Source of the DNA: Candidatus Latescibacterota bacterium
GTDB lineage: Bacteria; Latescibacterota; UBA2968
Length of the DNA stretch: 64,000 bases
Direction of reading: 5' to 3'
Assembly (NCBI GenBank): GCA_965116885.1
Contig: OZ220741.1
Span: forward strand, 5,312,001-5,376,000
In this document: positions 1-64,000 of the stretch, in pieces
How positions within the stretch are numbered: the first letter of the stretch is position 1
Layout of the letters: each line of letters opens with the position of its first letter
The notes under the pieces: generated by a model
The model's database searches: none
Told to the model about the DNA's origin: nothing
Seen by the model: only the letters and a program-made list of their open reading frames with translations
Made by a program: the position numbers and the translations under genes

Positions 1-1
1 A

Positions 2-175
2 ATCATCGCCGGAGCAAAGAAAAAAAATTTGACTGCGCAACGCATTATTAAAGCAATGGAAAAACCGCCGTATGTCACGCATGAGGACATTGAAGCACTT
101 TTACAAGTGATCAAAGAAGCAAAGCAACCGACACAATTTGAGTCGCCCTTCGAACTATCTTCAGAAACCAGGTAA
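2..175 (+). CDS. 3' end of a small hypothetical protein (partial, runs off window start)
   Basis: Open frame from base 2 (IIAGAKKKNLTAQRIIKAMEKPPYVTHEDIEALLQ...) to TAA 173-175, 4 nt before the next ATG. Confidence 0.5.
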   Translation: MIAGAKKKNLTAQRIIKAMEKPPYVTHEDIEALLQVIKEAKQPTQFESPFELSSETR

Positions 176-179
176 AAAC

Positions 180-713
180 ATGTGGCGTCAATTGGGAATC
201 ATCGCGCTTGGTATCGCGCTATTTGCATGTGGTCCCGATATTCAATTGGTAAAAGATGGGCACGAAGAATACTACGTCTATTGGGATGACGGTCACAATC
301 GGTATCTCAGACATGGGTTATACCAGTCATTTTACGAAAGTGGTCGCCAGCGTTCGGTTGGTAAATACGAACACGACATAAAAGTGGGCGTTTGGACACA
401 CTGGTATGAAAACGGACAAAAACAGGGAGAAATGGACTGGGTAGATGGCAAGCCCGAAGGCGTAGTGACAGAATGGTACAAAAACGGACAACAAAAAAAC
501 ACGGGAACGTGGGAAAATGGTGGGCGGCACGGTCTTTCGACCTGGTGGTATGCAAACGGACAAAAGGAAAAAGAAGTGAACTATATAGAGGGGGAACCCG
601 ACGGAATATGGACATATTGGGATTCGACGGGTGTGATAACAAAAAAGCAGTACTGGGATCGCGGTGCGTTTTTGCGGGTTGAAGAGGAAACGAATAGACG
701 AATAGACGAATAG
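180..713 (+). CDS. MORN-variant repeat lipoprotein (YwqK-like)
   Basis: Lipobox LFAC after a hydrophobic N-terminus; repeated GxWTxWYENGQK motifs; ATG at 180 preferred over TTG 138. Confidence 0.8.
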   Translation: MWRQLGIIALGIALFACGPDIQLVKDGHEEYYVYWDDGHNRYLRHGLYQSFYESGRQRSVGKYEHDIKVGVWTHWYENGQKQGEMDWVDGKPEGVVTEWYKNGQQKNTGTWENGGRHGLSTWWYANGQKEKEVNYIEGEPDGIWTYWDSTGVITKKQYWDRGAFLRVEEETNRRIDE

Positions 714-720
714 ACGAATA
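692..720. repeat. GAATAGAC octamer tandem repeat (~3.5 copies) across the stop codon
   Basis: gaatagac gaatagac gaatagac gaata. Confidence 0.8.
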
Positions 721-764
721 CCACCCAACGAACCCCACCCTAGACGAACCCCACCCTACCACCC

Positions 765-794
765 AACGGGCGGGCACAGGGGCACCGCCCCTAC
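765..794. repeat. GTAG-family REP-like element, copy 1
   Basis: aacgggcgggcacaggggcaccgcccctac; differs by one base from 43880-43909; ends in CTAC (GTAG on the minus strand). Confidence 0.7.
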
Positions 795-876
795 ATTGAT
801 GAACTGCTGACGCAGTTGTACCCCATTCCGCTCATGAACTACTGGCGCAGTTGTATTTCGCCTGAAAGGATCAAAC

Positions 877-3642
877 ATGGCAGATAAAACCCTGTATTTA
901 TTAGACGGCATGGCACTGGTCTATCGCGGGCACTTTGCAATGATACGCAATCCGCGAATGACGTCAAAAGGACTGAACACCTCGACATTATTCGTTTTTG
1001 CCAATACCCTATTGGATATTTTGGGCAACACACAGCCCTCGCATTTGGCCGTGGTCTTCGACACGCCAGAGCCGACATTTCGGGACGAGATATACAAAGA
1101 ATACAAGGCACAACGGGAAAAAATGCCCGAAGACATAAGTGGCGCGCTACCCTACATCGACCAAATGTGTGAAGCGTTCAACGTGCCCGTCATCCGCAAA
1201 CCCGGTTATGAAGCCGACGACGTAATTGGCACACTGGCAAAAGAGGCTGAAAAGTCCGGATTTACAACATATATGGTAACCCCCGATAAAGACTACGCAC
1301 AACTCGTCTCAAACAAAACATTCATCAGCAAACCCGGCCGCACGGGCGACGGCGCTGAGATTTTAGGCGTTTCAGAGGTCTTGGAACAATGGGAAATTGA
1401 GCGCGTGGATCAAGTCATCGACATGCTGGGACTGATGGGCGACTCGAGTGATAATGTACCGGGCATACCGGGCATTGGGCCAAAAACCGCACAAAAATTG
1501 ATCGCGCAATACGGCAGTGTGGAGGGGTTACTCAATCACATTGATGAATTGAAAGGCAAGCAAAAAGAAAACGTGGAGACATATCGAGAACAGGCATTGT
1601 TATCAAAAGAATTGGTCACCATCCACCTCAACGTACCGTTGGACTTTGGATTGGATGATCTCGCCGTAAAAAAACGAGACGAACAAAAATTGAAAGCCCT
1701 ATTCGCAGAACTGGAATTCAGCACGCTGGGCAAGCGGCTATTTGGAAATGATTTTAATATAGATCAGCAACAAATCTCGCTTTTCGGCGATGAGACAGCG
1801 ATTGCGGACGTATCAAAACACAAAACCATAGAGAATGTCGAACACACATATCACCTCGTGGATACACCGGAAAAGCGCGCCGCATTAATCGAAAAATTGG
1901 CGCAGCAAAAGGCGTTTTGTTTTGATACAGAAACAACAGGGCTAAATCCGAGAACATGTGAATTGCTCGGCCTTGCATTTTCATTTCAACCGCACACGGG
2001 ATATTACGCACCAATGCCAGAAGACCCGGAGAAAAATAAGGCGGTCTTAGAAGAATTCCGAGGGATTTTGGAAAACCCGGACACCGAGAAAATCGGACAC
2101 AATCTCAAATTTGACATCGCCGTATTATTGTGGCAAGATATCAGGGTTCAAGGACCTGTTTTTGATACCATGCTCGCCGCTTATGTGACCGCACCTGAAA
2201 TGCGTCGCGGCATGGATGCCCTATCGCTGGCATTATTGGGATATGAACCCATTAAAATTGAGTCTTTAATCGGCGAAAAAGAAAAGGGCAAAAAACAAAA
2301 AACCCTGCGCGAAGTCCCCCTGGACAAAGTAGCAGAATACGCAGCCGAAGATGCGGACATCACCTTGCAACTGTCGGAAGCTCTGCGTCCCAAAATTAAA
2401 GAAATGGGACAGACGCGCGTATTTGAAGACATAGAATGCCCGCTGGTATCTGTACTGGCGCAAATGGAATACGAAGGCATTCGCATGAAAGCATCTGTAA
2501 TCGAGGTACTTTCAGAAGACCTTAAAGATGAATTAGTCGCCATTCAAGGACGCATTTACGATCTGGCTGGTGAAACATTTAACTTAAACTCACCCAAACA
2601 ATTGGGCGATATCCTATTTGAAAAATTAAAACTGGATCCCAATGCGCGGCGAACAGCTAAGACCAAGCAATATCAAACAGGGGAATCAATTTTGCAGCGG
2701 CTGGCGCACAAACACAAAATTGTGGAACAGATCTTGATGTACCGAACATATTCAAAACTGAAATCCACCTATCTGGATATGTTACCGGGAACCGTATTTA
2801 AAAATACCGGGCGCGTCCACACCCACTACGAGCAGGCGGTCACCGCCACCGGACGGTTGCAATCGCACGGACCGAATCTGCAAAATATTCCCATTCGCAC
2901 GGAAAAGGGACGCGAAATTCGCAAAGCCTTTGTACCTCGCAATAAAAATTACACCCTCTTGTCAGCAGACTATTCGCAAATTGAATTGCGCGTAGCGGCG
3001 GAACTCAGTCGAGATGAAGAGATGCACAGGGCATTTCGGGAAGGGCTGGATATCCACGCGGCAACCGCAATGAAAATTTACGGACTGGACGAACGCGATG
3101 TAACCGACGACATGCGTCGGCAGGCAAAAACCGTAAACTTTGGCATTATTTATGGGATTTCGGCCTTTGGACTGGCGCAACGCCTGAATATTCCGCGCTT
3201 TGAAGCCGGTAATTTAATCGAGCAATATTTTGAACAATTTTCCGGTGCCAAAAAGTACATGGATGACACCATTGAATTTGCGCGAGAACACGGGTATGTG
3301 GAAACCATGGCGGGACGCAGGCGATATCTGCGGGATATCCACTCGCGCAATGCCACCACGCGCAAAAGTGCCGAGCGCAACGCAATCAACTCGCGGATTC
3401 AGGGTTCAGCGGCCGACATGATTAAAATTGCGATGCGCCGCGTCCAGGATGCCTTGTTTGAACGGGACTTAAAAACGCGCATGTTGCTACAAGTACACGA
3501 TGAACTCGTCTTTGATATGCACAAAGACGAAGCCGATATCGCGATGCCCCTGATCGAAGACGCGATGAAAAATGCCCTGCCAATGTCCGTGCCAATTGTC
3601 GTGGAAATGGGCATGGGAAATACCTGGCTGGAAGCGCATTGA
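877..3642 (+). CDS. polA: DNA polymerase I
   Basis: 5'-3' exonuclease (LLDG, GYEADD, GDSSDNVPG), 3'-5' exonuclease (FDTETTG), polymerase motifs ADYSQIELR, KTVNFGIIYG, QVHDE. Confidence 0.99.
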   Translation: MADKTLYLLDGMALVYRGHFAMIRNPRMTSKGLNTSTLFVFANTLLDILGNTQPSHLAVVFDTPEPTFRDEIYKEYKAQREKMPEDISGALPYIDQMCEAFNVPVIRKPGYEADDVIGTLAKEAEKSGFTTYMVTPDKDYAQLVSNKTFISKPGRTGDGAEILGVSEVLEQWEIERVDQVIDMLGLMGDSSDNVPGIPGIGPKTAQKLIAQYGSVEGLLNHIDELKGKQKENVETYREQALLSKELVTIHLNVPLDFGLDDLAVKKRDEQKLKALFAELEFSTLGKRLFGNDFNIDQQQISLFGDETAIADVSKHKTIENVEHTYHLVDTPEKRAALIEKLAQQKAFCFDTETTGLNPRTCELLGLAFSFQPHTGYYAPMPEDPEKNKAVLEEFRGILENPDTEKIGHNLKFDIAVLLWQDIRVQGPVFDTMLAAYVTAPEMRRGMDALSLALLGYEPIKIESLIGEKEKGKKQKTLREVPLDKVAEYAAEDADITLQLSEALRPKIKEMGQTRVFEDIECPLVSVLAQMEYEGIRMKASVIEVLSEDLKDELVAIQGRIYDLAGETFNLNSPKQLGDILFEKLKLDPNARRTAKTKQYQTGESILQRLAHKHKIVEQILMYRTYSKLKSTYLDMLPGTVFKNTGRVHTHYEQAVTATGRLQSHGPNLQNIPIRTEKGREIRKAFVPRNKNYTLLSADYSQIELRVAAELSRDEEMHRAFREGLDIHAATAMKIYGLDERDVTDDMRRQAKTVNFGIIYGISAFGLAQRLNIPRFEAGNLIEQYFEQFSGAKKYMDDTIEFAREHGYVETMAGRRRYLRDIHSRNATTRKSAERNAINSRIQGSAADMIKIAMRRVQDALFERDLKTRMLLQVHDELVFDMHKDEADIAMPLIEDAMKNALPMSVPIVVEMGMGNTWLEAH

Positions 3643-3654
3643 AAAATGGTGGGA

Positions 3655-3695
3655 CCTCTCCCCCCGGCCCCCTCTCCTGAGAGGAAAGGGGGAGC
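3655..3695. repeat. GC-rich palindromic element or terminator after polA
   Basis: ccccctctcc-tgag-aggaaaggggg imperfect hairpin. Confidence 0.45.
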
Positions 3696-3767
3696 ACTGA
3701 ATTACATCGCTCCTGTGCGGGCTTTTACACCGCGCCTTAATTCTTAATTCCTAATTCCTAATTCACC

Positions 3768-4337
3768 ATGTTCAACTGGCTCAAAAAACTATTCGCCCCT
3801 CCTATCGAACGCCTGCCGCAACTCGAAATGTTTCGCGATCACCTCAATGACCTACCCGAAATTCAGCAAATCACCGGTTATGACACACGCACCTATCGTT
3901 CGGGGGACGAAGCCGCCTGGTGTCGCATCATGGAAGGCAACGTGGGCAGCAACTGGACAACGGAGAAATGCCGGGCGCAATTGACCAACGACCCCCGCTT
4001 CCAGGCTGAAAACCTCTTCTTCATCACCCACAACGACGACCCCATAGCCAGCGCGTGTGCCTGGAAAACACCCGGCCAATCGCCGGAAACAGGTGAAGTT
4101 CACATGGTCGCCGCGCACGCAGACCACCGCGGCAAAGGACTCGGGCATTTGCTCAACGCCCTCGTCCTCCATCGCTTAAAAGATCTGGGCTATCAAAAAG
4201 CACATCTCAAAACCGATGACTGGCGCCTACCGGCCATCAAAACCTACCTCGACGCGGGCTTTCAGCCCCTCAATACCCACGAAAGCCACCCCGAACGCTG
4301 GGAGGCCATCTTCGCCCAGCTCAAAATAAAAAAATAA
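3768..4337 (+). CDS. GNAT family N-acetyltransferase
   Basis: Motif A HRGKGLG and C-terminal AIKTYLDAGF. Confidence 0.88.
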   Translation: MFNWLKKLFAPPIERLPQLEMFRDHLNDLPEIQQITGYDTRTYRSGDEAAWCRIMEGNVGSNWTTEKCRAQLTNDPRFQAENLFFITHNDDPIASACAWKTPGQSPETGEVHMVAAHADHRGKGLGHLLNALVLHRLKDLGYQKAHLKTDDWRLPAIKTYLDAGFQPLNTHESHPERWEAIFAQLKIKK

Positions 4338-4342
4338 CCTCC

Positions 4343-5089
4343 TCATCCCATCAACGCTTTATACCCTAATCCCATCACCTCCTTGACGTGCTCCAGCGTG
4401 CGTTGCCCTTCAATACGCCCCCTCGCACCGCCCAAATTCAAAATATCGCGCACCAGATCGGGCTGTTCTTCAAAACCCTTGCGACGAATCCGAAACGGCG
4501 TCATAATCTTACTCTGGCCATCCGTACCCTTCAAGCGCGTACCATAAACGCCATCGGGAATGGGAAACACCTCGCCGTAAATCCGATTAAATCGCGCAGC
4601 CACTTCCTGCGCCAGTTCAATATGGGGTCTTTGATCTGGCCCCACTGGCACATATCGCGGACGAAAAAGCAAAATATCCGCCGCCTGAGACACCGGATAT
4701 CCCACAAAACCGTAAGGCACCCGATTCCCCAACCCCATCTTACCCATCTCTTCCTTAACCGTTGGATTCCGCAACAAACGCGGCAACGTCACCAAATTGG
4801 AAAAAATCATAGTTAACTCTGCCAATTGTGGCACCTGTGATTGCAAAAAACAAACGCTTTTTTTTGGATCAAAACCCGCCGCCAGATAATCCAGCACCAG
4901 TTCTCTGACATGATGCTCCAGGTCCTCTGTCCGATCCCGGTGCGTCGTCAGCGCCTGATAATCGGCAATCATAAAAAAACACTGAAACTCATCCTGCATC
5001 TCAAACCGATTCTTCAACGACCCGACATAATGCCCCAAATGCATTTTACCCGTCGGGCGATCACCTGTTAAAACAATTGTGCGACTCAT
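4343..5089 (-). pseudogene. trpS: Tryptophanyl-tRNA synthetase with in-frame internal deletion (248 aa; KMSKS motif and much of the anticodon-binding domain missing)
   Basis: LTGDRPTG-HLGH (HIGH), ADYQALT, GYPVSQAADIL, VPVGPDQ; GTDGQSK is followed directly by C-terminal IMTPFRIRR; RBS aaagga before ATG 5089. Confidence 0.8.
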
Positions 5090-5111
5090 CTCTGTTCCTT
5101 TCTTTGAACGA

Positions 5112-5279
5112 TTAAAAATCCGTAATTTCCAAAAAAAAGCGCGCCACCTTCCGGTAGCGCGCGGTGCAAGCAAACAAAGATCGCCAGATATCCGGTGGTG
5201 GACATACATCTCCCATTGCGCCTGTCCACCACCAGCGTCCGCCAACATTAAACAGCTCTGTCATCGCACTCAAAAACAT
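5112..5279 (-). promoter_or_regulatory. Trp attenuator 2: leader ORF with WWW plus intrinsic terminator (5131-5162)
   Basis: MFLSAMTELFNVGGRWWWTG...; TGG codons at 5234-5226 sit in the hairpin ggtggtggaca/tgtccaccacc; terminator gcgcgctacc-ggaa-ggtggcgcgc-T8. Confidence 0.65.
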
Positions 5280-5292
5280 CGCATACCTACCA

Positions 5293-5467
5293 CAAAAAAA
5301 CCGCCGTCAAAAAGCCGACGGCGGTCAATTCAGAATTTTCAAATAAATACAATCCGTCAGCAAACCCACACAGCGGCACGCCACCAACCACGGACGGTTT
5401 CAGACACACGGGGAGCCAGCACCCTATCGGGCGTCGCATCAGTCAAAATGTGATCGTGCATAATCAT
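5293..5467 (-). promoter_or_regulatory. trpL: Trp attenuator 1: 36-aa leader peptide (5467-5357) plus intrinsic terminator (5293-5325)
   Basis: RBS gggag; MIMHDHILTDATPDRVLAPRVSETVRGWWRAAVWVC*; terminator accgccgtc-ggctttt-t-gacggcggt followed by a T run; alternative ccgtc/gacgg pairings. Confidence 0.8.
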
Positions 5468-5495
5468 AACAAACTCCCGTAATATATCGCCGATG

Positions 5496-5524
5496 AAAAT
5501 AACGACTTCCACACCTCGTGTCAA
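5496..5524 (-). promoter_or_regulatory. Sigma70-type promoter for the trpS leader
   Basis: TTGACA-17 nt-TATTTT on the minus strand. Confidence 0.6.
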
Positions 5525-5539
5525 GCCGTTTGATCTTCT

Positions 5540-7012
5540 TTAGCTCACGAACCGGAACGAATAGAGCTTTGCCGACCGCATCACGACGCGAAGCCGCAGC
5601 GGTCCCCGATCCGTGGGGATCCGGCGGCCGGCCCCCTGCCACGACACGCCTGCCTTGATTGCATTGGCGACAATCGTCTCGCACGTCTTCAGCGTGTAGC
5701 CTTCCACGGGGCGTCCCTCCTCGTCCTGCAGCTCGACCAGCAGCCAGCCGCCCCCGCCACAATCTACATTCAACTCAAGCGCCTGACCGTCGAACGTCAG
5801 CGGCGGTGTCACAAACTCTCCGCCAGAGAGAGACGCATCCGCCGAGACAAAACCGTCCCGCCTCAGGATCGCCCGAAACAGACCGGTATTCCAACCGTCG
5901 CGCACCTCATCATTGTGCCGACTGCCCCTCCCCGAATAGTAGATCCACATCTCGGTCTCGGTAAGCACGGGCCAGACATTGGCCATCACCATACCACCCG
6001 ATGGCCCCCCATCCAGCCCCCGGCGGATAAACGGCTCCCGGTCGCCCTGACGCGACCATATAACCCCATCACGGCTCGTGAGGAGCCGGACGTCCATCGT
6101 GGCCGGAAAATCGGATGCCTCCCAGTGGTAATAAGCGGCCGGCATCATAAAGTACGCATCATCCGCCTCGGGATGTTTGTAAACCGCATTCGTGTAGTAA
6201 TCGATCTGCGGCCTGTCCATTGACCGGGGAGGCAGAGGAGCTTCCAGATCCAGCGCATCCCCCTCCAGGACGATCAGCGTGGGCTGCGACCAGGTCTTAA
6301 AGTCAGGCGACGTGATCCGGCCAACGGACCGGTACCGCTTTCCGAGCTTCATTTCCGCCGCCTCGTCCCGTCGCTGGGTCTCGTGTACCCGCGTATAGCC
6401 GACGTAGAGATCCAGTCTGTCATCCCAGAAGAAAACATTCTGGGTGTCGCACATCTGGTCGGGCGGATTCGGCTGGCCCTCATCATACGTCCAATGGATC
6501 CCGTCGGGTGAATGCATAGCCCAAAGCCCCGGCTGAACACCGGCCTCGATCTCATCATCCCTGGGATAGTACTTCGACCAGAGTCGGTAGCGCGAATCGG
6601 CGGGCGCGCGCTCGTCTATATAGACCGTCGCACCCTGCATGCTCTGACGCTCATCCAGCGGGGCGACGATATTGTTCGCCGTGCTGCCCTGGAACGTGAC
6701 GAGGTGCATTTCCGGCTTCTGCCAGGAAACCCCGTCTTCGGACTCCGCATAGCAGAGACGAACCGCCCCTTCCTGCGGACCGCCCGATTTCATCTGTGCG
6801 CCGTACCAGAGCCGAAAGTGCCGCTCCCCTTCCCGGATCACCGTGTTGTACGCCCCAATCCCGAGCTTCTCCCACGGCTTGTCCGCCCGGAGCACAGGCT
6901 CGGGGGACTGCAAAGGCGGGTTCATACGGAGATTGACACCAGAGACCCGATCAAAGAAACGCGTGTCGATAAAAAGCTGCTTCCGGTTCCCGACATGGAC
7001 TGTAGCGACCAT
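5540..7012 (-). CDS. Five-bladed beta-propeller glycoside-hydrolase-like protein (GH32/43/130-like), uncharacterised
   Basis: QLFID N-terminus, Asp-box-like YAESEDGVSW, SPDGIHW, SRDGVIW; C-terminal LRRDGFVS...LYSF. Confidence 0.65.
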   Translation of the reverse strand: MVATVHVGNRKQLFIDTRFFDRVSGVNLRMNPPLQSPEPVLRADKPWEKLGIGAYNTVIREGERHFRLWYGAQMKSGGPQEGAVRLCYAESEDGVSWQKPEMHLVTFQGSTANNIVAPLDERQSMQGATVYIDERAPADSRYRLWSKYYPRDDEIEAGVQPGLWAMHSPDGIHWTYDEGQPNPPDQMCDTQNVFFWDDRLDLYVGYTRVHETQRRDEAAEMKLGKRYRSVGRITSPDFKTWSQPTLIVLEGDALDLEAPLPPRSMDRPQIDYYTNAVYKHPEADDAYFMMPAAYYHWEASDFPATMDVRLLTSRDGVIWSRQGDREPFIRRGLDGGPSGGMVMANVWPVLTETEMWIYYSGRGSRHNDEVRDGWNTGLFRAILRRDGFVSADASLSGGEFVTPPLTFDGQALELNVDCGGGGWLLVELQDEEGRPVEGYTLKTCETIVANAIKAGVSWQGAGRRIPTDRGPLRLRVVMRSAKLYSFRFVS

Positions 7013-7072
7013 GAGATACCCCTTCCTATTGTCGATGCCAACTACGAAAAGTTTGCCTGATCCTGTACATCC

Positions 7073-8020
7073 CTACTCACACGCAAGTGCGGCCAACAGG
7101 GCTTTGATATACCCGACTGAGTAGGCGAGCGCGTGGGTATTGCCTGCAGGCCCATCTCCTTCGAGCGTCGGATAGTGGTCGGGATTCAGACAGCCGTCGT
7201 AACCCACCCGCTTCAACTCGCGCAGGATCTTGAACATATTCATGTCCCCATCGTCGAGCAGGACCTCCTCAAACGCACCGGCGGTTGCAAAGCTCGCCCG
7301 CACGTTTCGAAAGTGAATCTCGAAGAGACGTCCCTTTCGTCCGTAGTTGTGAATCTCGTCCAGAACGAGTGGAAGTCCTCCTGCCTCCGCGCGTGTCCCA
7401 CAACAGTAGAGGTAGCCGACACACGGGTTCGGAAAAGCGTCGATCACCCGGTGGAATCCCAGCCCGCCGAAGAGCGCATCCTGCGTCGGCGGGTCGGAGG
7501 GATGCATCATCAGCCTGACGCCTGCGGCTTCCGCGACGGGCACGAGCCGTTCGTAAGCCGCACAGACGCGTCCCCACCGCTGCTCTCGCACTGCTATGGT
7601 CGGCGGCTCATCCCCTTCTGCGAGTGACAGACTGTCCCCTCGGGCAAGGTACCCGCCGCGGTGCGATGCCCGATAGCGTCCAATCATCCAGGGATCCGTG
7701 GAATAGTCGAAGTGCACCCGTCCAAGAGGATAGCCTGCTTCGCCAAGGACCCGGACGGACTCGCACGCGACGTCGAGTTCCTCCTCAGCGCCATCCTCTT
7801 CGTCCATGAACCGCTTCGATAGACCGGGCAAACTGATGCGATTCACCTGCAGACCCCAAGAATGAACCCGTTTCTTCATTTTCAGTACCTCGTCCAGATC
7901 GAAGACGCCACGGTCATCGGTCGGCAATGGCAGGGCATCGACGCAATCGACGCCCAACTGAGTCAACTGGCGCAACGTCGTATCGGACGGGTCTTGACAC
8001 CAGGCAGCTACTTTGATCAT
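7073..8020 (-). CDS. Mannonate dehydratase (UxuA)-like TIM-barrel protein
   Basis: MHPSDPP, IHFRNV, DDGDMNM, GYDGCLNPDH, AYSVGYIKAL. Confidence 0.8.
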   Translation of the reverse strand: MIKVAAWCQDPSDTTLRQLTQLGVDCVDALPLPTDDRGVFDLDEVLKMKKRVHSWGLQVNRISLPGLSKRFMDEEDGAEEELDVACESVRVLGEAGYPLGRVHFDYSTDPWMIGRYRASHRGGYLARGDSLSLAEGDEPPTIAVREQRWGRVCAAYERLVPVAEAAGVRLMMHPSDPPTQDALFGGLGFHRVIDAFPNPCVGYLYCCGTRAEAGGLPLVLDEIHNYGRKGRLFEIHFRNVRASFATAGAFEEVLLDDGDMNMFKILRELKRVGYDGCLNPDHYPTLEGDGPAGNTHALAYSVGYIKALLAALACE

Positions 8021-8058
8021 GGGAACCTCCAAAAAAATAACGCCTACAACAACTCAAG

Positions 8059-8481
8059 TCAAAACGTTTGATCTTCTTCTTTTTCTTCTACACGCTCCCC
8101 ATAAGACAACTCGCACGTCCCCGTATCGCACGCCACGCGGCCTGAAAGGTAGCGATACCGCGCAATCAACGCATATCCCACCCGAAAAATGAGATTCAAA
8201 ACCGGCACGCGGTACAACCATGCAAACAGATGGAAAGGCGGCAGCCTGCGATAGATTTGATACACGGCATCCGCACCCACATAAATATCCTCTTTGCCCA
8301 CCAACAGACGCATACCCGTATTGAAATCCGACGACGCCAGCTTTGGAAAATGGGCTTCAATCCCCTGCGTCTGCCTGGGCAAATAATCAAACTGACTGCG
8401 TTTGTCTTTCTTTTTCATACGGCGAACGCTCCAGATACAAAAACGACATTCGCCGTCATATACAACAATCGGCTTTTCCAT
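8059..8481 (-). CDS. DCC family (DUF393) thiol-disulfide oxidoreductase
   Basis: N-terminal YDGECRFC, YALIARYRY; RBS ggagg. Confidence 0.9.
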   Translation of the reverse strand: MEKPIVVYDGECRFCIWSVRRMKKKDKRSQFDYLPRQTQGIEAHFPKLASSDFNTGMRLLVGKEDIYVGADAVYQIYRRLPPFHLFAWLYRVPVLNLIFRVGYALIARYRYLSGRVACDTGTCELSYGERVEEKEEDQTF

Positions 8482-8500
8482 CACGCCTCCGCGAAAAAAC

Positions 8501-9691
8501 CTAACTCCTCGGATAAAACACATCCACCAGAGTCTCCACATCATCCCATGCGCACAAAAATCGATCTTCAAATCCGCGATGGATATTGTGCTCGACCTCT
8601 GTCTCGTCGGGCAACGGGAACACAATCGTCTCGCGATCGGCCTCAATTGACGCATTCACCGCCAGACTCATCTCCTGATCCAACCGCCCCATCGCAGCAC
8701 CGTAATCCGGCTCGCGATCTTCTCGAACGGCATTGGCGATACTCAACAACTCATCTGCCACAGCCACTTGCCCTTCACTTAGCGCATAATTTGCAAATGG
8801 ATTCTCCCACCCAATTGCGCCGCCGGGCAACTCATAGCGAATCTCGCGCAACACATTTACCCCATTTACCGTTTCCGTCACGCGCACGGGTTCATAAGCC
8901 ACGCCCTGTGCACCGGTTTCCAATTCATCCTGTGGCACAACATACACATTGCCATCCACAATGCTACCCGCTGTCCCGTCAATCTCATCCATACCCGCTT
9001 GCTTGCGCCCGAGTGAACGCGCGTGAATCACATTGGAATACACCATCAGCGCGGCCACATCATTATCAAATTCCAAAAAACTCAAACTCCATCTTTCCAA
9101 CTCGTGATGTCGCTTCATGCGATCTATATGTGGAATCACGGGCGTTGTATGGCTCAACCCAATCACCTGCCTGGGATTGCCGCCAGCCAACACGCGCAAC
9201 AAACTCATCCCGTGATACCCGCCCTCGTGGCATATCCGATAGATCCGTCCAATCTCTCCAATAACATCTGATACGAGCACCTTCTTCTTCAAACGCTCAA
9301 TTGGCGCGCGATAATAATTCTCGGCAACCTCCAGATAAACGCCCGCATCTCGCGCCGCTCGAATCATCATATCTGATGCCGGTCGAGTCATAGCAATGGG
9401 CGTCTCCACAACCTGATGCACACCCGCTTGCGCCAAAAAACAGCAAATCGCATGGTGCGCCACGCCTGGCACCACCACATCGGCAACATCGATATCTTCA
9501 TTATCGACCAGGTCGCGCACACTCGTATAAGCCCTTACCCCGTGTTCTGCTGCCAAACTCTGGGCTGTTTCCTCCTCCTTATCGCAAATGGCGACAAAGT
9601 CAAAAACATCTGCCAACTGCACAATCACAGGCAAATGCGCCCCTGCGCCGCGCCGCCCAGCGCCCACAAGTGCAATTTTGAGACGATCCAT
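8501..9691 (-). CDS. Gfo/Idh/MocA family oxidoreductase
   Basis: ALVGAGRRG Rossmann motif, VETP variant of EKP, VAENY. Confidence 0.88.
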   Translation of the reverse strand: MDRLKIALVGAGRRGAGAHLPVIVQLADVFDFVAICDKEEETAQSLAAEHGVRAYTSVRDLVDNEDIDVADVVVPGVAHHAICCFLAQAGVHQVVETPIAMTRPASDMMIRAARDAGVYLEVAENYYRAPIERLKKKVLVSDVIGEIGRIYRICHEGGYHGMSLLRVLAGGNPRQVIGLSHTTPVIPHIDRMKRHHELERWSLSFLEFDNDVAALMVYSNVIHARSLGRKQAGMDEIDGTAGSIVDGNVYVVPQDELETGAQGVAYEPVRVTETVNGVNVLREIRYELPGGAIGWENPFANYALSEGQVAVADELLSIANAVREDREPDYGAAMGRLDQEMSLAVNASIEADRETIVFPLPDETEVEHNIHRGFEDRFLCAWDDVETLVDVFYPRS

Positions 9692-9821
9692 AACATCCCT
9701 CCAATAAAGTTTGTTTTCGCCATTCTGCTACCGGTCTAACATCAATCTACTTGCGGAATTTTTATCTTAACCTATCTTGGCGATAATTCAAACAATAATC
9801 AACACAAAAGAGGAGCAGGTC

Positions 9822-10238
9822 ATGTCGCAAAACAAAACCATCGGAGGTGGGGGCTTTCACCACGTTGCAATTCGCGCCCACGACTTTGACGCATCTGTAA
9901 AATTTTATACCGAAGCGATGGGATTTCAAAAAAAAATCTCCTGGGGTGAAGGCAAAAGACGCGCCATCATGCTCGACACCGGAGATGGGAATTACCTCGA
10001 AATTTTTGCCAATGGCACAGACGAACCCAAACCGGAAGGGTCCATCATCCACTTTGCACTGCGCACCAGCGATTGCGACGCCGCCATCGAACGCGCCAGA
10101 GCAGCCGGTGCCCAAATCACCGTAGAACCCAAAGACGTCGAAATTCCCAGCGAACCCCACAAAACCCCTGTACGCATCGCCTTTTGCAAAGGCCCCGATG
10201 ACGAAATCATCGAATTTTTTCAAAACGAATTGACGTAA
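9822..10238 (+). CDS. VOC/glyoxalase family protein
   Basis: FHHVAIR, LEIF, HFAL, GPDDEIIEF. Confidence 0.9.
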   Translation: MSQNKTIGGGGFHHVAIRAHDFDASVKFYTEAMGFQKKISWGEGKRRAIMLDTGDGNYLEIFANGTDEPKPEGSIIHFALRTSDCDAAIERARAAGAQITVEPKDVEIPSEPHKTPVRIAFCKGPDDEIIEFFQNELT

Positions 10239-10271
10239 TCAACTTGCATCTGCCGGGGAAAAGGAAAAATC

Positions 10272-10694
10272 ATGAACAAAATTATACCTGTTTTGTGTCT
10301 GATATTCGCAATCGCCGCATGCGGTGACGACAATCCCGCCGATTCGGGTCAACCCGTAGTCAATCAAACATTTAATCTGTCGAGTGGATCAATTGAAGAG
10401 TTTCGCTTTACCGTTGACACCGACTTACAGCAAAACGTCATCCTCCAGGGCGAATTTAGCGTTGAGAACGGCACTATTCAGATGGCTGTTATGGGCGAAG
10501 ACCAGTATCAAACCTGGATAGAAGGAGGCACGCCTACAGTGCTCTACAGCCCGGGCGAAACATCTGGAGAAACCTTTCGCTTACCCATTTACGACAGTGA
10601 CACTTACTACATCGTTTTTCGCAACGCAGGTGCAAATACCGTAACAGTCGAAGCAGAAATTTTCCTGCTCAGTACCGCTGAACCAGAGGTTTAG
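10272..10694 (+). CDS. Hypothetical lipoprotein (beta-sandwich, GOLD-like)
   Basis: Lipobox IAAC; beta-strand pattern, TYYIVFRN. Confidence 0.7.
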
Positions 10695-10780
10695 ACTACC
10701 CGGAAAAATGCCTGCCTGTGCTTATCAGATATGCGGTGTCTGAAACGCAGCATCACCCTGTTTTTAGCCCAATTTTCCGA

Positions 10781-10809
10781 TTGACGAGACAAGAAGAACA
10801 AGTTATAAT
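10781..10809 (+). promoter_or_regulatory. Sigma70-type promoter of the frd operon
   Basis: TTGACG-17 nt-TATAAT. Confidence 0.7.
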
Positions 10810-10849
10810 TATCCCTGTTCATTATCAATCACAGTTAAATGAGGTATTT

Positions 10850-12556
10850 ATGAACATCCCCAAGCACGACGTGCTCTTAGTAGGTGGAGGGGGTGCGGGG
10901 CTGCGTGCTGCAATCGCCGCATCTGAAACGTATCGTGGTGCAGATATTGGCGTAGTCTCCAAAGTCTATCCCATGCGAAGTCATACCGTCTCTGCCGAAG
11001 GTGGCACGGCAGCAGTCATGCGCGAAGACGACAATCTGGATCTACATGCTTATGACACCATCAAAGGCAGCGACTACCTCGGCGATCAGGATGTGGTCGA
11101 AGCCTTTGTCAAAGAAGCCGTTGATGAAGTCATCCAGTTAGAACACTGGGGGTGCCCCTGGAGCCGCGACGAAGACGGCCGCGTAAGCGTCCGCGCATTT
11201 GGTGGCATGAGTGTCAAACGCACGCTCTATGCCGCCGACAAAACCGGCTTCCACATGCTGCACGCCCTCTTTCAAACATCTCTCAAATACGACGCCATTA
11301 CCCGATATGACGAATGGTTTGTCACCTCATTACTCGTCGAAGATGGCAGGGTATGCGGCGTCACGGCTCTCAACATCCGATCCGGCAACATTCACGCCAT
11401 TGGCGCAAAATCCGTCATTATATGCACGGGTGGCGCGGGCAAAATTTTTCCATTTACCACCAATGCCGCTATCAAAAACGGCGACGGAATGGCTCTTGCC
11501 TACCGCATTGGCTGTCCACTAAAAGACCTCGAATTTGTACAATATCACCCCACTGGCCTGCCCGGCACGGGCATCTTAATGACCGAAGCCTCGCGGGGTG
11601 AAGGCGGCCACCTCGTCAACAGCAAAGGCGAACGCTACCTCAGCGAATACGTGCCAGGCAAAATGGAACTCGGTCCGCGCGACATCTTATCTCGCTCTTT
11701 CATTCACGAACAGCACCAGGGCAATGTCTTTGAAGGTCCCGATGGCAGCTACGTTCATCTCGACCTTCGACACCTGGGTGAAAAAGTCATCGACGAAAAA
11801 CTGCCCTTTGTGCGCGAACTCACCCGCAATTACGTCGGCATTGACCCCGTTTACGAACCCATTCCCGTGCGTCCAGTCGTCCACTACTGCATGGGCGGCG
11901 TACATACCGACATCAATGGCGCAACGCCCATCTCCGGTCTTTATGCCGCAGGCGAAGCGGCTTGTGTCAGCCTCAACGGGGCCAATCGCCTGGGGTCCAA
12001 CTCACTGACAGAATGTCTCGTCTTTGGCGCGCGTGCAGGTCAGGTAGCCGCGCAACACGCCGCCGATACAGACTTTGCAGATTCGGCCTCGATGGCCAAA
12101 ATGGCGCAAGACGAGCAAAAACGCATTGAAACCCAATTCTTTGGCAACAAAGGCAAAGAGCGCGTGGCCAATATCCGCGATGATCTCCGCAAAACCATGG
12201 AAGAAGGCGCGGGCATCTTCCGAACCGAAGACGCGCTCAAAACCACATGTGACACCATTCGCACCCTCAAAGAACGCTATGAAAATATCGGCATAGACGA
12301 CCACTCGCGCGTCTTCAATACCGATCTTGTCAACGCCCTCGAACTGGGTTACATGCTCGACGTCGCCGAAGGGCTCGCACATTCGGCCCTCTTGCGACGC
12401 GAATCCCGAGGCTCTCACGCGCGATCAGACTATGAAGAGCGCGACGACGAAAACTTCCTCAAACACTCTCTGGCCTATCAAACCGATGGCGACCCCCGCA
12501 TCGAGCACCTGCCCGTAACACTCACCCGCTGGGAACCCGAAGAACGAACCTATTAA
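10850..12556 (+). CDS. frdA: Fumarate reductase/succinate dehydrogenase flavoprotein subunit
   Basis: [16 protein letters not shown] (covalent FAD His), [29 protein letters not shown]. Confidence 0.95.
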
Positions 12557-12566
12557 AGGAAAATCT

Positions 12567-13319
12567 ATGAGCGATCTCAGAACCATAAAAATTACGGTAT
12601 TGCGCTATCGTCCAGAAGAAGAGGACGCGCCAACCAAACAGACTTACGAAGTTGAATTTCGCGACGACTGGGTCGTTCTCGACGCGCTCAACCACATCAA
12701 AGACCACATCGACGGCACGCTTTCATTCCGCTGGTCTTGTCGCATGGGCGTGTGCGGCAGTTGCGGCATGATGGTCAATGGCGAACCCAAACTCACCTGT
12801 GCCGCGATGTTGCGCGACTATTATCCCAACGAAGTGCGCGTGGACCCTCTGGTCAACTTCCCTATCGTGCGCGATCTCGTCACCGACATGACCGACTTTA
12901 TGGACAAACTCAAAGCGGTCAAACCCTGGATCATCCGAGAAGAAGAAAAACCCGTATCCGAAGGGGAATACCTCCAGACGCCGGATCAGCTCAAAGATTA
13001 CAAACAATTCAGCCAGTGCATCAACTGCATGCTCTGTTACGCAGCCTGCCCGGTCTATGGCCTCGAACACGACTTCGTCGGTCCGGCCGCAATTGCCCTG
13101 GGCCACCGCTACAACCTCGATTCCCGAGATGAAGGCAATCAGCAACGTCAACACGTCATCGCCAGCAAAGAAGGCATCTGGGAATGCACGTATGTCGGTG
13201 AATGCTCCGTCGTTTGTCCCAAACACGTCGATCCCGCAGAAGCCATTCAACAGACCAAAGTGGCAACCACAACCAACCGCTTGAAATCGCTTGTCATGCC
13301 CTGGGGAAACAAAAAATGA
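12567..13319 (+). CDS. frdB: Fumarate reductase iron-sulfur subunit
   Basis: [33 protein letters not shown]. Confidence 0.95.
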
Positions 13320-13750
13320 TGCTCGACTCAGAAAAGACCAAAACCTATACGCGCCCCATATCCAAAGCCTGGTGGCTGCGCGACCGCGGACATTTTAATC
13401 GCAGATATTTCATGTTCTTGCTCCGCGAACTCACAAGCGTATTCGTCGCCCTGTACGTTGTACTCTTTATCTACGAACTGTTTCTTCTGACAAAAGGACC
13501 TGACGCACACGCTACCTTCCAGGAATCCCTCAGATCAGGTCCCTTTATTGTCTTTTTTGTCATCGCCCTGCTCTTCGCCATGTACCACAGCTGGACCTGG
13601 TTGGGGCTAACGACCAAAATGCAGGCAGCTGGACGTGGCCTCGTCAAAATTGGCACAAAGACCCTGCCACCCATTTTTATTGCGCTGGGGTCTTATGGCG
13701 CCTGGATAGTTGCAACAATCGTCATCGCCTACCTGTTCCTAACTCTTTAG
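13316..13750 (+). CDS. frdC: Fumarate reductase membrane anchor subunit C
   Basis: [21 protein letters not shown], three TM helices; ATGA overlap with frdB. Confidence 0.9.
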
Positions 13751-13765
13751 ACCGAGGATATCGCC

Positions 13766-14128
13766 GTGAATTACAAAGAACACAAAAGCGAACCCTTCTG
13801 GTGGGGCATGTTCTCGCAAGGCGGTGTTATTGCCGCACTCCTCATACCCATCCACATTTTCTTATGTGGTCTGGCTGTTCCTTTAGGGCTTATAGACCCC
13901 GAACTTCTGTCTTACGAGCGAATAACAGCACTGCTCCAAAATCCATTGGTCAAAGTCTATCTCTGTGTCCTGCTCATCTTCCCCCTCTACCACGCGGCTC
14001 ACCGAATTCGCTTCACCCTCGCCGAAATCGGATTGCACAGCCTCGCCAAAGTCCTGCCCTTTCTCTGTTATGGCGGCGCACTATTGGGCACAGCCGTAGT
14101 CCTCTACATCTTGTGGGTATTGCTCTAA
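13766..14128 (+). CDS. frdD: Fumarate reductase membrane anchor subunit D
   Basis: SEPFWWGMFSQGG, YHAAHRI, CYG. Confidence 0.9.
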   Translation: MNYKEHKSEPFWWGMFSQGGVIAALLIPIHIFLCGLAVPLGLIDPELLSYERITALLQNPLVKVYLCVLLIFPLYHAAHRIRFTLAEIGLHSLAKVLPFLCYGGALLGTAVVLYILWVLL

Positions 14129-14146
14129 GCCATCTCAACAAAAAAT

Positions 14147-14187
14147 AAAAAGCTCGGATGAATGTTGAAGAAGTTCATTCGAGCTTG
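14147..14187. terminator. Bidirectional terminator between convergent frdD and SGNH genes
   Basis: aagctcggatgaa...ttcattcgagctt inverted repeat. Confidence 0.6.
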
Positions 14188-14211
14188 TGTCTTACGGCAA
14201 AAAACCGATTT

Positions 14212-15285
14212 CTATTTTGTTTTCTTTATCCTTCTAATCTTCCTGACCTTTCTAACGGTCCCGGCCCCCTCATCGCGATCTAACAGAGATTCCAACCGCC
14301 CCGCAACGCGCTCTCCCATCTCGATCATCCCGTGGTCCCCTGGATGAATCAGGTCTTCCGTCAACCCACCGATATTGCTCAACATTTCTGCCCCTTCAAT
14401 CAAATGTGCATTCTCATGGGGACAACCATCCACCGCATCTCGCAAAGCCTGCCTGAAAGCCGCCGTCCTTTCGCGTTCTTCGGCATCGCCACAAAATTCT
14501 CTAAAATGCGGATAAATCGTAATACACCCCACGGGTCGGTCGGGATTTGCACCTGCAACCGCATTTACCATATACGTCACGCGCTCGGAAAATTCCGACA
14601 GAGAAAATCCCGCACCCATCATATTGACAGACAAAGCCAGCGTCGCCACATCCCAATCGTCGCGCGCAGCGATATAATCGGCCAATTCGCTTTCGCAATA
14701 AGCCGATCCCCCCACGCCCAAATTGATCAAATCCGCGCCCAAACGCCACGCCACCTGACTCACATAGGTCAAATGCATCGCCGTAGCCGACGCGCCGTGT
14801 GTAATCGACGTGCCATAGCTCAAATACCGCCGCTTTGGCAACTCGTCAACCGTGGGCGGGCGAAGTCCTTCGCCGTCAATACTGTGATAGTGCAAACTGG
14901 TATTTCTCAAGACCAACCGCCACACATTGTGCGAAAAAGGCAAATCCCGCACCGCCTCAGATTCAATCGTCTTCAATCTTGCAGGATAAGTCAATTCCAA
15001 CGTCTTTGGCTCTCTCCCAATTTGAAAACGCTCTTTCCCCTGAAAAGGGCCAAAAAACGGAATCACTTCAGCCGATCCGCCCGGACTGGACAGCGTCACA
15101 TTGACCTTATTGCCCGCACTCACAAAACGGATCTCCGACCCCGCCGGACTCAGCATGCGTTCCTGGGCACCCGCATTCAAACACAACCGCACATCTTCGG
15201 GCACGCGCTGCACCCGAAGCCCATCTCTTCCCTCAACTTCTCGCAATTCAGCTACATTGTGAAATTCGACATTGTCGTGAATCAT
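14212..15285 (-). CDS. SGNH/GDSL hydrolase
   Basis: YGTSITHG, NLGVGG, SVN, DLIHP. Confidence 0.88.
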   Translation of the reverse strand: MIHDNVEFHNVAELREVEGRDGLRVQRVPEDVRLCLNAGAQERMLSPAGSEIRFVSAGNKVNVTLSSPGGSAEVIPFFGPFQGKERFQIGREPKTLELTYPARLKTIESEAVRDLPFSHNVWRLVLRNTSLHYHSIDGEGLRPPTVDELPKRRYLSYGTSITHGASATAMHLTYVSQVAWRLGADLINLGVGGSAYCESELADYIAARDDWDVATLALSVNMMGAGFSLSEFSERVTYMVNAVAGANPDRPVGCITIYPHFREFCGDAEERERTAAFRQALRDAVDGCPHENAHLIEGAEMLSNIGGLTEDLIHPGDHGMIEMGERVAGRLESLLDRDEGAGTVRKVRKIRRIKKTK

Positions 15286-15314
15286 AAAAAACTCCTGTTA
15301 AAGAATTTTCAGAC

Positions 15315-16847
15315 TTACACCTGGGGAACCAGAACGGCTCCATCGGCTGTTGTGGCCCGGAAAGCAAACGCCCAGCCACCGTGATTGGAGCCCCGGTCAT
15401 TACTGAGCTTGAGCACGATAGAATTGGCACCTGCCCGAAGCGTCACCGGAATGCTCTGTGCTCGAAAAGCGTAGTGGTGCCCCAGATCGAAAACCTCATC
15501 GTTTACGCGCAGAATCAAAGCGTCATCCCAGGCCACACGCAGGATTGCCGTCATATCCGCAGGTGCATGTAAGACGCAGCGGGCAAGCGCTGCGCCCACA
15601 TCGGTATTGCCCACACCCGGACCCCAGGGCCGAAACACATGGTTAAAATCGACAAATCCGTGGTGGGCGGCGCGTTTGACCCAACGCGCTACGTCCCGTC
15701 CCCGTTGTCGTGAGCCAGCGGTCAACCAGGCCGACTCTTCACCGTGCAAACCATCAAACGTCGCTTCTATCTGAAAGGCCGTCTCTGGGGGCAAGGTCGT
15801 TTCCATCGCTTGACCGTTGTGATTGGCGAAGGGACCGCATAGCCACCATTCGCCGCTGGCCGGCAGCGGCAGATCATGGGTGTCGCGCGGCAGTTCGACA
15901 CCGGGCAGCAGTTGCGACCAATCGGGCATGGCGAAGAACGGTCGCACGGCGTCCTGCTGGTACCAATAGACGGTAGAGCAGATATCGTTTGCCATACAGC
16001 CGAAGCGCATGTGAATCGATTGCTGGAAGGGAAGTGCGTCCTTTTCGAAGAAGCGGTAGCCCACCAACCGTTGCGCCGGGCGCGCCTGCCCCACATCCTC
16101 ATGCACATAGTAAGGCATTGCGGCGTAGTGATGGGTTTCGGGCGGATGCAGGGCACCCCCGTAGCCAGCCCCAAAGGTATCCTCACCCCCAATGCCGCGC
16201 AAAAAGGCCGGGTGTTCGCCCTCTCCATCAATGTAGATATTTTCAGCCCCGCCGTGGCTCCAGCGATCGACATCATCGAGCAAACGCACGCCGTACACAA
16301 AGCCCAACAACTCTCCCGGCCCGTCGGCATCCAGCATCAGGAAGTCTTCACCGTAGCGCTGGGTCGGCATCTCTCGCCGCCAGCGGGCGCAGAAACGTCT
16401 CCGTTCGCTCAGCGTCTGATTGGGGTAGCGGTGCCAATCCACCTGCAGGTAGGCGCGGTTCTCTTCAGGTCCGGCTTCAAACTCAACCCGTGCGGATCGG
16501 GCGAAGGGCATCTGGAAGTAGCAGTTGTAGCCAATCCAGGCCTTGACCGACAGGAAGTGGGTGTCTATCGGATACCAGCCCTGGCCATGCATGACCCCAA
16601 AAAAGTCACCGACGGGCGCCTCAACATAGGGGATCGGCTCATCATCGAAATAGATGCGGATAAGCACTTTGCGGCTGGTCATAGGTATGCGCTCTGGCCG
16701 CGACAGTACGACCCAAAGGTGCTGAATACACCCTGGTCCATCGAGTTCGGCATAGACGGCTTTTTGGTTCGCCAGCAAAGGTCCGTTCATACTGACGCGA
16801 TCGGGGATACCACCTTCAGGAAGTTGTAAATCCATAGCAGACTCCAT
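15315..16847 (-). CDS. DUF2961 (GH172-like) domain protein
   Basis: GPGCIQHLW, IRIYFDDE, APVGDFFG, YFQMPF, GGEDTFG, SIHMRF. Confidence 0.8.
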   Translation of the reverse strand: MESAMDLQLPEGGIPDRVSMNGPLLANQKAVYAELDGPGCIQHLWVVLSRPERIPMTSRKVLIRIYFDDEPIPYVEAPVGDFFGVMHGQGWYPIDTHFLSVKAWIGYNCYFQMPFARSARVEFEAGPEENRAYLQVDWHRYPNQTLSERRRFCARWRREMPTQRYGEDFLMLDADGPGELLGFVYGVRLLDDVDRWSHGGAENIYIDGEGEHPAFLRGIGGEDTFGAGYGGALHPPETHHYAAMPYYVHEDVGQARPAQRLVGYRFFEKDALPFQQSIHMRFGCMANDICSTVYWYQQDAVRPFFAMPDWSQLLPGVELPRDTHDLPLPASGEWWLCGPFANHNGQAMETTLPPETAFQIEATFDGLHGEESAWLTAGSRQRGRDVARWVKRAAHHGFVDFNHVFRPWGPGVGNTDVGAALARCVLHAPADMTAILRVAWDDALILRVNDEVFDLGHHYAFRAQSIPVTLRAGANSIVLKLSNDRGSNHGGWAFAFRATTADGAVLVPQV

Positions 16848-16856
16848 ACTTGTTTA

Positions 16857-18821
16857 TCACTTTCGCACCCATGCCTCGCCCGAAGATAGATCTCGTCCAA
16901 GCGTCCATGTTTTCTCAAAAGCCTCAACAGTCAATTCAACGCGGTTATCTCCAGCGCGAAATACATCGGACAATTCGGCTGCAACGCCGGGAACATCTGT
17001 TCCGCGATAGGGTACAACCACAGTCAAAAACGCCGTGGGTGCCTGCTCGTTCAGCGCAAAACGAAATGCTTTGCGCGGCATGCGAGAACCATAAGTCCAT
17101 GCAAACCAACCCTCTTCTTCTGCCATACACGTCTCGCAATTTGCACCAGCCTGCACCAGCACATTAGCGTCGTCAAATTGCGTAAAGGCACGCCTTCCCG
17201 CCTCGTCAAACACCACATCGCCCGGCGCAAACTGGAAATGCAAATCCAGTTGACCGGGAACATTGCCAATCGCCTCGTCCAAAAACGCGAAAAACTGTCG
17301 ATTGACAAACCACACCGAACGGCGGTGAACCAATCCCGGATACGATCCATTCTCCACCACCAGCACATCGCTATCCGCCCCTTCTGACACCCACAATAAA
17401 TGCCGCCCATCATCGGACGTATCACCGCCATCCAACGTCAAAGTCTGATGCACTGTCGTCTGCCGATGCCACGCGCGGCCTTCTGCATCGTGACCATAAG
17501 TATAAAAACCCGTATCATTCATCAACCAGCGCCCATAAGCGTACAATTCAAACGTCCCATTATCCGGTTGATCGTGGCTCGAAATAGCGGGCGGCGAACA
17601 ATGCAGCGCCATGTGAATCTGATTGGGTCCCCAATCGTCGCGCATCACATACAAACCCGCCTCTTGAAATGCACGACTCTTTTGCTCGGGCAAAAATTCG
17701 CGATTTAGCGTCGCGCGCGCAGCGTATTTGGGATCACCCAGCAATTCCGTAGCTTCGATAAGTGCGCCATAAAGTCCCCACTTTGAGCGATCATCCGTCT
17801 CCTTTAACGAACGCGACCCATCGCCAAACATCGGCGCACCCAGATCGGGCGACGCAATCCAAAAAATATAGTCATACATCAACCGCACGCGCTCGCGAAA
17901 CGCCTCTGAAATCTCAATGTCAAAGGTATCCATGCGTCCAAAAATCTCCACAGCATCTCGCAACACCCCCGTATGATACCCAAAAGACCACTCTCGCTGA
18001 ACGCCATCCGTTGTTGTCTGCGCCAAAAAATTCTCTTCAACCCGCTCCAGTGCCAATTTCATCCACTCACGCGACTCCGCAAACTCGCGGAACGTATAGG
18101 CAATATTGATAAACCCCCGCTGTTCAAACACGGCCTTATTGTGAACCAATCCCATCGGAATCAGCTTTGTCTTAACCTGATGATCGTACAGACTTGCCAG
18201 CAACAGACCGAGAAACTCGGGCGTAAATGCCTCGGCATGAACCAAACTGCGAAATGCCGAACAGATATTCGTCGCCCGAATACCCGTCTGAATATCCAGC
18301 CAGACAAACCCCTTCCAATACGTATAAACGGAATGGGTTTTGGTGTGATTTTCCAGCGGATGTTTTGCAATCCAATCGGTCGTCATCTCCACAAATGTCT
18401 GGGCGTATTTCTCATCGCGCGTCGCAGCATAAGCCTGTACGAGCGGTGCAGCCCAATAAAAGCGATACACAGCCGCAACCCATTCAATATCGCCGCGGGG
18501 ATCCCATTCCCAGTCAAAATCGTCGCCATAACGCGCCTCTTCATAAGGTCCCCACTGAATAACGCGCTGACAAATCTTATCGGCAGTTGTAAAATCGCCT
18601 TCTCCAGACGCCTCACCTATTGGATATTTCGCCCGATAATAATCGCGCAATGCTGTAAGTGCGCCACTTCGACCCCCAGCATCTGCAGCCCGTTTTGCCG
18701 CCTCTAAACCCGTCAGATCTAATTTTTCCAGAATCCGCTCCGGATCAAACGACACCAAAGGCATCTCGTGATCAATTTGATCCGCCCCTTTGGGATACTC
18801 CACTACTGAACTCATAGCCAT
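16857..18821 (-). CDS. Heparinase II/III family lyase
   Basis: DGVQREWSFGYH, PMFGD, GLYVMR, HDQPDNGTFEL, DTGFYTY, HRRSV. Confidence 0.85.
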   Translation of the reverse strand: MAMSSVVEYPKGADQIDHEMPLVSFDPERILEKLDLTGLEAAKRAADAGGRSGALTALRDYYRAKYPIGEASGEGDFTTADKICQRVIQWGPYEEARYGDDFDWEWDPRGDIEWVAAVYRFYWAAPLVQAYAATRDEKYAQTFVEMTTDWIAKHPLENHTKTHSVYTYWKGFVWLDIQTGIRATNICSAFRSLVHAEAFTPEFLGLLLASLYDHQVKTKLIPMGLVHNKAVFEQRGFINIAYTFREFAESREWMKLALERVEENFLAQTTTDGVQREWSFGYHTGVLRDAVEIFGRMDTFDIEISEAFRERVRLMYDYIFWIASPDLGAPMFGDGSRSLKETDDRSKWGLYGALIEATELLGDPKYAARATLNREFLPEQKSRAFQEAGLYVMRDDWGPNQIHMALHCSPPAISSHDQPDNGTFELYAYGRWLMNDTGFYTYGHDAEGRAWHRQTTVHQTLTLDGGDTSDDGRHLLWVSEGADSDVLVVENGSYPGLVHRRSVWFVNRQFFAFLDEAIGNVPGQLDLHFQFAPGDVVFDEAGRRAFTQFDDANVLVQAGANCETCMAEEEGWFAWTYGSRMPRKAFRFALNEQAPTAFLTVVVPYRGTDVPGVAAELSDVFRAGDNRVELTVEAFEKTWTLGRDLSSGEAWVRK

Positions 18822-18847
18822 GCCCTCCGATTATTGAACTCGCCATC

Positions 18848-20980
18848 TTATTCTTCGCTTCTAAAAACCAGCTTTATCACCATACTCTGTAGGGGTTGCA
18901 ATTTCATCGACACACCTTCATCTGTCAGCGCGATGCGATCAGAATCCAATCCGTCAAAAAATTGGTATGTATCGTACGCGGGAACCCGGTCTATACGCAA
19001 TAGCGAAACATCTGGCAAAAGATGAATTGGACAGACAACTTCCCTGACAAAACGCGCATCCAGATTATGCGCCACCAACAATCCCGAATGCCGGGTATAG
19101 CGCGTATAGGCAAAAACGCGGTCTTCAGAGTCGGTATTGCGATGAAAATAAACATGCCCGGTTTGCAACTCAGGTCGCTGGCTCACAAATTTGTGCAAAG
19201 CCTCATAAGCGGCAACAAGTTGTGAATGGGGTTCTCGCTCTGCCCACTCGGGATGCAACACTGTAGATGCTTCAAAATCAGTACGCGCCTCCTCGCCCCA
19301 TTCTGAACCCCACTCTAAAGCATACGCCAAATTCACATAATGCGCCGAACCCGCTGTCGCATTGATCAACGAACACTGGATATTGCGCAACAGAGCCAAC
19401 GTCCGAGACTGATAGCGCTCTCGCCAAATTTTTGTTGCGCGCGGGCTATCGTGATTCTCAAAATAAGCCATCGCCACAGTGCGGGGGGCAAATGTGCCAG
19501 ACGTGCGTTCTAAAAAGTCGGCATACTGATTTCCGTACTCCGCATCCCGATGAAAATCCACCAGCAATGCGTAAATCATATCCACCGGAATATCCACCGC
19601 CTCACTTAACTCGCACAGAGTTTCGCCCAAAACGAGCGCATCGGGCTTAACCGCATTGATGCGGTTTTTAATCTGCTTCAAAAATGGCCGGTCCACAGTC
19701 TGGCTCGCGTCAATACGCACCCCATCCAGATCACAAGTACGCATCCAAAAAGGCGCAATTCCCGACAAATAATTTTGCAACGATCTGTTAAAAGGCAAAT
19801 TGAGCAACGCCACATCCGAATAAACCAGCCATGCAATCTGATGAATTTTGGGCTGTCCGTGCTCATCCATCACATACCAGTCGGGATATTGTTCAATCAA
19901 CGGACAATCGCGGCTGGTTTGCATCAACACCAGGTCGAAAATCACCTGCTTGCCCAGCGCGTGCGCCCGCCGCGCTATCGCGCGCAATTCCGCACGCCCA
20001 ATCAACTGTATCAGCGCATCGCGCCCAACCCAATCAATTAATTCTTTGAATGTGCGAAAATTGTTAAAATCATCGACCTTACGCAACCTCGACAACTGTC
20101 GCTCGTGCAACAGCGTCTGCAAATCCAAGTCGTTAATCAACCCATCCGACACCAACGAAAGAAAATCCACCTCTTCTGGCGGCGTGACCAGAGCGGGATC
20201 AATCCGATAAAAATCCCGCACGGCATACACACTGCCCAACGCGCCTTTGCGCACATCCTGTCCCGTGTGCAAATCTCCAAACCCAGGTTCAAAAAAAGGG
20301 AGCAAATACACCACATCTGTCTGCATCTCCTCAAGGCGCAATATCACATCGCAAAATGTACCACTCACAAATTGCCCATCTGCATCCAGACGGGCACCAA
20401 CTTTTCGCACACAGACTTCGGTAATTGAAAGACAGTGGCGAACCTGATCGGGACTGATCGCGATTACCCCATCTCGATTCAGTGCAATATCATTAACCGA
20501 AATCCACGCCTTTGAAGCATCCGACAGTGCCTTATCATCGGCCGAAAACTCGACCGTATAGTGAAAAACTCCCGTCTGATCAATCCGTATCACATCCGAT
20601 TCAAAAACCAGATTATTCCCCAAAAGAACGGGTTGCCCCACCCCATCCACAATCATACGCATAGAAACATAAAAACCTGCCCCCGTGCGAAACTCGCCCC
20701 GCTCATCTACAAAGCCGCGATCATTCACATCGGTCCACAAACGCGCTTCCACATCGTCCGTGCGACAGGTAGCCAAATCGATATCCGCAACAAATAACTC
20801 AGCTCGAACACGCGCTTCTACTGCACGATCAGGCACCAAAAATGCCCGAGCCATCACTGAATCATATCGAATACCATCCAACTCAATCGTCAGATTACCA
20901 GCCCAGACATCTGCATTGTCATACGCCTGCACAGCATATCGCTCGTGCAATTTATATCTAAATTCCAAACGCTTACTCAC
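18848..20980 (-). CDS. GH13 alpha-amylase family protein
   Basis: VYLLP, SVYAVRDFY, GVRIDAS, LGETL, FENHD; GTG start after ggagga. Confidence 0.8.
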   Translation of the reverse strand: MSKRLEFRYKLHERYAVQAYDNADVWAGNLTIELDGIRYDSVMARAFLVPDRAVEARVRAELFVADIDLATCRTDDVEARLWTDVNDRGFVDERGEFRTGAGFYVSMRMIVDGVGQPVLLGNNLVFESDVIRIDQTGVFHYTVEFSADDKALSDASKAWISVNDIALNRDGVIAISPDQVRHCLSITEVCVRKVGARLDADGQFVSGTFCDVILRLEEMQTDVVYLLPFFEPGFGDLHTGQDVRKGALGSVYAVRDFYRIDPALVTPPEEVDFLSLVSDGLINDLDLQTLLHERQLSRLRKVDDFNNFRTFKELIDWVGRDALIQLIGRAELRAIARRAHALGKQVIFDLVLMQTSRDCPLIEQYPDWYVMDEHGQPKIHQIAWLVYSDVALLNLPFNRSLQNYLSGIAPFWMRTCDLDGVRIDASQTVDRPFLKQIKNRINAVKPDALVLGETLCELSEAVDIPVDMIYALLVDFHRDAEYGNQYADFLERTSGTFAPRTVAMAYFENHDSPRATKIWRERYQSRTLALLRNIQCSLINATAGSAHYVNLAYALEWGSEWGEEARTDFEASTVLHPEWAEREPHSQLVAAYEALHKFVSQRPELQTGHVYFHRNTDSEDRVFAYTRYTRHSGLLVAHNLDARFVREVVCPIHLLPDVSLLRIDRVPAYDTYQFFDGLDSDRIALTDEGVSMKLQPLQSMVIKLVFRSEE

Positions 20981-21077
20981 ATATCCTCCCTGTAAAATGC
21001 ACTCCGGACAATATACGAAAGTTTGTGGGGGAAATCTCACCTTTTGTAATACGCATTTAACAGATAAGAAACGGTAA

Positions 21078-21484
<407 letters not shown>

Positions 21485-21510
21485 CACAATCATAATACCA
21501 GGAGAATACA

Positions 21511-22839
21511 ATGATTAAACGCCATAACATCTTTACCCTGCTCATCGGCCTGGCATTGTTGCTCGCCTTGCCCAACATCGCGCTTGCCGACGCACACGAG
21601 CCCAACTCAGGCGACACTGCCTGGATGCTTACCTCAACTGCACTGGTGCTATTTATGACCATACCCGGCCTCGCCCTCTTTTACGGCGGCCTCGTACGCA
21701 CCAAAAACGTTTTGTCTGTTCTCATGCAGTGTTTCGCCCTCACCGCCATCATGACCCTGGTCTGGGTTATCATTGGCTACAGTCTCGCCTTTAACACCGA
21801 TGGCATGGAAGCCGGTACGACCAACATAAACTCCTTTGTCGGTGGTTTAGGCACCATGTTCTTATCCGGTGTGACCGCCAGCAGCCTGTCTGGCACCATA
21901 CCCGAAACAGTTTTCATCACCTTCCAGATGACTTTTGCCATTATCACCCCGGCCCTCATCGTCGGTGCTTTTGCAGAGCGCATGAAATTCTCAGCCATGA
22001 TCCTGTTCTCGATCCTCTGGTCCATCGTAGTCTATGCACCTATCTGCCACATGGCCTGGAGCGGTGACGGTTCCTTCTTTGGCGACATGGGCGTACTCGA
22101 CTTTGCAGGTGGCACGGTTGTACACATCAACGCGGGCATTGCAGCCCTTGTGGCCTGTATTGTCATTGGCAAACGCCAGGGCTATCCCGACACACTTATG
22201 GCCCCTCACAGCCTTACAATCACCGTCATAGGCGCGTCCATGCTGTGGGTCGGCTGGTTCGGCTTTAATGCCGGGAGTGCCGTCGCTGCCGATGGAGCCG
22301 CAGGCATGGCCATGCTCGTCACGCAGGTAGCCACCGCATCTGCAACACTGGGCTGGATAGCTGCCGAATGGATCAAACACGGCAAACCCAGTATCCTGGG
22401 TGCAGTCACAGGTGCTGTCGCTGGCCTCGTCGCCATCACCCCTGCTTCGGGTAGCGTAGGACCGATGGGCGCAATAGTCGTTGGCCTCGCTTCTGGCGTC
22501 ATCTGCTTCTGGGCCGCCACCAGCCTCAAGCGCGCATTGGGTTATGACGACTCTCTCGATGCCTTTGGTGTTCACGGCATAGGCGGTATTGTAGGCGCGC
22601 TCCTTACAGGGATCTTTGCCGCTGAAAGCCTCGGAGGACAGGGCCTTAGTGCCGATTCTATCGGCGGACAATTCGTCGTACAGCTCGTCGGCGTCGTCTT
22701 CACCATTGTCTATTGCGGTGTCTTATCCTTCATCTTACTCAAAATCGTCGATGCCATCGTCGGTTTACGAGTCTCGCAAGACGAAGAAACCGAAGGACTC
22801 GATATTGCCCTCCACGACGAACGCGGCTACAATTATTAA
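21511..22839 (+). CDS. amtB: Ammonium transporter, copy 1
   Basis: FQMTFAIIT, DFAGGTVVHI, WVGWFGFNAGS, FGVHG, GLDIALHDE. Confidence 0.97.
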   Translation: MIKRHNIFTLLIGLALLLALPNIALADAHEPNSGDTAWMLTSTALVLFMTIPGLALFYGGLVRTKNVLSVLMQCFALTAIMTLVWVIIGYSLAFNTDGMEAGTTNINSFVGGLGTMFLSGVTASSLSGTIPETVFITFQMTFAIITPALIVGAFAERMKFSAMILFSILWSIVVYAPICHMAWSGDGSFFGDMGVLDFAGGTVVHINAGIAALVACIVIGKRQGYPDTLMAPHSLTITVIGASMLWVGWFGFNAGSAVAADGAAGMAMLVTQVATASATLGWIAAEWIKHGKPSILGAVTGAVAGLVAITPASGSVGPMGAIVVGLASGVICFWAATSLKRALGYDDSLDAFGVHGIGGIVGALLTGIFAAESLGGQGLSADSIGGQFVVQLVGVVFTIVYCGVLSFILLKIVDAIVGLRVSQDEETEGLDIALHDERGYNY

Positions 22840-22858
22840 AATTATCAGCCAAATAAAC

Positions 22859-22896
22859 CAAAAGAGCGGGCACGATGTGTCCGCTCTTTTTATTTT
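22859..22896 (+). terminator. Intrinsic terminator after amtB-1
   Basis: aaaagagcgggcac-gat-gtgtccgctctttt. Confidence 0.8.
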
Positions 22897-23022
22897 TCAA
22901 GCGCACATTGATGTGTGCTTTTTTTTTTCTTTGTAATTCAAAAATCGGGTTTTATAATACCCCTCCCTAAAAAGGATCGAAAAGCGATCCCGACCACACA
23001 CCTCATGAAGGAGGAGTACAGT

Positions 23023-23361
23023 ATGAAACTCATCACAGCAGTCATCCAGCCCCACAAGCTGGACGATGTGCGCGCAGCACTCGGCGACATCGGCATCCAG
23101 GGCATGACCGTCACCGAAGCGCGCGGCTTTGGACGCCAAAGAGGACACCGAGAAGTCTATCGCGGTGCCGAATACATCGTCGATTTTCTACCCAAAGCCA
23201 AGCTGGAAATCGCCATCGATGACGATATGGTTGGTCGCGCTATTGATGCGATAGAGCATGCAGCCAAAACAGGCAACGTAGGTGATGGGAAAATTTTTGT
23301 CACAGATCTGGGACAAGCTGTTCGCATTCGGACGGGTGAAACCGGACCCGACGCACTTTAG
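23023..23361 (+). CDS. glnK: PII nitrogen regulator GlnK, copy 2 (intact, 112 aa)
   Basis: [30 protein letters not shown]. Confidence 0.96.
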   Translation: MKLITAVIQPHKLDDVRAALGDIGIQGMTVTEARGFGRQRGHREVYRGAEYIVDFLPKAKLEIAIDDDMVGRAIDAIEHAAKTGNVGDGKIFVTDLGQAVRIRTGETGPDAL

Positions 23362-23397
23362 AAACACAAAATGAAAAACTTTGGAGGGAACACAAAT

Positions 23398-24723
23398 ATG
23401 AAACGCCACTCTTACATCTTAGCAAGCCTCATGCTCATCTTAGGACTCCCAGACCTCGCACTTGCCGATGCACACGAGCAACTCAACGGCAGTGACACAG
23501 CCTGGCTACTCACCTCAACTGCCCTGGTGCTATTTATGACCATCCCAGGTCTCGCCCTCTTTTACGGCGGCCTCGTACGCGCAAAAAATGTACTCTCCGT
23601 CCTCATGCAGTGTTTTGCACTCACCGCAATATTGAGCGTCGTCTGGGTCATCATCGGCTATAGTCTCGCCTTCAATACCAATGGCATGACAGCAGGTACC
23701 ACGAATCTCAACTCCTTTATTGGTGGTCTGGGCACCGCGTTCTTGTCCGGTGTGACAGCCGATAGTCTATCTGGCACGATTCCAGAAACGGTCTTCATCA
23801 CATTTCAAATGACCTTCTTTATCATTACACCTGCGCTCATTGTCGGGGCTTTTGCCGAACGCATGAAATTTTCAGCCGTACTCTTATTCTCCGTGCTCTG
23901 GGGCATTTTTGTTTACGCGCCTATCTGCCACATGACATGGGGTGGTGACGGTTCCTTCTTTGGCGACATGGGCGTACTCGACTTTGCAGGTGGACTCGTT
24001 GTACACATCAACGCGGGTGTTGCAGCACTCGTCGCGTGCATTGTCATTGGCAAACGCCAGGGATATCCCGACGCACAAATTTTGCCTCACAGCCTCAGCC
24101 TTACGGTCGTTGGCGCGTCCATGCTGTGGGTCGGTTGGTTCGGCTTTAATGCCGGAAGTGCTGTCGCAGCCGACGGAGCCGCAGGCATGGCCATGCTCGT
24201 CACGCAGATATCTGCTGCAGTCGCCACCTCCACCTGGATGTTTATCGAATGGATCAAAAACGGCAAACCCAGTATTTTAGGCGCTGTCACGGGCACCATT
24301 GCGGGATTGGGCGCCATCACCCCGGCTTCGGGTAGCGTAGGCCCCCTGGGTGCAATTGTCATCGGCCTTGCTGCCGGTGCTATTTGCTTTTGGGCATCCA
24401 CCACACTCAAACGCAAATTGGGCTACGACGACTCCCTCGACGTCTTCGGCGTCCACGGCGTGGGCGGCATTATTGGCACCCTGCTATGTGGTATTTTTGT
24501 CGTCAAAAGTTTGGGTGGTCAGGGATTGGCCGAAGGCATGACCATGGGCAGTCAATTTACCGCGCAACTGACAGCGGTTATTATCACCATCGTCTATTGC
24601 GGCGTGGTATCCTTCATCCTGCTCAAAATCGTTGACGCTGCCGTTGGCCTGCGCGTCTCGCAAGAAGAAGAAACCGGAGGACTCGATATTGCCCTCCACG
24701 ACGAACGCGGCTACAATTATTAA
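23398..24723 (+). CDS. amtB: Ammonium transporter, copy 2
   Basis: FQMTFFIIT, DFAGGLVVHI, WFGFNAGS, DVFGVHG. Confidence 0.97.
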   Translation: MKRHSYILASLMLILGLPDLALADAHEQLNGSDTAWLLTSTALVLFMTIPGLALFYGGLVRAKNVLSVLMQCFALTAILSVVWVIIGYSLAFNTNGMTAGTTNLNSFIGGLGTAFLSGVTADSLSGTIPETVFITFQMTFFIITPALIVGAFAERMKFSAVLLFSVLWGIFVYAPICHMTWGGDGSFFGDMGVLDFAGGLVVHINAGVAALVACIVIGKRQGYPDAQILPHSLSLTVVGASMLWVGWFGFNAGSAVAADGAAGMAMLVTQISAAVATSTWMFIEWIKNGKPSILGAVTGTIAGLGAITPASGSVGPLGAIVIGLAAGAICFWASTTLKRKLGYDDSLDVFGVHGVGGIIGTLLCGIFVVKSLGGQGLAEGMTMGSQFTAQLTAVIITIVYCGVVSFILLKIVDAAVGLRVSQEEETGGLDIALHDERGYNY

Positions 24724-24742
24724 CCTGCTTGACAAAGTGGAC

Positions 24743-24776
24743 AAAAAAAGCGGGTATTATGTACCCGCTTTTTTTG
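24743..24776 (+). terminator. Intrinsic terminator after amtB-2
   Basis: aaaaaaagcgggta-ttatg-tacccgcttttttt. Confidence 0.8.
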
Positions 24777-24851
24777 TTGTTGCAATTATTTTCCAGACAC
24801 CTTTATTTTCTCACCGACAACCGTCATAATCCACCACAGAAAGGAACAAAG

Positions 24852-25811
24852 ATGAAAATTGTTTTACACCCCCCTGTCGATGAAGACCTTTGCCAACAAG
24901 TGCGAGACACGGCCCCCAACGCCGAAGTTGTCATGGCAGATGACAAAAATGTCATTGAAGCTGTCGCAGATGCCGAAATTATATTTGGAAATTTTTCGTC
25001 TGAAATTGTCAGTGCAGCCCCCAATCTCAAATGGATTCAATCCACCAGTGCCGGCATGGACAAAGCACTGATCCCCGAAGTCGCCAACAGCGACATCACA
25101 ATATGCAATGCCAGCGGCGTCCATGCCGTTCAGGTCGCCGAACACGCCTGGGCACTCACCACTGCCCTCACGCGCGGGCTACACGTTTCTTTTCGCCATC
25201 AACTCGACCATGCCTGGACGCGTCCACCGCTCGCCGACTTATTAGAAGCCACCGTTCTCATCGTCGGATTTGGCGGCATTGGTCAATACTATGCACAACT
25301 CGCCCAGGGCTATGACGCGCGTCTGATTGCGCTGGATATCCAGGGCGGAGACAAACCCGATTACGTCGAAGCAATATGGGACATGGATCGCCTGGACGAA
25401 GGTCTGCAAATAGCCGATGTCGTATTTATCGCCGTACCGTACACACCCGAAACCGAAAAACTCATCAATGCCCGCACCCTGAGCCTGATGAAAAAAACCG
25501 CCTTTCTGGTCAACACCGCACGCGGTCCCATCGTCGATGAAGCCGCTCTGGCAGAGGGCCTCAAAAACGGAGAAATCGCCGGTGCTGGCCTGGACGTGTT
25601 TGAGAAAGAACCCCTGTCTCCCGACAGCCCGCTCTGGGACATGGAAAATGTCATCATCACCCCACACGCAGCCGGTGGATCACCCAATCGACACAACCGA
25701 ACCATTGGATTCTTCTGCCAAAATCTGAAACGCTATCAGGCGGGCGAGCCGCTCTTTAACGAAGTTGACAAATCCCTCGGATATCCAAAACGGGAACGAC
25801 GCGTCAAATGA
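24852..25811 (+). CDS. D-2-hydroxyacid dehydrogenase
   Basis: VAEH, GFGGIG, NTARG, LDVFEKEP, ITPHAAG. Confidence 0.92.
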   Translation: MKIVLHPPVDEDLCQQVRDTAPNAEVVMADDKNVIEAVADAEIIFGNFSSEIVSAAPNLKWIQSTSAGMDKALIPEVANSDITICNASGVHAVQVAEHAWALTTALTRGLHVSFRHQLDHAWTRPPLADLLEATVLIVGFGGIGQYYAQLAQGYDARLIALDIQGGDKPDYVEAIWDMDRLDEGLQIADVVFIAVPYTPETEKLINARTLSLMKKTAFLVNTARGPIVDEAALAEGLKNGEIAGAGLDVFEKEPLSPDSPLWDMENVIITPHAAGGSPNRHNRTIGFFCQNLKRYQAGEPLFNEVDKSLGYPKRERRVK

Positions 25812-27406
25812 AAAAACCCAATATCATCGTCATTCTCGTAGATGACATGGGCTATTCGGATCTCGGCTCTTATGGTGGCGAGATCCGGACGCCCAATCTG
25901 GATCGCCTATCGGCAAATGGCCTGCGATTCACGCAAAGTTACAACTCTGCCCGCTGTTGTCCTTCGCGGGCTTCGCTGCTCACGGGCCTGTATTCCCATC
26001 AGACTGGCATCGCCAATTTTACGGGAAGAGATCAAACCGCCGAACTGGGACCAGCCTATTTGGGTCGGTTAAACAACAACTGCGTAACACTGGCCGAAGT
26101 CCTCAAAACCGCAGGCTACAGCACCTATGGCGTTGGAAAATGGCACGTTGGCGATCAAGTTAAACCAACAGACCGGGGATTTGACGAATACTACGGATTC
26201 ATCAAAGGCCACAGCGCACCGCAATGGGATCCGTCTTATTATCATCGCTATCCCGAAACTCGAACACCCGAACTCTCTTTTGATGACGATGCATACTACG
26301 CAACAGAAGCATTCAACGATTACGCCGTAGAATTTATCGAACAGGCGCAACAAAAAGACAACCCCTATTTCCTCTACCTCGCCCACTCGGCTCCGCATTT
26401 TCCCTTACATGCCCCGGCAGAAACCCGCGATTCATATCTCGACATTTACCGTCGCGGTTGGGATGTCTTGCGCCGTGAACGCTACGCGCGCCAGAAAGAA
26501 TCCGGCCTGGCAACAGAAAACTGGCAATTTACACCGCGCTCACTTGTCCCCATTGAAGAAAATGATGCCATCGCAAATGGGTACAGCGGCAAACAGAATC
26601 CCGCATGGGAGGACCTCCCCCAGGATCGACAGGAAGATCTCACCTACCGCATGGCGGTCTTTGCGGCCATGATCGAGCATATCGATCGCGGTATAGGCAG
26701 AATCATTGATCGTCTGAAAGAAACAGGAGAACTGGACAACACACTCATTCTATTTACAAGTGACAACGGCGCGTGTTACGAATGGGGACCGTTTGGATTT
26801 GACGAACGCAGCAGATTGGGCGTCACCCATCTCCACACGGGCGAGGAACTCAAAAAAATCGGTGGACCGGACACCTATCACTCTGTGGGCAGCGCGTGGT
26901 CGTGCCTGAGCAACGCGCCGCTACGCATGTACAAACACTACAACCACGAAGGCGGAAATTGCAGCCCATTCATCGCCCATTGGCCCGAAGGGATTGCGCA
27001 ACCCGACCGCTGGGTTCGCACCCCCATGCACCTGTTTGACATCATGCCGACTATATGCGAAATTACCGGAGCCGAATATCCCGAAACGCACAATGGAGAA
27101 CGCATTCACCCGCAAGAAGGGACGAGCCTCGTACCCCTATTCAACGCACAGAACCTGCCCGAACGCAGCCTGTGTTTCGATCACTTTGAAGCCAGTGCCA
27201 TACGCAGGGGAAAATGGAAATTGCTGAAGGGCAACACCCGATACCCCAACAAAAATTGGGAACTCTACGACATGGAAAAAGACCGCTGTGAAACCAGCGA
27301 TCTATCAGCAGAACATCCCAAACTGGTAAAATCACTCGAACGAGAATGGATTGAATGGGCCGTGCGGGTTAAAGTACATCCCTACCATCAGGAGGTGGCA
27401 AAATGA
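25808..27406 (+). CDS. Arylsulfatase (formylglycine-type)
   Basis: PNIIVILVDDMGYSD, CCPSRASLLTG, GKWH, SDNG. Confidence 0.93.
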   Translation: MKKPNIIVILVDDMGYSDLGSYGGEIRTPNLDRLSANGLRFTQSYNSARCCPSRASLLTGLYSHQTGIANFTGRDQTAELGPAYLGRLNNNCVTLAEVLKTAGYSTYGVGKWHVGDQVKPTDRGFDEYYGFIKGHSAPQWDPSYYHRYPETRTPELSFDDDAYYATEAFNDYAVEFIEQAQQKDNPYFLYLAHSAPHFPLHAPAETRDSYLDIYRRGWDVLRRERYARQKESGLATENWQFTPRSLVPIEENDAIANGYSGKQNPAWEDLPQDRQEDLTYRMAVFAAMIEHIDRGIGRIIDRLKETGELDNTLILFTSDNGACYEWGPFGFDERSRLGVTHLHTGEELKKIGGPDTYHSVGSAWSCLSNAPLRMYKHYNHEGGNCSPFIAHWPEGIAQPDRWVRTPMHLFDIMPTICEITGAEYPETHNGERIHPQEGTSLVPLFNAQNLPERSLCFDHFEASAIRRGKWKLLKGNTRYPNKNWELYDMEKDRCETSDLSAEHPKLVKSLEREWIEWAVRVKVHPYHQEVAK

Positions 27407-28725
27407 GCATTACTCGATTCACCATGGAAGAAGTACGCTGTTTTGCCGAACGCCAGCAATTTGACATTCGTCCTCTGACTTTTTTGGTCGGAGAAAACAG
27501 TACTGGCAAGACAACAGCACTGGCGTGTTTTCAAGTATTGGCAAATTATTTGAAGAATGGAGAAGTTAATTTCGATGCAGATCCCTATTCAATGGGCATC
27601 TTTCGGGATATCGTCAGAAATAGCAGAAAAAAAGACAAATCTTTTAAGCTCGGATTTACTTTTGAAGGCGCTCCTGAAGATATCGAATATACTGTTGAAT
27701 TTGTTCAAAAGAAGGATGGACTTGAACCAGACGTTAAGTCCATAACAATAAAGTTCACTGACGGTGAACTCGTTTGCAATATTGAAAATGAAGCAACAAG
27801 GAGAAGCTTTCGTTTGACTTCCTTTGATCAAAAACGGAACCAATATCATATAAATTGTTCAGCAGATTTTTTGTATCGCTTTCCCTTCTCCTCTTTTCGT
27901 TTATATAGTTTTGCTCTTAGGGAAGAGCAATCCAAAGGTGAAAATGCATTGGCAAACTATTTAGAGCAAAAGGAAAAAAATGCTGGAGGGAGAAAATACC
28001 TAACGACGAAGGCCGATATATCTGTATTTAGCACATCACCGATTCGTTCACGCCCCAAACGGACCTATGATCCAACAAGGGAATTTAATGACCCCGAAGG
28101 AAGTGATGTGCCGATGCGATTGATGCGGACAGAAGCGACAAAAAAAGACAAATGGGAAACCTTGAAACAGCAATTGATTGAATTTGGTAGGGGGTCGGGA
28201 TTATTTCAGAACATCGAAATTCAAAACCTCGGTGGGTCTCTGGGATCTCCATTCCAACTTAAAGTCAAGGTGAGAGGTCCCAATTCCAATATCGTTGATG
28301 TCGGATACGGAGTCAGCCAAATTTTACCGATTCTGGTGCATATCTTGGATTCTGATATTTCTCGTTCGCGTTTCTATAGAAAAGTAGGAATGGATTTCTT
28401 CTTACTACAACAACCTGAAGTCCATCTGCATCCAAAGGCACAAGCCCAACTCTCTTCTTTACTATCTACATTAGCGAGCCAAGGCGGACAGTCTTTCATC
28501 GTCGAAACACATAGCGACTACATGATTGACCGCGCACGCATTGAAATTATGAAAGGCACTATCGAACCTGAAGATGTGTCTTTGATATATTTAGAACCCA
28601 AGGGACGCGTTGTCAATGTACATAATATCAGCTTTGACAATATGGGTAATATGACTGGTGTACCAGCGCATTACAGAGGATTTTTCTTAAAAGAAACTGA
28701 CCGGTTACTTGGTTTTGAGGATTAA
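27403..28725 (+). CDS. ABC-type ATPase (AAA_15/AAA_21 with DUF3696-like C-terminus), putative defence protein
   Basis: Walker A GENSTGKT, signature VGYGVSQILP, Walker B/D-loop LLQQPEVHLHP, H-loop VETHS. Confidence 0.85.
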   Translation: MSITRFTMEEVRCFAERQQFDIRPLTFLVGENSTGKTTALACFQVLANYLKNGEVNFDADPYSMGIFRDIVRNSRKKDKSFKLGFTFEGAPEDIEYTVEFVQKKDGLEPDVKSITIKFTDGELVCNIENEATRRSFRLTSFDQKRNQYHINCSADFLYRFPFSSFRLYSFALREEQSKGENALANYLEQKEKNAGGRKYLTTKADISVFSTSPIRSRPKRTYDPTREFNDPEGSDVPMRLMRTEATKKDKWETLKQQLIEFGRGSGLFQNIEIQNLGGSLGSPFQLKVKVRGPNSNIVDVGYGVSQILPILVHILDSDISRSRFYRKVGMDFFLLQQPEVHLHPKAQAQLSSLLSTLASQGGQSFIVETHSDYMIDRARIEIMKGTIEPEDVSLIYLEPKGRVVNVHNISFDNMGNMTGVPAHYRGFFLKETDRLLGFED

Positions 28726-28728
28726 ATT

Positions 28729-29217
28729 ATGTGTGCCATTCTCGATACTAATTGCTTTAATAAATTTAAGAATCCAGCCGATGAGGATATGAAGCCTGTG
28801 CGGAATTGGTTGAAAAACAAAAAGGGCAAAATAGCGTACTCCAATACCAACAAATTTGACAGGGAATGGGAGGATGGGGGAATGAAAGATCAAATGAAGG
28901 AACTAAGTCGAGCTGGTCAACTTAAACGGTTTTGCGCTAAAGAGGTAGAAAAAAAAGAGAATGAACTAGCGAATGAACAAAAAGAAGAAATAAAATCCGA
29001 TGATCTGCATATTATAGCATTAGCTATGATAGCAAATGTAAAAGTGTTAATTGTCCAAAACCTCTCTGACATCCCAAAGGAAGAAGAAAATAAAAAAAAG
29101 AGAGACTCAAGAGGCGCTGACCCAAAACTACAGGCAGATTTTAAGAATCTGGTTGGTGGCAAAGTGTACATGACAAAATCACATTCACATTTGCTAAAAA
29201 AAGATACCTGTCCTTAA
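28729..29217 (+). CDS. PIN-domain-like protein (putative RNase effector)
   Basis: AILDTN, SDDLHIIALA, DPKLQADF acidic PIN pattern. Confidence 0.7.
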   Translation: MCAILDTNCFNKFKNPADEDMKPVRNWLKNKKGKIAYSNTNKFDREWEDGGMKDQMKELSRAGQLKRFCAKEVEKKENELANEQKEEIKSDDLHIIALAMIANVKVLIVQNLSDIPKEEENKKKRDSRGADPKLQADFKNLVGGKVYMTKSHSHLLKKDTCP

Positions 29218-29255
29218 CTGAACATTCTAATTCCGGGCGTTATTTTTTCGTATTC

Positions 29256-29285
29256 TTGACCAAACGGCAAAGAAATACCTATGAT
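29256..29285 (+). promoter_or_regulatory. Putative promoter for the endonuclease gene pair
   Basis: TTGACC-18 nt-TATGAT. Confidence 0.5.
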
Positions 29286-29309
29286 AGTGCAAATTCAAGA
29301 GTTCTACTT

Positions 29310-30305
29310 ATGTCACAACAAATCAACATTTTCGGAGATAATATGCAGGATTTGGAGAGTATTCTGCTCAATGCGATTAGCCGAGAAGGAGGCAAGACTG
29401 TCAACAGAGAAATCATTTGGTTTCCCAAGCCGTCAACCGATTTAAAGGATATGAGGGATAAGTTAAAGATCGCTATGATTCAGCAGCAAGCTCTCGGATT
29501 TTTTCGGGAAAATGACGTTGCAAACAAACTGGTCAACGCCGGTGCCCTGACCAGAGGTGTCTTATCTCCTCAAGATATTATTGACCAATACCAAGGGGAA
29601 ACAACGGCAAATCGGCCACAGATTAGTAGCTTCAGGATGCAAAACAGGATATTTCGTTTCTTTGGATGGACTGAGCGAGTAGTAGATCAAGCCAACGCAT
29701 ACCGAGTAACTCAACTCGGAGAGCAGATATCGAAATTCACTGGAGATTTTCCCGGTCAGATAGGTAATCTCAATGAGCGTAATCTCGTAATCGAATCATT
29801 GATGAACTTCTCATTTTTTTCAGTAAATGATGAACTCAGATACTGGGATGGACGGTTCAGACAACGACTTTTCCTCAATATAATTCGTATGGCTTCAATC
29901 TACGGCTACATTACCAACAATGAACTGGTCGTTACAGCATTTGCTTTGAAAGATGATCGGGACCAAACACAGATTGACGAAATAGTTGACAGGCTCTACC
30001 GTCTCCATAACGAAGAAGTCACAATGCCTGAAGCCTATGCAGAAGTTAGCATTGACCCATATAATAGATCCGCTGTAAAAAGCGCCTATGATAGCCCAAA
30101 GGTCGCCCTCTCTCTTTGCAGACAAGCCGGACTTCTCGAAGCCAAAAACATTACTAATAATAATCTCTCCAAATTCTACAAACAAATGCATCAACCACGC
30201 ACCCAACTTTCCACACCCCGAGTCGCCAATTGCATCACGCCATTGGGAAAGAAAGTTTTAGACAGTGAGATAACCAAAATTAGCGTTTGGTTTGATGAGT
30301 TATGA
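29310..30305 (+). CDS. Hypothetical protein, putative DNA-recognition subunit of a Type IIS-like restriction enzyme
   Basis: Two winged-helix-like ends (YRVTQLG, ITPLGK); ATGA-coupled to a nuclease gene; next to two MTases; start could be 29343. Confidence 0.5.
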   Translation: MSQQINIFGDNMQDLESILLNAISREGGKTVNREIIWFPKPSTDLKDMRDKLKIAMIQQQALGFFRENDVANKLVNAGALTRGVLSPQDIIDQYQGETTANRPQISSFRMQNRIFRFFGWTERVVDQANAYRVTQLGEQISKFTGDFPGQIGNLNERNLVIESLMNFSFFSVNDELRYWDGRFRQRLFLNIIRMASIYGYITNNELVVTAFALKDDRDQTQIDEIVDRLYRLHNEEVTMPEAYAEVSIDPYNRSAVKSAYDSPKVALSLCRQAGLLEAKNITNNNLSKFYKQMHQPRTQLSTPRVANCITPLGKKVLDSEITKISVWFDEL

Positions 30306-31771
30306 TAAAAGAAAAAATACGCCGATGTGCATTGCTTCTTGCACTACAAGAAACAAATGAGGAAGGAATAGACTCCACCATTCTCGAAAAAGTTTTACCC
30401 GAATGGAGAGAGGACATAATAGCATTACAGAATGCTGAAATCTCCATCAACGTTGAGAATGGTATAGTATCTCTCGGCACACCTGTTGCTTTCACCCTTC
30501 ACCATTCTGTTCCTCCAGAAATCAGAAATCCTGTAAGGGACCTTCTTTATCGTATTATCGATGAGAAAGACGTTGTAAATCCAAATGAAATCAATGAATT
30601 TTTCTATCGCATCAATCCGCACTATTTGAACACCCTTCTTACATCTGACCAAAAAATAAAAAGCGAACCTCTGTACAAGACATCTGATTCATCAGCGCAA
30701 CCTACTCTGAAATGTATCCACTGCGCCGATGCTCCTTGCTATACATATGCAGAAGCAGATACATTCGGTTCAAGTGATAAATCCCCAACGCAAGTCTGTC
30801 CGGATAATCTGGTGAATAAGAAGACTGACGGTCACATATCCATTCAAGTAGAACGATGCACTGGTTGTATGCTCTGTATATTGCGCTGCCCCCTTAATGC
30901 TATCTCTTGGAAGAATGGTGTCGCCTCTAAACACGAGTATGAAGTAGATGAACCTGTTGAAAAACTCTACATTTTGCCTGAAACAAAGGCATCCCTTACA
31001 ATGGAGACATTTCAAATAATTCAGGAATTCGACCTGCCTCTTGCTTACTATGACGATATGAAGAATATACTGGACAATTTTGACAAAAAAGTTGGTCGTG
31101 TAAAATTCAATTGGAATAAAGATCAATACTATCCATTTATCCGGAATTGTTTTCGATTACTGGGACTCAATGCATTATATACAGGTTCTGGCGGGAAATT
31201 AAAACGCTCCGACATCACTATTGATGACCTATTTATGGTTGGTATTGAGGTGAAAAGTCCAGCAGAAGGCCGCATTTCTAAGGAAGCCGTGCGGCAAGCA
31301 TTTGATGCAAGTATTGAGGTGGTAAAGGACAACAAAGATGTCTATTGTGCTGCCATAGGACAAGAATTTACAAGAGGTGTACAAAAACACGCTGAGAGCT
31401 ACTACAAAAGGCACAGGATTTCAATTCCTTTAATCCCAGGTCGCTTTATTCTTTACCTTACTTTGAAACACCAGGATTTTCCGCAGAGTAAACAATACGA
31501 CCTTACCCGTCTTTTCTCACTTGTGGGTGAAGTCTGGACAGACAAGATTCAACAGTATTTTATCGAATACTTCGACATAAGAATAGCGGTACTAAAAAAA
31601 GGAGTGCCGCCTGATGAATTGATAGAAAATTGCCCTTACCAAATCAGGGAATTACTGATAGAAGGGAACTATGAGAGTGCAACGGTGCTATTAGAAGAGC
31701 AAAAAAGGGAAATTTTAGAAGAGATAGGGAGATGTTTTCCACCACCACGCCGCACTGCAAGAGGGCGTTAA
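30302..31771 (+). CDS. 4Fe-4S dicluster (ferredoxin-type) domain fused to a PD-(D/E)xK endonuclease
   Basis: CIHCADAPC...VCP and CTGCMLCILRCP, then RSDITI-x6-GIEVKS...AVRQA. Confidence 0.75.
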   Translation: MIKEKIRRCALLLALQETNEEGIDSTILEKVLPEWREDIIALQNAEISINVENGIVSLGTPVAFTLHHSVPPEIRNPVRDLLYRIIDEKDVVNPNEINEFFYRINPHYLNTLLTSDQKIKSEPLYKTSDSSAQPTLKCIHCADAPCYTYAEADTFGSSDKSPTQVCPDNLVNKKTDGHISIQVERCTGCMLCILRCPLNAISWKNGVASKHEYEVDEPVEKLYILPETKASLTMETFQIIQEFDLPLAYYDDMKNILDNFDKKVGRVKFNWNKDQYYPFIRNCFRLLGLNALYTGSGGKLKRSDITIDDLFMVGIEVKSPAEGRISKEAVRQAFDASIEVVKDNKDVYCAAIGQEFTRGVQKHAESYYKRHRISIPLIPGRFILYLTLKHQDFPQSKQYDLTRLFSLVGEVWTDKIQQYFIEYFDIRIAVLKKGVPPDELIENCPYQIRELLIEGNYESATVLLEEQKREILEEIGRCFPPPRRTARGR

Positions 31772-31781
31772 AGAGTTCTGT

Positions 31782-32588
31782 TTATTGGGATGTAAGAGGA
31801 GTTGCTAGCGACAATTGCGGTTCCTTGGTTCTCCAATCCAAAATACGCTTTTGTGAAATCTCTATGTATTGCTCGTTTAATTCATAACCGATATACCGCC
31901 TGTTGTGTATTAGTGCCGCCAAACACTCTGTGCCGCTACCGGCGAAGGGTACGAGCACAACGTCATTTTCATTTGAAAAATGTTTAATGATACGTTCGGT
32001 AAGAGCAAGTGATTTCTGTGTTGGATGATCCACTTTCTCATCACGAAAACGCCTACCGGACAGAGTGGGAAATCGCCACACATCGCCCGCAAGCCTTCCT
32101 TCTGGATGCGGCTTCCACTGTTTGCCATTTTTGGTGATTTTATGCTTCAATCGCTCCTTGCTCTTATAGGGTTCTCTGATCGGATGGTAAGTATAATCAT
32201 CCCCTTTGGAGAACCAGAGAATCGGCTCATAATGAGCTGCCAAGTTCCTTTTGTTATATCCTGCAAACCCATTCTCATAATGCCAGATTATCTGCCTCCT
32301 ATATGTGAGGCCAATCTCATACATATAACACTGAAGCCAGCACAAATGATGATGTATTCCATAAACAAAAATATTTCCACCTGGAGCTAGAACCCTCTTT
32401 GCCTCACCAATCCATTTCTTACACCAGGGCAACCATTCATCTTTTCTTTCTGTTTCTTTCCAACTGCCAAAATCCTTCGCTAAATTATAAGGCGGATCGG
32501 CAACAACCAGATGGAAAAATTCATCAGGCAGTTGTCTCATCCCTTCAATGCAATCTTGATTGTAAATCACATCAACGGGTGTGTCCAT
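31782..32588 (-). CDS. Amino-DNA methyltransferase, beta order (likely m6A)
   Basis: DPPY precedes HPTQK and VLVPFAGSGT. Confidence 0.92.
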   Translation of the reverse strand: MDTPVDVIYNQDCIEGMRQLPDEFFHLVVADPPYNLAKDFGSWKETERKDEWLPWCKKWIGEAKRVLAPGGNIFVYGIHHHLCWLQCYMYEIGLTYRRQIIWHYENGFAGYNKRNLAAHYEPILWFSKGDDYTYHPIREPYKSKERLKHKITKNGKQWKPHPEGRLAGDVWRFPTLSGRRFRDEKVDHPTQKSLALTERIIKHFSNENDVVLVPFAGSGTECLAALIHNRRYIGYELNEQYIEISQKRILDWRTKEPQLSLATPLTSQ

Positions 32589-33441
32589 TACTATTTCCTT
32601 TTTTGTTTTGCAAAATAATTATAAACTGATGATGAATATTAGGGACATAGGCATAGGGATAACCATATGGAAAAATCCGCTTATGCCTTTGATACAATAC
32701 TTTGATACCTCTCAGTTCCAAACTGTATTTTGCGAGTGCTTCAGCAAGATGGGCGTGAAACATGACATAATTGGATTTATTTCTGAAATCGCTTACAACA
32801 ACAGCCATATATTTGTCCAATTTCAATACCCGACCACAAGCGCCTAAGATCAGGCTAAGTTCTTCCAAAAATTTAGTATAATCGGATATATTACCAAGGT
32901 CCAACTCGCTATTACTGTATCTGGTATCTAGGCCATTGCTTCTTCTCTCCTGTCTCACTTTGTGGTCTTCTTTATGTAAAATATTCCAATAAGGAGGACT
33001 GGTTACCACGAAGTCAATACTATCCTCCGGTAATGTCTTGATGAGGTCCCTTGCATCACCGGTGAGAACTTGCTGTTCTTCTTTACTAGAAAAAAGATCT
33101 TTTATTTCGTTATCAAGCCTTTGCTTGGCAAGTTCAGCGTATTTAGGATTTAACTCAAATCCGATCCCCTTTCGTCTTTCAAGGGCACAGGCTTTCAAGG
33201 TTGAGCCTACTCCAACGAATGGATCTAGAACAGTGTCATCAGGTTTTGTGAAGAATCGGACCAGTCGAGCAACATCAGTAAAAGAAAATGGAGCGGGATG
33301 TTGTTTCTCAATTTGTGCATCAGGATGTTTAGCACCTAAACCTTTTTGTGTCCAGACAGACACAGTTTCTGGAATCCACTCTTTAGATGTAAGAGCGTTG
33401 AGCTTGTTGCGCGGGTCAGGAGCATTCTGATTTTCGGTCAC
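32572..33441 (-). CDS. Amino-DNA methyltransferase (likely m4C)
   Basis: HPAPF, VLDPFVGVGS followed by TSPPY; GTG start after ggaggt. Confidence 0.9.
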   Translation of the reverse strand: MTENQNAPDPRNKLNALTSKEWIPETVSVWTQKGLGAKHPDAQIEKQHPAPFSFTDVARLVRFFTKPDDTVLDPFVGVGSTLKACALERRKGIGFELNPKYAELAKQRLDNEIKDLFSSKEEQQVLTGDARDLIKTLPEDSIDFVVTSPPYWNILHKEDHKVRQERRSNGLDTRYSNSELDLGNISDYTKFLEELSLILGACGRVLKLDKYMAVVVSDFRNKSNYVMFHAHLAEALAKYSLELRGIKVLYQRHKRIFPYGYPYAYVPNIHHQFIIILQNKKGNSNGHTR

Positions 33442-34342
33442 TTTCCTCTACCTCCTTCAATAGCTTTTCTACAATCTTGCTCATTTGTTCTTCTTGCTTA
33501 TTTCTCCGAAGTTTATATATCCAATTAAATATCAGGGGGTCATTGCTACGCTTTTCGTAGATTTCATTTTGCAGATTTCGAGATTCAATTTCGAGCTGTG
33601 CATCCGATATTCTGCCATCAAGAGTATCGTCCCATAATTTGTCCACATATTCTTTTAAATCCTGTTGTCTTGATATAGAAGCATTGTGCGCCTTATATTG
33701 GTGTATTACCCAAAATATTGCCGGCATCAGAGGCAGTACGATTGCCATTAGCAATTTTTCTACAGTAAAACCTTCCCAGAGACCTAAAAGGAAGACAACT
33801 ACTATAAGACACCCAACAGCGACTGCAATGACTAGGGTATAAAACTTGCGTAATTCTGCATCCCACTGTAGATTTGCTCTCTGGCAAACGAAACGAGCTA
33901 AAGGCATTTGTAATTTCTGAACACCAACAGGATACCAATCTTTAAGTTTAATTTTTTTAGAATTTTTCCTATAATGTTTTGACGAATACTTAACGATTGT
34001 ATCTCGATCAGGATTTGGACCAACTTTCAAATCATACCATGGAAGTTCGAGAACCTTACAGTCGAATAGTTCCTTCATCTTTGCGCCTTTTTTTCGGAAC
34101 GAATCTATCCAAGATGTAAAGCCAAGACTATTAAAAAATGCTATGACAACACCATAATAAGCAGCATAAATTTTTAGGTCAAAATCCCACCAAGCAATCA
34201 GTATCAACCAAAAGGCAACAACGGGAATAGTAAGAATTATCCGCACAATTTCTAATATTTTGGCTTCTGAGTAAATCTGATGTTGGGCTGCCAGCATGTC
34301 GAGTTGTTGTTCATCATTTTGGATTTTGGGTATCTCGTTCAT
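33416..34342 (-). CDS. S-4TM (SMODS-associated 4-TM) pore-forming CBASS effector
   Basis: IQN..QLDMLAAQHQIYSEAK, two TM pairs, ELFD..VLELPW, LKDWY, CQRANLQWD..LR, IYKLRR. Confidence 0.88.
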   Translation of the reverse strand: MNEIPKIQNDEQQLDMLAAQHQIYSEAKILEIVRIILTIPVVAFWLILIAWWDFDLKIYAAYYGVVIAFFNSLGFTSWIDSFRKKGAKMKELFDCKVLELPWYDLKVGPNPDRDTIVKYSSKHYRKNSKKIKLKDWYPVGVQKLQMPLARFVCQRANLQWDAELRKFYTLVIAVAVGCLIVVVFLLGLWEGFTVEKLLMAIVLPLMPAIFWVIHQYKAHNASISRQQDLKEYVDKLWDDTLDGRISDAQLEIESRNLQNEIYEKRSNDPLIFNWIYKLRRNKQEEQMSKIVEKLLKEVEESDRKSECS

Positions 34343-34398
34343 CTGATTATCCCATTTATCCGGAAATTTGGTATGGGACTTCCCTCGCCGAGAATTGT

Positions 34399-35406
34399 TT
34401 ACCTGTAAAGTAGTATATCAAACTGTGGAAACGCTGAACCAAATATATTCCTGTATTGTGCAATAGCTTGTTTGTGGTCATTTCGAAAAGCGGAAATGTA
34501 CGCATGACAAGCATCACCTTGATGCTCTCTTAGCCTTTCTATCGTCCTTTGTCGTACATCGTCGCTGAGATATTCATCAATCGGTGGTCCCAGTCCCTTT
34601 GGGTCTGGACAAGAACGATTCATAAAGTCCGGCGCGCTCGTAAAGACTCTAAAAATACCCTCTGCATAATCTTGAATAGGATTGGTACCGAGCAATGCGA
34701 GGCACATTACCTCAACGTGGTACGAACTTAAACGGTTCCTGTTTCTGCATTTGTTCCAGTATTTGATAAACATAATAATGTGAGAAGCCATCCCATTGTG
34801 AATTTTATTCGCAGCATGGACACGCGCTTTATCCAGATCAGGATTCGTGATTTTCCAGTCTCGGATATTGTGACCCATTGGAATACAATACCGAGGGGCA
34901 TCTATAAGAATCGGCTGAATGTAGAATGCTGGCACAATATCGATGGTGAACCCCAGCGAGGATAAATGGACCGTGATAGCCTGCCCATCTCTCCCGATTT
35001 TGGAATCAGGGTACGTAAGTTTGAGCGTATCTCTAAATTTGTTCAGCACCTTCACCGAATTGAGCATGCCATCCCAATCTAAGAGGTCGTAAAGCGGATT
35101 TGGTAACTTACCTGAACTCTCGATAATGGAAGGCACAATCTGTCCATTTTCAATATAGGAGAGACCACTGCCATCCATCACCGTAAAAACATCAATATCA
35201 TCTAAGGGGCTTATCTTTGTCCAGCGCACGGCTGAGCCAATTAAAAAGTCGCGTTGGATGCGCGGAAAAGATGGATCCCGGACATTGCGGTTGGCGAGTA
35301 CCTGGCGGATATAGTTATGAGAATCAGAGGCTTTTTGCCGTTCAAATTTGCTCGGGCTGATATTGCCGCAAAATTGCCGGAAAGCGGCATCGGTAGTGCT
35401 AGGCAT
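34399..35406 (-). CDS. cGAS/DncV-like nucleotidyltransferase (CD-NTase, SMODS family)
   Basis: FLIGS-x-RxT, DDIDVF, IDIVPA, WKITNP, IKYWN, SSYHVEV, CPDP. Confidence 0.9.
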   Translation of the reverse strand: MPSTTDAAFRQFCGNISPSKFERQKASDSHNYIRQVLANRNVRDPSFPRIQRDFLIGSAVRWTKISPLDDIDVFTVMDGSGLSYIENGQIVPSIIESSGKLPNPLYDLLDWDGMLNSVKVLNKFRDTLKLTYPDSKIGRDGQAITVHLSSLGFTIDIVPAFYIQPILIDAPRYCIPMGHNIRDWKITNPDLDKARVHAANKIHNGMASHIIMFIKYWNKCRNRNRLSSYHVEVMCLALLGTNPIQDYAEGIFRVFTSAPDFMNRSCPDPKGLGPPIDEYLSDDVRQRTIERLREHQGDACHAYISAFRNDHKQAIAQYRNIFGSAFPQFDILLYR

Positions 35407-35500
35407 AGTTATACTCCTATAAGGTGGGGAGAGGTACTAATGAGTAAAGATAAGGGGAGAGAATAACTACAACCTATAGTGTAGGGAAGTAGATAGACAC

Positions 35501-35529
35501 AATTTATGGGATTGCACAGCAGTTGTCAA
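35501..35529 (-). promoter_or_regulatory. Sigma70-type promoter of the CBASS-MTase operon
   Basis: TTGACA-17 nt-TAAATT. Confidence 0.6.
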
Positions 35530-35596
35530 CCAATAAAAACTGAACAAATGGATAGGAGTTGTATCTAAGTATTTGTATATATTATCGTGTTGATAT

Positions 35597-36643
35597 TCAC
35601 TTCACTTTTTCAACAAACGGCCACATAAGATCGCTGTAGAAGCGGTGACCCGCGGCGCCGTAGTGGTGTTCTACGTGGTCGGGCACACCGGCGATCTCGT
35701 AGAGACGCGCGATGCCTTTGACTGCGCGATCGACTTCGGGCACAGGGAATAGCGTATCCTGTTTCCCATTCACAATACAGAGATGGCGCGGGGCAATAAG
35801 ACCTGTAACATCCCAAATTTCGCCAAAGCGCAAAATGCCGGGCACGCCATTGCAATCGCAATGGTGAATCAAACCACTGGTGCCCACAAGCGTACAAAAA
35901 GAACAACTTGGCACAGCAATAGTAATACGGGGATCAACCGCGGCGGCATAGCAGGTAATCACCCCACCGCCCGAATTGCCCATAACCAGAATCGTAGAGG
36001 TATCGATTTCGGGAATATCCTGTGCCCAATCAATAAGACGCATCACATCCCACACGCGCTCACCCGTTGCCGTGCGCCCGGCGAGCAAAGCATGCATGAA
36101 CTGGCTGCGGCAATCGCGGGCACCGTGGCGCTTGTTAATATCGGGAATAGCCGTAGTACTCGTACCGCGGGCAGCGGGCGCAATGGCGGCAAACCCGCGC
36201 CTGACCGCCTGAACAGCAACATCGCGGTCCTCCGTCTCGATCTTTTTTTGGTGATCGTCATCGCGCGCTTTCCCGATATACGTATCCATGCCGTATTTGT
36301 CGTGCCCGTGTGGCAAAACAGCGAGTGGAAAAGGCCCATCGCCCCTGGGTTTGAGATACCAGAACGGCAAGCCAAAACGCGGCTCGGTAGTAATCACACC
36401 GGGTTGCAACGTATAATCGCCCATATCTTGCGCTGCACCGAGTTGCACCTGAATCGTGTGATCGCCCAGAGACGCACCAATACTTTCGAGCCCCAGCATA
36501 TGCTGAAGCACCGGGCGCGCCTCCTCTTGCCATAGCAGAAAAGATTCGCGATCAGTCGCTCGACACGCGACATAGCGCAGTTCATCGGCATAAAGAGCGT
36601 CGAGATAGGTGCGGACAGCACCGCTGTGTTCAGGATGTTCCAT
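35597..36643 (-). CDS. Alpha/beta hydrolase (dienelactone hydrolase/Abhydrolase_7-like)
   Basis: PHGH, GNSGGG nucleophile, IAPR, GHRFY. Confidence 0.85.
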   Translation of the reverse strand: MEHPEHSGAVRTYLDALYADELRYVACRATDRESFLLWQEEARPVLQHMLGLESIGASLGDHTIQVQLGAAQDMGDYTLQPGVITTEPRFGLPFWYLKPRGDGPFPLAVLPHGHDKYGMDTYIGKARDDDHQKKIETEDRDVAVQAVRRGFAAIAPAARGTSTTAIPDINKRHGARDCRSQFMHALLAGRTATGERVWDVMRLIDWAQDIPEIDTSTILVMGNSGGGVITCYAAAVDPRITIAVPSCSFCTLVGTSGLIHHCDCNGVPGILRFGEIWDVTGLIAPRHLCIVNGKQDTLFPVPEVDRAVKGIARLYEIAGVPDHVEHHYGAAGHRFYSDLMWPFVEKVK

Positions 36644-36668
36644 ATTGAATAACCTTTCGAGGAAAAAA

Positions 36669-37433
36669 ATGGCAGACACACTGCGAGAAGTACTGGATTT
36701 TGCAACAGATGCCGCCTGGCAAGCCGGACGGATCACGCTACAGTATTTTCAGACCGGCGTCGAAGTAGAGGAAAAGGCGGATGAATCACCTGTAACAGCC
36801 GCAGACAAAGGAGCCGAAACAAAATTGCGGGAATTGATAGAAGCGCGTTTTCCCAATGACGGCATTGTGGGAGAAGAGCACGGAGACAAAAAAGGAACAA
36901 CCGAACGACGATGGATTTTAGACCCCATTGACGGCACAAAATCATTCGTACAAGGCGTGCCCCTCTACGGAGTAATGGTCGGCGTGGAGGTCGAGGACAA
37001 ACCCGCCGTTGGCGTCGTCCATTTTCCAGCGCTAAATGAAATGATTTGCGCCGCTCAGGGACTGGGATGCACCTGGAATGGTCGCCCCACGCGGGTATCT
37101 GACATATCGGACATTCAGGACGCGACCGTGATCTTGACCGATTTTGTGAATGGGCATGGGCGAGGTGAAGCCATGGACCGGATCTGCTCACGCGCCAAAC
37201 TCGTGCGCGGCTGGGGCGATTGTTATGGCCATATGCTCGTCGCAACCGGGCGTGCAGAAATCATGCTCGACCCCATTATGAGCGTATGGGATTGTGCCGC
37301 ACTCGCGCCCATCCTGAAAGAAGCGGGCGGCACATTCACGACGTGGAGCGGCGAGGCAACGATTTGGGGCAACGAAGCCGTAAGTACAAACGGAGCGTTA
37401 TTTGAAGATGTGATGCAATTGATTAAAGAATAA
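36669..37433 (+). CDS. hisN: Histidinol-phosphate phosphatase, inositol monophosphatase family
   Basis: SPVTAAD, GEE, WILDPIDGTKSF, GWGDCYG, WDCAA. Confidence 0.8.
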   Translation: MADTLREVLDFATDAAWQAGRITLQYFQTGVEVEEKADESPVTAADKGAETKLRELIEARFPNDGIVGEEHGDKKGTTERRWILDPIDGTKSFVQGVPLYGVMVGVEVEDKPAVGVVHFPALNEMICAAQGLGCTWNGRPTRVSDISDIQDATVILTDFVNGHGRGEAMDRICSRAKLVRGWGDCYGHMLVATGRAEIMLDPIMSVWDCAALAPILKEAGGTFTTWSGEATIWGNEAVSTNGALFEDVMQLIKE

Positions 37434-37434
37434 T

Positions 37435-38634
37435 TTATCCCGCAAATATCGAGCGATTTGATATGCCACAGATGCAATCTTCGCGCATGAATCCCGGCAC
37501 AAATTGGGCGGTTCGACCAGAAGGCGCCACGCCTGTATAGTAGCCCGAGAATTGTTCATTGAAAGTAGTCAAACGGTCGCGCGAAGCCTCACTGCTCTCC
37601 GCAGCCACAATGTACGCATTGTTAAAAACCCCATTTTCTTTCAACCCTGCGCCGCCTGCTGCCACGATATGCCCGTCAATCGCATTGAGAATAGCATCTG
37701 CATCATCGCCGCCAACACCGCTCACGAGCACCTCGGATATCCCCTGCCGCCGGATGGCCGTCCATGTACTGAAACCATCGACAATTTCCCCCGAGCGATC
37801 AATGGCGACATCGCCGGTAACGCAGCGCGGTTGCGGTTCAACGATACCATCGAGATTGGGAATGCGCGAGACCGGATAAATTCTACCCGCGGGGCGGTGG
37901 TCGCCAAAATAATCGGCAATCACTTGGCGCACGGTTTCAATGCGCGTCCAGGTTGCCGAAGGATTGTCGTCAATCGCGACGAGAACCTCGAGATGCGCGG
38001 TTTGCGTTTTGAAATCCACATTGTCAGCCGCGAGCTTTTTTTCGTACTGTTCTACGAGCACAAATTCCATCTCTTGTTTGAGATCGTCGCCGAGTGTCGT
38101 AACCGTATTGCCCCCAGAATCGGTATGCATCACCGACGCACCACTGGGCTGATGATCGGCCCACGCACCGTACTCGATCTTCCCATCGCCAAAGGAAATA
38201 TCCTCCCCCTTAACCGCTTTGATTTCCACCTCAAAAAGTGCTACTGGATCTGGAAACCCTTCTCCATGGGTAAAACGCGCCATGCGATTGGATTTGAGTT
38301 CACAACCCGTCACAGCATCAATCATAGGGCCATATACAGCATTAAACGCATCTCGATATGCCTCACAGTCGTCACGGCTATCAGATGGCGTCGTCCACAG
38401 GACATCGGTTTTGTACACATCGCCCCAGTTCGCGCCCCCGCGCGCAAGGCCCAGACTCAGGTTCTCAATGGTGCCAAACCACTCTGACCCGAGTTCATTG
38501 GGATACTGCGTACCCACATTGCCGCTGGGTTCAACAAGGCGCACGACCTGATCGTCGTCATAAGTCATAACAACTTCGGCTGTGCTACAAAAAATGGGAA
38601 TGGGTTTGTGACGGATAATATTGACGCTTGCCAT
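37435..38634 (-). CDS. Protein with three tandem Rid/YjgF-like domains
   Basis: Three repeats ending ARF...LFEVEIKAV, PAGR...GIVEPQ, SGRTA...ICGISN. Confidence 0.55.
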   Translation of the reverse strand: MASVNIIRHKPIPIFCSTAEVVMTYDDDQVVRLVEPSGNVGTQYPNELGSEWFGTIENLSLGLARGGANWGDVYKTDVLWTTPSDSRDDCEAYRDAFNAVYGPMIDAVTGCELKSNRMARFTHGEGFPDPVALFEVEIKAVKGEDISFGDGKIEYGAWADHQPSGASVMHTDSGGNTVTTLGDDLKQEMEFVLVEQYEKKLAADNVDFKTQTAHLEVLVAIDDNPSATWTRIETVRQVIADYFGDHRPAGRIYPVSRIPNLDGIVEPQPRCVTGDVAIDRSGEIVDGFSTWTAIRRQGISEVLVSGVGGDDADAILNAIDGHIVAAGGAGLKENGVFNNAYIVAAESSEASRDRLTTFNEQFSGYYTGVAPSGRTAQFVPGFMREDCICGISNRSIFAG

Positions 38635-38681
38635 AGTGAAAAATCCTTTGTGTTGGAGTTACCAGAAATTCGGTTTTCTAC

Positions 38682-38710
38682 AAGATAGAGCTTGAAATAC
38701 ACAATGTCAA
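38682..38710 (-). promoter_or_regulatory. Sigma70-type promoter of the Rid-like gene
   Basis: TTGACA-17 nt-TATCTT. Confidence 0.6.
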
Positions 38711-38723
38711 TGCACGCGGAAGA

Positions 38724-39476
38724 TCAGCCACCTTTGGATTGAAAAAACGCCCGCGCTTCGGCCAGAGACTCGCGGTTGCCAATATCGAGAACACCGCCAT
38801 CAATATTGTAAGCATAAACGGTTTCGCATGTATGCAACCATTCTAAAAAATGCCCAGGCGCGTCGGAATTGCCCCCATTGGCGATATATTCTTCAAAACG
38901 GGGCAGTATCGACGCCGGATAAATATAAACCGGCAAAGCCGACCACTCGGAAATGGGTTTATCGGGTTTCTCAATAAATTGCAAAACGCGATTATCTTTG
39001 TCTAACCGGACATTGCCCCTGCGCTTGCGATCATCGTAGTCGGAATTGTAGCGCACGGCAATATGAGAGACGGGATTGGATTTGAATATATTGACCAATG
39101 TTTGGAGAGAAAACAGCAGAATATTATCCGCGGCGAGAACGAGAACATCATCGGCAATATCGCGCGCATCAATAGCAAACTGGATATCGCCCACAGCACC
39201 CAAACGATCATCGTTGGAAGTTGTGCCATCGTTGAGAACCTCTATCTCCCCTCCCGTATGCACCGCTCTATTTGTACGCGCCCAATCGGCAAAGTGCCCG
39301 TAAAACCGGTGATTGGTCACCACATAAACGCCATCGATATCTGCAATAGCTTTAATCTGTTCAATCAGGTGATCGAGAATAGTCTTCCCACCTACTTCCA
39401 GCAAGGGCTTGGGAAAATTTTTTGTAAGAGGATACAGCCGCGTGGCGTATCCCGCCGCGAGAATAATAGCTTTCAC
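38724..39476 (-). CDS. Sugar-1-phosphate nucleotidyltransferase family protein
   Basis: ILAAGYATRLYPLT..PKPLL, RLGAVGD, FIEKP, DIG. Confidence 0.9.
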   Translation of the reverse strand: MKAIILAAGYATRLYPLTKNFPKPLLEVGGKTILDHLIEQIKAIADIDGVYVVTNHRFYGHFADWARTNRAVHTGGEIEVLNDGTTSNDDRLGAVGDIQFAIDARDIADDVLVLAADNILLFSLQTLVNIFKSNPVSHIAVRYNSDYDDRKRRGNVRLDKDNRVLQFIEKPDKPISEWSALPVYIYPASILPRFEEYIANGGNSDAPGHFLEWLHTCETVYAYNIDGGVLDIGNRESLAEARAFFQSKGG

Positions 39477-40654
39477 AGAATCCTAACTCCATCGTCGGGT
39501 TGACAAATAAAAACAGGGGCATTCTTTGATAAATCGGGATGTTTGGCTCCATAAGCCGATTGAACCTGTTCAATCGCTACACTGGATTTTTGGGGATTAA
39601 CCAGTGCAACACAACAGCCCCGGAAACCGGCGCCGCTAAACCTGGCACCGTAAATCCCATCGGTTTCAATGAGAATATGGTAGAGATCAATGAGAGGTTT
39701 ACTACCGCATTCGTAATTCTCAATAGAACTGCGCCCCGACTCAGCGATCAGCCTGCCAAAAGTCTCGAGATCGCCAGTGCGCCAGGCATCAATACCCAGA
39801 CGCACGCGCTCAGATTCCGTAAAAAAATGTCTGGCGCGTTTGGCAAGAGCACCGCTTAACAGGTTTTTATGCATTTCGTATTCTTCAAAAGTAATATTGC
39901 CGAGCAATGGTTCTCGATCAGAACGCCCCACAGCATTGAGCAATATTCGCGCTGCACGGGCGCATTCATCTACCCGTGTGTTATACCCCGTCGAAACCAG
40001 AGCCTCGCGCAAGCCCGATTGGGCAATCAGAATATCAAAGTCTGGCATAGTATTGGACCGGGGGATCAATTCGTGTGTAGCCGAAGCGCAATCAATCACT
40101 GTGAGAGAGTCCTTCTGCGACAACAAGATCGCCGATTGATCCAGAATACCATTTTTGAGACCGAGGTAGCCATTTTCAATCGCCTGATCGAGCCGAATAT
40201 TATCTGCGGGCAATAGGGACAAATCATTGGCCTCTTCGTAAGCGAGCAAATAAGCCACGCCAATAGCGGCCGATGAACTCAAACCCCCTTCGTTCATTCT
40301 GCCCGCCGTAAGCCCCGTAATCCCGCGCGTGAGCTTATGACCCTCTTGCTGCAATGCGCGCACGGCACCACGCGGGAAATTGCCCCAATCCCCATCTATT
40401 TTGTCGGGCACATCGCTCAGTGCAAACGAGACCTCACCCTCAAAAGTAAGACTCTGAAGATGCGTATTGGCATCGCCCGATGGCGCAAAAGCGAGGTACA
40501 CAGCCTGATCAATAGCCATAGCCGTAACCTGTCCGAACTGGTGATCAATATGCGCGCCGAGCGGACATATCCGATAGGGCGATCGCACAACGCGCACATC
40601 GGCAGGCGCAACACCAAACCGGCGCTTCATTTCTGTTTTGAGTTGATCTATCAT
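39473..40654 (-). CDS. GHMP sugar kinase, galacturonokinase/galactokinase-like
   Basis: SPYRICPLGAHIDHQ, GLSSSAA, GILDQ, GARFSGAGFRGC. Confidence 0.85.
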   Translation of the reverse strand: MIDQLKTEMKRRFGVAPADVRVVRSPYRICPLGAHIDHQFGQVTAMAIDQAVYLAFAPSGDANTHLQSLTFEGEVSFALSDVPDKIDGDWGNFPRGAVRALQQEGHKLTRGITGLTAGRMNEGGLSSSAAIGVAYLLAYEEANDLSLLPADNIRLDQAIENGYLGLKNGILDQSAILLSQKDSLTVIDCASATHELIPRSNTMPDFDILIAQSGLREALVSTGYNTRVDECARAARILLNAVGRSDREPLLGNITFEEYEMHKNLLSGALAKRARHFFTESERVRLGIDAWRTGDLETFGRLIAESGRSSIENYECGSKPLIDLYHILIETDGIYGARFSGAGFRGCCVALVNPQKSSVAIEQVQSAYGAKHPDLSKNAPVFICQPDDGVRIL

Positions 40655-40722
40655 GAGTAGTCGGTTGTCTATGGTCAGCAGTCGGCGATCAACAACATTA
40701 CAAAAAAAGGAGAACAACCGCA

Positions 40723-41751
40723 ATGCCACAAATCAAAATAGGCAAAGGTATTGGCGATATCTCAGAGCAGACATTGCGCTTTTATCGGCAAATTGGGGTC
40801 GATGCGGTATCGATACCAACGCGATGGCGCACAGAACCGGGAACGGGTGAACGCAAACTGGTCCCGCCGACACAGACGGGACCAAAAGGCGCGCAGGGAG
40901 GGATATGGGACGAGCGAGAATTGCAACGCATCAAAGCGAGGATCGAATCGTATGACCTCATACCTCTAATCACAGGACTGGGTATTTCAGGGCGCGTATT
41001 AATGGGCCAACCGGGCAGAGCGGACGATCTGAAAATTATCAAAGCCAATATCGAAATCGCAGGGCGGCTGGGACTTCGGGCATTAAACTACAGTTTCACA
41101 GCCCTCAGAGCCTCAGAAGGATATGCGGCGCAACGAGGTGTGGGACGCGGCGGCGCAGATCTGCGGGATTTTGACAACGAGCGGATAGCCAATCTCCCCC
41201 CCCTCAATTCAATCGGGCGAATTGGGATGGATGAAATGTGGGATAATCTGACCTATTTTTTGGAAAACGCGGTCCCAACAGCAGAAAAAGCGGGTGTACA
41301 ATTGGCCGCGCATCCCAATGATCCACCGATTCCAGAATATCGCGGCGTTGCCCAACCCCTGGGCGATATCGAGGGCATGCAACGGTTGATCGAAGTGATA
41401 GACAGCCCATCAAATTGCATTTTTTACGACACCGGCGTAATGACGGAAAAAGGCGCAGACGCCGTCGAAATGATTCGCTATTTTGGATCGCGGAATCGCA
41501 TTGGAACCGTACATTTCCGAAACGTGAAAGTGGAAATACCCCGTTTTAAGTATATCGAGACCTTTCACGATGACGGCGAATGCGATATGTTTGCCTGCGT
41601 ACAGGCATTTCAAGAGGTGGGTTACAACGGCATGATCGACCCCGACCACACGCCGGGCATCCTGGGCGATACACCAGATACGCGCATAGGCTGGGCGTAT
41701 GCCATCGGTCAAATGGTGGCGATGCGAAATGCCGTAGAAAAAAACAAATAA
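40723..41751 (+). CDS. Mannonate dehydratase (UxuA)-like protein
   Basis: HPNDPP, VHFRNV, ETFHDDGECDM, DPDHTP, AYAIG. Confidence 0.82.
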   Translation: MPQIKIGKGIGDISEQTLRFYRQIGVDAVSIPTRWRTEPGTGERKLVPPTQTGPKGAQGGIWDERELQRIKARIESYDLIPLITGLGISGRVLMGQPGRADDLKIIKANIEIAGRLGLRALNYSFTALRASEGYAAQRGVGRGGADLRDFDNERIANLPPLNSIGRIGMDEMWDNLTYFLENAVPTAEKAGVQLAAHPNDPPIPEYRGVAQPLGDIEGMQRLIEVIDSPSNCIFYDTGVMTEKGADAVEMIRYFGSRNRIGTVHFRNVKVEIPRFKYIETFHDDGECDMFACVQAFQEVGYNGMIDPDHTPGILGDTPDTRIGWAYAIGQMVAMRNAVEKNK

Positions 41752-41782
41752 AAAAGCCCCAACGCGAAAAAGCGTTGGGGCT
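41751..41782. terminator. Terminator between convergent genes
   Basis: agccccaacgc-gaaaaa-gcgttggggct with an A tract. Confidence 0.8.
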
Positions 41783-41799
41783 GCATGTGATATTGCGTG

Positions 41800-41925
41800 T
41801 CAAAAACTGAGAACACTATAAACCAGAGTAATCGCAAAAATTACGCCTATAATGCCCATGGCGACTTTGAATTGTAAGCTGATTCTATCCTCTTCCCGGT
41901 CGCGCAATTCGTTGAAAGTCTGCAT
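41800..41925 (-). CDS. 41-aa single-TM small protein (below the ORF-track cutoff)
   Basis: MQTFNELRDREEDRISLQFKVAMGIIGVIFAITLVYSVLSF*; RBS gggggaga; upstream TTGACT-16-TATTAT; downstream terminator. Confidence 0.7.
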   Translation of the reverse strand: MQTFNELRDREEDRISLQFKVAMGIIGVIFAITLVYSVLSF

Positions 41926-42082
41926 AGCTCTCCCCCTTTGAGTAGTGCGGACGGATATGTTCTATATAAATAATACTAATTTCTCATATTAAGTCAATAG
42001 ACAAAATACGACTCTTGACATTTTATACAGATAAATCTATCGTTTGCAGTAGCTTTTGTATGAATGTTATACTCGGAGAAAT

Positions 42083-43057
42083 ATGCAAATGAAGTGGGTG
42101 GTCGTAATTGTAACAGTTATAGTTGTAGGTGCGCTGGGCGTTGCCTACCATCTGAATACCAATTTTCCCAAAGCTGATCCGCCTTATAATATTCGCGTAT
42201 CGGGAACACCCGAACAGATCGAGCGAGGACGTTATTTAGCCAATCACGTCACGGTATGTCTCGAATGCCATTCAACACGGGATTGGGCGCATTATTCTGC
42301 GCCACCGCTGCCGGGCACCGAGGGTAAAGGCGGCGAGGTATTTCCCGAAACAGCGGGATTTCCAGGCACCTTGATCGCGCCCAATATCACGCCAGCAGCT
42401 TTGGGAGATTGGACAGATGGCGAAATCATTAGGGCTTTTACCAGCGGCGTAAACAAAAACGGCGATCCGCTTTTCCCACTGATGCCCTATCGCGCATATC
42501 GAAATCTCATGCCAGCAGATATTGACGCCATTGTCGCTTATGTGCGTACCCTATCTCCCATTGACCATATCCCGCCGCGATCCAAATTGAATTTTCCCAT
42601 GAACCTGATAGTACGCACAATGCCAGAACCCTATAAACTCCCCAAACCGGTTGATCGTTCAGACCCCGTTGCTTATGGCAAGTATTTGGCGACCATTGCC
42701 GGATGTGCCACTTGCCATACGCCTCATGATCAAAAACAGAGGGAGCCAGTTGAAGACATGGAATTCGCCGGAGGATTTCAATTCCGATTGCCCAGTGGCA
42801 AAACCGTGCAATCGGCCAATATTACACCCGACGTAGAAACGGGAATTGGGCATTGGAAAAAAGAGTACTTCATCGGGCGTTTCAGGCAATTTGCCGGAGA
42901 AAACGCAAAACATATCCTATTGCAAGACGGCATGAACAGCGTGATGCCCTGGACGATGTACGCGGGCATGACAGACGAAGACCTCAGCGCCATCTACGAC
43001 TATCTGCAAACCGTCGCGCCAATCCGAAATGCCGTCGAACGATTTGTGGAAGAATAA
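42083..43057 (+). CDS. Membrane-anchored dihaem cytochrome c
   Basis: N-terminal TM, CLECH and CATCH, NITP motifs, MPY/MPW; promoter TTGACA(42015)-17-TATCGT. Confidence 0.9.
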   Translation: MQMKWVVVIVTVIVVGALGVAYHLNTNFPKADPPYNIRVSGTPEQIERGRYLANHVTVCLECHSTRDWAHYSAPPLPGTEGKGGEVFPETAGFPGTLIAPNITPAALGDWTDGEIIRAFTSGVNKNGDPLFPLMPYRAYRNLMPADIDAIVAYVRTLSPIDHIPPRSKLNFPMNLIVRTMPEPYKLPKPVDRSDPVAYGKYLATIAGCATCHTPHDQKQREPVEDMEFAGGFQFRLPSGKTVQSANITPDVETGIGHWKKEYFIGRFRQFAGENAKHILLQDGMNSVMPWTMYAGMTDEDLSAIYDYLQTVAPIRNAVERFVEE

Positions 43058-43067
43058 AGAGGAAAAT

Positions 43068-43844
43068 ATGGAATCGGGTTCCGGAGCATTTAATTTTAAT
43101 CGCGTCAAAGTATGGTATCATTGCCCGCAAGACCGTCTTACCGACCTGCCAGTGGTATTTGTCCTGCACGGAGCCTCGCGCAATGCCAGCACCTATCGCG
43201 ACACCTGGGCCAGCCATGCCGATACGCACGGATTTTTGTTATTGTCTCCAGAATTTTCACAGGAGAATTATCCAGATGAAACAACGTTTAACCTCGGCAA
43301 TGTATTTGCCGAAGATGGCACGCGAAATGCCATGGCCGATTGGTCCTTTCAAATAATTGAAGGCATTTTTCACCACGTCAAAAAACAAGTGGGACTCCGG
43401 GCATCGTCCTATGGATTTTATGGACATTCGGCGGGCAGCCAGTTTGTACACCGATTTTTGTACTTCATGCCTCAGTCACATGCACACATCTTTGTAGCGG
43501 CCAACGCCGGATGGTACACCATGCCCACATTCAAACAGACCTATCCCTATGGACTGGCCGAATCGGGTCTGACGGCCACGGATTTGAAACGATCTCTGAA
43601 CCAGCGGGTTGTGGTACTCCTGGGCACTGATGATGTGGATGTAAACCACCCCAAATTGAGGCGCACACCACAGGCAATGATGCAGGGCGCACACCGCTTT
43701 GAACGCGGCCACACATTTTTTGAAACGGCAAAACGAGAAGCCGAAGCACTAAACGTGTCATTTAACTGGCAGTTGGACACAGTACCCAACGTGGGACACA
43801 ACAATGCGGGAATGGCAAAAGTAGGCGTTGAATATTTGGTGTGA
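43068..43844 (+). CDS. Alpha/beta hydrolase (esterase-like)
   Basis: VLHG, GHSAG, ANAGWY, VGH. Confidence 0.85.
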   Translation: MESGSGAFNFNRVKVWYHCPQDRLTDLPVVFVLHGASRNASTYRDTWASHADTHGFLLLSPEFSQENYPDETTFNLGNVFAEDGTRNAMADWSFQIIEGIFHHVKKQVGLRASSYGFYGHSAGSQFVHRFLYFMPQSHAHIFVAANAGWYTMPTFKQTYPYGLAESGLTATDLKRSLNQRVVVLLGTDDVDVNHPKLRRTPQAMMQGAHRFERGHTFFETAKREAEALNVSFNWQLDTVPNVGHNNAGMAKVGVEYLV

Positions 43845-43846
43845 TC

Positions 43847-43909
43847 GTAGGGACAACCCCCTGTGGTTGTCCTTGTCCTAACGGGCGGGCACAGGGGCGC
43901 CGCCCCTAC
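43847..43909. repeat. GTAG-family REP doublet
   Basis: gtagggacaacc-ccctgt-ggttgtcc then gggcgggcacaggggcgccgcccctac (matches 765-794). Confidence 0.7.
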
Positions 43910-43948
43910 CTTCTTACGTCTCACCTCTTACTGCTTGTTTTGCTAAAC

Positions 43949-44293
43949 AAAAAAAGAATGGCCGCGATCCCTGTTATCGCGGCCATTTATGTACTACAAG
44001 TCATGGAACCTCTTATGTCAGCCGATCGGGTGAGAGGCCCTAACACCCGACCGCTGGATACAGATTGGTGGCATAGTAACCTCCTCTTGTGCGTATTGCG
44101 GCCCGTCACGCCCACTCGCGGTCCGATGAACTCTCTATGCCCTGTATGTTTGCGCGAAGGTCTAAAGAACGGTATCCAAGTCGGGTTACCGAATGGCGGT
44201 AACGAGTCCGACGGAAAAAAAGACCAGATGTAAAAACACACGGGCGAGAACCTTTTCGAGCGGAATGCCGCCTGACGATTCATATCGCCTGTT
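43949..44293 (-). ncRNA. Candidate structured ncRNA or micropeptide transcript
   Basis: Promoter TTGACA(44329)-18-TATATT; several hairpins; strong RBS before an 18-aa ORF; terminator aatggccgcgat-aacaggg-atcgcggccatt-cT7. Confidence 0.5.
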
Positions 44294-44436
44294 ATTTGAA
44301 ATATAACCCGATAAATTGTAGGATGTCAAGAGCCAATTTGAACTTTTTTATAAGTATCTTTAGACAAAATTATGTACTATATATCAATGCCCAATCCGCG
44401 CTAATCATTTTAGCCATAGAACAGGAGAACACAGAT

Positions 44437-46032
44437 ATGGGATATGGCAAACGAGAAGACCCGAAACTGTTTAACGACGAGCAAATGCGTCAATATATCG
44501 CAGACGGATACGTGGTTTTTAAACCAGATGTGCCCGATGACCTGCACGAGACAATTCGCCGAAAACTGCAATTTATGGTCGATGAAGAATTCAATTACGG
44601 CAACAACGTGCTGCCCCGCGTCCCCGAGATGGATCGTATCTTAAACAGCCCAGAAGTGCGGGGCGCGCTCATCAGCGTACTCGGCCCGGGATATATCGAA
44701 CACCCGCATCGGTTTTGTCACTACATCGCGCCCGACGCAACACACAGAACACTCGCCCAAAATTGTCATCAAGATTCTTACACCCCCCTGGGACGCCCGC
44801 GCCAACACTACCCGCGCTTTGCGCGCATCATGTACTATCCTCAGGACTCACCCGTTGAAATCGGTCCCACACACGCGATTCCCGGCACACAGTATCACAG
44901 GCGATTGACAGATGAAGACCGCCAGAACGCCATACCAATAGCCGGCAAAGCCGGCACAGTATCAATCACACACTTTGATGTGGGACACGCCGCAGGCATC
45001 AACGCACGTCGCCAACCCCGGCATATGATCAAATTCATTTACGTGCGCGCAGAAGAACCGACCGCCCCCTCGTGGGATTGCCGGGATCACATCTGGCGAA
45101 ACCCCGAAACATACAAAACACCGCATGATCTGCACCTGATCTGGTCGCATATATGGGATTGGCTCTGTGGCAAAAAGGACCGATACGAAAGTTTTCGCGC
45201 ATCAGACCCCGCAACTTGTGGATTGGAAGACCTGCATCACGACAACTTGGACAAACAACTCGCATCCATGCACTCGATAGCCGCGACAAAAAACACCGAT
45301 GCAATTCCAGCATTGATTCACAAGCTCAATACCGACGATCAGTGGACGCGCCTCGCAGCTATATATACCCTGGGCGCAATAGGTCAACCCGCAGTACAGC
45401 CTCTAATGGAAGCACTCTTAGACGCCGCTATGCATCAAGACGAGGACCCCGTACCCGCATCGTGGAACGAAGGCGCCATCTCGATGGAAGATGCCGCCCA
45501 TGCACTTGTCGCCATAGGCACACCTTCACTGGATCCTCTAATTGGACTACTGGACAACCCGAGCGAATGGACACGCATCAACGCGGCCTTCGCGCTCGGT
45601 GAAATGGATTCTCTGGCGACACAAGCCGTCCCTGCACTCACGCGCTGTCTGGACGATGCATCTCACTGCGTCGTGCGAACAGCTACAGATGCACTGGGCA
45701 GCATTCGGCAAAACAGCAAAGAATATATACCCGTACTCGAGCGGCTGCTCAAAGTGGGACGCCCCGAATGGCAAATGCCCGACCGACGCGACTGGACGCC
45801 CTATGACCAGGTCCGCGTCAACGCCGCAATGGCATTTACGCGCCTGGGCAAAGACGCCACATCTGCCGAAGCTCTCCTGCTCGACACATTATCCGATCCC
45901 AACGGTCACGTCGCTGCATTTGCCCTGGAAGCATTGCGGCGGATAGGCACGCCCTCGGCAATGGATGGCGTCATGGAATATCTGATGACGCGGCGGTGGG
46001 ATGAAAGCATTGAGAAAGGAAGACTATTTTGA
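44437..46032 (+). CDS. Phytanoyl-CoA dioxygenase-like (2OG-Fe) domain fused to HEAT repeats
   Basis: HQD...GPT..IPGTQ...GH.A; C-terminal AAFALGEM, ATDALGSI, ALEALRRIG repeats. Confidence 0.85.
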   Translation: MGYGKREDPKLFNDEQMRQYIADGYVVFKPDVPDDLHETIRRKLQFMVDEEFNYGNNVLPRVPEMDRILNSPEVRGALISVLGPGYIEHPHRFCHYIAPDATHRTLAQNCHQDSYTPLGRPRQHYPRFARIMYYPQDSPVEIGPTHAIPGTQYHRRLTDEDRQNAIPIAGKAGTVSITHFDVGHAAGINARRQPRHMIKFIYVRAEEPTAPSWDCRDHIWRNPETYKTPHDLHLIWSHIWDWLCGKKDRYESFRASDPATCGLEDLHHDNLDKQLASMHSIAATKNTDAIPALIHKLNTDDQWTRLAAIYTLGAIGQPAVQPLMEALLDAAMHQDEDPVPASWNEGAISMEDAAHALVAIGTPSLDPLIGLLDNPSEWTRINAAFALGEMDSLATQAVPALTRCLDDASHCVVRTATDALGSIRQNSKEYIPVLERLLKVGRPEWQMPDRRDWTPYDQVRVNAAMAFTRLGKDATSAEALLLDTLSDPNGHVAAFALEALRRIGTPSAMDGVMEYLMTRRWDESIEKGRLF

Positions 46033-47279
46033 ACACACGACACTTGATTTCAACGCAGGGATCGGACCGCGGAACGGGATATAACATGAGCGGGAAACTG
46101 ATTCGGCGCGATGGCAAACTATTTATCGGATGGTTGGATGCCCCATCAGAAAAGGGCACACAGGCGAGAATCATGATAGGCGTTTGTGACGAAGTATCTG
46201 GCGAGATGCACCGGGCATTTCAAATTGGCGAAGGCATTGACAATCACTGTGGCCCCGCCCTGATACTGGACAGCAACGGACGATTGCACGCCCTCGTCGG
46301 AGCGCATCACGGCCCATTTTTTTATCGATGGTCGGACAACCCGGAAGCCCCGAATACCTGGAGTGAGCCAGAGGCATTGGGCACATTGGGCACATATCCC
46401 AGCCTGACATTAGATCAGCACGGAACACTTCACCTATCGCATCGCGAGAGCGGGGACAGATGGGCTATGTGGTACCGGCGAAAAAAAGCAAACCAGAGTT
46501 GGGAACCACCGCGTTCAATTGCAGTAAGCCCGGTCGCGGGATACAATCATTTCATGCAATCTCTGACCACGGGACCAGACGGAACTCTGCATCTAATATT
46601 TCAATTTCACTTTGCGGAATCTGGACATGCAGCAGATTGCCGGGGACGCGCAGCGGTACATGTATATTCAGAAGACGGCGGCGATACGTGGTTTAACGAA
46701 GGTGCGGGCTTTGACGACCCATTGACAATGGAAACCATGCGAGCCATTTGTCACGACCCGCATGGCGGAGATGGTCAGCACAGCGTGCGCGTGGGCAATC
46801 ACGTCGTAGATGCAAACAATCAACCGTGGTTCTTCTGTTCATATCCCGGGTATCAAAGCGGCGTATTGTGGCATCGCAGCGACGCGGGATGGGAGCCTGT
46901 GGATCTATCCCCGGTCCTCAATGGCTTAAACATGGAAGGCGGACGCGCGACATCGCTATCCCGAGATCACAAAGGCAGATTGCACTTTGCATTTGCAACA
47001 CATCCGCACAAAAAGCGGTGTGAATGGTTCAGCCCCGAACTGGAATTATTTTACGCAATACTCGACGAAAAGGGCGGATTGGTTTCCTTAGACCAACTCA
47101 CGGCAACCGACAACGCGGCAGCGAACTGGCTACCCGCACTGGAGCAATGGGACTGGACGCGCCCCCATCAAAAGTTCAATAATGGTCACTGGATGATGTA
47201 CACACGCGGCTTAAATGCCGGTGGCATTGGCGGCGACAACAAAAGCGCATTGAAGACAGAAATTTATTTAACCCGATAA
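46029..47279 (+). CDS. BNR-4 repeat/sialidase-like beta-propeller protein
   Basis: DNHCGPAL..D.NG.LH...GAH, TYPSL, YSEDGGDTW; TTG start overlapping the upstream stop. Confidence 0.75.
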   Translation: MNTRHLISTQGSDRGTGYNMSGKLIRRDGKLFIGWLDAPSEKGTQARIMIGVCDEVSGEMHRAFQIGEGIDNHCGPALILDSNGRLHALVGAHHGPFFYRWSDNPEAPNTWSEPEALGTLGTYPSLTLDQHGTLHLSHRESGDRWAMWYRRKKANQSWEPPRSIAVSPVAGYNHFMQSLTTGPDGTLHLIFQFHFAESGHAADCRGRAAVHVYSEDGGDTWFNEGAGFDDPLTMETMRAICHDPHGGDGQHSVRVGNHVVDANNQPWFFCSYPGYQSGVLWHRSDAGWEPVDLSPVLNGLNMEGGRATSLSRDHKGRLHFAFATHPHKKRCEWFSPELELFYAILDEKGGLVSLDQLTATDNAAANWLPALEQWDWTRPHQKFNNGHWMMYTRGLNAGGIGGDNKSALKTEIYLTR

Positions 47280-47318
47280 ATTTATTGAATCCTTCCTGCT
47301 GAACCTCCAAAAAAAAAG

Positions 47319-47385
47319 TTGACATCTGAGATCATTTACTCTATTTTCTTAAGTAACTCTAAAAAATAGAGAACTCTAAAACCTG
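47319..47385 (+). promoter_or_regulatory. Promoter with three ACTCTA boxes (putative operator)
   Basis: TTGACA-17-TATTTT; ACTCTA at 47338, 47356 and 47373; the middle box is the palindrome ctcta-n5-tagag. Confidence 0.55.
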
Positions 47386-47401
47386 TTAAAGGAGGAATCA
47401 A

Positions 47402-47971
47402 ATGCAACCCACCCAAAAATTTGAGGAGGACGTGGCCTTCGTCCGCGAGGCCGTTGAAAAGCGCGATCGAATGCAATACAAATCCATTGCCATAGCCGTG
47501 CTCTGGGCCATCATCTTTGTCGCCGGTTCTGTGCTCAACGATTTTCGTCCCAAAGTGAGCCACCTCTATTGGCCCATCGCAACCTTCACCGGATTCCTGA
47601 TCAGCATCTGGATCGGCGTGCGGGCGAAGTGGGCGGAGGGCATCGCAAAACGCAGCGATAGGACTAAGCACGTCCTGCACTGGGGCAGTTTGTTTTTTAC
47701 GACTTACGCTGTTGCATTCATTGCCTTGCGACACGGCCTGGATGGCTGGGTGATGGGCCAGTTCATGACTCTAATCGTTGGTGTCACCTGGTACCTGGGC
47801 GGTCTGTATCTGGACCGTCGCTTTCTTCTGCCCGGCGTCGTATCTATCGTAAGTGCCCCTGCTGTTGACTATCTCGCGCCTTACCCCTGGACCATGACCG
47901 GTCTGGCCATCGCCGCCAGCATAATCATCAGTGCCTTATGGATGAAACCTCATGACAAAAGCATTGTCTGA
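47402..47971 (+). CDS. Multi-pass membrane protein
   Basis: About six hydrophobic helices; RBS aaggagga. Confidence 0.8.
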   Translation: MQPTQKFEEDVAFVREAVEKRDRMQYKSIAIAVLWAIIFVAGSVLNDFRPKVSHLYWPIATFTGFLISIWIGVRAKWAEGIAKRSDRTKHVLHWGSLFFTTYAVAFIALRHGLDGWVMGQFMTLIVGVTWYLGGLYLDRRFLLPGVVSIVSAPAVDYLAPYPWTMTGLAIAASIIISALWMKPHDKSIV

Positions 47972-48281
47972 AAACACCTCCGATAGTCTTGCCCAACTGG
48001 ACAAACTGCTGGAACACCGGTCTCGGCTCGGCGCCTGTGTACTCCTCGCCGACACCGATGCCATGACCTTTACCAGTTTGAAACAACTGCTAAAAGAAAC
48101 CGACGGCAACATGGGCGCGCACCTGCGAAAACTGGAAGACATGGGCTATGTCGATATTGACAAGCGATTCGAAAACCGAAAACCCGTCACCTGGTACAGC
48201 CTCACGGAAAAAGGCCGCAGGTCTTTAACCACACACTTAAAAGCCCTGCAAACCGTAATCCAAAGTGCTGGTATCGACTGA
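47952..48281 (+). CDS. Winged-helix transcriptional regulator (HTH_34/ArsR-MarR-like)
   Basis: FTSLKQLL.ETDGNMGAHLRKLE..GYV...K.F..RKPVTWYSLT.KG. Confidence 0.9.
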   Translation: MTKALSENTSDSLAQLDKLLEHRSRLGACVLLADTDAMTFTSLKQLLKETDGNMGAHLRKLEDMGYVDIDKRFENRKPVTWYSLTEKGRRSLTTHLKALQTVIQSAGID

Positions 48282-48294
48282 CAGGCGTAAAAAC

Positions 48295-50526
48295 ATGAAA
48301 CATCTCCCCACATCCACAACGCAATGGGCAAAGGTCCTCCTCCTTCTGTCTTTCGCTATGCCCGCCCTTGCACAGAATCACGCCTTTATACAGGGTCAGG
48401 TACTCGACGAAACAGATCGCCCAGTAGCCTATGTCAACGTACAAATCACGGGCACTCTCGACGGCGCAATCACCGATCGCGACGGCCGCTTTGCCTTCTC
48501 CACACAGCACATGGGCAAATGCAAATTACACGCATCCTTCATCGGCTATGAACCCGCTCAGCAAACCCTGTATCTAACGCCCGGCGATACCACAACCGTT
48601 CGCCTGATCCTGCGCCTCGTCCTCATCGAACTCGACGAAACCACTGTCACGGCAAGCACCTATACCACTGGGGAAGACGAAACCGTAACCCTCTCCCCCC
48701 TGGACGTCGTGACAACACCTGGCGCTTCTGCCGATATATTCCGCGCATTCAAAACCTTCCCCGGCGTTGCAACTGTTGACGATGGCGCTGGCCTCTTTGT
48801 GCGCGGAGGCGACGTAAGCGAAACCGTCATATTACTCGGACAAGCCACAGTCGTGCATCCCTACAAATACGAATCGCCCACTGGCGGCGTCTTCGGCACC
48901 ATATCTCCCTTTATGGTACAGGGCACCGTCTTCTCCACAGGCGGATTTCCCGCGCGCTATGGCAACGCGCTTTCCGCTGTCCTGTCCATGGAAACCCAGA
49001 ACATGCCCGCGCAGAAAAGCTACACACTCAACCTGGGCCTCGCCGCTGGCTCTCTCGGCCTCGACCGGCCCCTTGTATCCGACAAATTGGGCGTACGCTT
49101 CACCGGCAACCTCAGCTTTACCGATCTCTTATTTCGCATCAACCGCCACAGCAGCGCATTCACTACCACGCCGCGCGGACACGACGGCAACCTCAATTTG
49201 ATCTACCAGTACTCGCCGACCGGACGCCTCAAATTCTTCAGCTTCAACGCGAGCGACCGCCTCGGCGTGCGCGTCACAGAACCCTCCTTTGACGGCATTT
49301 ACAAAGGCAGTTCCAACAGCGCGTTGCACAACCTCGAGTGGATGGAGGTATTCGCCAATTGGGTCATAGAGACCAGCGCCTCGCTCAACCACCACACTGC
49401 GCGAAAACAACTGGGCAATCTGGATTTCTCGCCCCGCGACCTGACCCTCAAACTTCGCACCGACATAGAACGCGCCCTCACCACATCTGCGTTCTTGCGC
49501 CTCGGCGGCGAAATCGAACACACAGACAACCGATTCGTAGGCAGCATACCCCAGGGCGATATATTCGATCCCCAGGCAGAGATCTTTGAACTCGATACAT
49601 CCTACGGTGCCCGGCGCGCGGGTGCCTACTTTGAAATCGACTTTGAACCTGCCCACCGCATCTCGGTCAATCTCGGCACACGCGCCGATCACCACAACCT
49701 GGGCGACCAGTTTGCCATAGACCCGCGCATATCTGCGCGCTACCAGATCACCAAACACACAGACGCACGCCTCGCCTGGGGCATCTACCACCAATTTCCC
49801 GACCCGTCCAAATACAACGCCACCAACGGCAATCCCAATATAGGACCTCAACGCGCACAACACAGAATCATCGGCCTGCACCACGAACGCGACCAGTTCA
49901 TGATACGCCTGGAAGCATACCACAAACCCTACCGCAACCTCGTACTGGATCATCCCGACCTGAATATCTCCAATGACGGCAAAGGCCGTGCCTCTGGCTT
50001 AGACCTCTTCCTCAAACGCGGCGATTTTCTCAGCACGCGCTTCAGCGGATGGATGGCCTACAGCCTGCTGAGATCACGCCGCTTGCAGGTGCGCCACATC
50101 GGATCAGAGATGCTCTACGAAGAAGCCCCATCGCCTTATGGCATCACGCACAACCTGACACTCGTCGCAAAAATGCGGCTCATAGACGACCTCAGCGGCG
50201 GCCTGACTGTGAAATATGCCACGGGTCGTCCCATCACCCCAATCGTGGGCGCAATTCCCGTAGCAGACCAGAACTACTACCTGCCCATTGAAGGACGCGT
50301 CGGTTCAGAACGGCTACCGTCCTTTCGGCAAGTGGATGGACAACTGAGCTATTTGCTGCCCTTTGGCGCGAATCACCAGATCATCTTCTATTTGGCGATC
50401 AACAATTTGCTCAACCGCGCCAATGTGCTCGACTACGATTACTCTATAGACTACAGCCAACGCCAGCCCCGCACCACCTTTAGCAGATCCATTTACTTCG
50501 GAGCCACCGTTACCTTAAACCCATAG
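48295..50526 (+). CDS. TonB-dependent receptor with CarboxypepD_reg-like N-terminal domain
   Basis: Signal peptide, IQGQVLD..., SFIGYE, plug PGV...VRGG, GGFPARYG, beta-barrel C-terminus. Confidence 0.9.
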   Translation: MKHLPTSTTQWAKVLLLLSFAMPALAQNHAFIQGQVLDETDRPVAYVNVQITGTLDGAITDRDGRFAFSTQHMGKCKLHASFIGYEPAQQTLYLTPGDTTTVRLILRLVLIELDETTVTASTYTTGEDETVTLSPLDVVTTPGASADIFRAFKTFPGVATVDDGAGLFVRGGDVSETVILLGQATVVHPYKYESPTGGVFGTISPFMVQGTVFSTGGFPARYGNALSAVLSMETQNMPAQKSYTLNLGLAAGSLGLDRPLVSDKLGVRFTGNLSFTDLLFRINRHSSAFTTTPRGHDGNLNLIYQYSPTGRLKFFSFNASDRLGVRVTEPSFDGIYKGSSNSALHNLEWMEVFANWVIETSASLNHHTARKQLGNLDFSPRDLTLKLRTDIERALTTSAFLRLGGEIEHTDNRFVGSIPQGDIFDPQAEIFELDTSYGARRAGAYFEIDFEPAHRISVNLGTRADHHNLGDQFAIDPRISARYQITKHTDARLAWGIYHQFPDPSKYNATNGNPNIGPQRAQHRIIGLHHERDQFMIRLEAYHKPYRNLVLDHPDLNISNDGKGRASGLDLFLKRGDFLSTRFSGWMAYSLLRSRRLQVRHIGSEMLYEEAPSPYGITHNLTLVAKMRLIDDLSGGLTVKYATGRPITPIVGAIPVADQNYYLPIEGRVGSERLPSFRQVDGQLSYLLPFGANHQIIFYLAINNLLNRANVLDYDYSIDYSQRQPRTTFSRSIYFGATVTLNP

Positions 50527-50542
50527 ACTCAGGAGAACAGCC

Positions 50543-51397
50543 ATGCAATACATTTTACTCGCGCTCATCGTCCCTCTCATCATCTTCACAAAACTCGGAT
50601 GTGCGGCTGCGCGGCAATCAACCCATGAGCAAAATTCCGGTCCGCCGACTGTCAAATCTGACGAACCCGCACAACCCGCCGCCGATCTCCTCACCAGCGG
50701 CAAAAATATCCTTCAACAGGGTATAAACGAGAACAATCTCGACGCCCTGTACACCGCCCGGGCGACATTCGAACGCGCCCTCACCGATAAAAATCTATCG
50801 GCATGGAGCCATTACTACATCGCCCTCACCGACTACCGCATCGCCAACTATCTCTTAGCCCAGGGCAAAAAGAACAAAGACCAGGCGTCTAAGCACCTCA
50901 AGGAAGCGGCTGAACATCTGGAAGGAGCCACCCGAAAAGAAGCCTCTGGAGAAGATGCCAAAACGATCGTTGCCGAAGTCTATGCACTGCTATCAAGCGT
51001 ATATGGGCGGCAAATCAGCCTGAGTGGAATCAAAGGCATATTCCTCGGACCCAAATCCGGCAACCTCTTAAAAAAAGCCGAACAACTCGCACCCGACAAT
51101 CCGCGTGTGGTCCTGACCGCGGCCATCAGTGCTTTTAACACACCCAAAATGTGGGGTGGAAGCAAAGAACGGGCAATAGAAGGATTCCAACGCGCCGCAT
51201 ATCTCTTTGCACGAGAAAAACCAACCGATCCCATCCATCCCGTCTGGGGACACAGCGAGACCTATGCCTGGCTGGGCATCGCGTATATGGACCGCGATGA
51301 GGAAGATTCAGCGCGGGCGGCTTTTGAAAAAGCGCTCGAAATTGATCCAGATAATGGCTGGGTCAAATACGAATTATTGCCCAAGGTGTCAGGATAG
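50543..51397 (+). CDS. Exported TPR-repeat protein
   Basis: N-terminal hydrophobic segment with Cys; PDNPR, YAWLG, FEKALEIDP. Confidence 0.8.
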   Translation: MQYILLALIVPLIIFTKLGCAAARQSTHEQNSGPPTVKSDEPAQPAADLLTSGKNILQQGINENNLDALYTARATFERALTDKNLSAWSHYYIALTDYRIANYLLAQGKKNKDQASKHLKEAAEHLEGATRKEASGEDAKTIVAEVYALLSSVYGRQISLSGIKGIFLGPKSGNLLKKAEQLAPDNPRVVLTAAISAFNTPKMWGGSKERAIEGFQRAAYLFAREKPTDPIHPVWGHSETYAWLGIAYMDRDEEDSARAAFEKALEIDPDNGWVKYELLPKVSG

Positions 51398-51415
51398 CAT
51401 AAGTAACGCATTATA

Positions 51416-51460
51416 AAAAGAAAGACCGCGAGTCGAAACATCTCGCGGTCTTTCTTTTTT
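51416..51460 (+). terminator. Intrinsic terminator
   Basis: aaagaaagaccgcgag-tcgaaacat-ctcgcggtctttctttttt. Confidence 0.85.
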
Positions 51461-51550
51461 AAAAATCGGTTGACAGCGTCTTCAATCGCCTATTACATTT
51501 GATCTCTCCCAAACAAAAATAGCAAAAACCCAACTCACAAAGGAACGCAC

Positions 51551-52639
51551 ATGTCCAACGACAACATCATTCGCGTCGCCATCGGCGGTCAGGGTCGCAG
51601 TGGATACAACATCCACGCCAAACAATTGAACCAGATGCCCGACAAATTCAAAATTGTAGCCGTAGCCGATCAATTGCCCGAGCGCAGGCGCGATGCCCGC
51701 GAACAATTTGGAGCCGAAGCTTATGAAGACTGGCAAGACATGATCAAAGCGGGGGGATTTGATCTCTTTGTCAATGCCCTCCACCAGCCCCTGCACCCCG
51801 TCGCCAGCATTGCCGCTCTCCAGGCGGGTAACCATGTCGTATGCGAAAAACCCACCTGCAAAACCGTGGCGCAATTCGACGACATCGTTCAGACAGCCAC
51901 AGACAACAACCGCGTCTTTGCTCCCTTTCAAAACAACCGGTTGCAGCCCTACTTCGACAAAATGCAGGAAATCATCAACTCGGGCGTTTTGGGTAAAATT
52001 GTGTACATCCGATCCTCCTGGGGCGGTTTTTCGCGGCGCTGGGACTGGCAAACCCGTCAGGAAAACTGGGGCGGTGGCCTGCTCAACACAGGACCTCATC
52101 CCGTAGATCAAGCCCTCTGCCTCTTTGGCTTCGACCACACCCCCAGCGTCTTTGCCCGAATGGACTGCAACAACCCCTTTGAAGGCGACGCCGACGATCA
52201 CTGCACCGTCACATTGTACGACCCCGAACGACAGGCACCCCAAATCGACATCGTCGTGAGCAACTACCTGCATTATCCGCAAAACGACACCTACACCATT
52301 AACGGCACCTATGGCGGTCTCACAGGGGGATCATCAGCACTCAAATGGCGTTATTTTGACCCCGAAAAAGCACCCAAACACGACATGTGGACCTGGTCGG
52401 TAAACCGACAATACACCCGCGAGGAACTCGACTGGATCGAAGAAACGTGGACACTCGAAGAAGAGAAGAAAAGCAACACCCCCTCCGTCTCACTCGAAAG
52501 CGGTCCCGCACGCTTCTACAACAACATCCACGACGCCCTCAAAAACAACGGCGAACTCCTCATCACCCCCGCGCAAGTACGCACACAAATCGCCGTGATA
52601 GAAGAATCCCATCGTCAAAATCCACTCCCTAAAAAATAA
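51551..52639 (+). CDS. Gfo/Idh/MocA family oxidoreductase
   Basis: GQGRSG, CEKP, FQNNR, GGGLLNTGPH. Confidence 0.92.
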   Translation: MSNDNIIRVAIGGQGRSGYNIHAKQLNQMPDKFKIVAVADQLPERRRDAREQFGAEAYEDWQDMIKAGGFDLFVNALHQPLHPVASIAALQAGNHVVCEKPTCKTVAQFDDIVQTATDNNRVFAPFQNNRLQPYFDKMQEIINSGVLGKIVYIRSSWGGFSRRWDWQTRQENWGGGLLNTGPHPVDQALCLFGFDHTPSVFARMDCNNPFEGDADDHCTVTLYDPERQAPQIDIVVSNYLHYPQNDTYTINGTYGGLTGGSSALKWRYFDPEKAPKHDMWTWSVNRQYTREELDWIEETWTLEEEKKSNTPSVSLESGPARFYNNIHDALKNNGELLITPAQVRTQIAVIEESHRQNPLPKK

Positions 52640-52660
52640 AGCACAACAAAGGAACCCCCC

Positions 52661-53512
52661 ATGAGCATCCCCATCTTAGACACCCATCAACACCTCATCT
52701 ACCCGGACAAATATCCCTATTCGTGGACCAATGACCTCGCACCACTCAAAGGCAATGCCTTCCACATCGAAGACTATTTGACCCTCACAAAAGACAGCGG
52801 CATCACCCGCACCATTTTCATGGAAGCCTCGCCCGATGACCCCCACTGGCATGACGAAACGCAATTTGTTTATGAATTATCCGAACAACCCAATGCCATA
52901 ATCGAAGGCGTCATCGCCAACTGCCGTCCCGAATCCCCCTCTGGATTTGAAGCCTATATCGAATCTGTCCAGCACCCCAAACTCGTCGGCTTCCGCCGCA
53001 TCCTGCACACCATGCCCGACGACCTCTCCCAATCGGATCACTTCGCAACAAACATCCGCCTGCTCGAAAAATACAACCTCACCTTCGACCTCTGCTTCCG
53101 CGCCGACCAACTCCCCATCGCCCGCAACCTCGCGCAAAAATGTCCAGACGTCCAATTCATCCTCGACCACTGCGGCGTACCGGATATTGCAAACAGCGAG
53201 ACAGACCCCTGGCGCGACCATATCGCACAAATAGCCGCCCTCCCCAATGTCGCATGCAAAATATCGGGCGTCCTCGCCTATTGCGCCGAGGGAAACGCCA
53301 CCACCGAAGCAGTACGCCCTTATGTCGAACACTGCATCGCCAGCTTTGGCTGGAATCGCGTGGTCTGGGGCAGCGACTGGCCCGTATGCAACACGCGGTC
53401 CGATATCCAAACCTGGGTCCAAACATCGCGCGAAATCGTCGCCAATGCCGACGTGGCGGATCAGGAAAAACTCTTTCATAAGAACGCAGAACGCATCTAT
53501 TTGAAAAAATAA
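52661..53512 (+). CDS. Amidohydrolase family 2 (sugar lactonase-like)
   Basis: DTHQH, LDHCG, CKISG, WGSDWP, NAERIY. Confidence 0.9.
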   Translation: MSIPILDTHQHLIYPDKYPYSWTNDLAPLKGNAFHIEDYLTLTKDSGITRTIFMEASPDDPHWHDETQFVYELSEQPNAIIEGVIANCRPESPSGFEAYIESVQHPKLVGFRRILHTMPDDLSQSDHFATNIRLLEKYNLTFDLCFRADQLPIARNLAQKCPDVQFILDHCGVPDIANSETDPWRDHIAQIAALPNVACKISGVLAYCAEGNATTEAVRPYVEHCIASFGWNRVVWGSDWPVCNTRSDIQTWVQTSREIVANADVADQEKLFHKNAERIYLKK

Positions 53513-53518
53513 TAACGG

Positions 53519-54316
53519 TCACCCCACACGCGCACTCAACCCCCCATCCACCGGAAGCAAAACGCCCGTAATATACCTCGCCTCATCTGAAGCGAGGAAC
53601 ACCGCGGCAGCAGCCACATCCCACGCCGACCCCATTCTTTGTTCAAGAGGCACCTGTGCAGCGCGCTCTTCACGAAGCGCATTCCGGTTGACACCCTGAT
53701 CTTGAACGCGGGATTCAATCGCCATCGGCGTATCCATCAGACCGGGCAGAATCGCATTTACGCGCACGCCATAAGGCGCATTTTCAAGCGCGAGATTCTG
53801 CGTAAACGCATTGATCCCCGCCTTGGCGATTTTGTACGCAAGCGTCCTGGGACGAAAACACACAGCCGCCGTAGAAGAAATATTGATAATAACGCCGCTT
53901 CCTTGCGCGCGCATAACGGGAAGCACATATTTACACGTCAGAAACAACCCCTTGAGATTAATATCCATAAGTCGCTGCCAGTCTTCACCACTCAGATCAA
54001 CAGAACCCCCGTCTCCCCTCAGCGTACCGACATTATTGTGCAAAACATCGATACGCCCATAGCGATGGACACAAGTCTCACCAATAGCCCGACAATCGCC
54101 TTCAATCGTAATATCTGCGCCGAGCACCGACGTACGCCCCTTCTCCTGTGCAATCATCCGCGCAGTCTCTTCCGCAGACGCGACGTCTTTATCCACCAGA
54201 AGCACCTGCGCGCCCGCTCTGGCAAAGCGAATAGCCGTCGCACGTCCATTGCCAATGGTCTCGCCCGCCGACTGTCCTGCGCCAACGACAATCGCTATTT
54301 TATCTTTAAGCTGCAT
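53519..54316 (-). CDS. Short-chain dehydrogenase/reductase
   Basis: IGNG, HNNVG, NISS, YKIAK, VNAILPG, VDGG. Confidence 0.92.
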   Translation of the reverse strand: MQLKDKIAIVVGAGQSAGETIGNGRATAIRFARAGAQVLLVDKDVASAEETARMIAQEKGRTSVLGADITIEGDCRAIGETCVHRYGRIDVLHNNVGTLRGDGGSVDLSGEDWQRLMDINLKGLFLTCKYVLPVMRAQGSGVIINISSTAAVCFRPRTLAYKIAKAGINAFTQNLALENAPYGVRVNAILPGLMDTPMAIESRVQDQGVNRNALREERAAQVPLEQRMGSAWDVAAAAVFLASDEARYITGVLLPVDGGLSARVG

Positions 54317-54318
54317 AT

Positions 54319-55545
54319 TCATTCTACCGCGCACTCTTGCACAACATCCGATTCCATATTGACAAACGTATTCCCCTCAATCACCGTTCCGCGTGCTTCG
54401 CGCTCAATCGCAATCCCCACCTTCTGCTTCTCTCCCCCCGAATCCTCAATCCGATTATCTCGAATCTCCACATCATACGTCGTACCGCGAATCTCAATCC
54501 CATACCCATTCTCGGCAAAACCATTATCGCGGATCACACACGAATGAATCGCATTCCTGTGCGCCCCTCGAAACTCGGATAACGGCGTCCGGAACAAAAT
54601 GCCCACCTTGTGATTATCCGCAATCTCGCAATTGACAATCCGGTTATCCGTATCTCTGTGCCCAATTGAAATGCCAAAATCCCGATTGTCCAAACACGCG
54701 CAATTCTTCGCCACACCATCCGACACACCCCAGCAAAAGAAAATCCCCTGACTATTGCCCGTTGACCGGCAATTGAGAAACTGCGGCCTTTGTGATCCGC
54801 TACCCGGATGAAACCCCAGATTGGCATTGTTCTCCGACACACAATTTTCAAAAACAAAATCATCGCAAACCTGAAAACTGAACCCATCGCCATTGTAATT
54901 GCGCGCCGTCACATTCCGAAAAGCATAGCGGTGACAGCGCTGCAAAAACACCGCACCCGAATAATTCCCATTGATCTCTTCATTCTCCTCCATATTGCCA
55001 TCCAGAACGATATTCTCAATCGCGACATCGCAAACCCCTTCTTCCGCCGTCAAAATGGGGAAAATCGTCGCCAGCGTCGCCCGTTCATCCAGCCACATAT
55101 TTTTGTACACGCGCTTGCTAAGCGAAATCACCCGCCCCTCAATCGCCGTCACAGTATCTTTCACCACCGTCATCCCGGACTTGCCATAAGACCGCAACAT
55201 CACCCCGCATCCCACGCCAAACCCCTGTGCATCTTCCACCTCGACCCGCGCCTCATACCAATCGGAATCCCGCACCAGATGCGTAACAACTCCCTCCGCC
55301 TTCTTCAACACCGTCGCACTACCCGACCCACGCACAGTCAAATTTGGATGCAGATAAAGCGCATTCTGCATCGTATAGACCCCCGGCAAAATCTGCAAAA
55401 CACCGCCGCCCAGGCGATGCAAATAATCCGCACCAGCCTGCAAAATCCGATCATCGCCCCCCTGCAAATCCCCCTCGCTCTGCCCCACTGTCAACACCAT
55501 CTCCCGCCGCTCTGTCATAGGCCGATTAGCAGAAAAATCCGACAT
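54319..55545 (-). CDS. Right-handed beta-helix (pectate lyase-like) protein
   Basis: GGGVLQILPGVY, repeated NC...N...G rungs. Confidence 0.82.
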   Translation of the reverse strand: MSDFSANRPMTERREMVLTVGQSEGDLQGGDDRILQAGADYLHRLGGGVLQILPGVYTMQNALYLHPNLTVRGSGSATVLKKAEGVVTHLVRDSDWYEARVEVEDAQGFGVGCGVMLRSYGKSGMTVVKDTVTAIEGRVISLSKRVYKNMWLDERATLATIFPILTAEEGVCDVAIENIVLDGNMEENEEINGNYSGAVFLQRCHRYAFRNVTARNYNGDGFSFQVCDDFVFENCVSENNANLGFHPGSGSQRPQFLNCRSTGNSQGIFFCWGVSDGVAKNCACLDNRDFGISIGHRDTDNRIVNCEIADNHKVGILFRTPLSEFRGAHRNAIHSCVIRDNGFAENGYGIEIRGTTYDVEIRDNRIEDSGGEKQKVGIAIEREARGTVIEGNTFVNMESDVVQECAVE

Positions 55546-55701
55546 GTCGAAGCTCCTCAAATTCACAAACTGCTCGCAAATGACAAAATGAGAAATAAAA
55601 AAATTCCGCTACCAAGATTTGACAGCGGAGTAAGTAGCATATTTCCATGGGCCTGTCAAGAAAGATATACGGTTCTTTAATCCGTATCATGACGCCTATG
55701 G

Positions 55702-58212
55702 CTAACGATTCGTCTGATAATTTATCAAGCTGCCCGCGGGTATGCCCCCATAATCCTCCACCCGTTTGTTATCCCGGTCGCTCTCGTGAAGCGGCGGCGT
55801 GTAGGTTAGCATCACATCTTGAGCCGCGAAGGTCGCCCCTGCCTGCCCCGTCCAACTCAGGTCTATTGTAACCGTACTCCCGTCATTGGCGAGGTAATTT
55901 TCTCTTTGATAACGGACGCCTTCGATCATTATCGCACCCTGCACACCCTGTATCAAGACCGCGTAGGCGTCAGAGGGGACCTCTGTGACCGGGTTCAGTT
56001 TCTCGTTGTAGATCAACTTTAGTTCCCCGGTATAAGAGCCTGCGCTTATCTCCTCTGTTCCCAGCGTCATTCCTATCAGCGTTGGCGGTGTTCGGTCTGG
56101 TGGCAGAAAATCTGGCAGTGGCGTATTGCGAATCGTTTCCCATTCCGTGCGAAGGGCTTTGAGCCAATCCGGGATGGTGCCATGCCGCAGTTCGAGTTGT
56201 GCGTCGAAAAGCGATTCTGGCTCAACCGCACTGCCCTGGGATTCGTTAAGCTGGACAGTGTTTTCATTAAAGGTGGCCGCATTGCCGTGAAAGCCAACGA
56301 TGATGGGTTTTATCACGACGCGGCCCTGTTGATCAGGACCCCGATTCCAAAAATCGTAATGTTGCGACGCTGGTCCCTGATGAAAATTCCAGGCCACAAA
56401 ATGTCCGAGATGATGAGGGCAATTCCGTGAGCAAACACCACTGCTGCCACCCAGATTGCCACCGTTCACGCGGTCAAACAGGGTAGCAATGGGTTCTCCG
56501 CTTCTTTGAGCGTGAAAGTCAAGTGATGCGGGATAATCATAACGATAGTACACGTTTCCGGAGCGTGGACCCTGTATATTGGGACCGTGTTGATGCCCTG
56601 CGAGGTCTTCTGAAAGACCGATCCACGAGTGGTCCGTGTTCCCCAAAAAAGCAAAATGACCCTGATTTCCCGCCAGTGTGACGTGATAAACGGATATGGC
56701 TGATCCATTAATGCCCAGTGCGATACTGGTGTTGATAAACGAGACGCGCCGAACCCAGGAATTGACACAACCTCGGAGTTGGAGCATATACCAGCTATAA
56801 TCGTGAATATAATTCTTATGATGGACAAAATCACCTGTCCACGATCCCTGAAAACTGATGTCTTCAACGCCAACTTCCTCAAGGAACCGGTATTCGTGTA
56901 CCTCCCAACCATAGCTGCTGTTGACATTGGCGTGCAGGGGTTCATGAAAGCGCATCCGGTTGTTTTGGATTTCAGCAATGCGGTGCGTTTCATCCACGAT
57001 AACCCCCCTTTTACTAATTTCCCAATCGGAACTTGGTGTGAACCCACCCATAAAATCAGCGATTGCCGCAGTGCTTTCCATCTTCAGCGTAACCCACTCA
57101 CCCACATTGAACTGGGAAGCATCTGCGACTGTGATCCAAAAGGTTTCGCGGAGAGCATCTTCTGTAACAGAGGTGCTTTTTCTCGAGTTGCCCCTATACC
57201 TGAACAGAAACATGGGATGCCAACCCCCATCAGAACCCAGGGATCTTTTGTACATGCTGTTCACCTGCCGGATGACTGTGCCCCCGGCTCGGCTGCCGCT
57301 TCCCCTGAGGACGATATTGCTGCTGCGAATCGCGATGGTCGTGAACTCACCCGCTTCGGTTGTATCGGCATCGGTATTGACGAGAAATTCACCTGATGGA
57401 AAAAAGATAATGCCGCTACCGTTCTGTTCCGCAGCAGCAATAGCAGCCGTAATGGCGACCTGATCAGACTGGTCATCATCGGGGATGGCACCATAAGTTG
57501 TGACATCATATATCGGTGCCATAATTTCATTGCTGTGGGGAACGGGTTTGTTGAAGTGGTGATAGCCCGCGTAGGAAAAATCGGGCAGGATAGGTTCTGT
57601 CCCATTCTCTTTGGCCTCCACAAATTGTCGATAGGTACTCGAGGTCTGTGGGGAATGGACACTGATCCTCACCGCGATGCTGTCGGTGCCTCCATGACCA
57701 TCGCGCACGTTCACCGTCACCGAGTAAACGCGCCTGATTTTGTAATCGTAAGAAACCCCTTCTCGTGTCAGAAGTTGACCGTTGCCCGAGACAATTGTGA
57801 ATGCACTCGCATCCGGTCCTCTCAGGCTGTATGTGAGGGCGTGATTATCGGCATCGGTGGCAGAAATAGGTTTGCCGATAGGCGTGCCTGCCGAGGTGTT
57901 CTCATCCACTGAGCGTATAACAGGAGAGGCGAAGGTGAATACCGGCACCTGATTTACCGCTTCGCCAAAGCTACTGACAAGGATCAGAAAATCGTCAAAT
58001 CCAATCGCGCCATCGCCATTCAGGTCGTATCTCGCCTCATACTTCTCTTCACCCTTCTGAGACCCAAACGCCCCTACAAACAGCAAAAAGTCGGGAAAAT
58101 CGACAAGCCCACTCCCGTCAAAGTCGGGGGAAGGTTCCGCAGCGAGAGATAAGGGATGACTCAACAGAACGATGAGTATAATAGCAAAACTCAAAGCATA
58201 TGGTGATCGCAT
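55702..58212 (-). CDS. Secreted modular protein: dockerin/EF-hand-like pair + cadherin-like + beta-helix/DUF4955 + C-terminal SwmB-like domain
   Basis: Signal peptide; PDFDGSGLVDFPDF...YDLNGDGAIGFDDF; RSVDENT..ATDAD..LTYSL; LPDFSYAGYH, YGAIPDD, VEPESLFDAQL. Confidence 0.75.
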   Translation of the reverse strand: MRSPYALSFAIILIVLLSHPLSLAAEPSPDFDGSGLVDFPDFLLFVGAFGSQKGEEKYEARYDLNGDGAIGFDDFLILVSSFGEAVNQVPVFTFASPVIRSVDENTSAGTPIGKPISATDADNHALTYSLRGPDASAFTIVSGNGQLLTREGVSYDYKIRRVYSVTVNVRDGHGGTDSIAVRISVHSPQTSSTYRQFVEAKENGTEPILPDFSYAGYHHFNKPVPHSNEIMAPIYDVTTYGAIPDDDQSDQVAITAAIAAAEQNGSGIIFFPSGEFLVNTDADTTEAGEFTTIAIRSSNIVLRGSGSRAGGTVIRQVNSMYKRSLGSDGGWHPMFLFRYRGNSRKSTSVTEDALRETFWITVADASQFNVGEWVTLKMESTAAIADFMGGFTPSSDWEISKRGVIVDETHRIAEIQNNRMRFHEPLHANVNSSYGWEVHEYRFLEEVGVEDISFQGSWTGDFVHHKNYIHDYSWYMLQLRGCVNSWVRRVSFINTSIALGINGSAISVYHVTLAGNQGHFAFLGNTDHSWIGLSEDLAGHQHGPNIQGPRSGNVYYRYDYPASLDFHAQRSGEPIATLFDRVNGGNLGGSSGVCSRNCPHHLGHFVAWNFHQGPASQHYDFWNRGPDQQGRVVIKPIIVGFHGNAATFNENTVQLNESQGSAVEPESLFDAQLELRHGTIPDWLKALRTEWETIRNTPLPDFLPPDRTPPTLIGMTLGTEEISAGSYTGELKLIYNEKLNPVTEVPSDAYAVLIQGVQGAIMIEGVRYQRENYLANDGSTVTIDLSWTGQAGATFAAQDVMLTYTPPLHESDRDNKRVEDYGGIPAGSLINYQTNR

Positions 58213-58280
58213 GTGAAGCAGCCTGGACATGTTGAACTTTCCACAAAAGGCAGTCATCAATCTTTTGACGGCGTAAACCT

Positions 58281-58967
58281 TTATACCTGAGCACTGACCT
58301 CATGCACCTTCAAATTCGCATATTCGCCAATCAAAGGCGCCATCTGCCGAAAACCGATCTTGCCACCGCCCAGCAAAGGCCCATACGTCTGACCATCATC
58401 CACCCAGTGAAAAATTTTCAAATCGCGAATATAAAAAACAACCTCTGCACCGCATTTGATCAGCGTAATCGGGTATGGCGGAATAGCATCGTCAACAGAA
58501 GGCAGGGGATCCGCCCCCTGACTGACCATGTGAAAACCATAACTCTTGCGCAAATTGCAAACTTGAAAGGCGCGTTCTTTGAGTGCCTTTCGCCGAAAAT
58601 AAGACACATGCAACGCATTGATATCGCTGCTGTGATACTGCTTGTATTCCCCAGCCCGCGGCGCCAATGACGAATCAAATATATCTTCACCACCTCGTCC
58701 CAAAGCAGAAAAAAACAGAATGCACAACCCCGGCTCGCGCACCGGCCAAAAATCCCATGTCACAGCAATATCCGTGGGAAAATCTTCAGGACACCAAAAA
58801 ACAAAATTCGCCGCCTGTCCTTCCCCTGGATCGCGACGGTTCTCCATTCGCATGCGACCATTCGGAAAAGTGATCGCAGCATCCCCCTCCAGCCGAAACC
58901 CTTCAATATCTGATGTGGAAGACAGCGGATTATCATAAATCAATTCGCCAAATTCAAAATTATCCAT
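58281..58967 (-). CDS. DUF1961 (YesU-like) family protein
   Basis: LIYDNPL, FRLEG, NLRKS.GF, GGGKIGFRQM; own RBS aggagagg; in-frame upstream extension to 59111. Confidence 0.85.
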   Translation of the reverse strand: MDNFEFGELIYDNPLSSTSDIEGFRLEGDAAITFPNGRMRMENRRDPGEGQAANFVFWCPEDFPTDIAVTWDFWPVREPGLCILFFSALGRGGEDIFDSSLAPRAGEYKQYHSSDINALHVSYFRRKALKERAFQVCNLRKSYGFHMVSQGADPLPSVDDAIPPYPITLIKCGAEVVFYIRDLKIFHWVDDGQTYGPLLGGGKIGFRQMAPLIGEYANLKVHEVSAQV

Positions 58968-59136
58968 AACACCTCTCCTGATGCGTTGACGTATCGGATT
59001 CTTAGCTGCATGAACAGCCTGCCTCAAAAACAGCGGCGCACTGCCAAAAGATACTGAAAACAACGCCATCTTGCTGCATTTTATGAACGCCCTGCGAGTC
59101 CATTCCATCATCTTAGTCTCCCTTCCTAAAAAACAA

Positions 59137-59165
59137 AAAGCTCTGGCAAAACACCAGAGCTTTTC
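59137..59165 (-). terminator. Intrinsic terminator after the activator gene
   Basis: aaaagctctgg-caaaaca-ccagagctttt. Confidence 0.7.
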
Positions 59166-59204
59166 TGTTCCAGCGGCATCAACCCCGGTTCCAGCATATC
59201 CATA

Positions 59205-62200
59205 TCAGGGACGTTCAATACCCAATCTTTTCATTCGGCTGTACAGGGTAGAAGGCGGCAATTCCAGCCGCGCCGCCGCGCCTTTTGTTCCCTTTACCTT
59301 CCAATTGGTAATCTCGAGCACTTCGAGAATATAGAGACGTTCAAATTCTTCCATAGACACGATTTCGCGGTCTTGAAAATCCGATAAGGAGGTCCACGCC
59401 AGGTCGAGAGCCGCGCTTTTAATTCGCGAGCGGTACGACCCGAGATCCTCCAATGCAATTCGAGACCCATGGCACACAGTCACAGCTCGCTGTATGGTAT
59501 GCTCCAGTTCTCGCACATTCCCAGGCCAATCATAGGCTCGCAACACCTCGATAACCCCTGCCGTCAAGGGAGCTATATCCTTGCCTATATGCGCCGCCAT
59601 GCGATCCTTGAAAAACTCCGCCAGGAGTGGTATATCCTCTTTGCGATCGCGTAGAGGCGGCAAATACAGCGGAAAGCCATAGATGCGATAATAGAGGTCC
59701 TCGCGCAAAGCACCTGTGCTGGTCATCTCCTCCAGGTTGCGATTGGTCGATGCCACAATGCGCGTCTGCGCTTTTAGTGTCTCGCTACCCCCAACCCGCT
59801 CAAACGTGCCCTCTTCCAGCAAGCGCAATAGCCTGGCTTGCGTTTCCAGGGTCATATCCCCAATCTCATCCAAAAAGAGCGTGCCATCTTTGGCCAGTTC
59901 CACCTTGCCCAGCCTGCGAGAAACTGCGCTGGCAAAAGCCCCTTTTTCGTGACCAAAAAGTTCACTATCGATCAGCGTTTCAGGCAGTGCGCCACAGTTG
60001 ACCTGAATAAAAGGCCCATCGCTATGGGCACTTTGTCCGTGTAATACCCGCGCAGCCAATCCCTTACCCACCCCCGTCTCGCCCAGAATCAGCACAGTCA
60101 GATCAGTCGATGCCACCTCCATCAATCTGGTCTGAAACTGTTGCAAAGCCTCGCTCTGACCGATAAACTCATTGCCCTCCTGGCTGTTGAGAGCCGCAGT
60201 CAGAGCTTCAATACGCAAGTCCGGTTCTACTGAGATTTGAACCTGTGCCATCTCTGAGTAATTGAGATCGCGATCTACAGCCCTGACCTGAAAGGTGTAA
60301 TCGCCCGGTGGCAAATCCCGGTAATGCGCCCTCATTTCTCGGGTCGCTGGCTGCCAGTCGGGGTCGTGTCCCTGTAAACGGTAAACATACAGCATGTCGC
60401 TGGAACGAGTAGAAAAACTCAGGCCCTTGTACTCGAAAATCACATTCTGCTCTGTGGTAGATAGGATGCCTTCTTCTATGTTCTCATGGATTTTATCGGC
60501 AATCACTTGCAGCAGGCAAATCTGGGGCGGGGTTTTTTGTTGCCTATAGCGCACCAGAGAATTTTGGACTGTACCGAACCAAAAGGCGCCATCACGATCT
60601 TCGAGTATTTGAAGAACAGGTCCTATATGCGGTGAATTGATGGTCTGGAAAAGTTGACCATCGTAGTGAGCCACGCCCCCGTCTGTGCCAATCCAGATGT
60701 GGCCTCGCTGATCTTCTAACAAGCAGCGGATGCGGTTGCTCGGCAAACCGTCTTCAGTGGTGAAGGTGTGGAAGGTGCTACCATCAAAGCGACTGAGACC
60801 GCTTTGGGTAGCAACCCATACGTTCCCATGCAGGTCTTCCAGCAGGTCCTCGACTTTGTCATCTATCAGCCCATCTTCAATCCCATAAAATTTAAGCCCA
60901 TCTTCGGAATGCCAGCGCGCAAAACCCTTATCTTTGTCGAAAAAATTTGGGTAATCAATAAAAAAATAAAACTCGCCATTACGCCCGGCAATCACGGTGC
61001 CGATGCGGCCGAAAGGATCTCTCTGTACATTAACCTCAAGAATAGTTTGTAACTGATCGTCTCGCTGGTAAAAGAGCCTCAATGGGCTACCCCAAAAGTC
61101 TCTTTTTCTTGTTATTTTTTCGTTTCCCCAATCGCCAAAAAGAAATCTCCCTTGCGAATCCTGGGCAATTGCACAAATACCACTTTCGCCTAAACCTGCA
61201 GTTGTTTGCATTTTTTTGAGCTTCTCTCCATCATAGCGGAACAAGCCATTGCCACCTCCAAACCACAGGTCCCCGGCGGAGTCCGCGTAGATGGCGAAAC
61301 AGTTGTTGATATCAAAACCATCCTCAGTGCCTACGAATTCAAAGTGCTCGCCATCAAAGCGAAAAACGCTTTTCTCCACACGGTTGAGAAAGGGAGCCAT
61401 ATACCCGACCCATATATCTCCTCGCCTGTCTTGCACGATCTGTGAGATCTCAACCATATTGTTGTTTTCAAAAACTGCCGCATTGTGATCAAAAACACTG
61501 ATACTATGTGCATCGTAAAGCCCGACGCCCCCCCAGGTAGCAAACCAGAACTGATGCTCGCGGTCCTGCAACACAGCTTTGACTGCGGGATGGGGCAAGC
61601 CATCGGCAACGGTAAACCTGCTAAACCCATCTCCATCCTGATAGAATATTCCATCTGAAGTGCAAAACCACATCCGCCCTTCCCGATCGCACTGAATTTT
61701 GCGCAGGCTGTCACCCAAATCTACCCCAACAGATTGGAAGGTGCCATCGGCATAGTAACAGAGTTTATCCTGGTATCTGCGATGACCGATCCAAACACGG
61801 CCGGTAGAGTCCTGAGCCACAGCATAGGCCGTGTTGCCTTTCGGAAAACCATCTTTCTTCTCATAGCGATGAAAGGATGTGCCGTCGAAACGGATGAGGT
61901 AGTTAAATCCAAACCACATCTGACCTTGTGGATCCTGAGCAATACCCCGACACTGACTGGGCCAGAGAGGAGAAGGCGGCTCCTGATAATGCTGAAGGTA
62001 GATCGGAATTAAATCGCGGAACACAGTACCGTCGTAATATCCCAGAGTGCGGTGACCGCCACACCATATACGCCCCTCACTATCTTCGTAGATGAACTGC
62101 ACAGCACGCCCTGCGATCCCGTCGTCTTCCAAATGGTGGAAATCTGATCCATCATACCAGCAGACCCCATTTAATGTACCAAACCACAATCGCTTCTGAC

Positions 62201-62426
62201 TGTCCTCTAAAACAAAATAAACGCGGTCGCTAATCAGACCATCCCGTCGCGTAAAATTCTGAAACTCGTCCCCGTCGAAGCGACTAACACCGTTGTCCCA
62301 GGTGGCGAACCAGAGATAGCCTTTGCTATCCTCCGCAATGTGTTCAACGCGCATCCCAGCCAGGCCATCTGCCATAGAATAAGTTTGCCAGGTGCCCGTG
62401 CGGTCGAGTGTCTTGATCATTGTCAT
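59205..62426 (-). CDS. Reg_prop beta-propeller + Y_Y_Y sensor fused to a sigma54-type AAA+ activator and HTH
   Basis: Many EDSxGxLWF/DGL repeats; YVYRLQG..W...Y.DLPPGDYTFQV; GETGVGK, LFLDE, WPGNVREL, STLYSRMKRLGI. Confidence 0.9.
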   Translation of the reverse strand: MTMIKTLDRTGTWQTYSMADGLAGMRVEHIAEDSKGYLWFATWDNGVSRFDGDEFQNFTRRDGLISDRVYFVLEDSQKRLWFGTLNGVCWYDGSDFHHLEDDGIAGRAVQFIYEDSEGRIWCGGHRTLGYYDGTVFRDLIPIYLQHYQEPPSPLWPSQCRGIAQDPQGQMWFGFNYLIRFDGTSFHRYEKKDGFPKGNTAYAVAQDSTGRVWIGHRRYQDKLCYYADGTFQSVGVDLGDSLRKIQCDREGRMWFCTSDGIFYQDGDGFSRFTVADGLPHPAVKAVLQDREHQFWFATWGGVGLYDAHSISVFDHNAAVFENNNMVEISQIVQDRRGDIWVGYMAPFLNRVEKSVFRFDGEHFEFVGTEDGFDINNCFAIYADSAGDLWFGGGNGLFRYDGEKLKKMQTTAGLGESGICAIAQDSQGRFLFGDWGNEKITRKRDFWGSPLRLFYQRDDQLQTILEVNVQRDPFGRIGTVIAGRNGEFYFFIDYPNFFDKDKGFARWHSEDGLKFYGIEDGLIDDKVEDLLEDLHGNVWVATQSGLSRFDGSTFHTFTTEDGLPSNRIRCLLEDQRGHIWIGTDGGVAHYDGQLFQTINSPHIGPVLQILEDRDGAFWFGTVQNSLVRYRQQKTPPQICLLQVIADKIHENIEEGILSTTEQNVIFEYKGLSFSTRSSDMLYVYRLQGHDPDWQPATREMRAHYRDLPPGDYTFQVRAVDRDLNYSEMAQVQISVEPDLRIEALTAALNSQEGNEFIGQSEALQQFQTRLMEVASTDLTVLILGETGVGKGLAARVLHGQSAHSDGPFIQVNCGALPETLIDSELFGHEKGAFASAVSRRLGKVELAKDGTLFLDEIGDMTLETQARLLRLLEEGTFERVGGSETLKAQTRIVASTNRNLEEMTSTGALREDLYYRIYGFPLYLPPLRDRKEDIPLLAEFFKDRMAAHIGKDIAPLTAGVIEVLRAYDWPGNVRELEHTIQRAVTVCHGSRIALEDLGSYRSRIKSAALDLAWTSLSDFQDREIVSMEEFERLYILEVLEITNWKVKGTKGAAARLELPPSTLYSRMKRLGIERP

Positions 62427-63709
62427 ACCCCCTTTGCCACATCGGCAACCGCTTCAATCGTCGCATCGATCACATCATCTGTATGCGCTGTCGATAAAAA
62501 CCACGCGCCCCGCTCCAGTGCGCGCACGCCTTTGTAGTGGAGTACCTCTGTAAATTTGATATACCGCTCGCGATCTGCTTGAAGCGAACTCCGATAATCG
62601 ACAACCGGAGCATCGACGCCAAAGCCCACGTGAAAAATCTGCGGAAAACCCGCAATCCGCGCTTGAATATCGGCCTCTTTTAGCCCGCGCGCAATACCTT
62701 CCATAAGCCGATTGCCCCGCGCATTGAGCGCGTCAAACGTCTCTTCTTTACCCAACTCGGTCAGCGTAGCGATCACCGCGGCCATAGAAGCCGGTTGCGC
62801 ATTATAAGTGCCGCCGTGCATCACACCCGCGACGAGCATATCCATCAAATCGCCTCGCCCTGCCAAACACGAAACCGGAAACCCATTGGCTATCGCCTTG
62901 CCAAACGTCGCCAGATCAGGCGTCACTCCAAAGTATTGCTGCGCGCCGCCAGGTGCCACGCGAAACCCCGTAATCACTTCGTCAAAAATGAGCACCGTTC
63001 CCGTATCGGTACACACATCTCGAACACCTTCCAAATAGCCCTCAGCGGGAAAAATTGTGCTGGTATTGCACATCGCAGGCTCCATAATAACAGCTGCGAC
63101 ATCCCCGCGTTTCAGGCGCGCACTCAGAAGTTCCAGATTATTCCAGGGAAGCACCTCAGTATGCCGACCTGCCACCGGGTCTTGCCCTGCACTGGCTGGA
63201 ATGGGGATGGACGCATCAATCGGACCATACTGATCGGGCGAGGGTGCAATAGACCACAGCACATTGTCAAACCAGCCGTGATAATGTCCCTCAAATTTGA
63301 TCACTATTGACCGCTCCGTAGCCGCGCGTGCCAGGCGCAAAGCCGCTTGCACCACTTCGCTACCCGTGCAATTAAACCGCACCCGCTCCGCACACGGCAC
63401 CATATCGCAAACCATCCTGGCAGCCTCTTGCTCAATCGCTGTCTGCCCGGCAAAGAGAATGCCCGACTCGAGCTGTTTCCGAACAGCAGACAGCACGGGT
63501 TCTGGATTGTGCCCCAAAATCATCGGTCCCATGCCCAGATAATAATCAATCAAACGATTGCCGTCCACATCGTAGAGATACGGCCCTTCGCCCCGTTCAA
63601 AAACCAGAGGCGAGGGAACCATCCCCAGTCGAAAATTGCTGTTCACACCGCCCGGCAAATAGCGCGAGGCTTCGGCGATCAAACGCCTGGATTTTTCAAA
63701 AGACTTCAT
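62423..63709 (-). CDS. Class III aminotransferase, glutamate-1-semialdehyde aminomutase-like
   Basis: PGGVNS, DVDGN, FEGHYHG, FDEVITGFR, TFGKAIANG, GTYN. Confidence 0.88.
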   Translation of the reverse strand: MKSFEKSRRLIAEASRYLPGGVNSNFRLGMVPSPLVFERGEGPYLYDVDGNRLIDYYLGMGPMILGHNPEPVLSAVRKQLESGILFAGQTAIEQEAARMVCDMVPCAERVRFNCTGSEVVQAALRLARAATERSIVIKFEGHYHGWFDNVLWSIAPSPDQYGPIDASIPIPASAGQDPVAGRHTEVLPWNNLELLSARLKRGDVAAVIMEPAMCNTSTIFPAEGYLEGVRDVCTDTGTVLIFDEVITGFRVAPGGAQQYFGVTPDLATFGKAIANGFPVSCLAGRGDLMDMLVAGVMHGGTYNAQPASMAAVIATLTELGKEETFDALNARGNRLMEGIARGLKEADIQARIAGFPQIFHVGFGVDAPVVDYRSSLQADRERYIKFTEVLHYKGVRALERGAWFLSTAHTDDVIDATIEAVADVAKGV

Positions 63710-63734
63710 GTAATCCCCGAATTTTTATAGCGAT

Positions 63735-63818
63735 CTGTTTATCCTATTCATCCTTTTATCCTGTACAGCCTGATCCGCTTTCATCCTGTTCATCTTTCAA
63801 TCCTGAAAATCCCGATCC
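63735..63818. repeat. Degenerate ATCCT-core 8-9 nt tandem repeats
   Basis: atcctattc atcctttt atcctgtac ... atcctgttc atctttca atcctgaaa atcccg. Confidence 0.65.
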
Positions 63819-64000
63819 GAGTTCCATAAATCGCACACGCGAGGAAACATCTTCGAGAAGGGCGCGGTTGGTGGCGATGAGATCGGCGACAATACCGGTG
63901 AGAAACATCTGAAATCCAGCGAGCAGGAGGATAGCGGCGAGGATAAGCGATTGAATGTGAAGCTCGCCTTCGTCAGTAAAAAAGAAAAAATAGAGAAACC
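63756..64000 (-). CDS. 3' end of a glycosyltransferase family 2-like membrane protein (partial)
   Basis: [48 protein letters not shown]...; stop at 63756. Confidence 0.7.
   Translation of the reverse strand, partial: [80 protein letters not shown]

Follow-up and report, generated by a model that had tools for sequence, protein, structure and literature searches.

Two tryptophan-codon leaders in series upstream of an internally deleted tryptophanyl-tRNA synthetase paralogue in Latescibacterota

Why should one gene stand behind two tryptophan-codon leaders in series, each followed by an intrinsic terminator of its own, and what does each of them contribute? Leader-peptide attenuation is textbook knowledge in Proteobacteria and Actinobacteria; here it would operate in an uncultured phylum, doubled, and on a synthetase paralogue. 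The locus lies in a 64,000-nucleotide stretch of a Candidatus Latescibacterota genome (the window, to which all coordinates refer), where the minus strand reads, in order: promoter, leader 1, terminator 1, leader 2, terminator 2 and a trpS-like gene. The original prediction had placed a promoter, both Trp-codon leaders and both terminators on this strand, and each of these elements was seen where it had been placed. The promoter is of the sigma-70 type (5496..5524, minus strand; TTGACA at 5524..5519 and TATTTT at 5501..5496, separated by 17 nt; 10 of 12 consensus matches), and its -35/-10 pair is unchanged in the relatives inspected; promoter-like sites numbered 4 in 2 kb versus 1.3 +/- 1.2 in shuffled sequence. 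The 416-nt leader folds better than 100 of 100 shuffles (z = -3.5), and the sequence TGGTGGTGG occurs three times within the window versus 0.63 expected. We assembled 21 loci for the genus (20 relatives plus the window), and in all 21 both leaders are kept with their Trp codons and terminators, which bears out the claim that two such leaders are arranged in series, each with an intrinsic terminator. Comparison among relatives thus indicates that the tandem leader region is a genuine, conserved regulatory region, conservation being the strongest argument against a chance origin of the tandem leaders.

The identity of the regulated gene had to be revised. It had been taken for trpS itself; it is a second, internally deleted paralogue of the TrpRS-II type, which we designate trpS2 (4343..5089, minus strand; 248 aa; ATG at 5089 after a Shine-Dalgarno-like site). 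The genome of the window is complete, at 5.56 Mb, and contains two TrpRS genes, of which the housekeeping one (355 aa) lies elsewhere, leaderless, at a distance of 14 nt from the preceding gene. A leader peptide and a terminator also precede the trpE operon. Family membership was judged by TIGR00233 and PF00579 scores, the HIGH and KMSKS motifs, and full length: trpS2 scores 184.7 against TIGR00233, just above the cut-off of 176.75, and covers positions 2-187 of 328 only; this partial cover, with HLGH present and KMSKS absent, makes it a relative of the family and not a complete enzyme. Alignment with relatives gives the ancestral paralogue as a protein of 332 aa carrying HLGH, KMGKS and C-x20-C-x6-C-x2-C, from which the copy in the window has lost 84 residues in frame (residues 195-278 of the full-length form; junction at about 4506/4505), a deletion that takes out the KMSKS motif, the four cysteines and most of the anticodon-binding domain. 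The closest solved relatives of the full-length paralogue are Deinococcus radiodurans TrpRS II (2a4m, 1yi8; E 4e-88) and Thermotoga maritima TrpRS (2g36; E 4e-80). In the T. maritima enzyme the anticodon-binding domain binds a [4Fe-4S] cluster through C-x22-C-x6-C-x2-C (PMC2954223); the full-length paralogue has its cysteine motif at the matching place, whereas the window's copy lacks KMSKS and all four cysteines.

Shortened genes occur in 11 of the 21 genomes of the genus and full genes in the other 10. The deletions have three different end points, all in frame, one of them flanked by a 7-nt repeat in a full-length relative; shortened alleles do not form one clade in the gene tree, whose well-supported branches force at least three changes. 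Over 235 shared codons, short alleles give a dN/dS of 0.105 and long alleles one of 0.101, which argues for continued function of the paralogue, although a recent deletion spread by recombination could mimic these values. Still more degenerate versions stand behind the same leader in groups f2 and g2. None of the six paralogue forms counted contains a Trp residue, versus one in each of two housekeeping enzymes, and a Trp-free product fits synthesis during Trp-tRNA shortage. Contigs from RNA libraries (X1, X2, X3 and X5, from coral and sponge metatranscriptomes) match the locus at 88-99%; one spans terminator 1 (5233..5479) and another runs through terminator 2 into the gene (4941..5169), though such contigs may include DNA, and transcript ends and levels are invisible in them. 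They run on at 4506 into the segment that is deleted here, and so derive from full-length relatives.

Leader 1 has a familiar form. Its ORF (5357..5467, minus strand; 36 codons plus TGA; ATG at 5467, TGA at 5359..5357) is found in 21/21 loci of the genus and encodes the putative peptide MIMHDHILTDATPDRVLAPRVSETVRGWWRAAVWVC, followed by the stop; as the ORF reads, Trp codons lie at 5386..5381 (WW) and 5368..5366. Region 2, GCTGACGG (5354..5361, minus strand), is the 5' strand of the antiterminator, holds the stop codon and pairs with CCGTCGGC at 5321..5314. Terminator 1 (5292..5326, minus strand) consists of a stem-loop of 12 pairs (5326..5299) and a T run, and across 23 sequences 99.5% of its alignment cells are paired. 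An alternative pairing of the ccgtc/gacgg type had been proposed at this terminator, and such a pairing is borne out: GCUGACGG (5361..5354) pairs with CCGUCGGC, the upper 5' arm and loop of terminator 1, in 98.4% of cells in the same number of sequences, and the fold of the stalled state contains it. Placing a ribosome on the Trp codons makes the antiterminator the predicted minimum-free-energy fold for as long as the 3' arm has yet to emerge; moving the ribosome to the stop codon blocks the antiterminator in the fold and lets terminator 1 appear, and since the UGA (5359..5357) lies inside GCUGACGG, a terminating ribosome would cover the antiterminator strand. Both terminator and antiterminator are nearly invariant, so that their support is conservation and not covariation; by eye, both strands have changed together in L025 and L045.

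The likeness of leader 1 to Escherichia coli trpL (RF00513) extends to the short ORF, the adjacent Trp codons, the GGUUGGUGGCG core, the alternative 2:3 and 3:4 pairings, the U-tract terminator and the stop codon within the antiterminator-forming segment. It differs in falling below the Rfam gathering score (20.1 bits, E 0.42, against a gathering score of 41 for Trp_leader, though with a full-length alignment that shares the core), in having a weak 1:2 "protector" helix, in governing a synthetase paralogue and not biosynthesis, and in its setting in Latescibacterota, a phylum without cultured members. Helix 1:2 (CCGUC:GACGG) was rejected as a conserved protector: at 86% paired it does no better than shuffles. 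Variable sites fall 11/9/10 by codon position in leader 1, without a clear third-position excess that would mark selection on the peptide. We take leader 1 to be, very probably, a classical, trpL-type, ribosome-mediated attenuator.

Leader 2 departs from this scheme. Its ORF (5112..5279, minus strand; 55 codons; ATG at 5279) encodes a putative peptide beginning MFLSAMTELFNVGGRWWWTGAMGDVCPPPDIWRS and meets its first in-frame stop at TAA 5114..5112, 17 nt past the T run of its terminator. Three Trp codons (WWW, TGG TGG TGG, 5234..5226) are followed by a PPP run (CCA CCA CCG, 5201..5193) that pairs with them, and the ORF reading gives a fourth Trp codon at 5186..5184. The spacing is fixed as WW(W), 8 codons, PPP, 8 codons, W, or about one ribosome footprint per step; the Trp run itself, WWW here, is WW or WWWW in relatives. 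Hairpin 1:2 (5192..5235, minus strand) joins the arm CTGGTGGTGGACA (5235..5223) across a loop (5222..5205) to the arm TGTCCACCACCGG (5204..5192) in 13 bp, and 93% of its cells are paired across 26 sequences; its 3' arm, the CCA repeat of the Pro codons, shows 0 differences among 17 close relatives. An alternative hairpin, H2' (5176..5213, minus strand; 5213..5200 with 5193..5176, loop ACCACC at 5199..5194), uses the CCA arm and the spacer, is mutually exclusive with hairpin 1:2, and appears in folding whenever a ribosome sits on WWW. Pairs changed on both sides of H2' number 6, versus 1.6 +/- 1.0 in shuffles (0/500) and 0-3 in slid controls, and its inner stem covaries between families (U-A in 5 versus C-G in 6). 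Terminator 2 (5131..5162, minus strand) has a stem-loop of 10 pairs, eight of them G-C (5162..5139; -21.7 kcal/mol), and a T8 run (5138..5131); 99.2% of its cells are paired, and two pairs have changed on both sides, in 11 cells, these compensatory changes lying in the lower stem and across families. The conservation of Trp codons and hairpins in relatives' leaders, on which the original prediction had staked itself, thus appears in the alignments, with compensatory changes in terminator 2. A pattern search for a second WWW/CCA hairpin elsewhere in the genome found none.

Several features suggest that leader 2 is likely to be translated. The ATG, a Shine-Dalgarno-like site and the frame as far as PPPD are kept in 26 of 26 aligned relatives; in every lineage WW(W) is preceded, at a distance of 9-17 codons, by a start codon (ATG or GTG) and a purine-rich site, the stretch itself having diverged beyond recognition; and in L045 and L144 the frame is kept through PPPD despite a hairpin loop one codon shorter. 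Among members of the clade, divergence of the leader 2 interior is 0-0.11, versus 0.28-0.33 for its flanks and a dS of about 0.17-0.19 for the gene, a contrast by which leader 2 is judged to be under purifying selection. As in leader 1, a clear third-position excess that would point to selection on the peptide is missing (variable sites by codon position 5/7/10).

Does a ribosome stalled in leader 2 prevent termination? For a ribosome placed on the Trp codons and for one placed on PPP, we compared how much of the terminator's 5' arm is predicted to be sequestered while the 3' arm is still unmade; the folds are equilibrium folds with an assumed ribosome footprint, in which kinetics and pausing are ignored. 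Sequestration in group f2 came to 0.88-0.90 on the Trp codons versus 0.57-0.73 on PPP, and the corresponding pairs of values were 0.90/0.45 in L042, 0.88/0.58 in L045 and 0.80/0.59 in L144; in all of these the stalled-state fold reaching into the terminator's 5' arm is predicted to be a classical antiterminator. The clade to which the window belongs behaves otherwise: sequestration was 0.27-0.41 in the stalled state versus 0.26-0.58 on PPP in 4/4 members tested, and terminator 2 had a pair probability of 1.0 in both ribosome states. Here H2' ends 7 nt short of the terminator 2 stem, and the spacer is 6 nt shorter, having lost the GUGG segment that relatives draw into their predicted antiterminator. 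The original prediction had called leader 2 either decayed or different in its working, from the lack of a stop before its terminator. That lack recurs in 26/26 aligned f1/f4 relatives, and the alternative it posed holds for the window's clade, where terminator 2 survives, in folding, the placing of a ribosome on WWW. A kinetic mechanism would escape equilibrium folds of this kind, with their assumed footprint.

Other pairings that might take the antiterminator's place were considered. A candidate made of CCGG:CCGG and UGGCG:CGCUA is iso-energetic with H2' (-16.9 versus -17.2 kcal/mol) and would form after it. Pairing of the CCA arm with the top of the terminator (CCACC-A-CCGG:CCGG-AA-GGUGG) was rejected as the main antiterminator: it reaches -21.2 versus -35.8 kcal/mol for the terminator state, although 98.3% of cells allow it, the helix is invariant (0 pairs with changes on both sides), and f2 and g2 lack the CCGG half. 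In L054 a single indel-type match of CCGGG with CCCGG is anecdotal. The Trp arm, once freed, might pair with the 5' arm of the terminator, but it would have to do so across a ribosome, which is physically doubtful.

We propose, at a confidence midway between doubt and acceptance, that two ribosome-read sensors of Trp-tRNA stand in series before an auxiliary trpS paralogue, leader 1 being trpL-like and leader 2 older and, in this clade, weakened or altered. The transcript would reach the gene only after RNA polymerase had passed both terminators. A ribosome stalled at GGU-UGG-UGG of leader 1 would leave GCUGACGG free to pair with CCGUCGGC before the 3' arm is made, giving read-through, and a ribosome at the UGA inside GCUGACGG would block this pairing and let terminator 1 form. 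In leader 2, a stall on the Trp codons would melt hairpin 1:2 and let the CCA-repeat arm refold into H2'; among distant relatives the H2'-type structure would reach into the 5' arm of terminator 2 as a classical antiterminator, an extension that the 6-nt loss has cut in the window's clade, so that the response of leader 2 may there be weaker or follow another route. Translation of the leaders, the direction of response and a multiplicative logic of the series are all inferred. An AND gate is plausible but would require both leaders to respond with the same sign, which for leader 2 the folds predict only in the distant relatives; with no antiterminator predicted in the window's clade, the same-sign reading of leader 2 rests on those relatives and on physiology.

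That loss of the antiterminator segment, and the absence of any stall-dependent change of fold in the four clade members, would also suit an account in which only leader 1 senses Trp in the clade and leader 2 is a relic, a fixed and leaky terminator that lowers basal expression or releases a stable leader RNA. In 8 of 26 sequences a 4-nt duplication changes the reading frame downstream of WRS at no visible cost, which points the same way, as does the damage to the downstream gene in 11 of 21 genomes of the genus. We nonetheless think a relic unlikely: the Trp codons, hairpin, loop and H2' are far less diverged within the clade than the flanks, compensatory changes in H2' inside the genus are hard to square with a plain terminator, and a dN/dS of about 0.10 argues that the gene is expressed and used. 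Alternatively, leader 2 may act with the opposite sign. Transcription and translation are coupled in the attenuation of pyrBI and pyrE; in a system of this kind a close ribosome would prevent the terminator hairpin, and a stall at WWW or PPP would uncouple the two and allow termination, so that, combined with leader 1, expression would be confined to a middle band of tRNA-Trp charging. An ORF open up to the terminator in all 26 f1/f4 sequences is what such coupling would call for, but all three frames are open across terminator 2 and the missing stop therefore carries little information; where f2 has a stop, it falls at or inside the terminator (L143, L145). The spacer is U-rich, the window's clade lacks an antiterminator by folding, and polyproline stalling of ribosomes is described as uncoupling the two processes and allowing intrinsic termination (Elgamal et al. 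2016, PMC5021804), which we count on the side of coupling. Even so, a ribosome freed from its pause at the hairpin would trail by about 50 nt, leaving room for the 24-nt hairpin, in relatives folding predicts a classical antiterminator that works with the usual sign, and the physiology would be odd for a Trp-free synthetase paralogue; we hold this account to be improbable.

Leader 2 might also be read by a protein or a tRNA, in place of the ribosome or alongside it, for instance by the paralogue or the housekeeping TrpRS binding H2', whose ACCACC loop displays CCA, the anticodon triplet of tRNA-Trp; thrS autoregulation is the model for a leader read by a synthetase. The inner hairpin of H2' with its RCCACC loop is kept across families through a compensatory U-A/C-G change, and the paralogue has repeatedly lost catalytic parts yet remains under selection. 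Whatever reads the leader, however, CCACC has to be present to pair with the Trp codons, no T-box or other Rfam family matches the region, and the deletion removes most of the anticodon-binding domain, the would-be reader of CCA. A protein- or tRNA-read leader is very improbable in our estimation.

The distribution of the two leaders bears on how they came to stand together. Outside the genus, both occur in L025, L045 and L054, and leader 2 alone in L024, L042, L144, L148 and L149. A covariance model of leader 2 (R1) matches 37 of 151 genomes sampled across the phylum: 19/19 in g1 plus the window's genome, 26/29 in f1, 8/19 in f2, 1/2 in f4 and 1/64 in f3. Leader 2 precedes every paralogue copy inspected. 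In f2, the element begins 10-20 nt past the stop of the housekeeping trpS (5/5 loci inspected) and is followed in 4/5 by a degenerate TrpRS-like gene, that of L145 encoding 279 aa without HIGH and KMSKS; the housekeeping trpS of f2 has a single classical leader, e.g. MTARGIHSGCWWWHDFNRTGRLTAC. Since leader 2 accompanies the paralogue across families, it appears as the paralogue's travelling attenuator, with leader 1 as an additional one upstream, and the comparative record indicates that leader 2 is the older of the two and belongs to the paralogue. An nhmmer profile of the f1 leader 1 matches L045 (E 8.5e-8) and, weakly, L054 (E 0.018). A common origin of leader 1 and the leader of f2 trpS1 was rejected, the same profile matching 0/9 f2-type loci; the conjecture that the tandem layout arose from an f2-like operon by loss of the middle housekeeping gene is thus unsupported by sequence. 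History explains the tandem layout more simply than a design for sharpness does, since leader 2, an ancient attenuator, belongs to the gene itself and is found, in a sister family, with the housekeeping trpS on one side and the paralogue on the other. The comparison offers a concrete history of a tandem attenuator, intergenic in one family and, in another, placed immediately after a second attenuator.

Elements related to this arrangement are known elsewhere. An Rfam scan of 4300..5800 (E up to 10) found no T-box (RF00230) and gave four sub-threshold matches only (NmsRb, STnc240, Trp_leader and Hrs13). Experimental work on attenuation has reportedly been done on the indolmycin-resistant TrpRS1 of Streptomyces. 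For auxiliary trpS genes of that genus, single leader-peptide attenuators have been predicted (Seliverstov et al. 2005, PMC1262725). The likeness is an attenuator on the gene of an auxiliary TrpRS while the housekeeping copy is regulated otherwise; it describes one attenuator, in contrast to two in series here, where the paralogue is of the TrpRS-II/Fe-S kind without KMSKS. In Salmonella, the mgtCBR leader carries tandem attenuators for ATP and Pro-tRNA that act additively (Lee and Groisman 2012, PMC3641672); that leader resembles the present one in having two short ORFs, each with its own attenuator, one of them rich in proline codons, but it responds to two distinct signals, whereas here Trp codons occur in both ORFs and a complete intrinsic terminator goes with each. 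Trp operons and aminoacyl-tRNA synthetase genes of Firmicutes have tandem T-box riboswitches (PMC12452182), which place two or three consecutive sensors of uncharged tRNA-Trp ahead of Trp-related genes, with the difference that T-boxes bind tRNA directly and that sensing here would pass through translation, with no T-box. In the literature searched, from which most subscription journals were missing, no account turned up of a serial pair of Trp leader-peptide attenuators or of the leader 2 element in Latescibacterota.

For the organism, a back-up gene expressed only on prolonged shortage of charged tRNA-Trp would make biological sense. A bolder reading, which we regard as doubtful, is that the sensors switch on a catalytically dead synthetase look-alike, and that leader 2 represents a new, stop-less design with fixed codon spacing and a covarying hairpin that displays CCA. 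Its basis is the loss, at least three times in the genus, of the KMSKS loop and anticodon-binding part, and the loss of HIGH and KMSKS in sister lineages; it leans as well on the Trp-free protein, the purifying selection and the constant presence of a conserved Trp leader upstream. Were it correct, the paralogue would be, by analogy with HisZ for histidine, a tryptophan-binding or tRNA-Trp-related regulator acting in Trp-tRNA shortage. Leader 1 is of an ordinary kind, and the interest lies in leader 2 and the crippled paralogue. Two oddities set them apart: a conserved Trp leader with a frame that crosses its terminator, and in which one clade has seemingly lost the antiterminator and kept the constraint; and a TrpRS paralogue that is still selected after repeated loss of its tRNA-charging parts, which bears on the origin and role of pseudo-synthetases.

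Leader 2, the Trp-codon reading frame upstream of the auxiliary TrpRS paralogue trpS2 (window 5112..5279, minus strand), has a spacing that is constant in nearly all lineages: in the window (5184..5234, minus strand) and its aligned relatives, WW(W) is followed by 8 codons, PPP, a further 8 codons and another in-frame Trp codon, each step corresponding to approximately one ribosome footprint. This further Trp codon lies 0-11 nt ahead of the terminator stem, again in nearly all lineages. A 6-nt deletion in the clade of the window took away the last Trp codon of leader 2, and another Trp codon occurs in this clade at 5186..5184. We also observed a third-frame ORF (5086..5232, minus strand) that crosses terminator 2 and whose closing TGA shares bases with the paralogue's start codon (ATGA), an overlap not conserved in the diverged relatives read. 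The window's minus strand has two more TGGTGGTGG runs, at 17354..17362 and 31739..31747. The 490-aa ORF ending just upstream of the promoter (5540..7012, minus strand) matched no Pfam family at E-values up to 0.001.

The paralogue itself (4343..5089, minus strand) carries an in-frame deletion of 84 residues, with its junction at about 4506/4505, that removed both KMSKS and the four-Cys (Fe-S-like) motif. Within the genus, three different in-frame deletions affect this same region, and the gene is shortened in 11 of 21 genomes. These short alleles do not form a monophyletic group; dN/dS for the paralogue is approximately 0.10. Tryptophan residues are absent from all six counted forms (that of the window and those of relatives), while both housekeeping TrpRS proteins counted contain one.

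In a sister family, locus L145 (573..2896, minus strand) presents, in order, a Trp leader and terminator, housekeeping trpS, a leader-2-like element with terminator, and a degenerate TrpRS-like gene lacking HIGH and KMSKS. This order was noted also for loci L143, L146, L147 and L151, except that L147 retains the element and lacks the terminal degenerate gene. The trpE operon of the window's own genome, on the minus strand and spanning the contig origin (loci L117 and L116, at the end and start of G000:C1), has its own promoter and terminator, and a leader peptide, MNVFATYFWYFWRRFDGRYYYYRRLSKSVVCPAF, with many codons for Trp, Tyr and Phe.

RNA-library contigs match window positions 4300..5800 at 88-99% likeness; the libraries carry coral and sponge metagenome labels, and close relatives therefore live in samples of these kinds.

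Follow-up and report, generated by a model that had tools for sequence, protein, structure and literature searches.

Small defence modules lying within the operons of restriction-modification (R-M) systems have been described under the term 'guilt-by-embedding'. In the parts of three sources that were available (PMC11411939, PMC12255303, 10.1101/2024.01.29.577857), TgvAB and DarTG2 are placed between hsdS and hsdR, many unrelated defence genes are embedded likewise, and co-regulation with the host operon is proposed. PrrC, PARIS and retrons are cited as guards of R-M systems in the discussion of PMC12657230. The main text of the preprint on embedding (10.1101/2024.01.29.577857) does not contain the word CBASS, and its figures and supplements may list it; these aside, the literature search, part of it limited to partial texts, returned no statement of a CBASS embedded in an R-M system or sharing an operon with one.

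The window analysed here (the whole stretch of 64,000 nucleotides) carries a CBASS pair directly upstream of two DNA methylase genes. The best explanation, to which a probability of about 0.65 is assigned as a whole, is that of an imported island composed of three self-sufficient modules (a type I CBASS, a type IIS R-M system and an AAA-ATPase pair), with CBASS transcripts most likely reading into the methylase genes. The locus adds a further case to the known nesting of defence systems with restriction systems and does not amount to a new mechanism.

Defence island and its borders

The imported defence island (27411-35596, 8186 bp, three modules) was delimited by a GC shift and an empty site. 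It is flanked by the stops of two convergent core genes, a sulfatase (25808-27406, plus strand) and an alpha/beta hydrolase (35597-36736, minus strand), and its GC content is 0.407, compared with 0.526 and 0.525 in the 20-kb flanks. The empty site was seen in contigs of four public runs, in which 4-11 other nucleotides separate position 27410 from 35597 or 35602. The island ends show neither direct nor inverted terminal repeats, and no integrase or transposase was detected among the island genes in Pfam and NCBIfam scans.

Neither the S-4TM effector nor the nuclease subunit p489 was found in 20 genomes of the same genus. Among 40 related genomes, p489 had no match and S-4TM had a single weak one (26% identity, genome G025). 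Island copies diverged by about 9% were observed in public assemblies on single contigs spanning 29146-35620 and 28398-35801, and these copies keep the CBASS and R-M genes together. The longest contigs with S-4TM homologues and those with p489 homologues were equal in size (89516 and 300992).

The third module (27403-29217, plus strand) consists of an AAA ATPase of 440 aa (AAA_15/AAA_21, 1.6e-21; PADLOC NsnB 1e-40 and PDC-M55A 5e-39) and a 162-aa partner, for which only a weak PIN-like NCBIfam match was obtained. No homologue of this module adjoined p489 relatives in 23 metagenome loci, and the two genes belong to neither the R-M system nor the CBASS.

CBASS pair

The CD-NTase, a CBASS cyclase of 335 aa (34399-35406, minus strand), matched Pfam SMODS at 1e-16 and the PADLOC cyclase profile at 8.3e-56, and the NCBIfam profile CBASS_cyclase_b at 2e-41, which is below its cut-off. 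The nucleotidyltransferase active-site motif of CD-NTases is GS ... DxD ... D, and the corresponding residues G57-S58, D70-I-D72 and D156, read from the sequence, are intact. The S-4TM effector (308 aa; 33416-34342, minus strand) matched Pfam S_4TM at 7.7e-89, over 291 of 291 profile positions (residues 2-294), and the PADLOC 4TM effector at 6.7e-99; its gene is AT-rich (GC 0.374). The names S-4TM and SMODS reportedly originate with Burroughs and co-workers in 2015.

No match to Cap2/Cap3 (E1/E2, JAB) or HORMA/TRIP13 was found in any of the eight island genes using Pfam, PADLOC and NCBIfam. With both profile matches, an intact active site and no ancillary Cap genes, the pair is, by its gene content, a minimal type I CBASS, as the sequence-only reading had proposed. 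On infection, the CD-NTase is predicted to make a cyclic nucleotide, upon which S-4TM would damage the membrane, resulting in abortive infection.

Restriction-modification module

MTase-1 (289 aa, GTG start; 32572-33441, minus strand) matched Pfam N6_N4_Mtase at 3.6e-25 and the PADLOC type II MTase at 1.8e-34. Its motif F75xGxG (FVGVG) precedes S148-P-P-Y, and its solved relatives are headed by an unnamed methylase (2zie), followed by the N4-cytosine methyltransferases PvuII (1boo) and 8s9n. MTase-2 (268 aa, beta class; 31782-32588, minus strand) matched N6_N4_Mtase at 9.9e-57 and carries the motifs in the order D31-P-P-Y ... F215-A-G-S-G; among solved structures it is closest to M.MboIIA (3.3e-41), from the type IIS MboII system, and homologues 49-62% identical to it occur in loci L021-L025. 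From sequence, we infer that MTase-1 is probably an N4-cytosine (m4C) methylase and MTase-2 probably an N6-adenine (m6A) methylase, and each would protect one strand of an asymmetric site.

The nuclease genes at 29256-31771 (plus strand) had been missed in the sequence-only reading. The protein p489 (30302-31771, plus strand; Fer4 families, 2.5e-5), assigned as the cleavage subunit, consists of a winged-helix N-terminus, a ferredoxin-type 2x[4Fe-4S] insert and a PD-ExK core (D304...E316-V-K318), in which D304, E316, V317 and K318 are invariant across 24 sequences. The AlphaFold model of p489 (pLDDT 75.5) matched FokI best (2fok_B, E 5e-4), with further fold matches to HindIII, N.BspD6I and the small subunit of R.BspD6I; the global TM-scores are low (0.18-0.26) because the match covers one domain. 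Database names would make p489 a redox enzyme, a label at odds with its PD-ExK core, its FokI-like fold and its linkage to methylases.

The putative DNA-recognition subunit p349 (29256-30305, plus strand) may truly start at an ATG downstream of the called TTG. No sequence family was assigned to it by Pfam, PADLOC or NCBIfam, and its role is taken from fold matches: its model (pLDDT 83.6) matched N.BspD6I (2ewf, E 1e-5, TM 0.51) as well as FokI and the recognition domain of BpuJI. A promoter-like site for the nuclease genes was noted by the promoter scan at 29256-29285. In six of the 23 metagenome loci, homologues of p349 and p489 are fused into one ORF of 708-736 aa, and it is on these natural fusions that the proposed partnership rests. 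Together, the two proteins are predicted to form a split type IIS nuclease of the FokI/BspD6I kind.

As a by-product, the analysis defines a rare family of restriction enzymes that carry a ferredoxin-like Fe-S domain. At E<=1e-30, it comprises 34 clusters among 1.84 billion representatives, and no report of a ferredoxin-type insert in type IIS enzymes was found in the literature search.

The comparison set for the whole module was formed by the 23 metagenome loci with p489 relatives. A homologue of MTase-1 (49-56% identity) adjoined homologues of p349/p489 in 14 of them, 13 of these with a second N6_N4 methylase beside it, and in locus L021 a homologue of MTase-2 stands at the contig end. Of the remaining eight loci, L005 and L007 show no methylase homologue within 1.7-4.1 kb, and the others are truncated or have no DNA on the side in question. 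Relative to the nuclease genes, the methylase genes were convergent in eight loci, divergent in five and co-directional in one; the divergent loci have 85-344 nt of shared upstream DNA between called ORFs. The genes upstream of the methylases encode an integrase, a serine recombinase, GmrSD or SecDF in other loci, and neither a CD-NTase nor an S-4TM gene was found in any of the 23.

On these comparisons, the R-M module of the window is an autonomous, complete four-gene type IIS system. Both methylases are its modification half, not CBASS accessories, and the earlier assignment of the two as R-M enzymes agrees with their N6_N4_Mtase matches and with homologues that travel with nuclease genes. 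A special tie between the CBASS and the methylases, which had also been suggested, is not supported, as the module was found again in 14 of 23 loci, in three orientations, and with a CBASS in 0 of 23.

Gene packing and transcription

On the minus strand, the CD-NTase gene is followed by a 56-nt gap, the S-4TM gene, a 26-nt overlap, MTase-1, a 17-nt overlap and MTase-2; between the stops of MTase-2 and the convergent p489 gene lie 10 nt. A ribosome-binding site for MTase-1, GGAGG, was read at 33451-33455 (minus strand), in the S-4TM frame and 9 nt before GTG 33441. Since this GTG is the earliest start codon of the open frame, and the alignments of MTase-1 homologues (274-333 aa) begin at residues 1-12, the 26-nt overlap is real. 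The gene calls of the sequence-only reading, including the gap, this overlap and the GGAGG inside the effector gene, were all borne out.

The promoter claimed at 35529-35501 exists as a site within the island (35501-35529, minus strand, upstream of the CD-NTase; TTGACA-17-TAAATT, 10/12) and is retained as a candidate only; the scan as a whole does no better than shuffled sequence, with 20 promoter-like sites in 27000-36800 compared with 20.9 +/- 4.4 in shuffles, a chance level obtained with an E. coli-type consensus that may not be the host's, and the scan is not counted as evidence. Within the unit, further minus-strand sites were listed at 34182-34154 (10/12), 32903-32875, 32587-32559 and elsewhere. 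No terminator-like site or unusually stable hairpin was present at the gap (z-score +1.22), at the S-4TM/MTase-1 junction (-0.76) or at the 10-nt convergent junction (+0.54/+0.61). The four genes are laid out as one transcription unit, as had been stated, with nothing predicted to halt read-through, and their geometry makes co-transcription of CBASS and methylases likely. A search of public sequencing runs listed no RNA run with this region.

According to the proposed arrangement, the CBASS pair is joined head-to-tail to the methylase arm of the R-M module, which would make the methylase genes the distal pair in a unit of four. Translation of MTase-1 would begin within the final 26 nt of the effector gene, and that of MTase-2 within the final 17 nt of MTase-1. 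Most likely, transcription from the CBASS promoter would continue into the methylases, and promoters within the AT-rich effector gene may contribute. The presumed benefit would be a layered defence, restriction acting first and abortive infection second, with inheritance and regulation in common; no physical interaction between CBASS and methylases would be needed, and nothing indicates a biochemical coupling of the two.

CBASS beside restriction genes

A survey of 80 S-4TM loci found R-M genes beside 19 of them, and 61 had no R-M neighbour. In 8-10 of the 80, the CBASS lies inside a type I or type III operon, flanked by hsdS and hsdR or by mod and res, all on one strand and with gaps of about 0-30 nt (L028, L030, L038, L039, L040, L046, L050 and L053 for a position between R-M genes). 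Locus L031 repeats the layout of CBASS, methylase and convergent restriction enzyme with an unrelated R-M system of the Eco29kI family. Four unrelated kinds of R-M partner (type I, II, III and IIG) were observed. Homologues of MTase-1, MTase-2, p349 and p489 at module-level similarity were present in 0 of the 80 loci, and short motif-level matches to the R-M proteins of the window occurred only in L028, L031 and L085.

The recurrence anticipated for the linkage is thus seen in a broad sense only, as R-M genes beside 19 of 80 S-4TM loci, one of which has the same layout with an unrelated system. Within the survey, the packing of S-4TM-type CBASS with R-M genes is common and tied to no R-M type. 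The tight packing in the same orientation in 8-10 operons could reflect a functional link beyond co-inheritance.

Discussion

The rival readings differ mainly in what drives the methylases. According to one, they are made solely from the CBASS promoter, so that loss of this promoter would reduce methylation, leaving a persistent nuclease that kills the cell; the R-M system would in this way enforce retention of the CBASS. This is consistent with the start and Shine-Dalgarno sequence of MTase-1 within the S-4TM gene, with the 56-nt gap being the sole intergenic DNA from the CBASS promoter region to MTase-2, with the lack of a predicted terminator, with the separate promoter-like site of the nuclease genes and with the joint presence of CBASS and R-M genes in the diverged copies. 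It is nevertheless considered unlikely: promoter-like sites are present within the unit, promoters arise easily in an effector gene as AT-rich as this one, the island was gained or lost whole at the empty site, so that loss by partial deletion was not what was observed, and the same module occurs without a CBASS in 14 other loci, where it must own a methylase promoter. In the window, S-4TM coding sequence reaches to the start codon of MTase-1, and any methylase promoter that was kept would therefore lie within coding sequence, which leaves room for a real dependence on the CBASS promoter. The opposite reading, in which an internal promoter alone drives the methylases, CBASS transcripts stop earlier and the overlap has no regulatory meaning, could draw on the same internal sites and on the autonomy of R-M modules elsewhere; little credence is given to it, as no terminator-like site or stable hairpin was detected from 35406 to 31782 on the minus strand and the genes, overlapping by 26 and 17 nt, have no space between them for a terminator.

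A guard function, by analogy with PrrC and the type I enzyme, would have the CBASS monitor the adjoining restriction system and fire when a phage blocks restriction or methylation. Guards of R-M systems are an established class in the discussion of PMC12657230, and the 19 loci with R-M neighbours, the embedded CBASS of the 8-10 operons and the architecture of L031 point the same way; yet four unrelated kinds of R-M partner make a specific protein contact unlikely, 61 of 80 S-4TM loci have no such neighbour, the module of the window accompanies a CBASS in none of its 23 other loci, and many unrelated defence genes share this kind of embedding in the available text of 10.1101/2024.01.29.577857, PMC11411939 and PMC12255303. 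Still less credence is therefore given to guarding, and neither retention nor guarding finds specific support in these data. A broader proposal, in which the CD-NTase/S-4TM pair is a rider cassette lodging in R-M units of type I, II or III, and here holds the sole methylase promoter, is locked in by R-M addiction and serves as a PrrC-like cyclic-nucleotide guard if a phage disables restriction, is regarded as quite doubtful. That the methylases are accessory (Cap-like) or orphan CBASS regulators rather than R-M enzymes is hardly tenable and already contradicted: only their position in the CBASS unit speaks for it, but in 14 of 23 loci their homologues accompany the p349/p489 nuclease, and in none a CBASS, homologues of the module are found in none of the 80 S-4TM loci, and MTase-2 is nearest to M.MboIIA.

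With the imported three-module island as the preferred reading, the interpretation of the locus is corrected, in that the methylases supply the modification part of a complete type IIS system and do not form a new class of CBASS accessory. The locus provides a natural case for possible consequences of two defence systems on a probable shared transcript (co-regulation, addiction, guarding), accompanied by an empty-site control and diverged copies. It also draws attention to the frequent nesting of S-4TM CBASS with R-M genes (19 of 80 loci, 8-10 truly embedded), a pattern not found stated for CBASS in the literature searched, some of it available as partial text.

Comparison with known systems

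The CBASS of the window resembles type I CBASS with a 4TM effector in being a two-gene cyclase-effector pair with GS/DxD/D present and a full-length S_4TM match; it differs in the two methylase genes of another system that overlap directly downstream, and its cyclase (335-aa form) is only 20-31% identical to the cyclases adjoining other S-4TM genes. Like the R-M-embedded TgvAB, DarTG2 and PrrC, it is a small defence module that shares the orientation of its R-M neighbours and is tightly packed against them, on the same strand as the methylases and with a 26-nt overlap. Unlike these systems, it lies upstream of the methylase arm and outside an R-M module that is of type II and has convergent nuclease genes; a position between genes of the host system is found in eight relatives, not in the window.

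As in the type IIS systems MboII, FokI and R.BspD6I, there are two N6_N4 methylases, one with DPPY and one with SPPY, of which MTase-2 is nearest to M.MboIIA. The fold of the recognition part is like that of N.BspD6I, FokI and BpuJI, and the fold of the cleavage part like that of FokI and BspD6I. The nuclease consists of two polypeptides, as does R.BspD6I; in contrast to systems of the R.BspD6I type, it is split between the recognition and cleavage parts, which are fused in 6 of 23 relatives, and in contrast to MboII, FokI and R.BspD6I, its cleavage subunit contains a ferredoxin-type 2x[4Fe-4S] insert.

Gene Organization of the Minus-Strand Array

Four genes were identified on the minus strand of 31782-35529: a CD-NTase (34399-35406; SMODS 1e-16, PADLOC cyclase 8.3e-56), the S-4TM effector (33416-34342; S_4TM 7.7e-89), and two N6_N4 DNA methylases, MTase-1 (32572-33441) and MTase-2 (31782-32588). 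The cyclase and the effector were separated by a 56-nt gap, while S-4TM overlapped MTase-1 by 26 nt and MTase-1 overlapped MTase-2 by 17 nt. The GTG start of MTase-1, preceded at 9 nt by GGAGG within the effector frame, was the earliest start codon in its open frame. Because alignments with similarly sized MTase-1 homologues begin at residues 1-12, the overlap with S-4TM cannot be avoided by assuming a later start. The gap, the 26-nt overlap and the ribosome-binding site inside the effector gene were exactly as the sequence-only reading had described them.

The same reading had placed a single promoter at 35529-35501. A promoter-like pattern was indeed present there, but such sites, scored against an E. 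coli-type consensus that may not be the host's, were not enriched in the region (20 found versus 20.9 expected in shuffled sequence). Computation revealed neither a terminator-like site nor an unusually stable hairpin at any gene junction of the array.

The Methylases Belong to a Predicted Type IIS System

Two plus-strand genes, p349 (29256-30305) and p489 (30302-31771), were found to converge on MTase-2, with stop codons 10 nt apart. In p489, the invariant residues D304...E316-V-K318 form a PD-ExK nuclease signature, and an insert carries a ferredoxin-type double CxxCxxCxxxCP motif; its structural model (pLDDT 75.5) best matched FokI, HindIII, N.BspD6I and the small subunit of R.BspD6I. For p349 no sequence family was found, and its model (pLDDT 83.6) matched the DNA-recognition domains of N.BspD6I, FokI and BpuJI (E down to 1e-5, TM 0.51). 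MTase-2 was nearest to M.MboIIA (3.3e-41), an adenine methylase of a type IIS system, and MTase-1 carries SPPY, its nearest named solved relatives being N4-cytosine methylases. Together, the four genes read as a predicted type IIS system in which the FokI-like nuclease is split and each strand has its own methylase. The sequence-only reading had not included this nuclease, to which the methylases belong.

A promoter-like site, TTGACC-18-TATGAT (10 of 12 consensus letters), lies within 29256-29310 and falls on the TTG called as the start of p349, whose first 24 residues are unconserved and modelled with low confidence. Since the N-terminus is unconserved and the site overlaps the TTG, the true start may be ATG 29310, which would leave the nuclease genes with their own predicted promoter.

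Metagenome contigs were scanned with a p489 alignment, yielding 23 loci. A homologue of MTase-1 (49-56% identity) adjoined the p489 relative in 14 of them, and a second N6_N4 methylase stood beside it in 13 of these 14; at L021, a homologue of MTase-2 was located at the contig end. Of the eight remaining loci, six were cut off or had no DNA on the relevant side, and no methylase was found in the 1.7-4.1 kb present at L005 and L007. Homologues of p349 and p489 were neighbours wherever DNA existed, sharing one reading frame (708-736 aa) in 6 loci. Methylase and nuclease genes converged in 8 loci and diverged in 5, where 85-344 nt separated the called ORFs; in one locus they ran in the same direction. 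The methylases were preceded by an integrase, a serine recombinase, GmrSD, SecDF or a DpnII-like gene. Across all 23 loci, tblastn and Pfam scans of 33 flanking ORFs detected neither CD-NTase nor S-4TM. This linkage, together with the varied orientation and the lack of CBASS, indicates that the module is a self-sufficient mobile unit whose methylases are driven elsewhere by their own means. Judged from sequence, the methylases go with the p349/p489 nuclease and not with CBASS.

The p349/p489 pair itself appears to represent a rare restriction-enzyme family, combining a putative FokI/BspD6I-like recognition part with a PD-ExK cleavage part that bears a predicted ferredoxin-type 2x[4Fe-4S] insert. 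The two parts are separate genes in the window (29256-31771, plus strand) and are fused in L016, L017 and L021-L024; one subgroup (P0038-P0041) has lost the cysteines. Word-level searches found only 44 homologues, and 34 clusters were obtained at E<=1e-30 among 1.84 billion representatives. The family carries the database name "hydrogenase Fe-S component", and no report of an Fe-S type IIS restriction enzyme was found in the literature searched.

Recurrence of CBASS beside R-M Genes

An S-4TM alignment was scanned against one genome per species, and the best 80 of 107 loci were analyzed. Pfam scans covered 137 ORFs lying up to 1.5 kb downstream of S-4TM and 181 lying up to 3.2 kb upstream of it; in 8 of the 80 loci, less than 500 nt of downstream DNA was present. 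Among these best 80 of 107 loci, the recurrence anticipated from the sequence was observed in part: R-M genes of other kinds stood alongside S-4TM in 19 (16 of the 43 closest to the query versus 3 of the remaining 37), so that this type of CBASS is associated with R-M operons beyond the window as well, but homologues of the window's own module were found in none.

The same-strand gene directly downstream of S-4TM was an R-M gene in 8 of the 72 evaluable loci (from the best 80 of 107), namely hsdR in L030, L038, L039 and L046, a type III res-like gene in L028 and L089, hsdM in L059 and a stand-alone N6_N4 methylase in L031. In L031, cyclase and S-4TM were followed after a 57-nt gap by the methylase, on which an Eco29kI-family nuclease gene converged; here an unrelated type II system reproduces the architecture seen in the window.

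According to R-M queries, the CBASS pair lay between hsdM-hsdS and hsdR on one strand in L030, L038, L039, L040, L046, L050 and L053, with a weaker case in L047 and L055, and between mod and res of a type III operon in L028. These embedded loci had gaps of about 0-30 nt on the same strand, as tight as in the window. L039, for example, comprised hsdS (5820-7145), cyclase (7129-8001), S-4TM (8001-8897) and hsdR (8923-12081); ORF starts were taken as the first start codon, which may overstate overlaps. Because CBASS pairs sit inside type I and type III operons, hsdR or res is placed downstream of CBASS as the methylases are in the window.

Several S-4TM loci had two CD-NTase genes, which stood in tandem before the effector in L027, L041, L042 and L051 and on either side of it in L033 and L037. 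In L084:4384-10662, an S-4TM gene for which no CD-NTase was detected had three RAMP genes on one side and an RT-Cas1 pair on the other. In L083:8001-10467, the protein encoded after S-4TM had a Cas10/Cmr2 palm2 domain. The S-4TM proteins of L084 and L083 may be effectors of type III CRISPR or Cas10-like signalling.

The Island and Its Diverged Copies

The array forms the right half of a low-GC island (0.407 versus 0.526 and 0.525 in the flanks) of 8186 bp at 27411-35596, which exactly fills the interval separating the stop codons of two convergent core genes. Over 25500-37000, contigs from four public runs were compared at >=80% likeness. The borders are defined by empty-site joints, in which 27410 was followed, after 4-11 other letters, by 35597 or 35602. 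Island depth was below flank depth in all four runs. The empty site, in which roughly 10-20 nt separate the sulfatase stop from the hydrolase stop, was deeper than the island in the same assemblies, and this coexistence indicates that the island is polymorphic in natural populations. Neither terminal repeats nor a recombinase were found in it. Searches of 20 same-genus genomes and 20 further relatives detected neither S-4TM nor p489, except for a 26%-identical S-4TM in one related genome (G025).

Single contigs of about 9% divergence covered 29146-35620 (copy X4) and 28398-35801 (copy X5), so diverged relatives have kept the nuclease genes, both methylases, effector and cyclase as one group at this site. 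The shared site is one ancestral insertion and not independent recurrence. A further copy, X3, was mosaic, diverging by 9.1% in the R-M part, 5.6% in the effector and 1.5% in the cyclase, which suggests exchange between island variants. Protein searches agreed with the island as a unit, since the longest contigs of S-4TM homologues (84% and 75% identity) and p489 homologues (86% and 88%) were equal in size, 89516 and 300992.

A third module was noted at 27403-29217 on the plus strand, encoding an AAA_15/AAA_21 ATPase (PADLOC NsnB/PDC-M55A-like) and a 162-aa protein with a weak PIN-like match. The module's ATG shares bases with the stop codon of the sulfatase (ATGA). In the public assemblies this segment was deeper than other parts of the island and had many internal skips, as would be expected of a stretch that varies or also occurs elsewhere.

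Interpretation and Comparison with Known Systems

We consider it probable, at roughly 65%, that two independent systems have been fused into a compact unit. Transcription from the candidate CBASS promoter would continue into both methylase genes, internal promoters would possibly add to their expression, and the outcome would be a layered defence inherited and lost as one piece. The earlier proposal of one operon for CBASS and the methylases survives in that the array resembles a transcription unit and the association recurs, but the methylases make up the modification side of a whole type IIS system that is autonomous elsewhere. The same array, with no predicted terminator at its junctions, would also suit strict dependence of the methylases on the CBASS promoter, with addiction; set beside the CBASS-free p489 loci, this appears unlikely. 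A role of CBASS as a guard of R-M would have parallels in PrrC, PARIS and retrons, which the discussion of PMC12657230 presents as guards of R-M function. By analogy with PrrC such a role is conceivable; we regard it as quite improbable. Nothing in this analysis points to a biochemical tie between CBASS and the methylases.

The fusion of two independent systems can be set beside published nesting. In three sources (10.1101/2024.01.29.577857, PMC11411939, PMC12255303), small defence systems are described as nested in type I R-M, BREX, DISARM and Hma operons, embedded genes share orientation in 96.7% of cases, and co-regulation is proposed; examples there include TgvAB (PMC11411939) as well as DarTG2 and RptR (PMC12255303). 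CBASS was not found named as an R-M-embedded passenger in the literature searched, and the word is absent from the main text of 10.1101/2024.01.29.577857. In contrast to strict embedding, CBASS in the window is appended upstream of a type II methylase arm and not placed between R-M genes. The array is a further case of the known nesting of defence systems with R-M.
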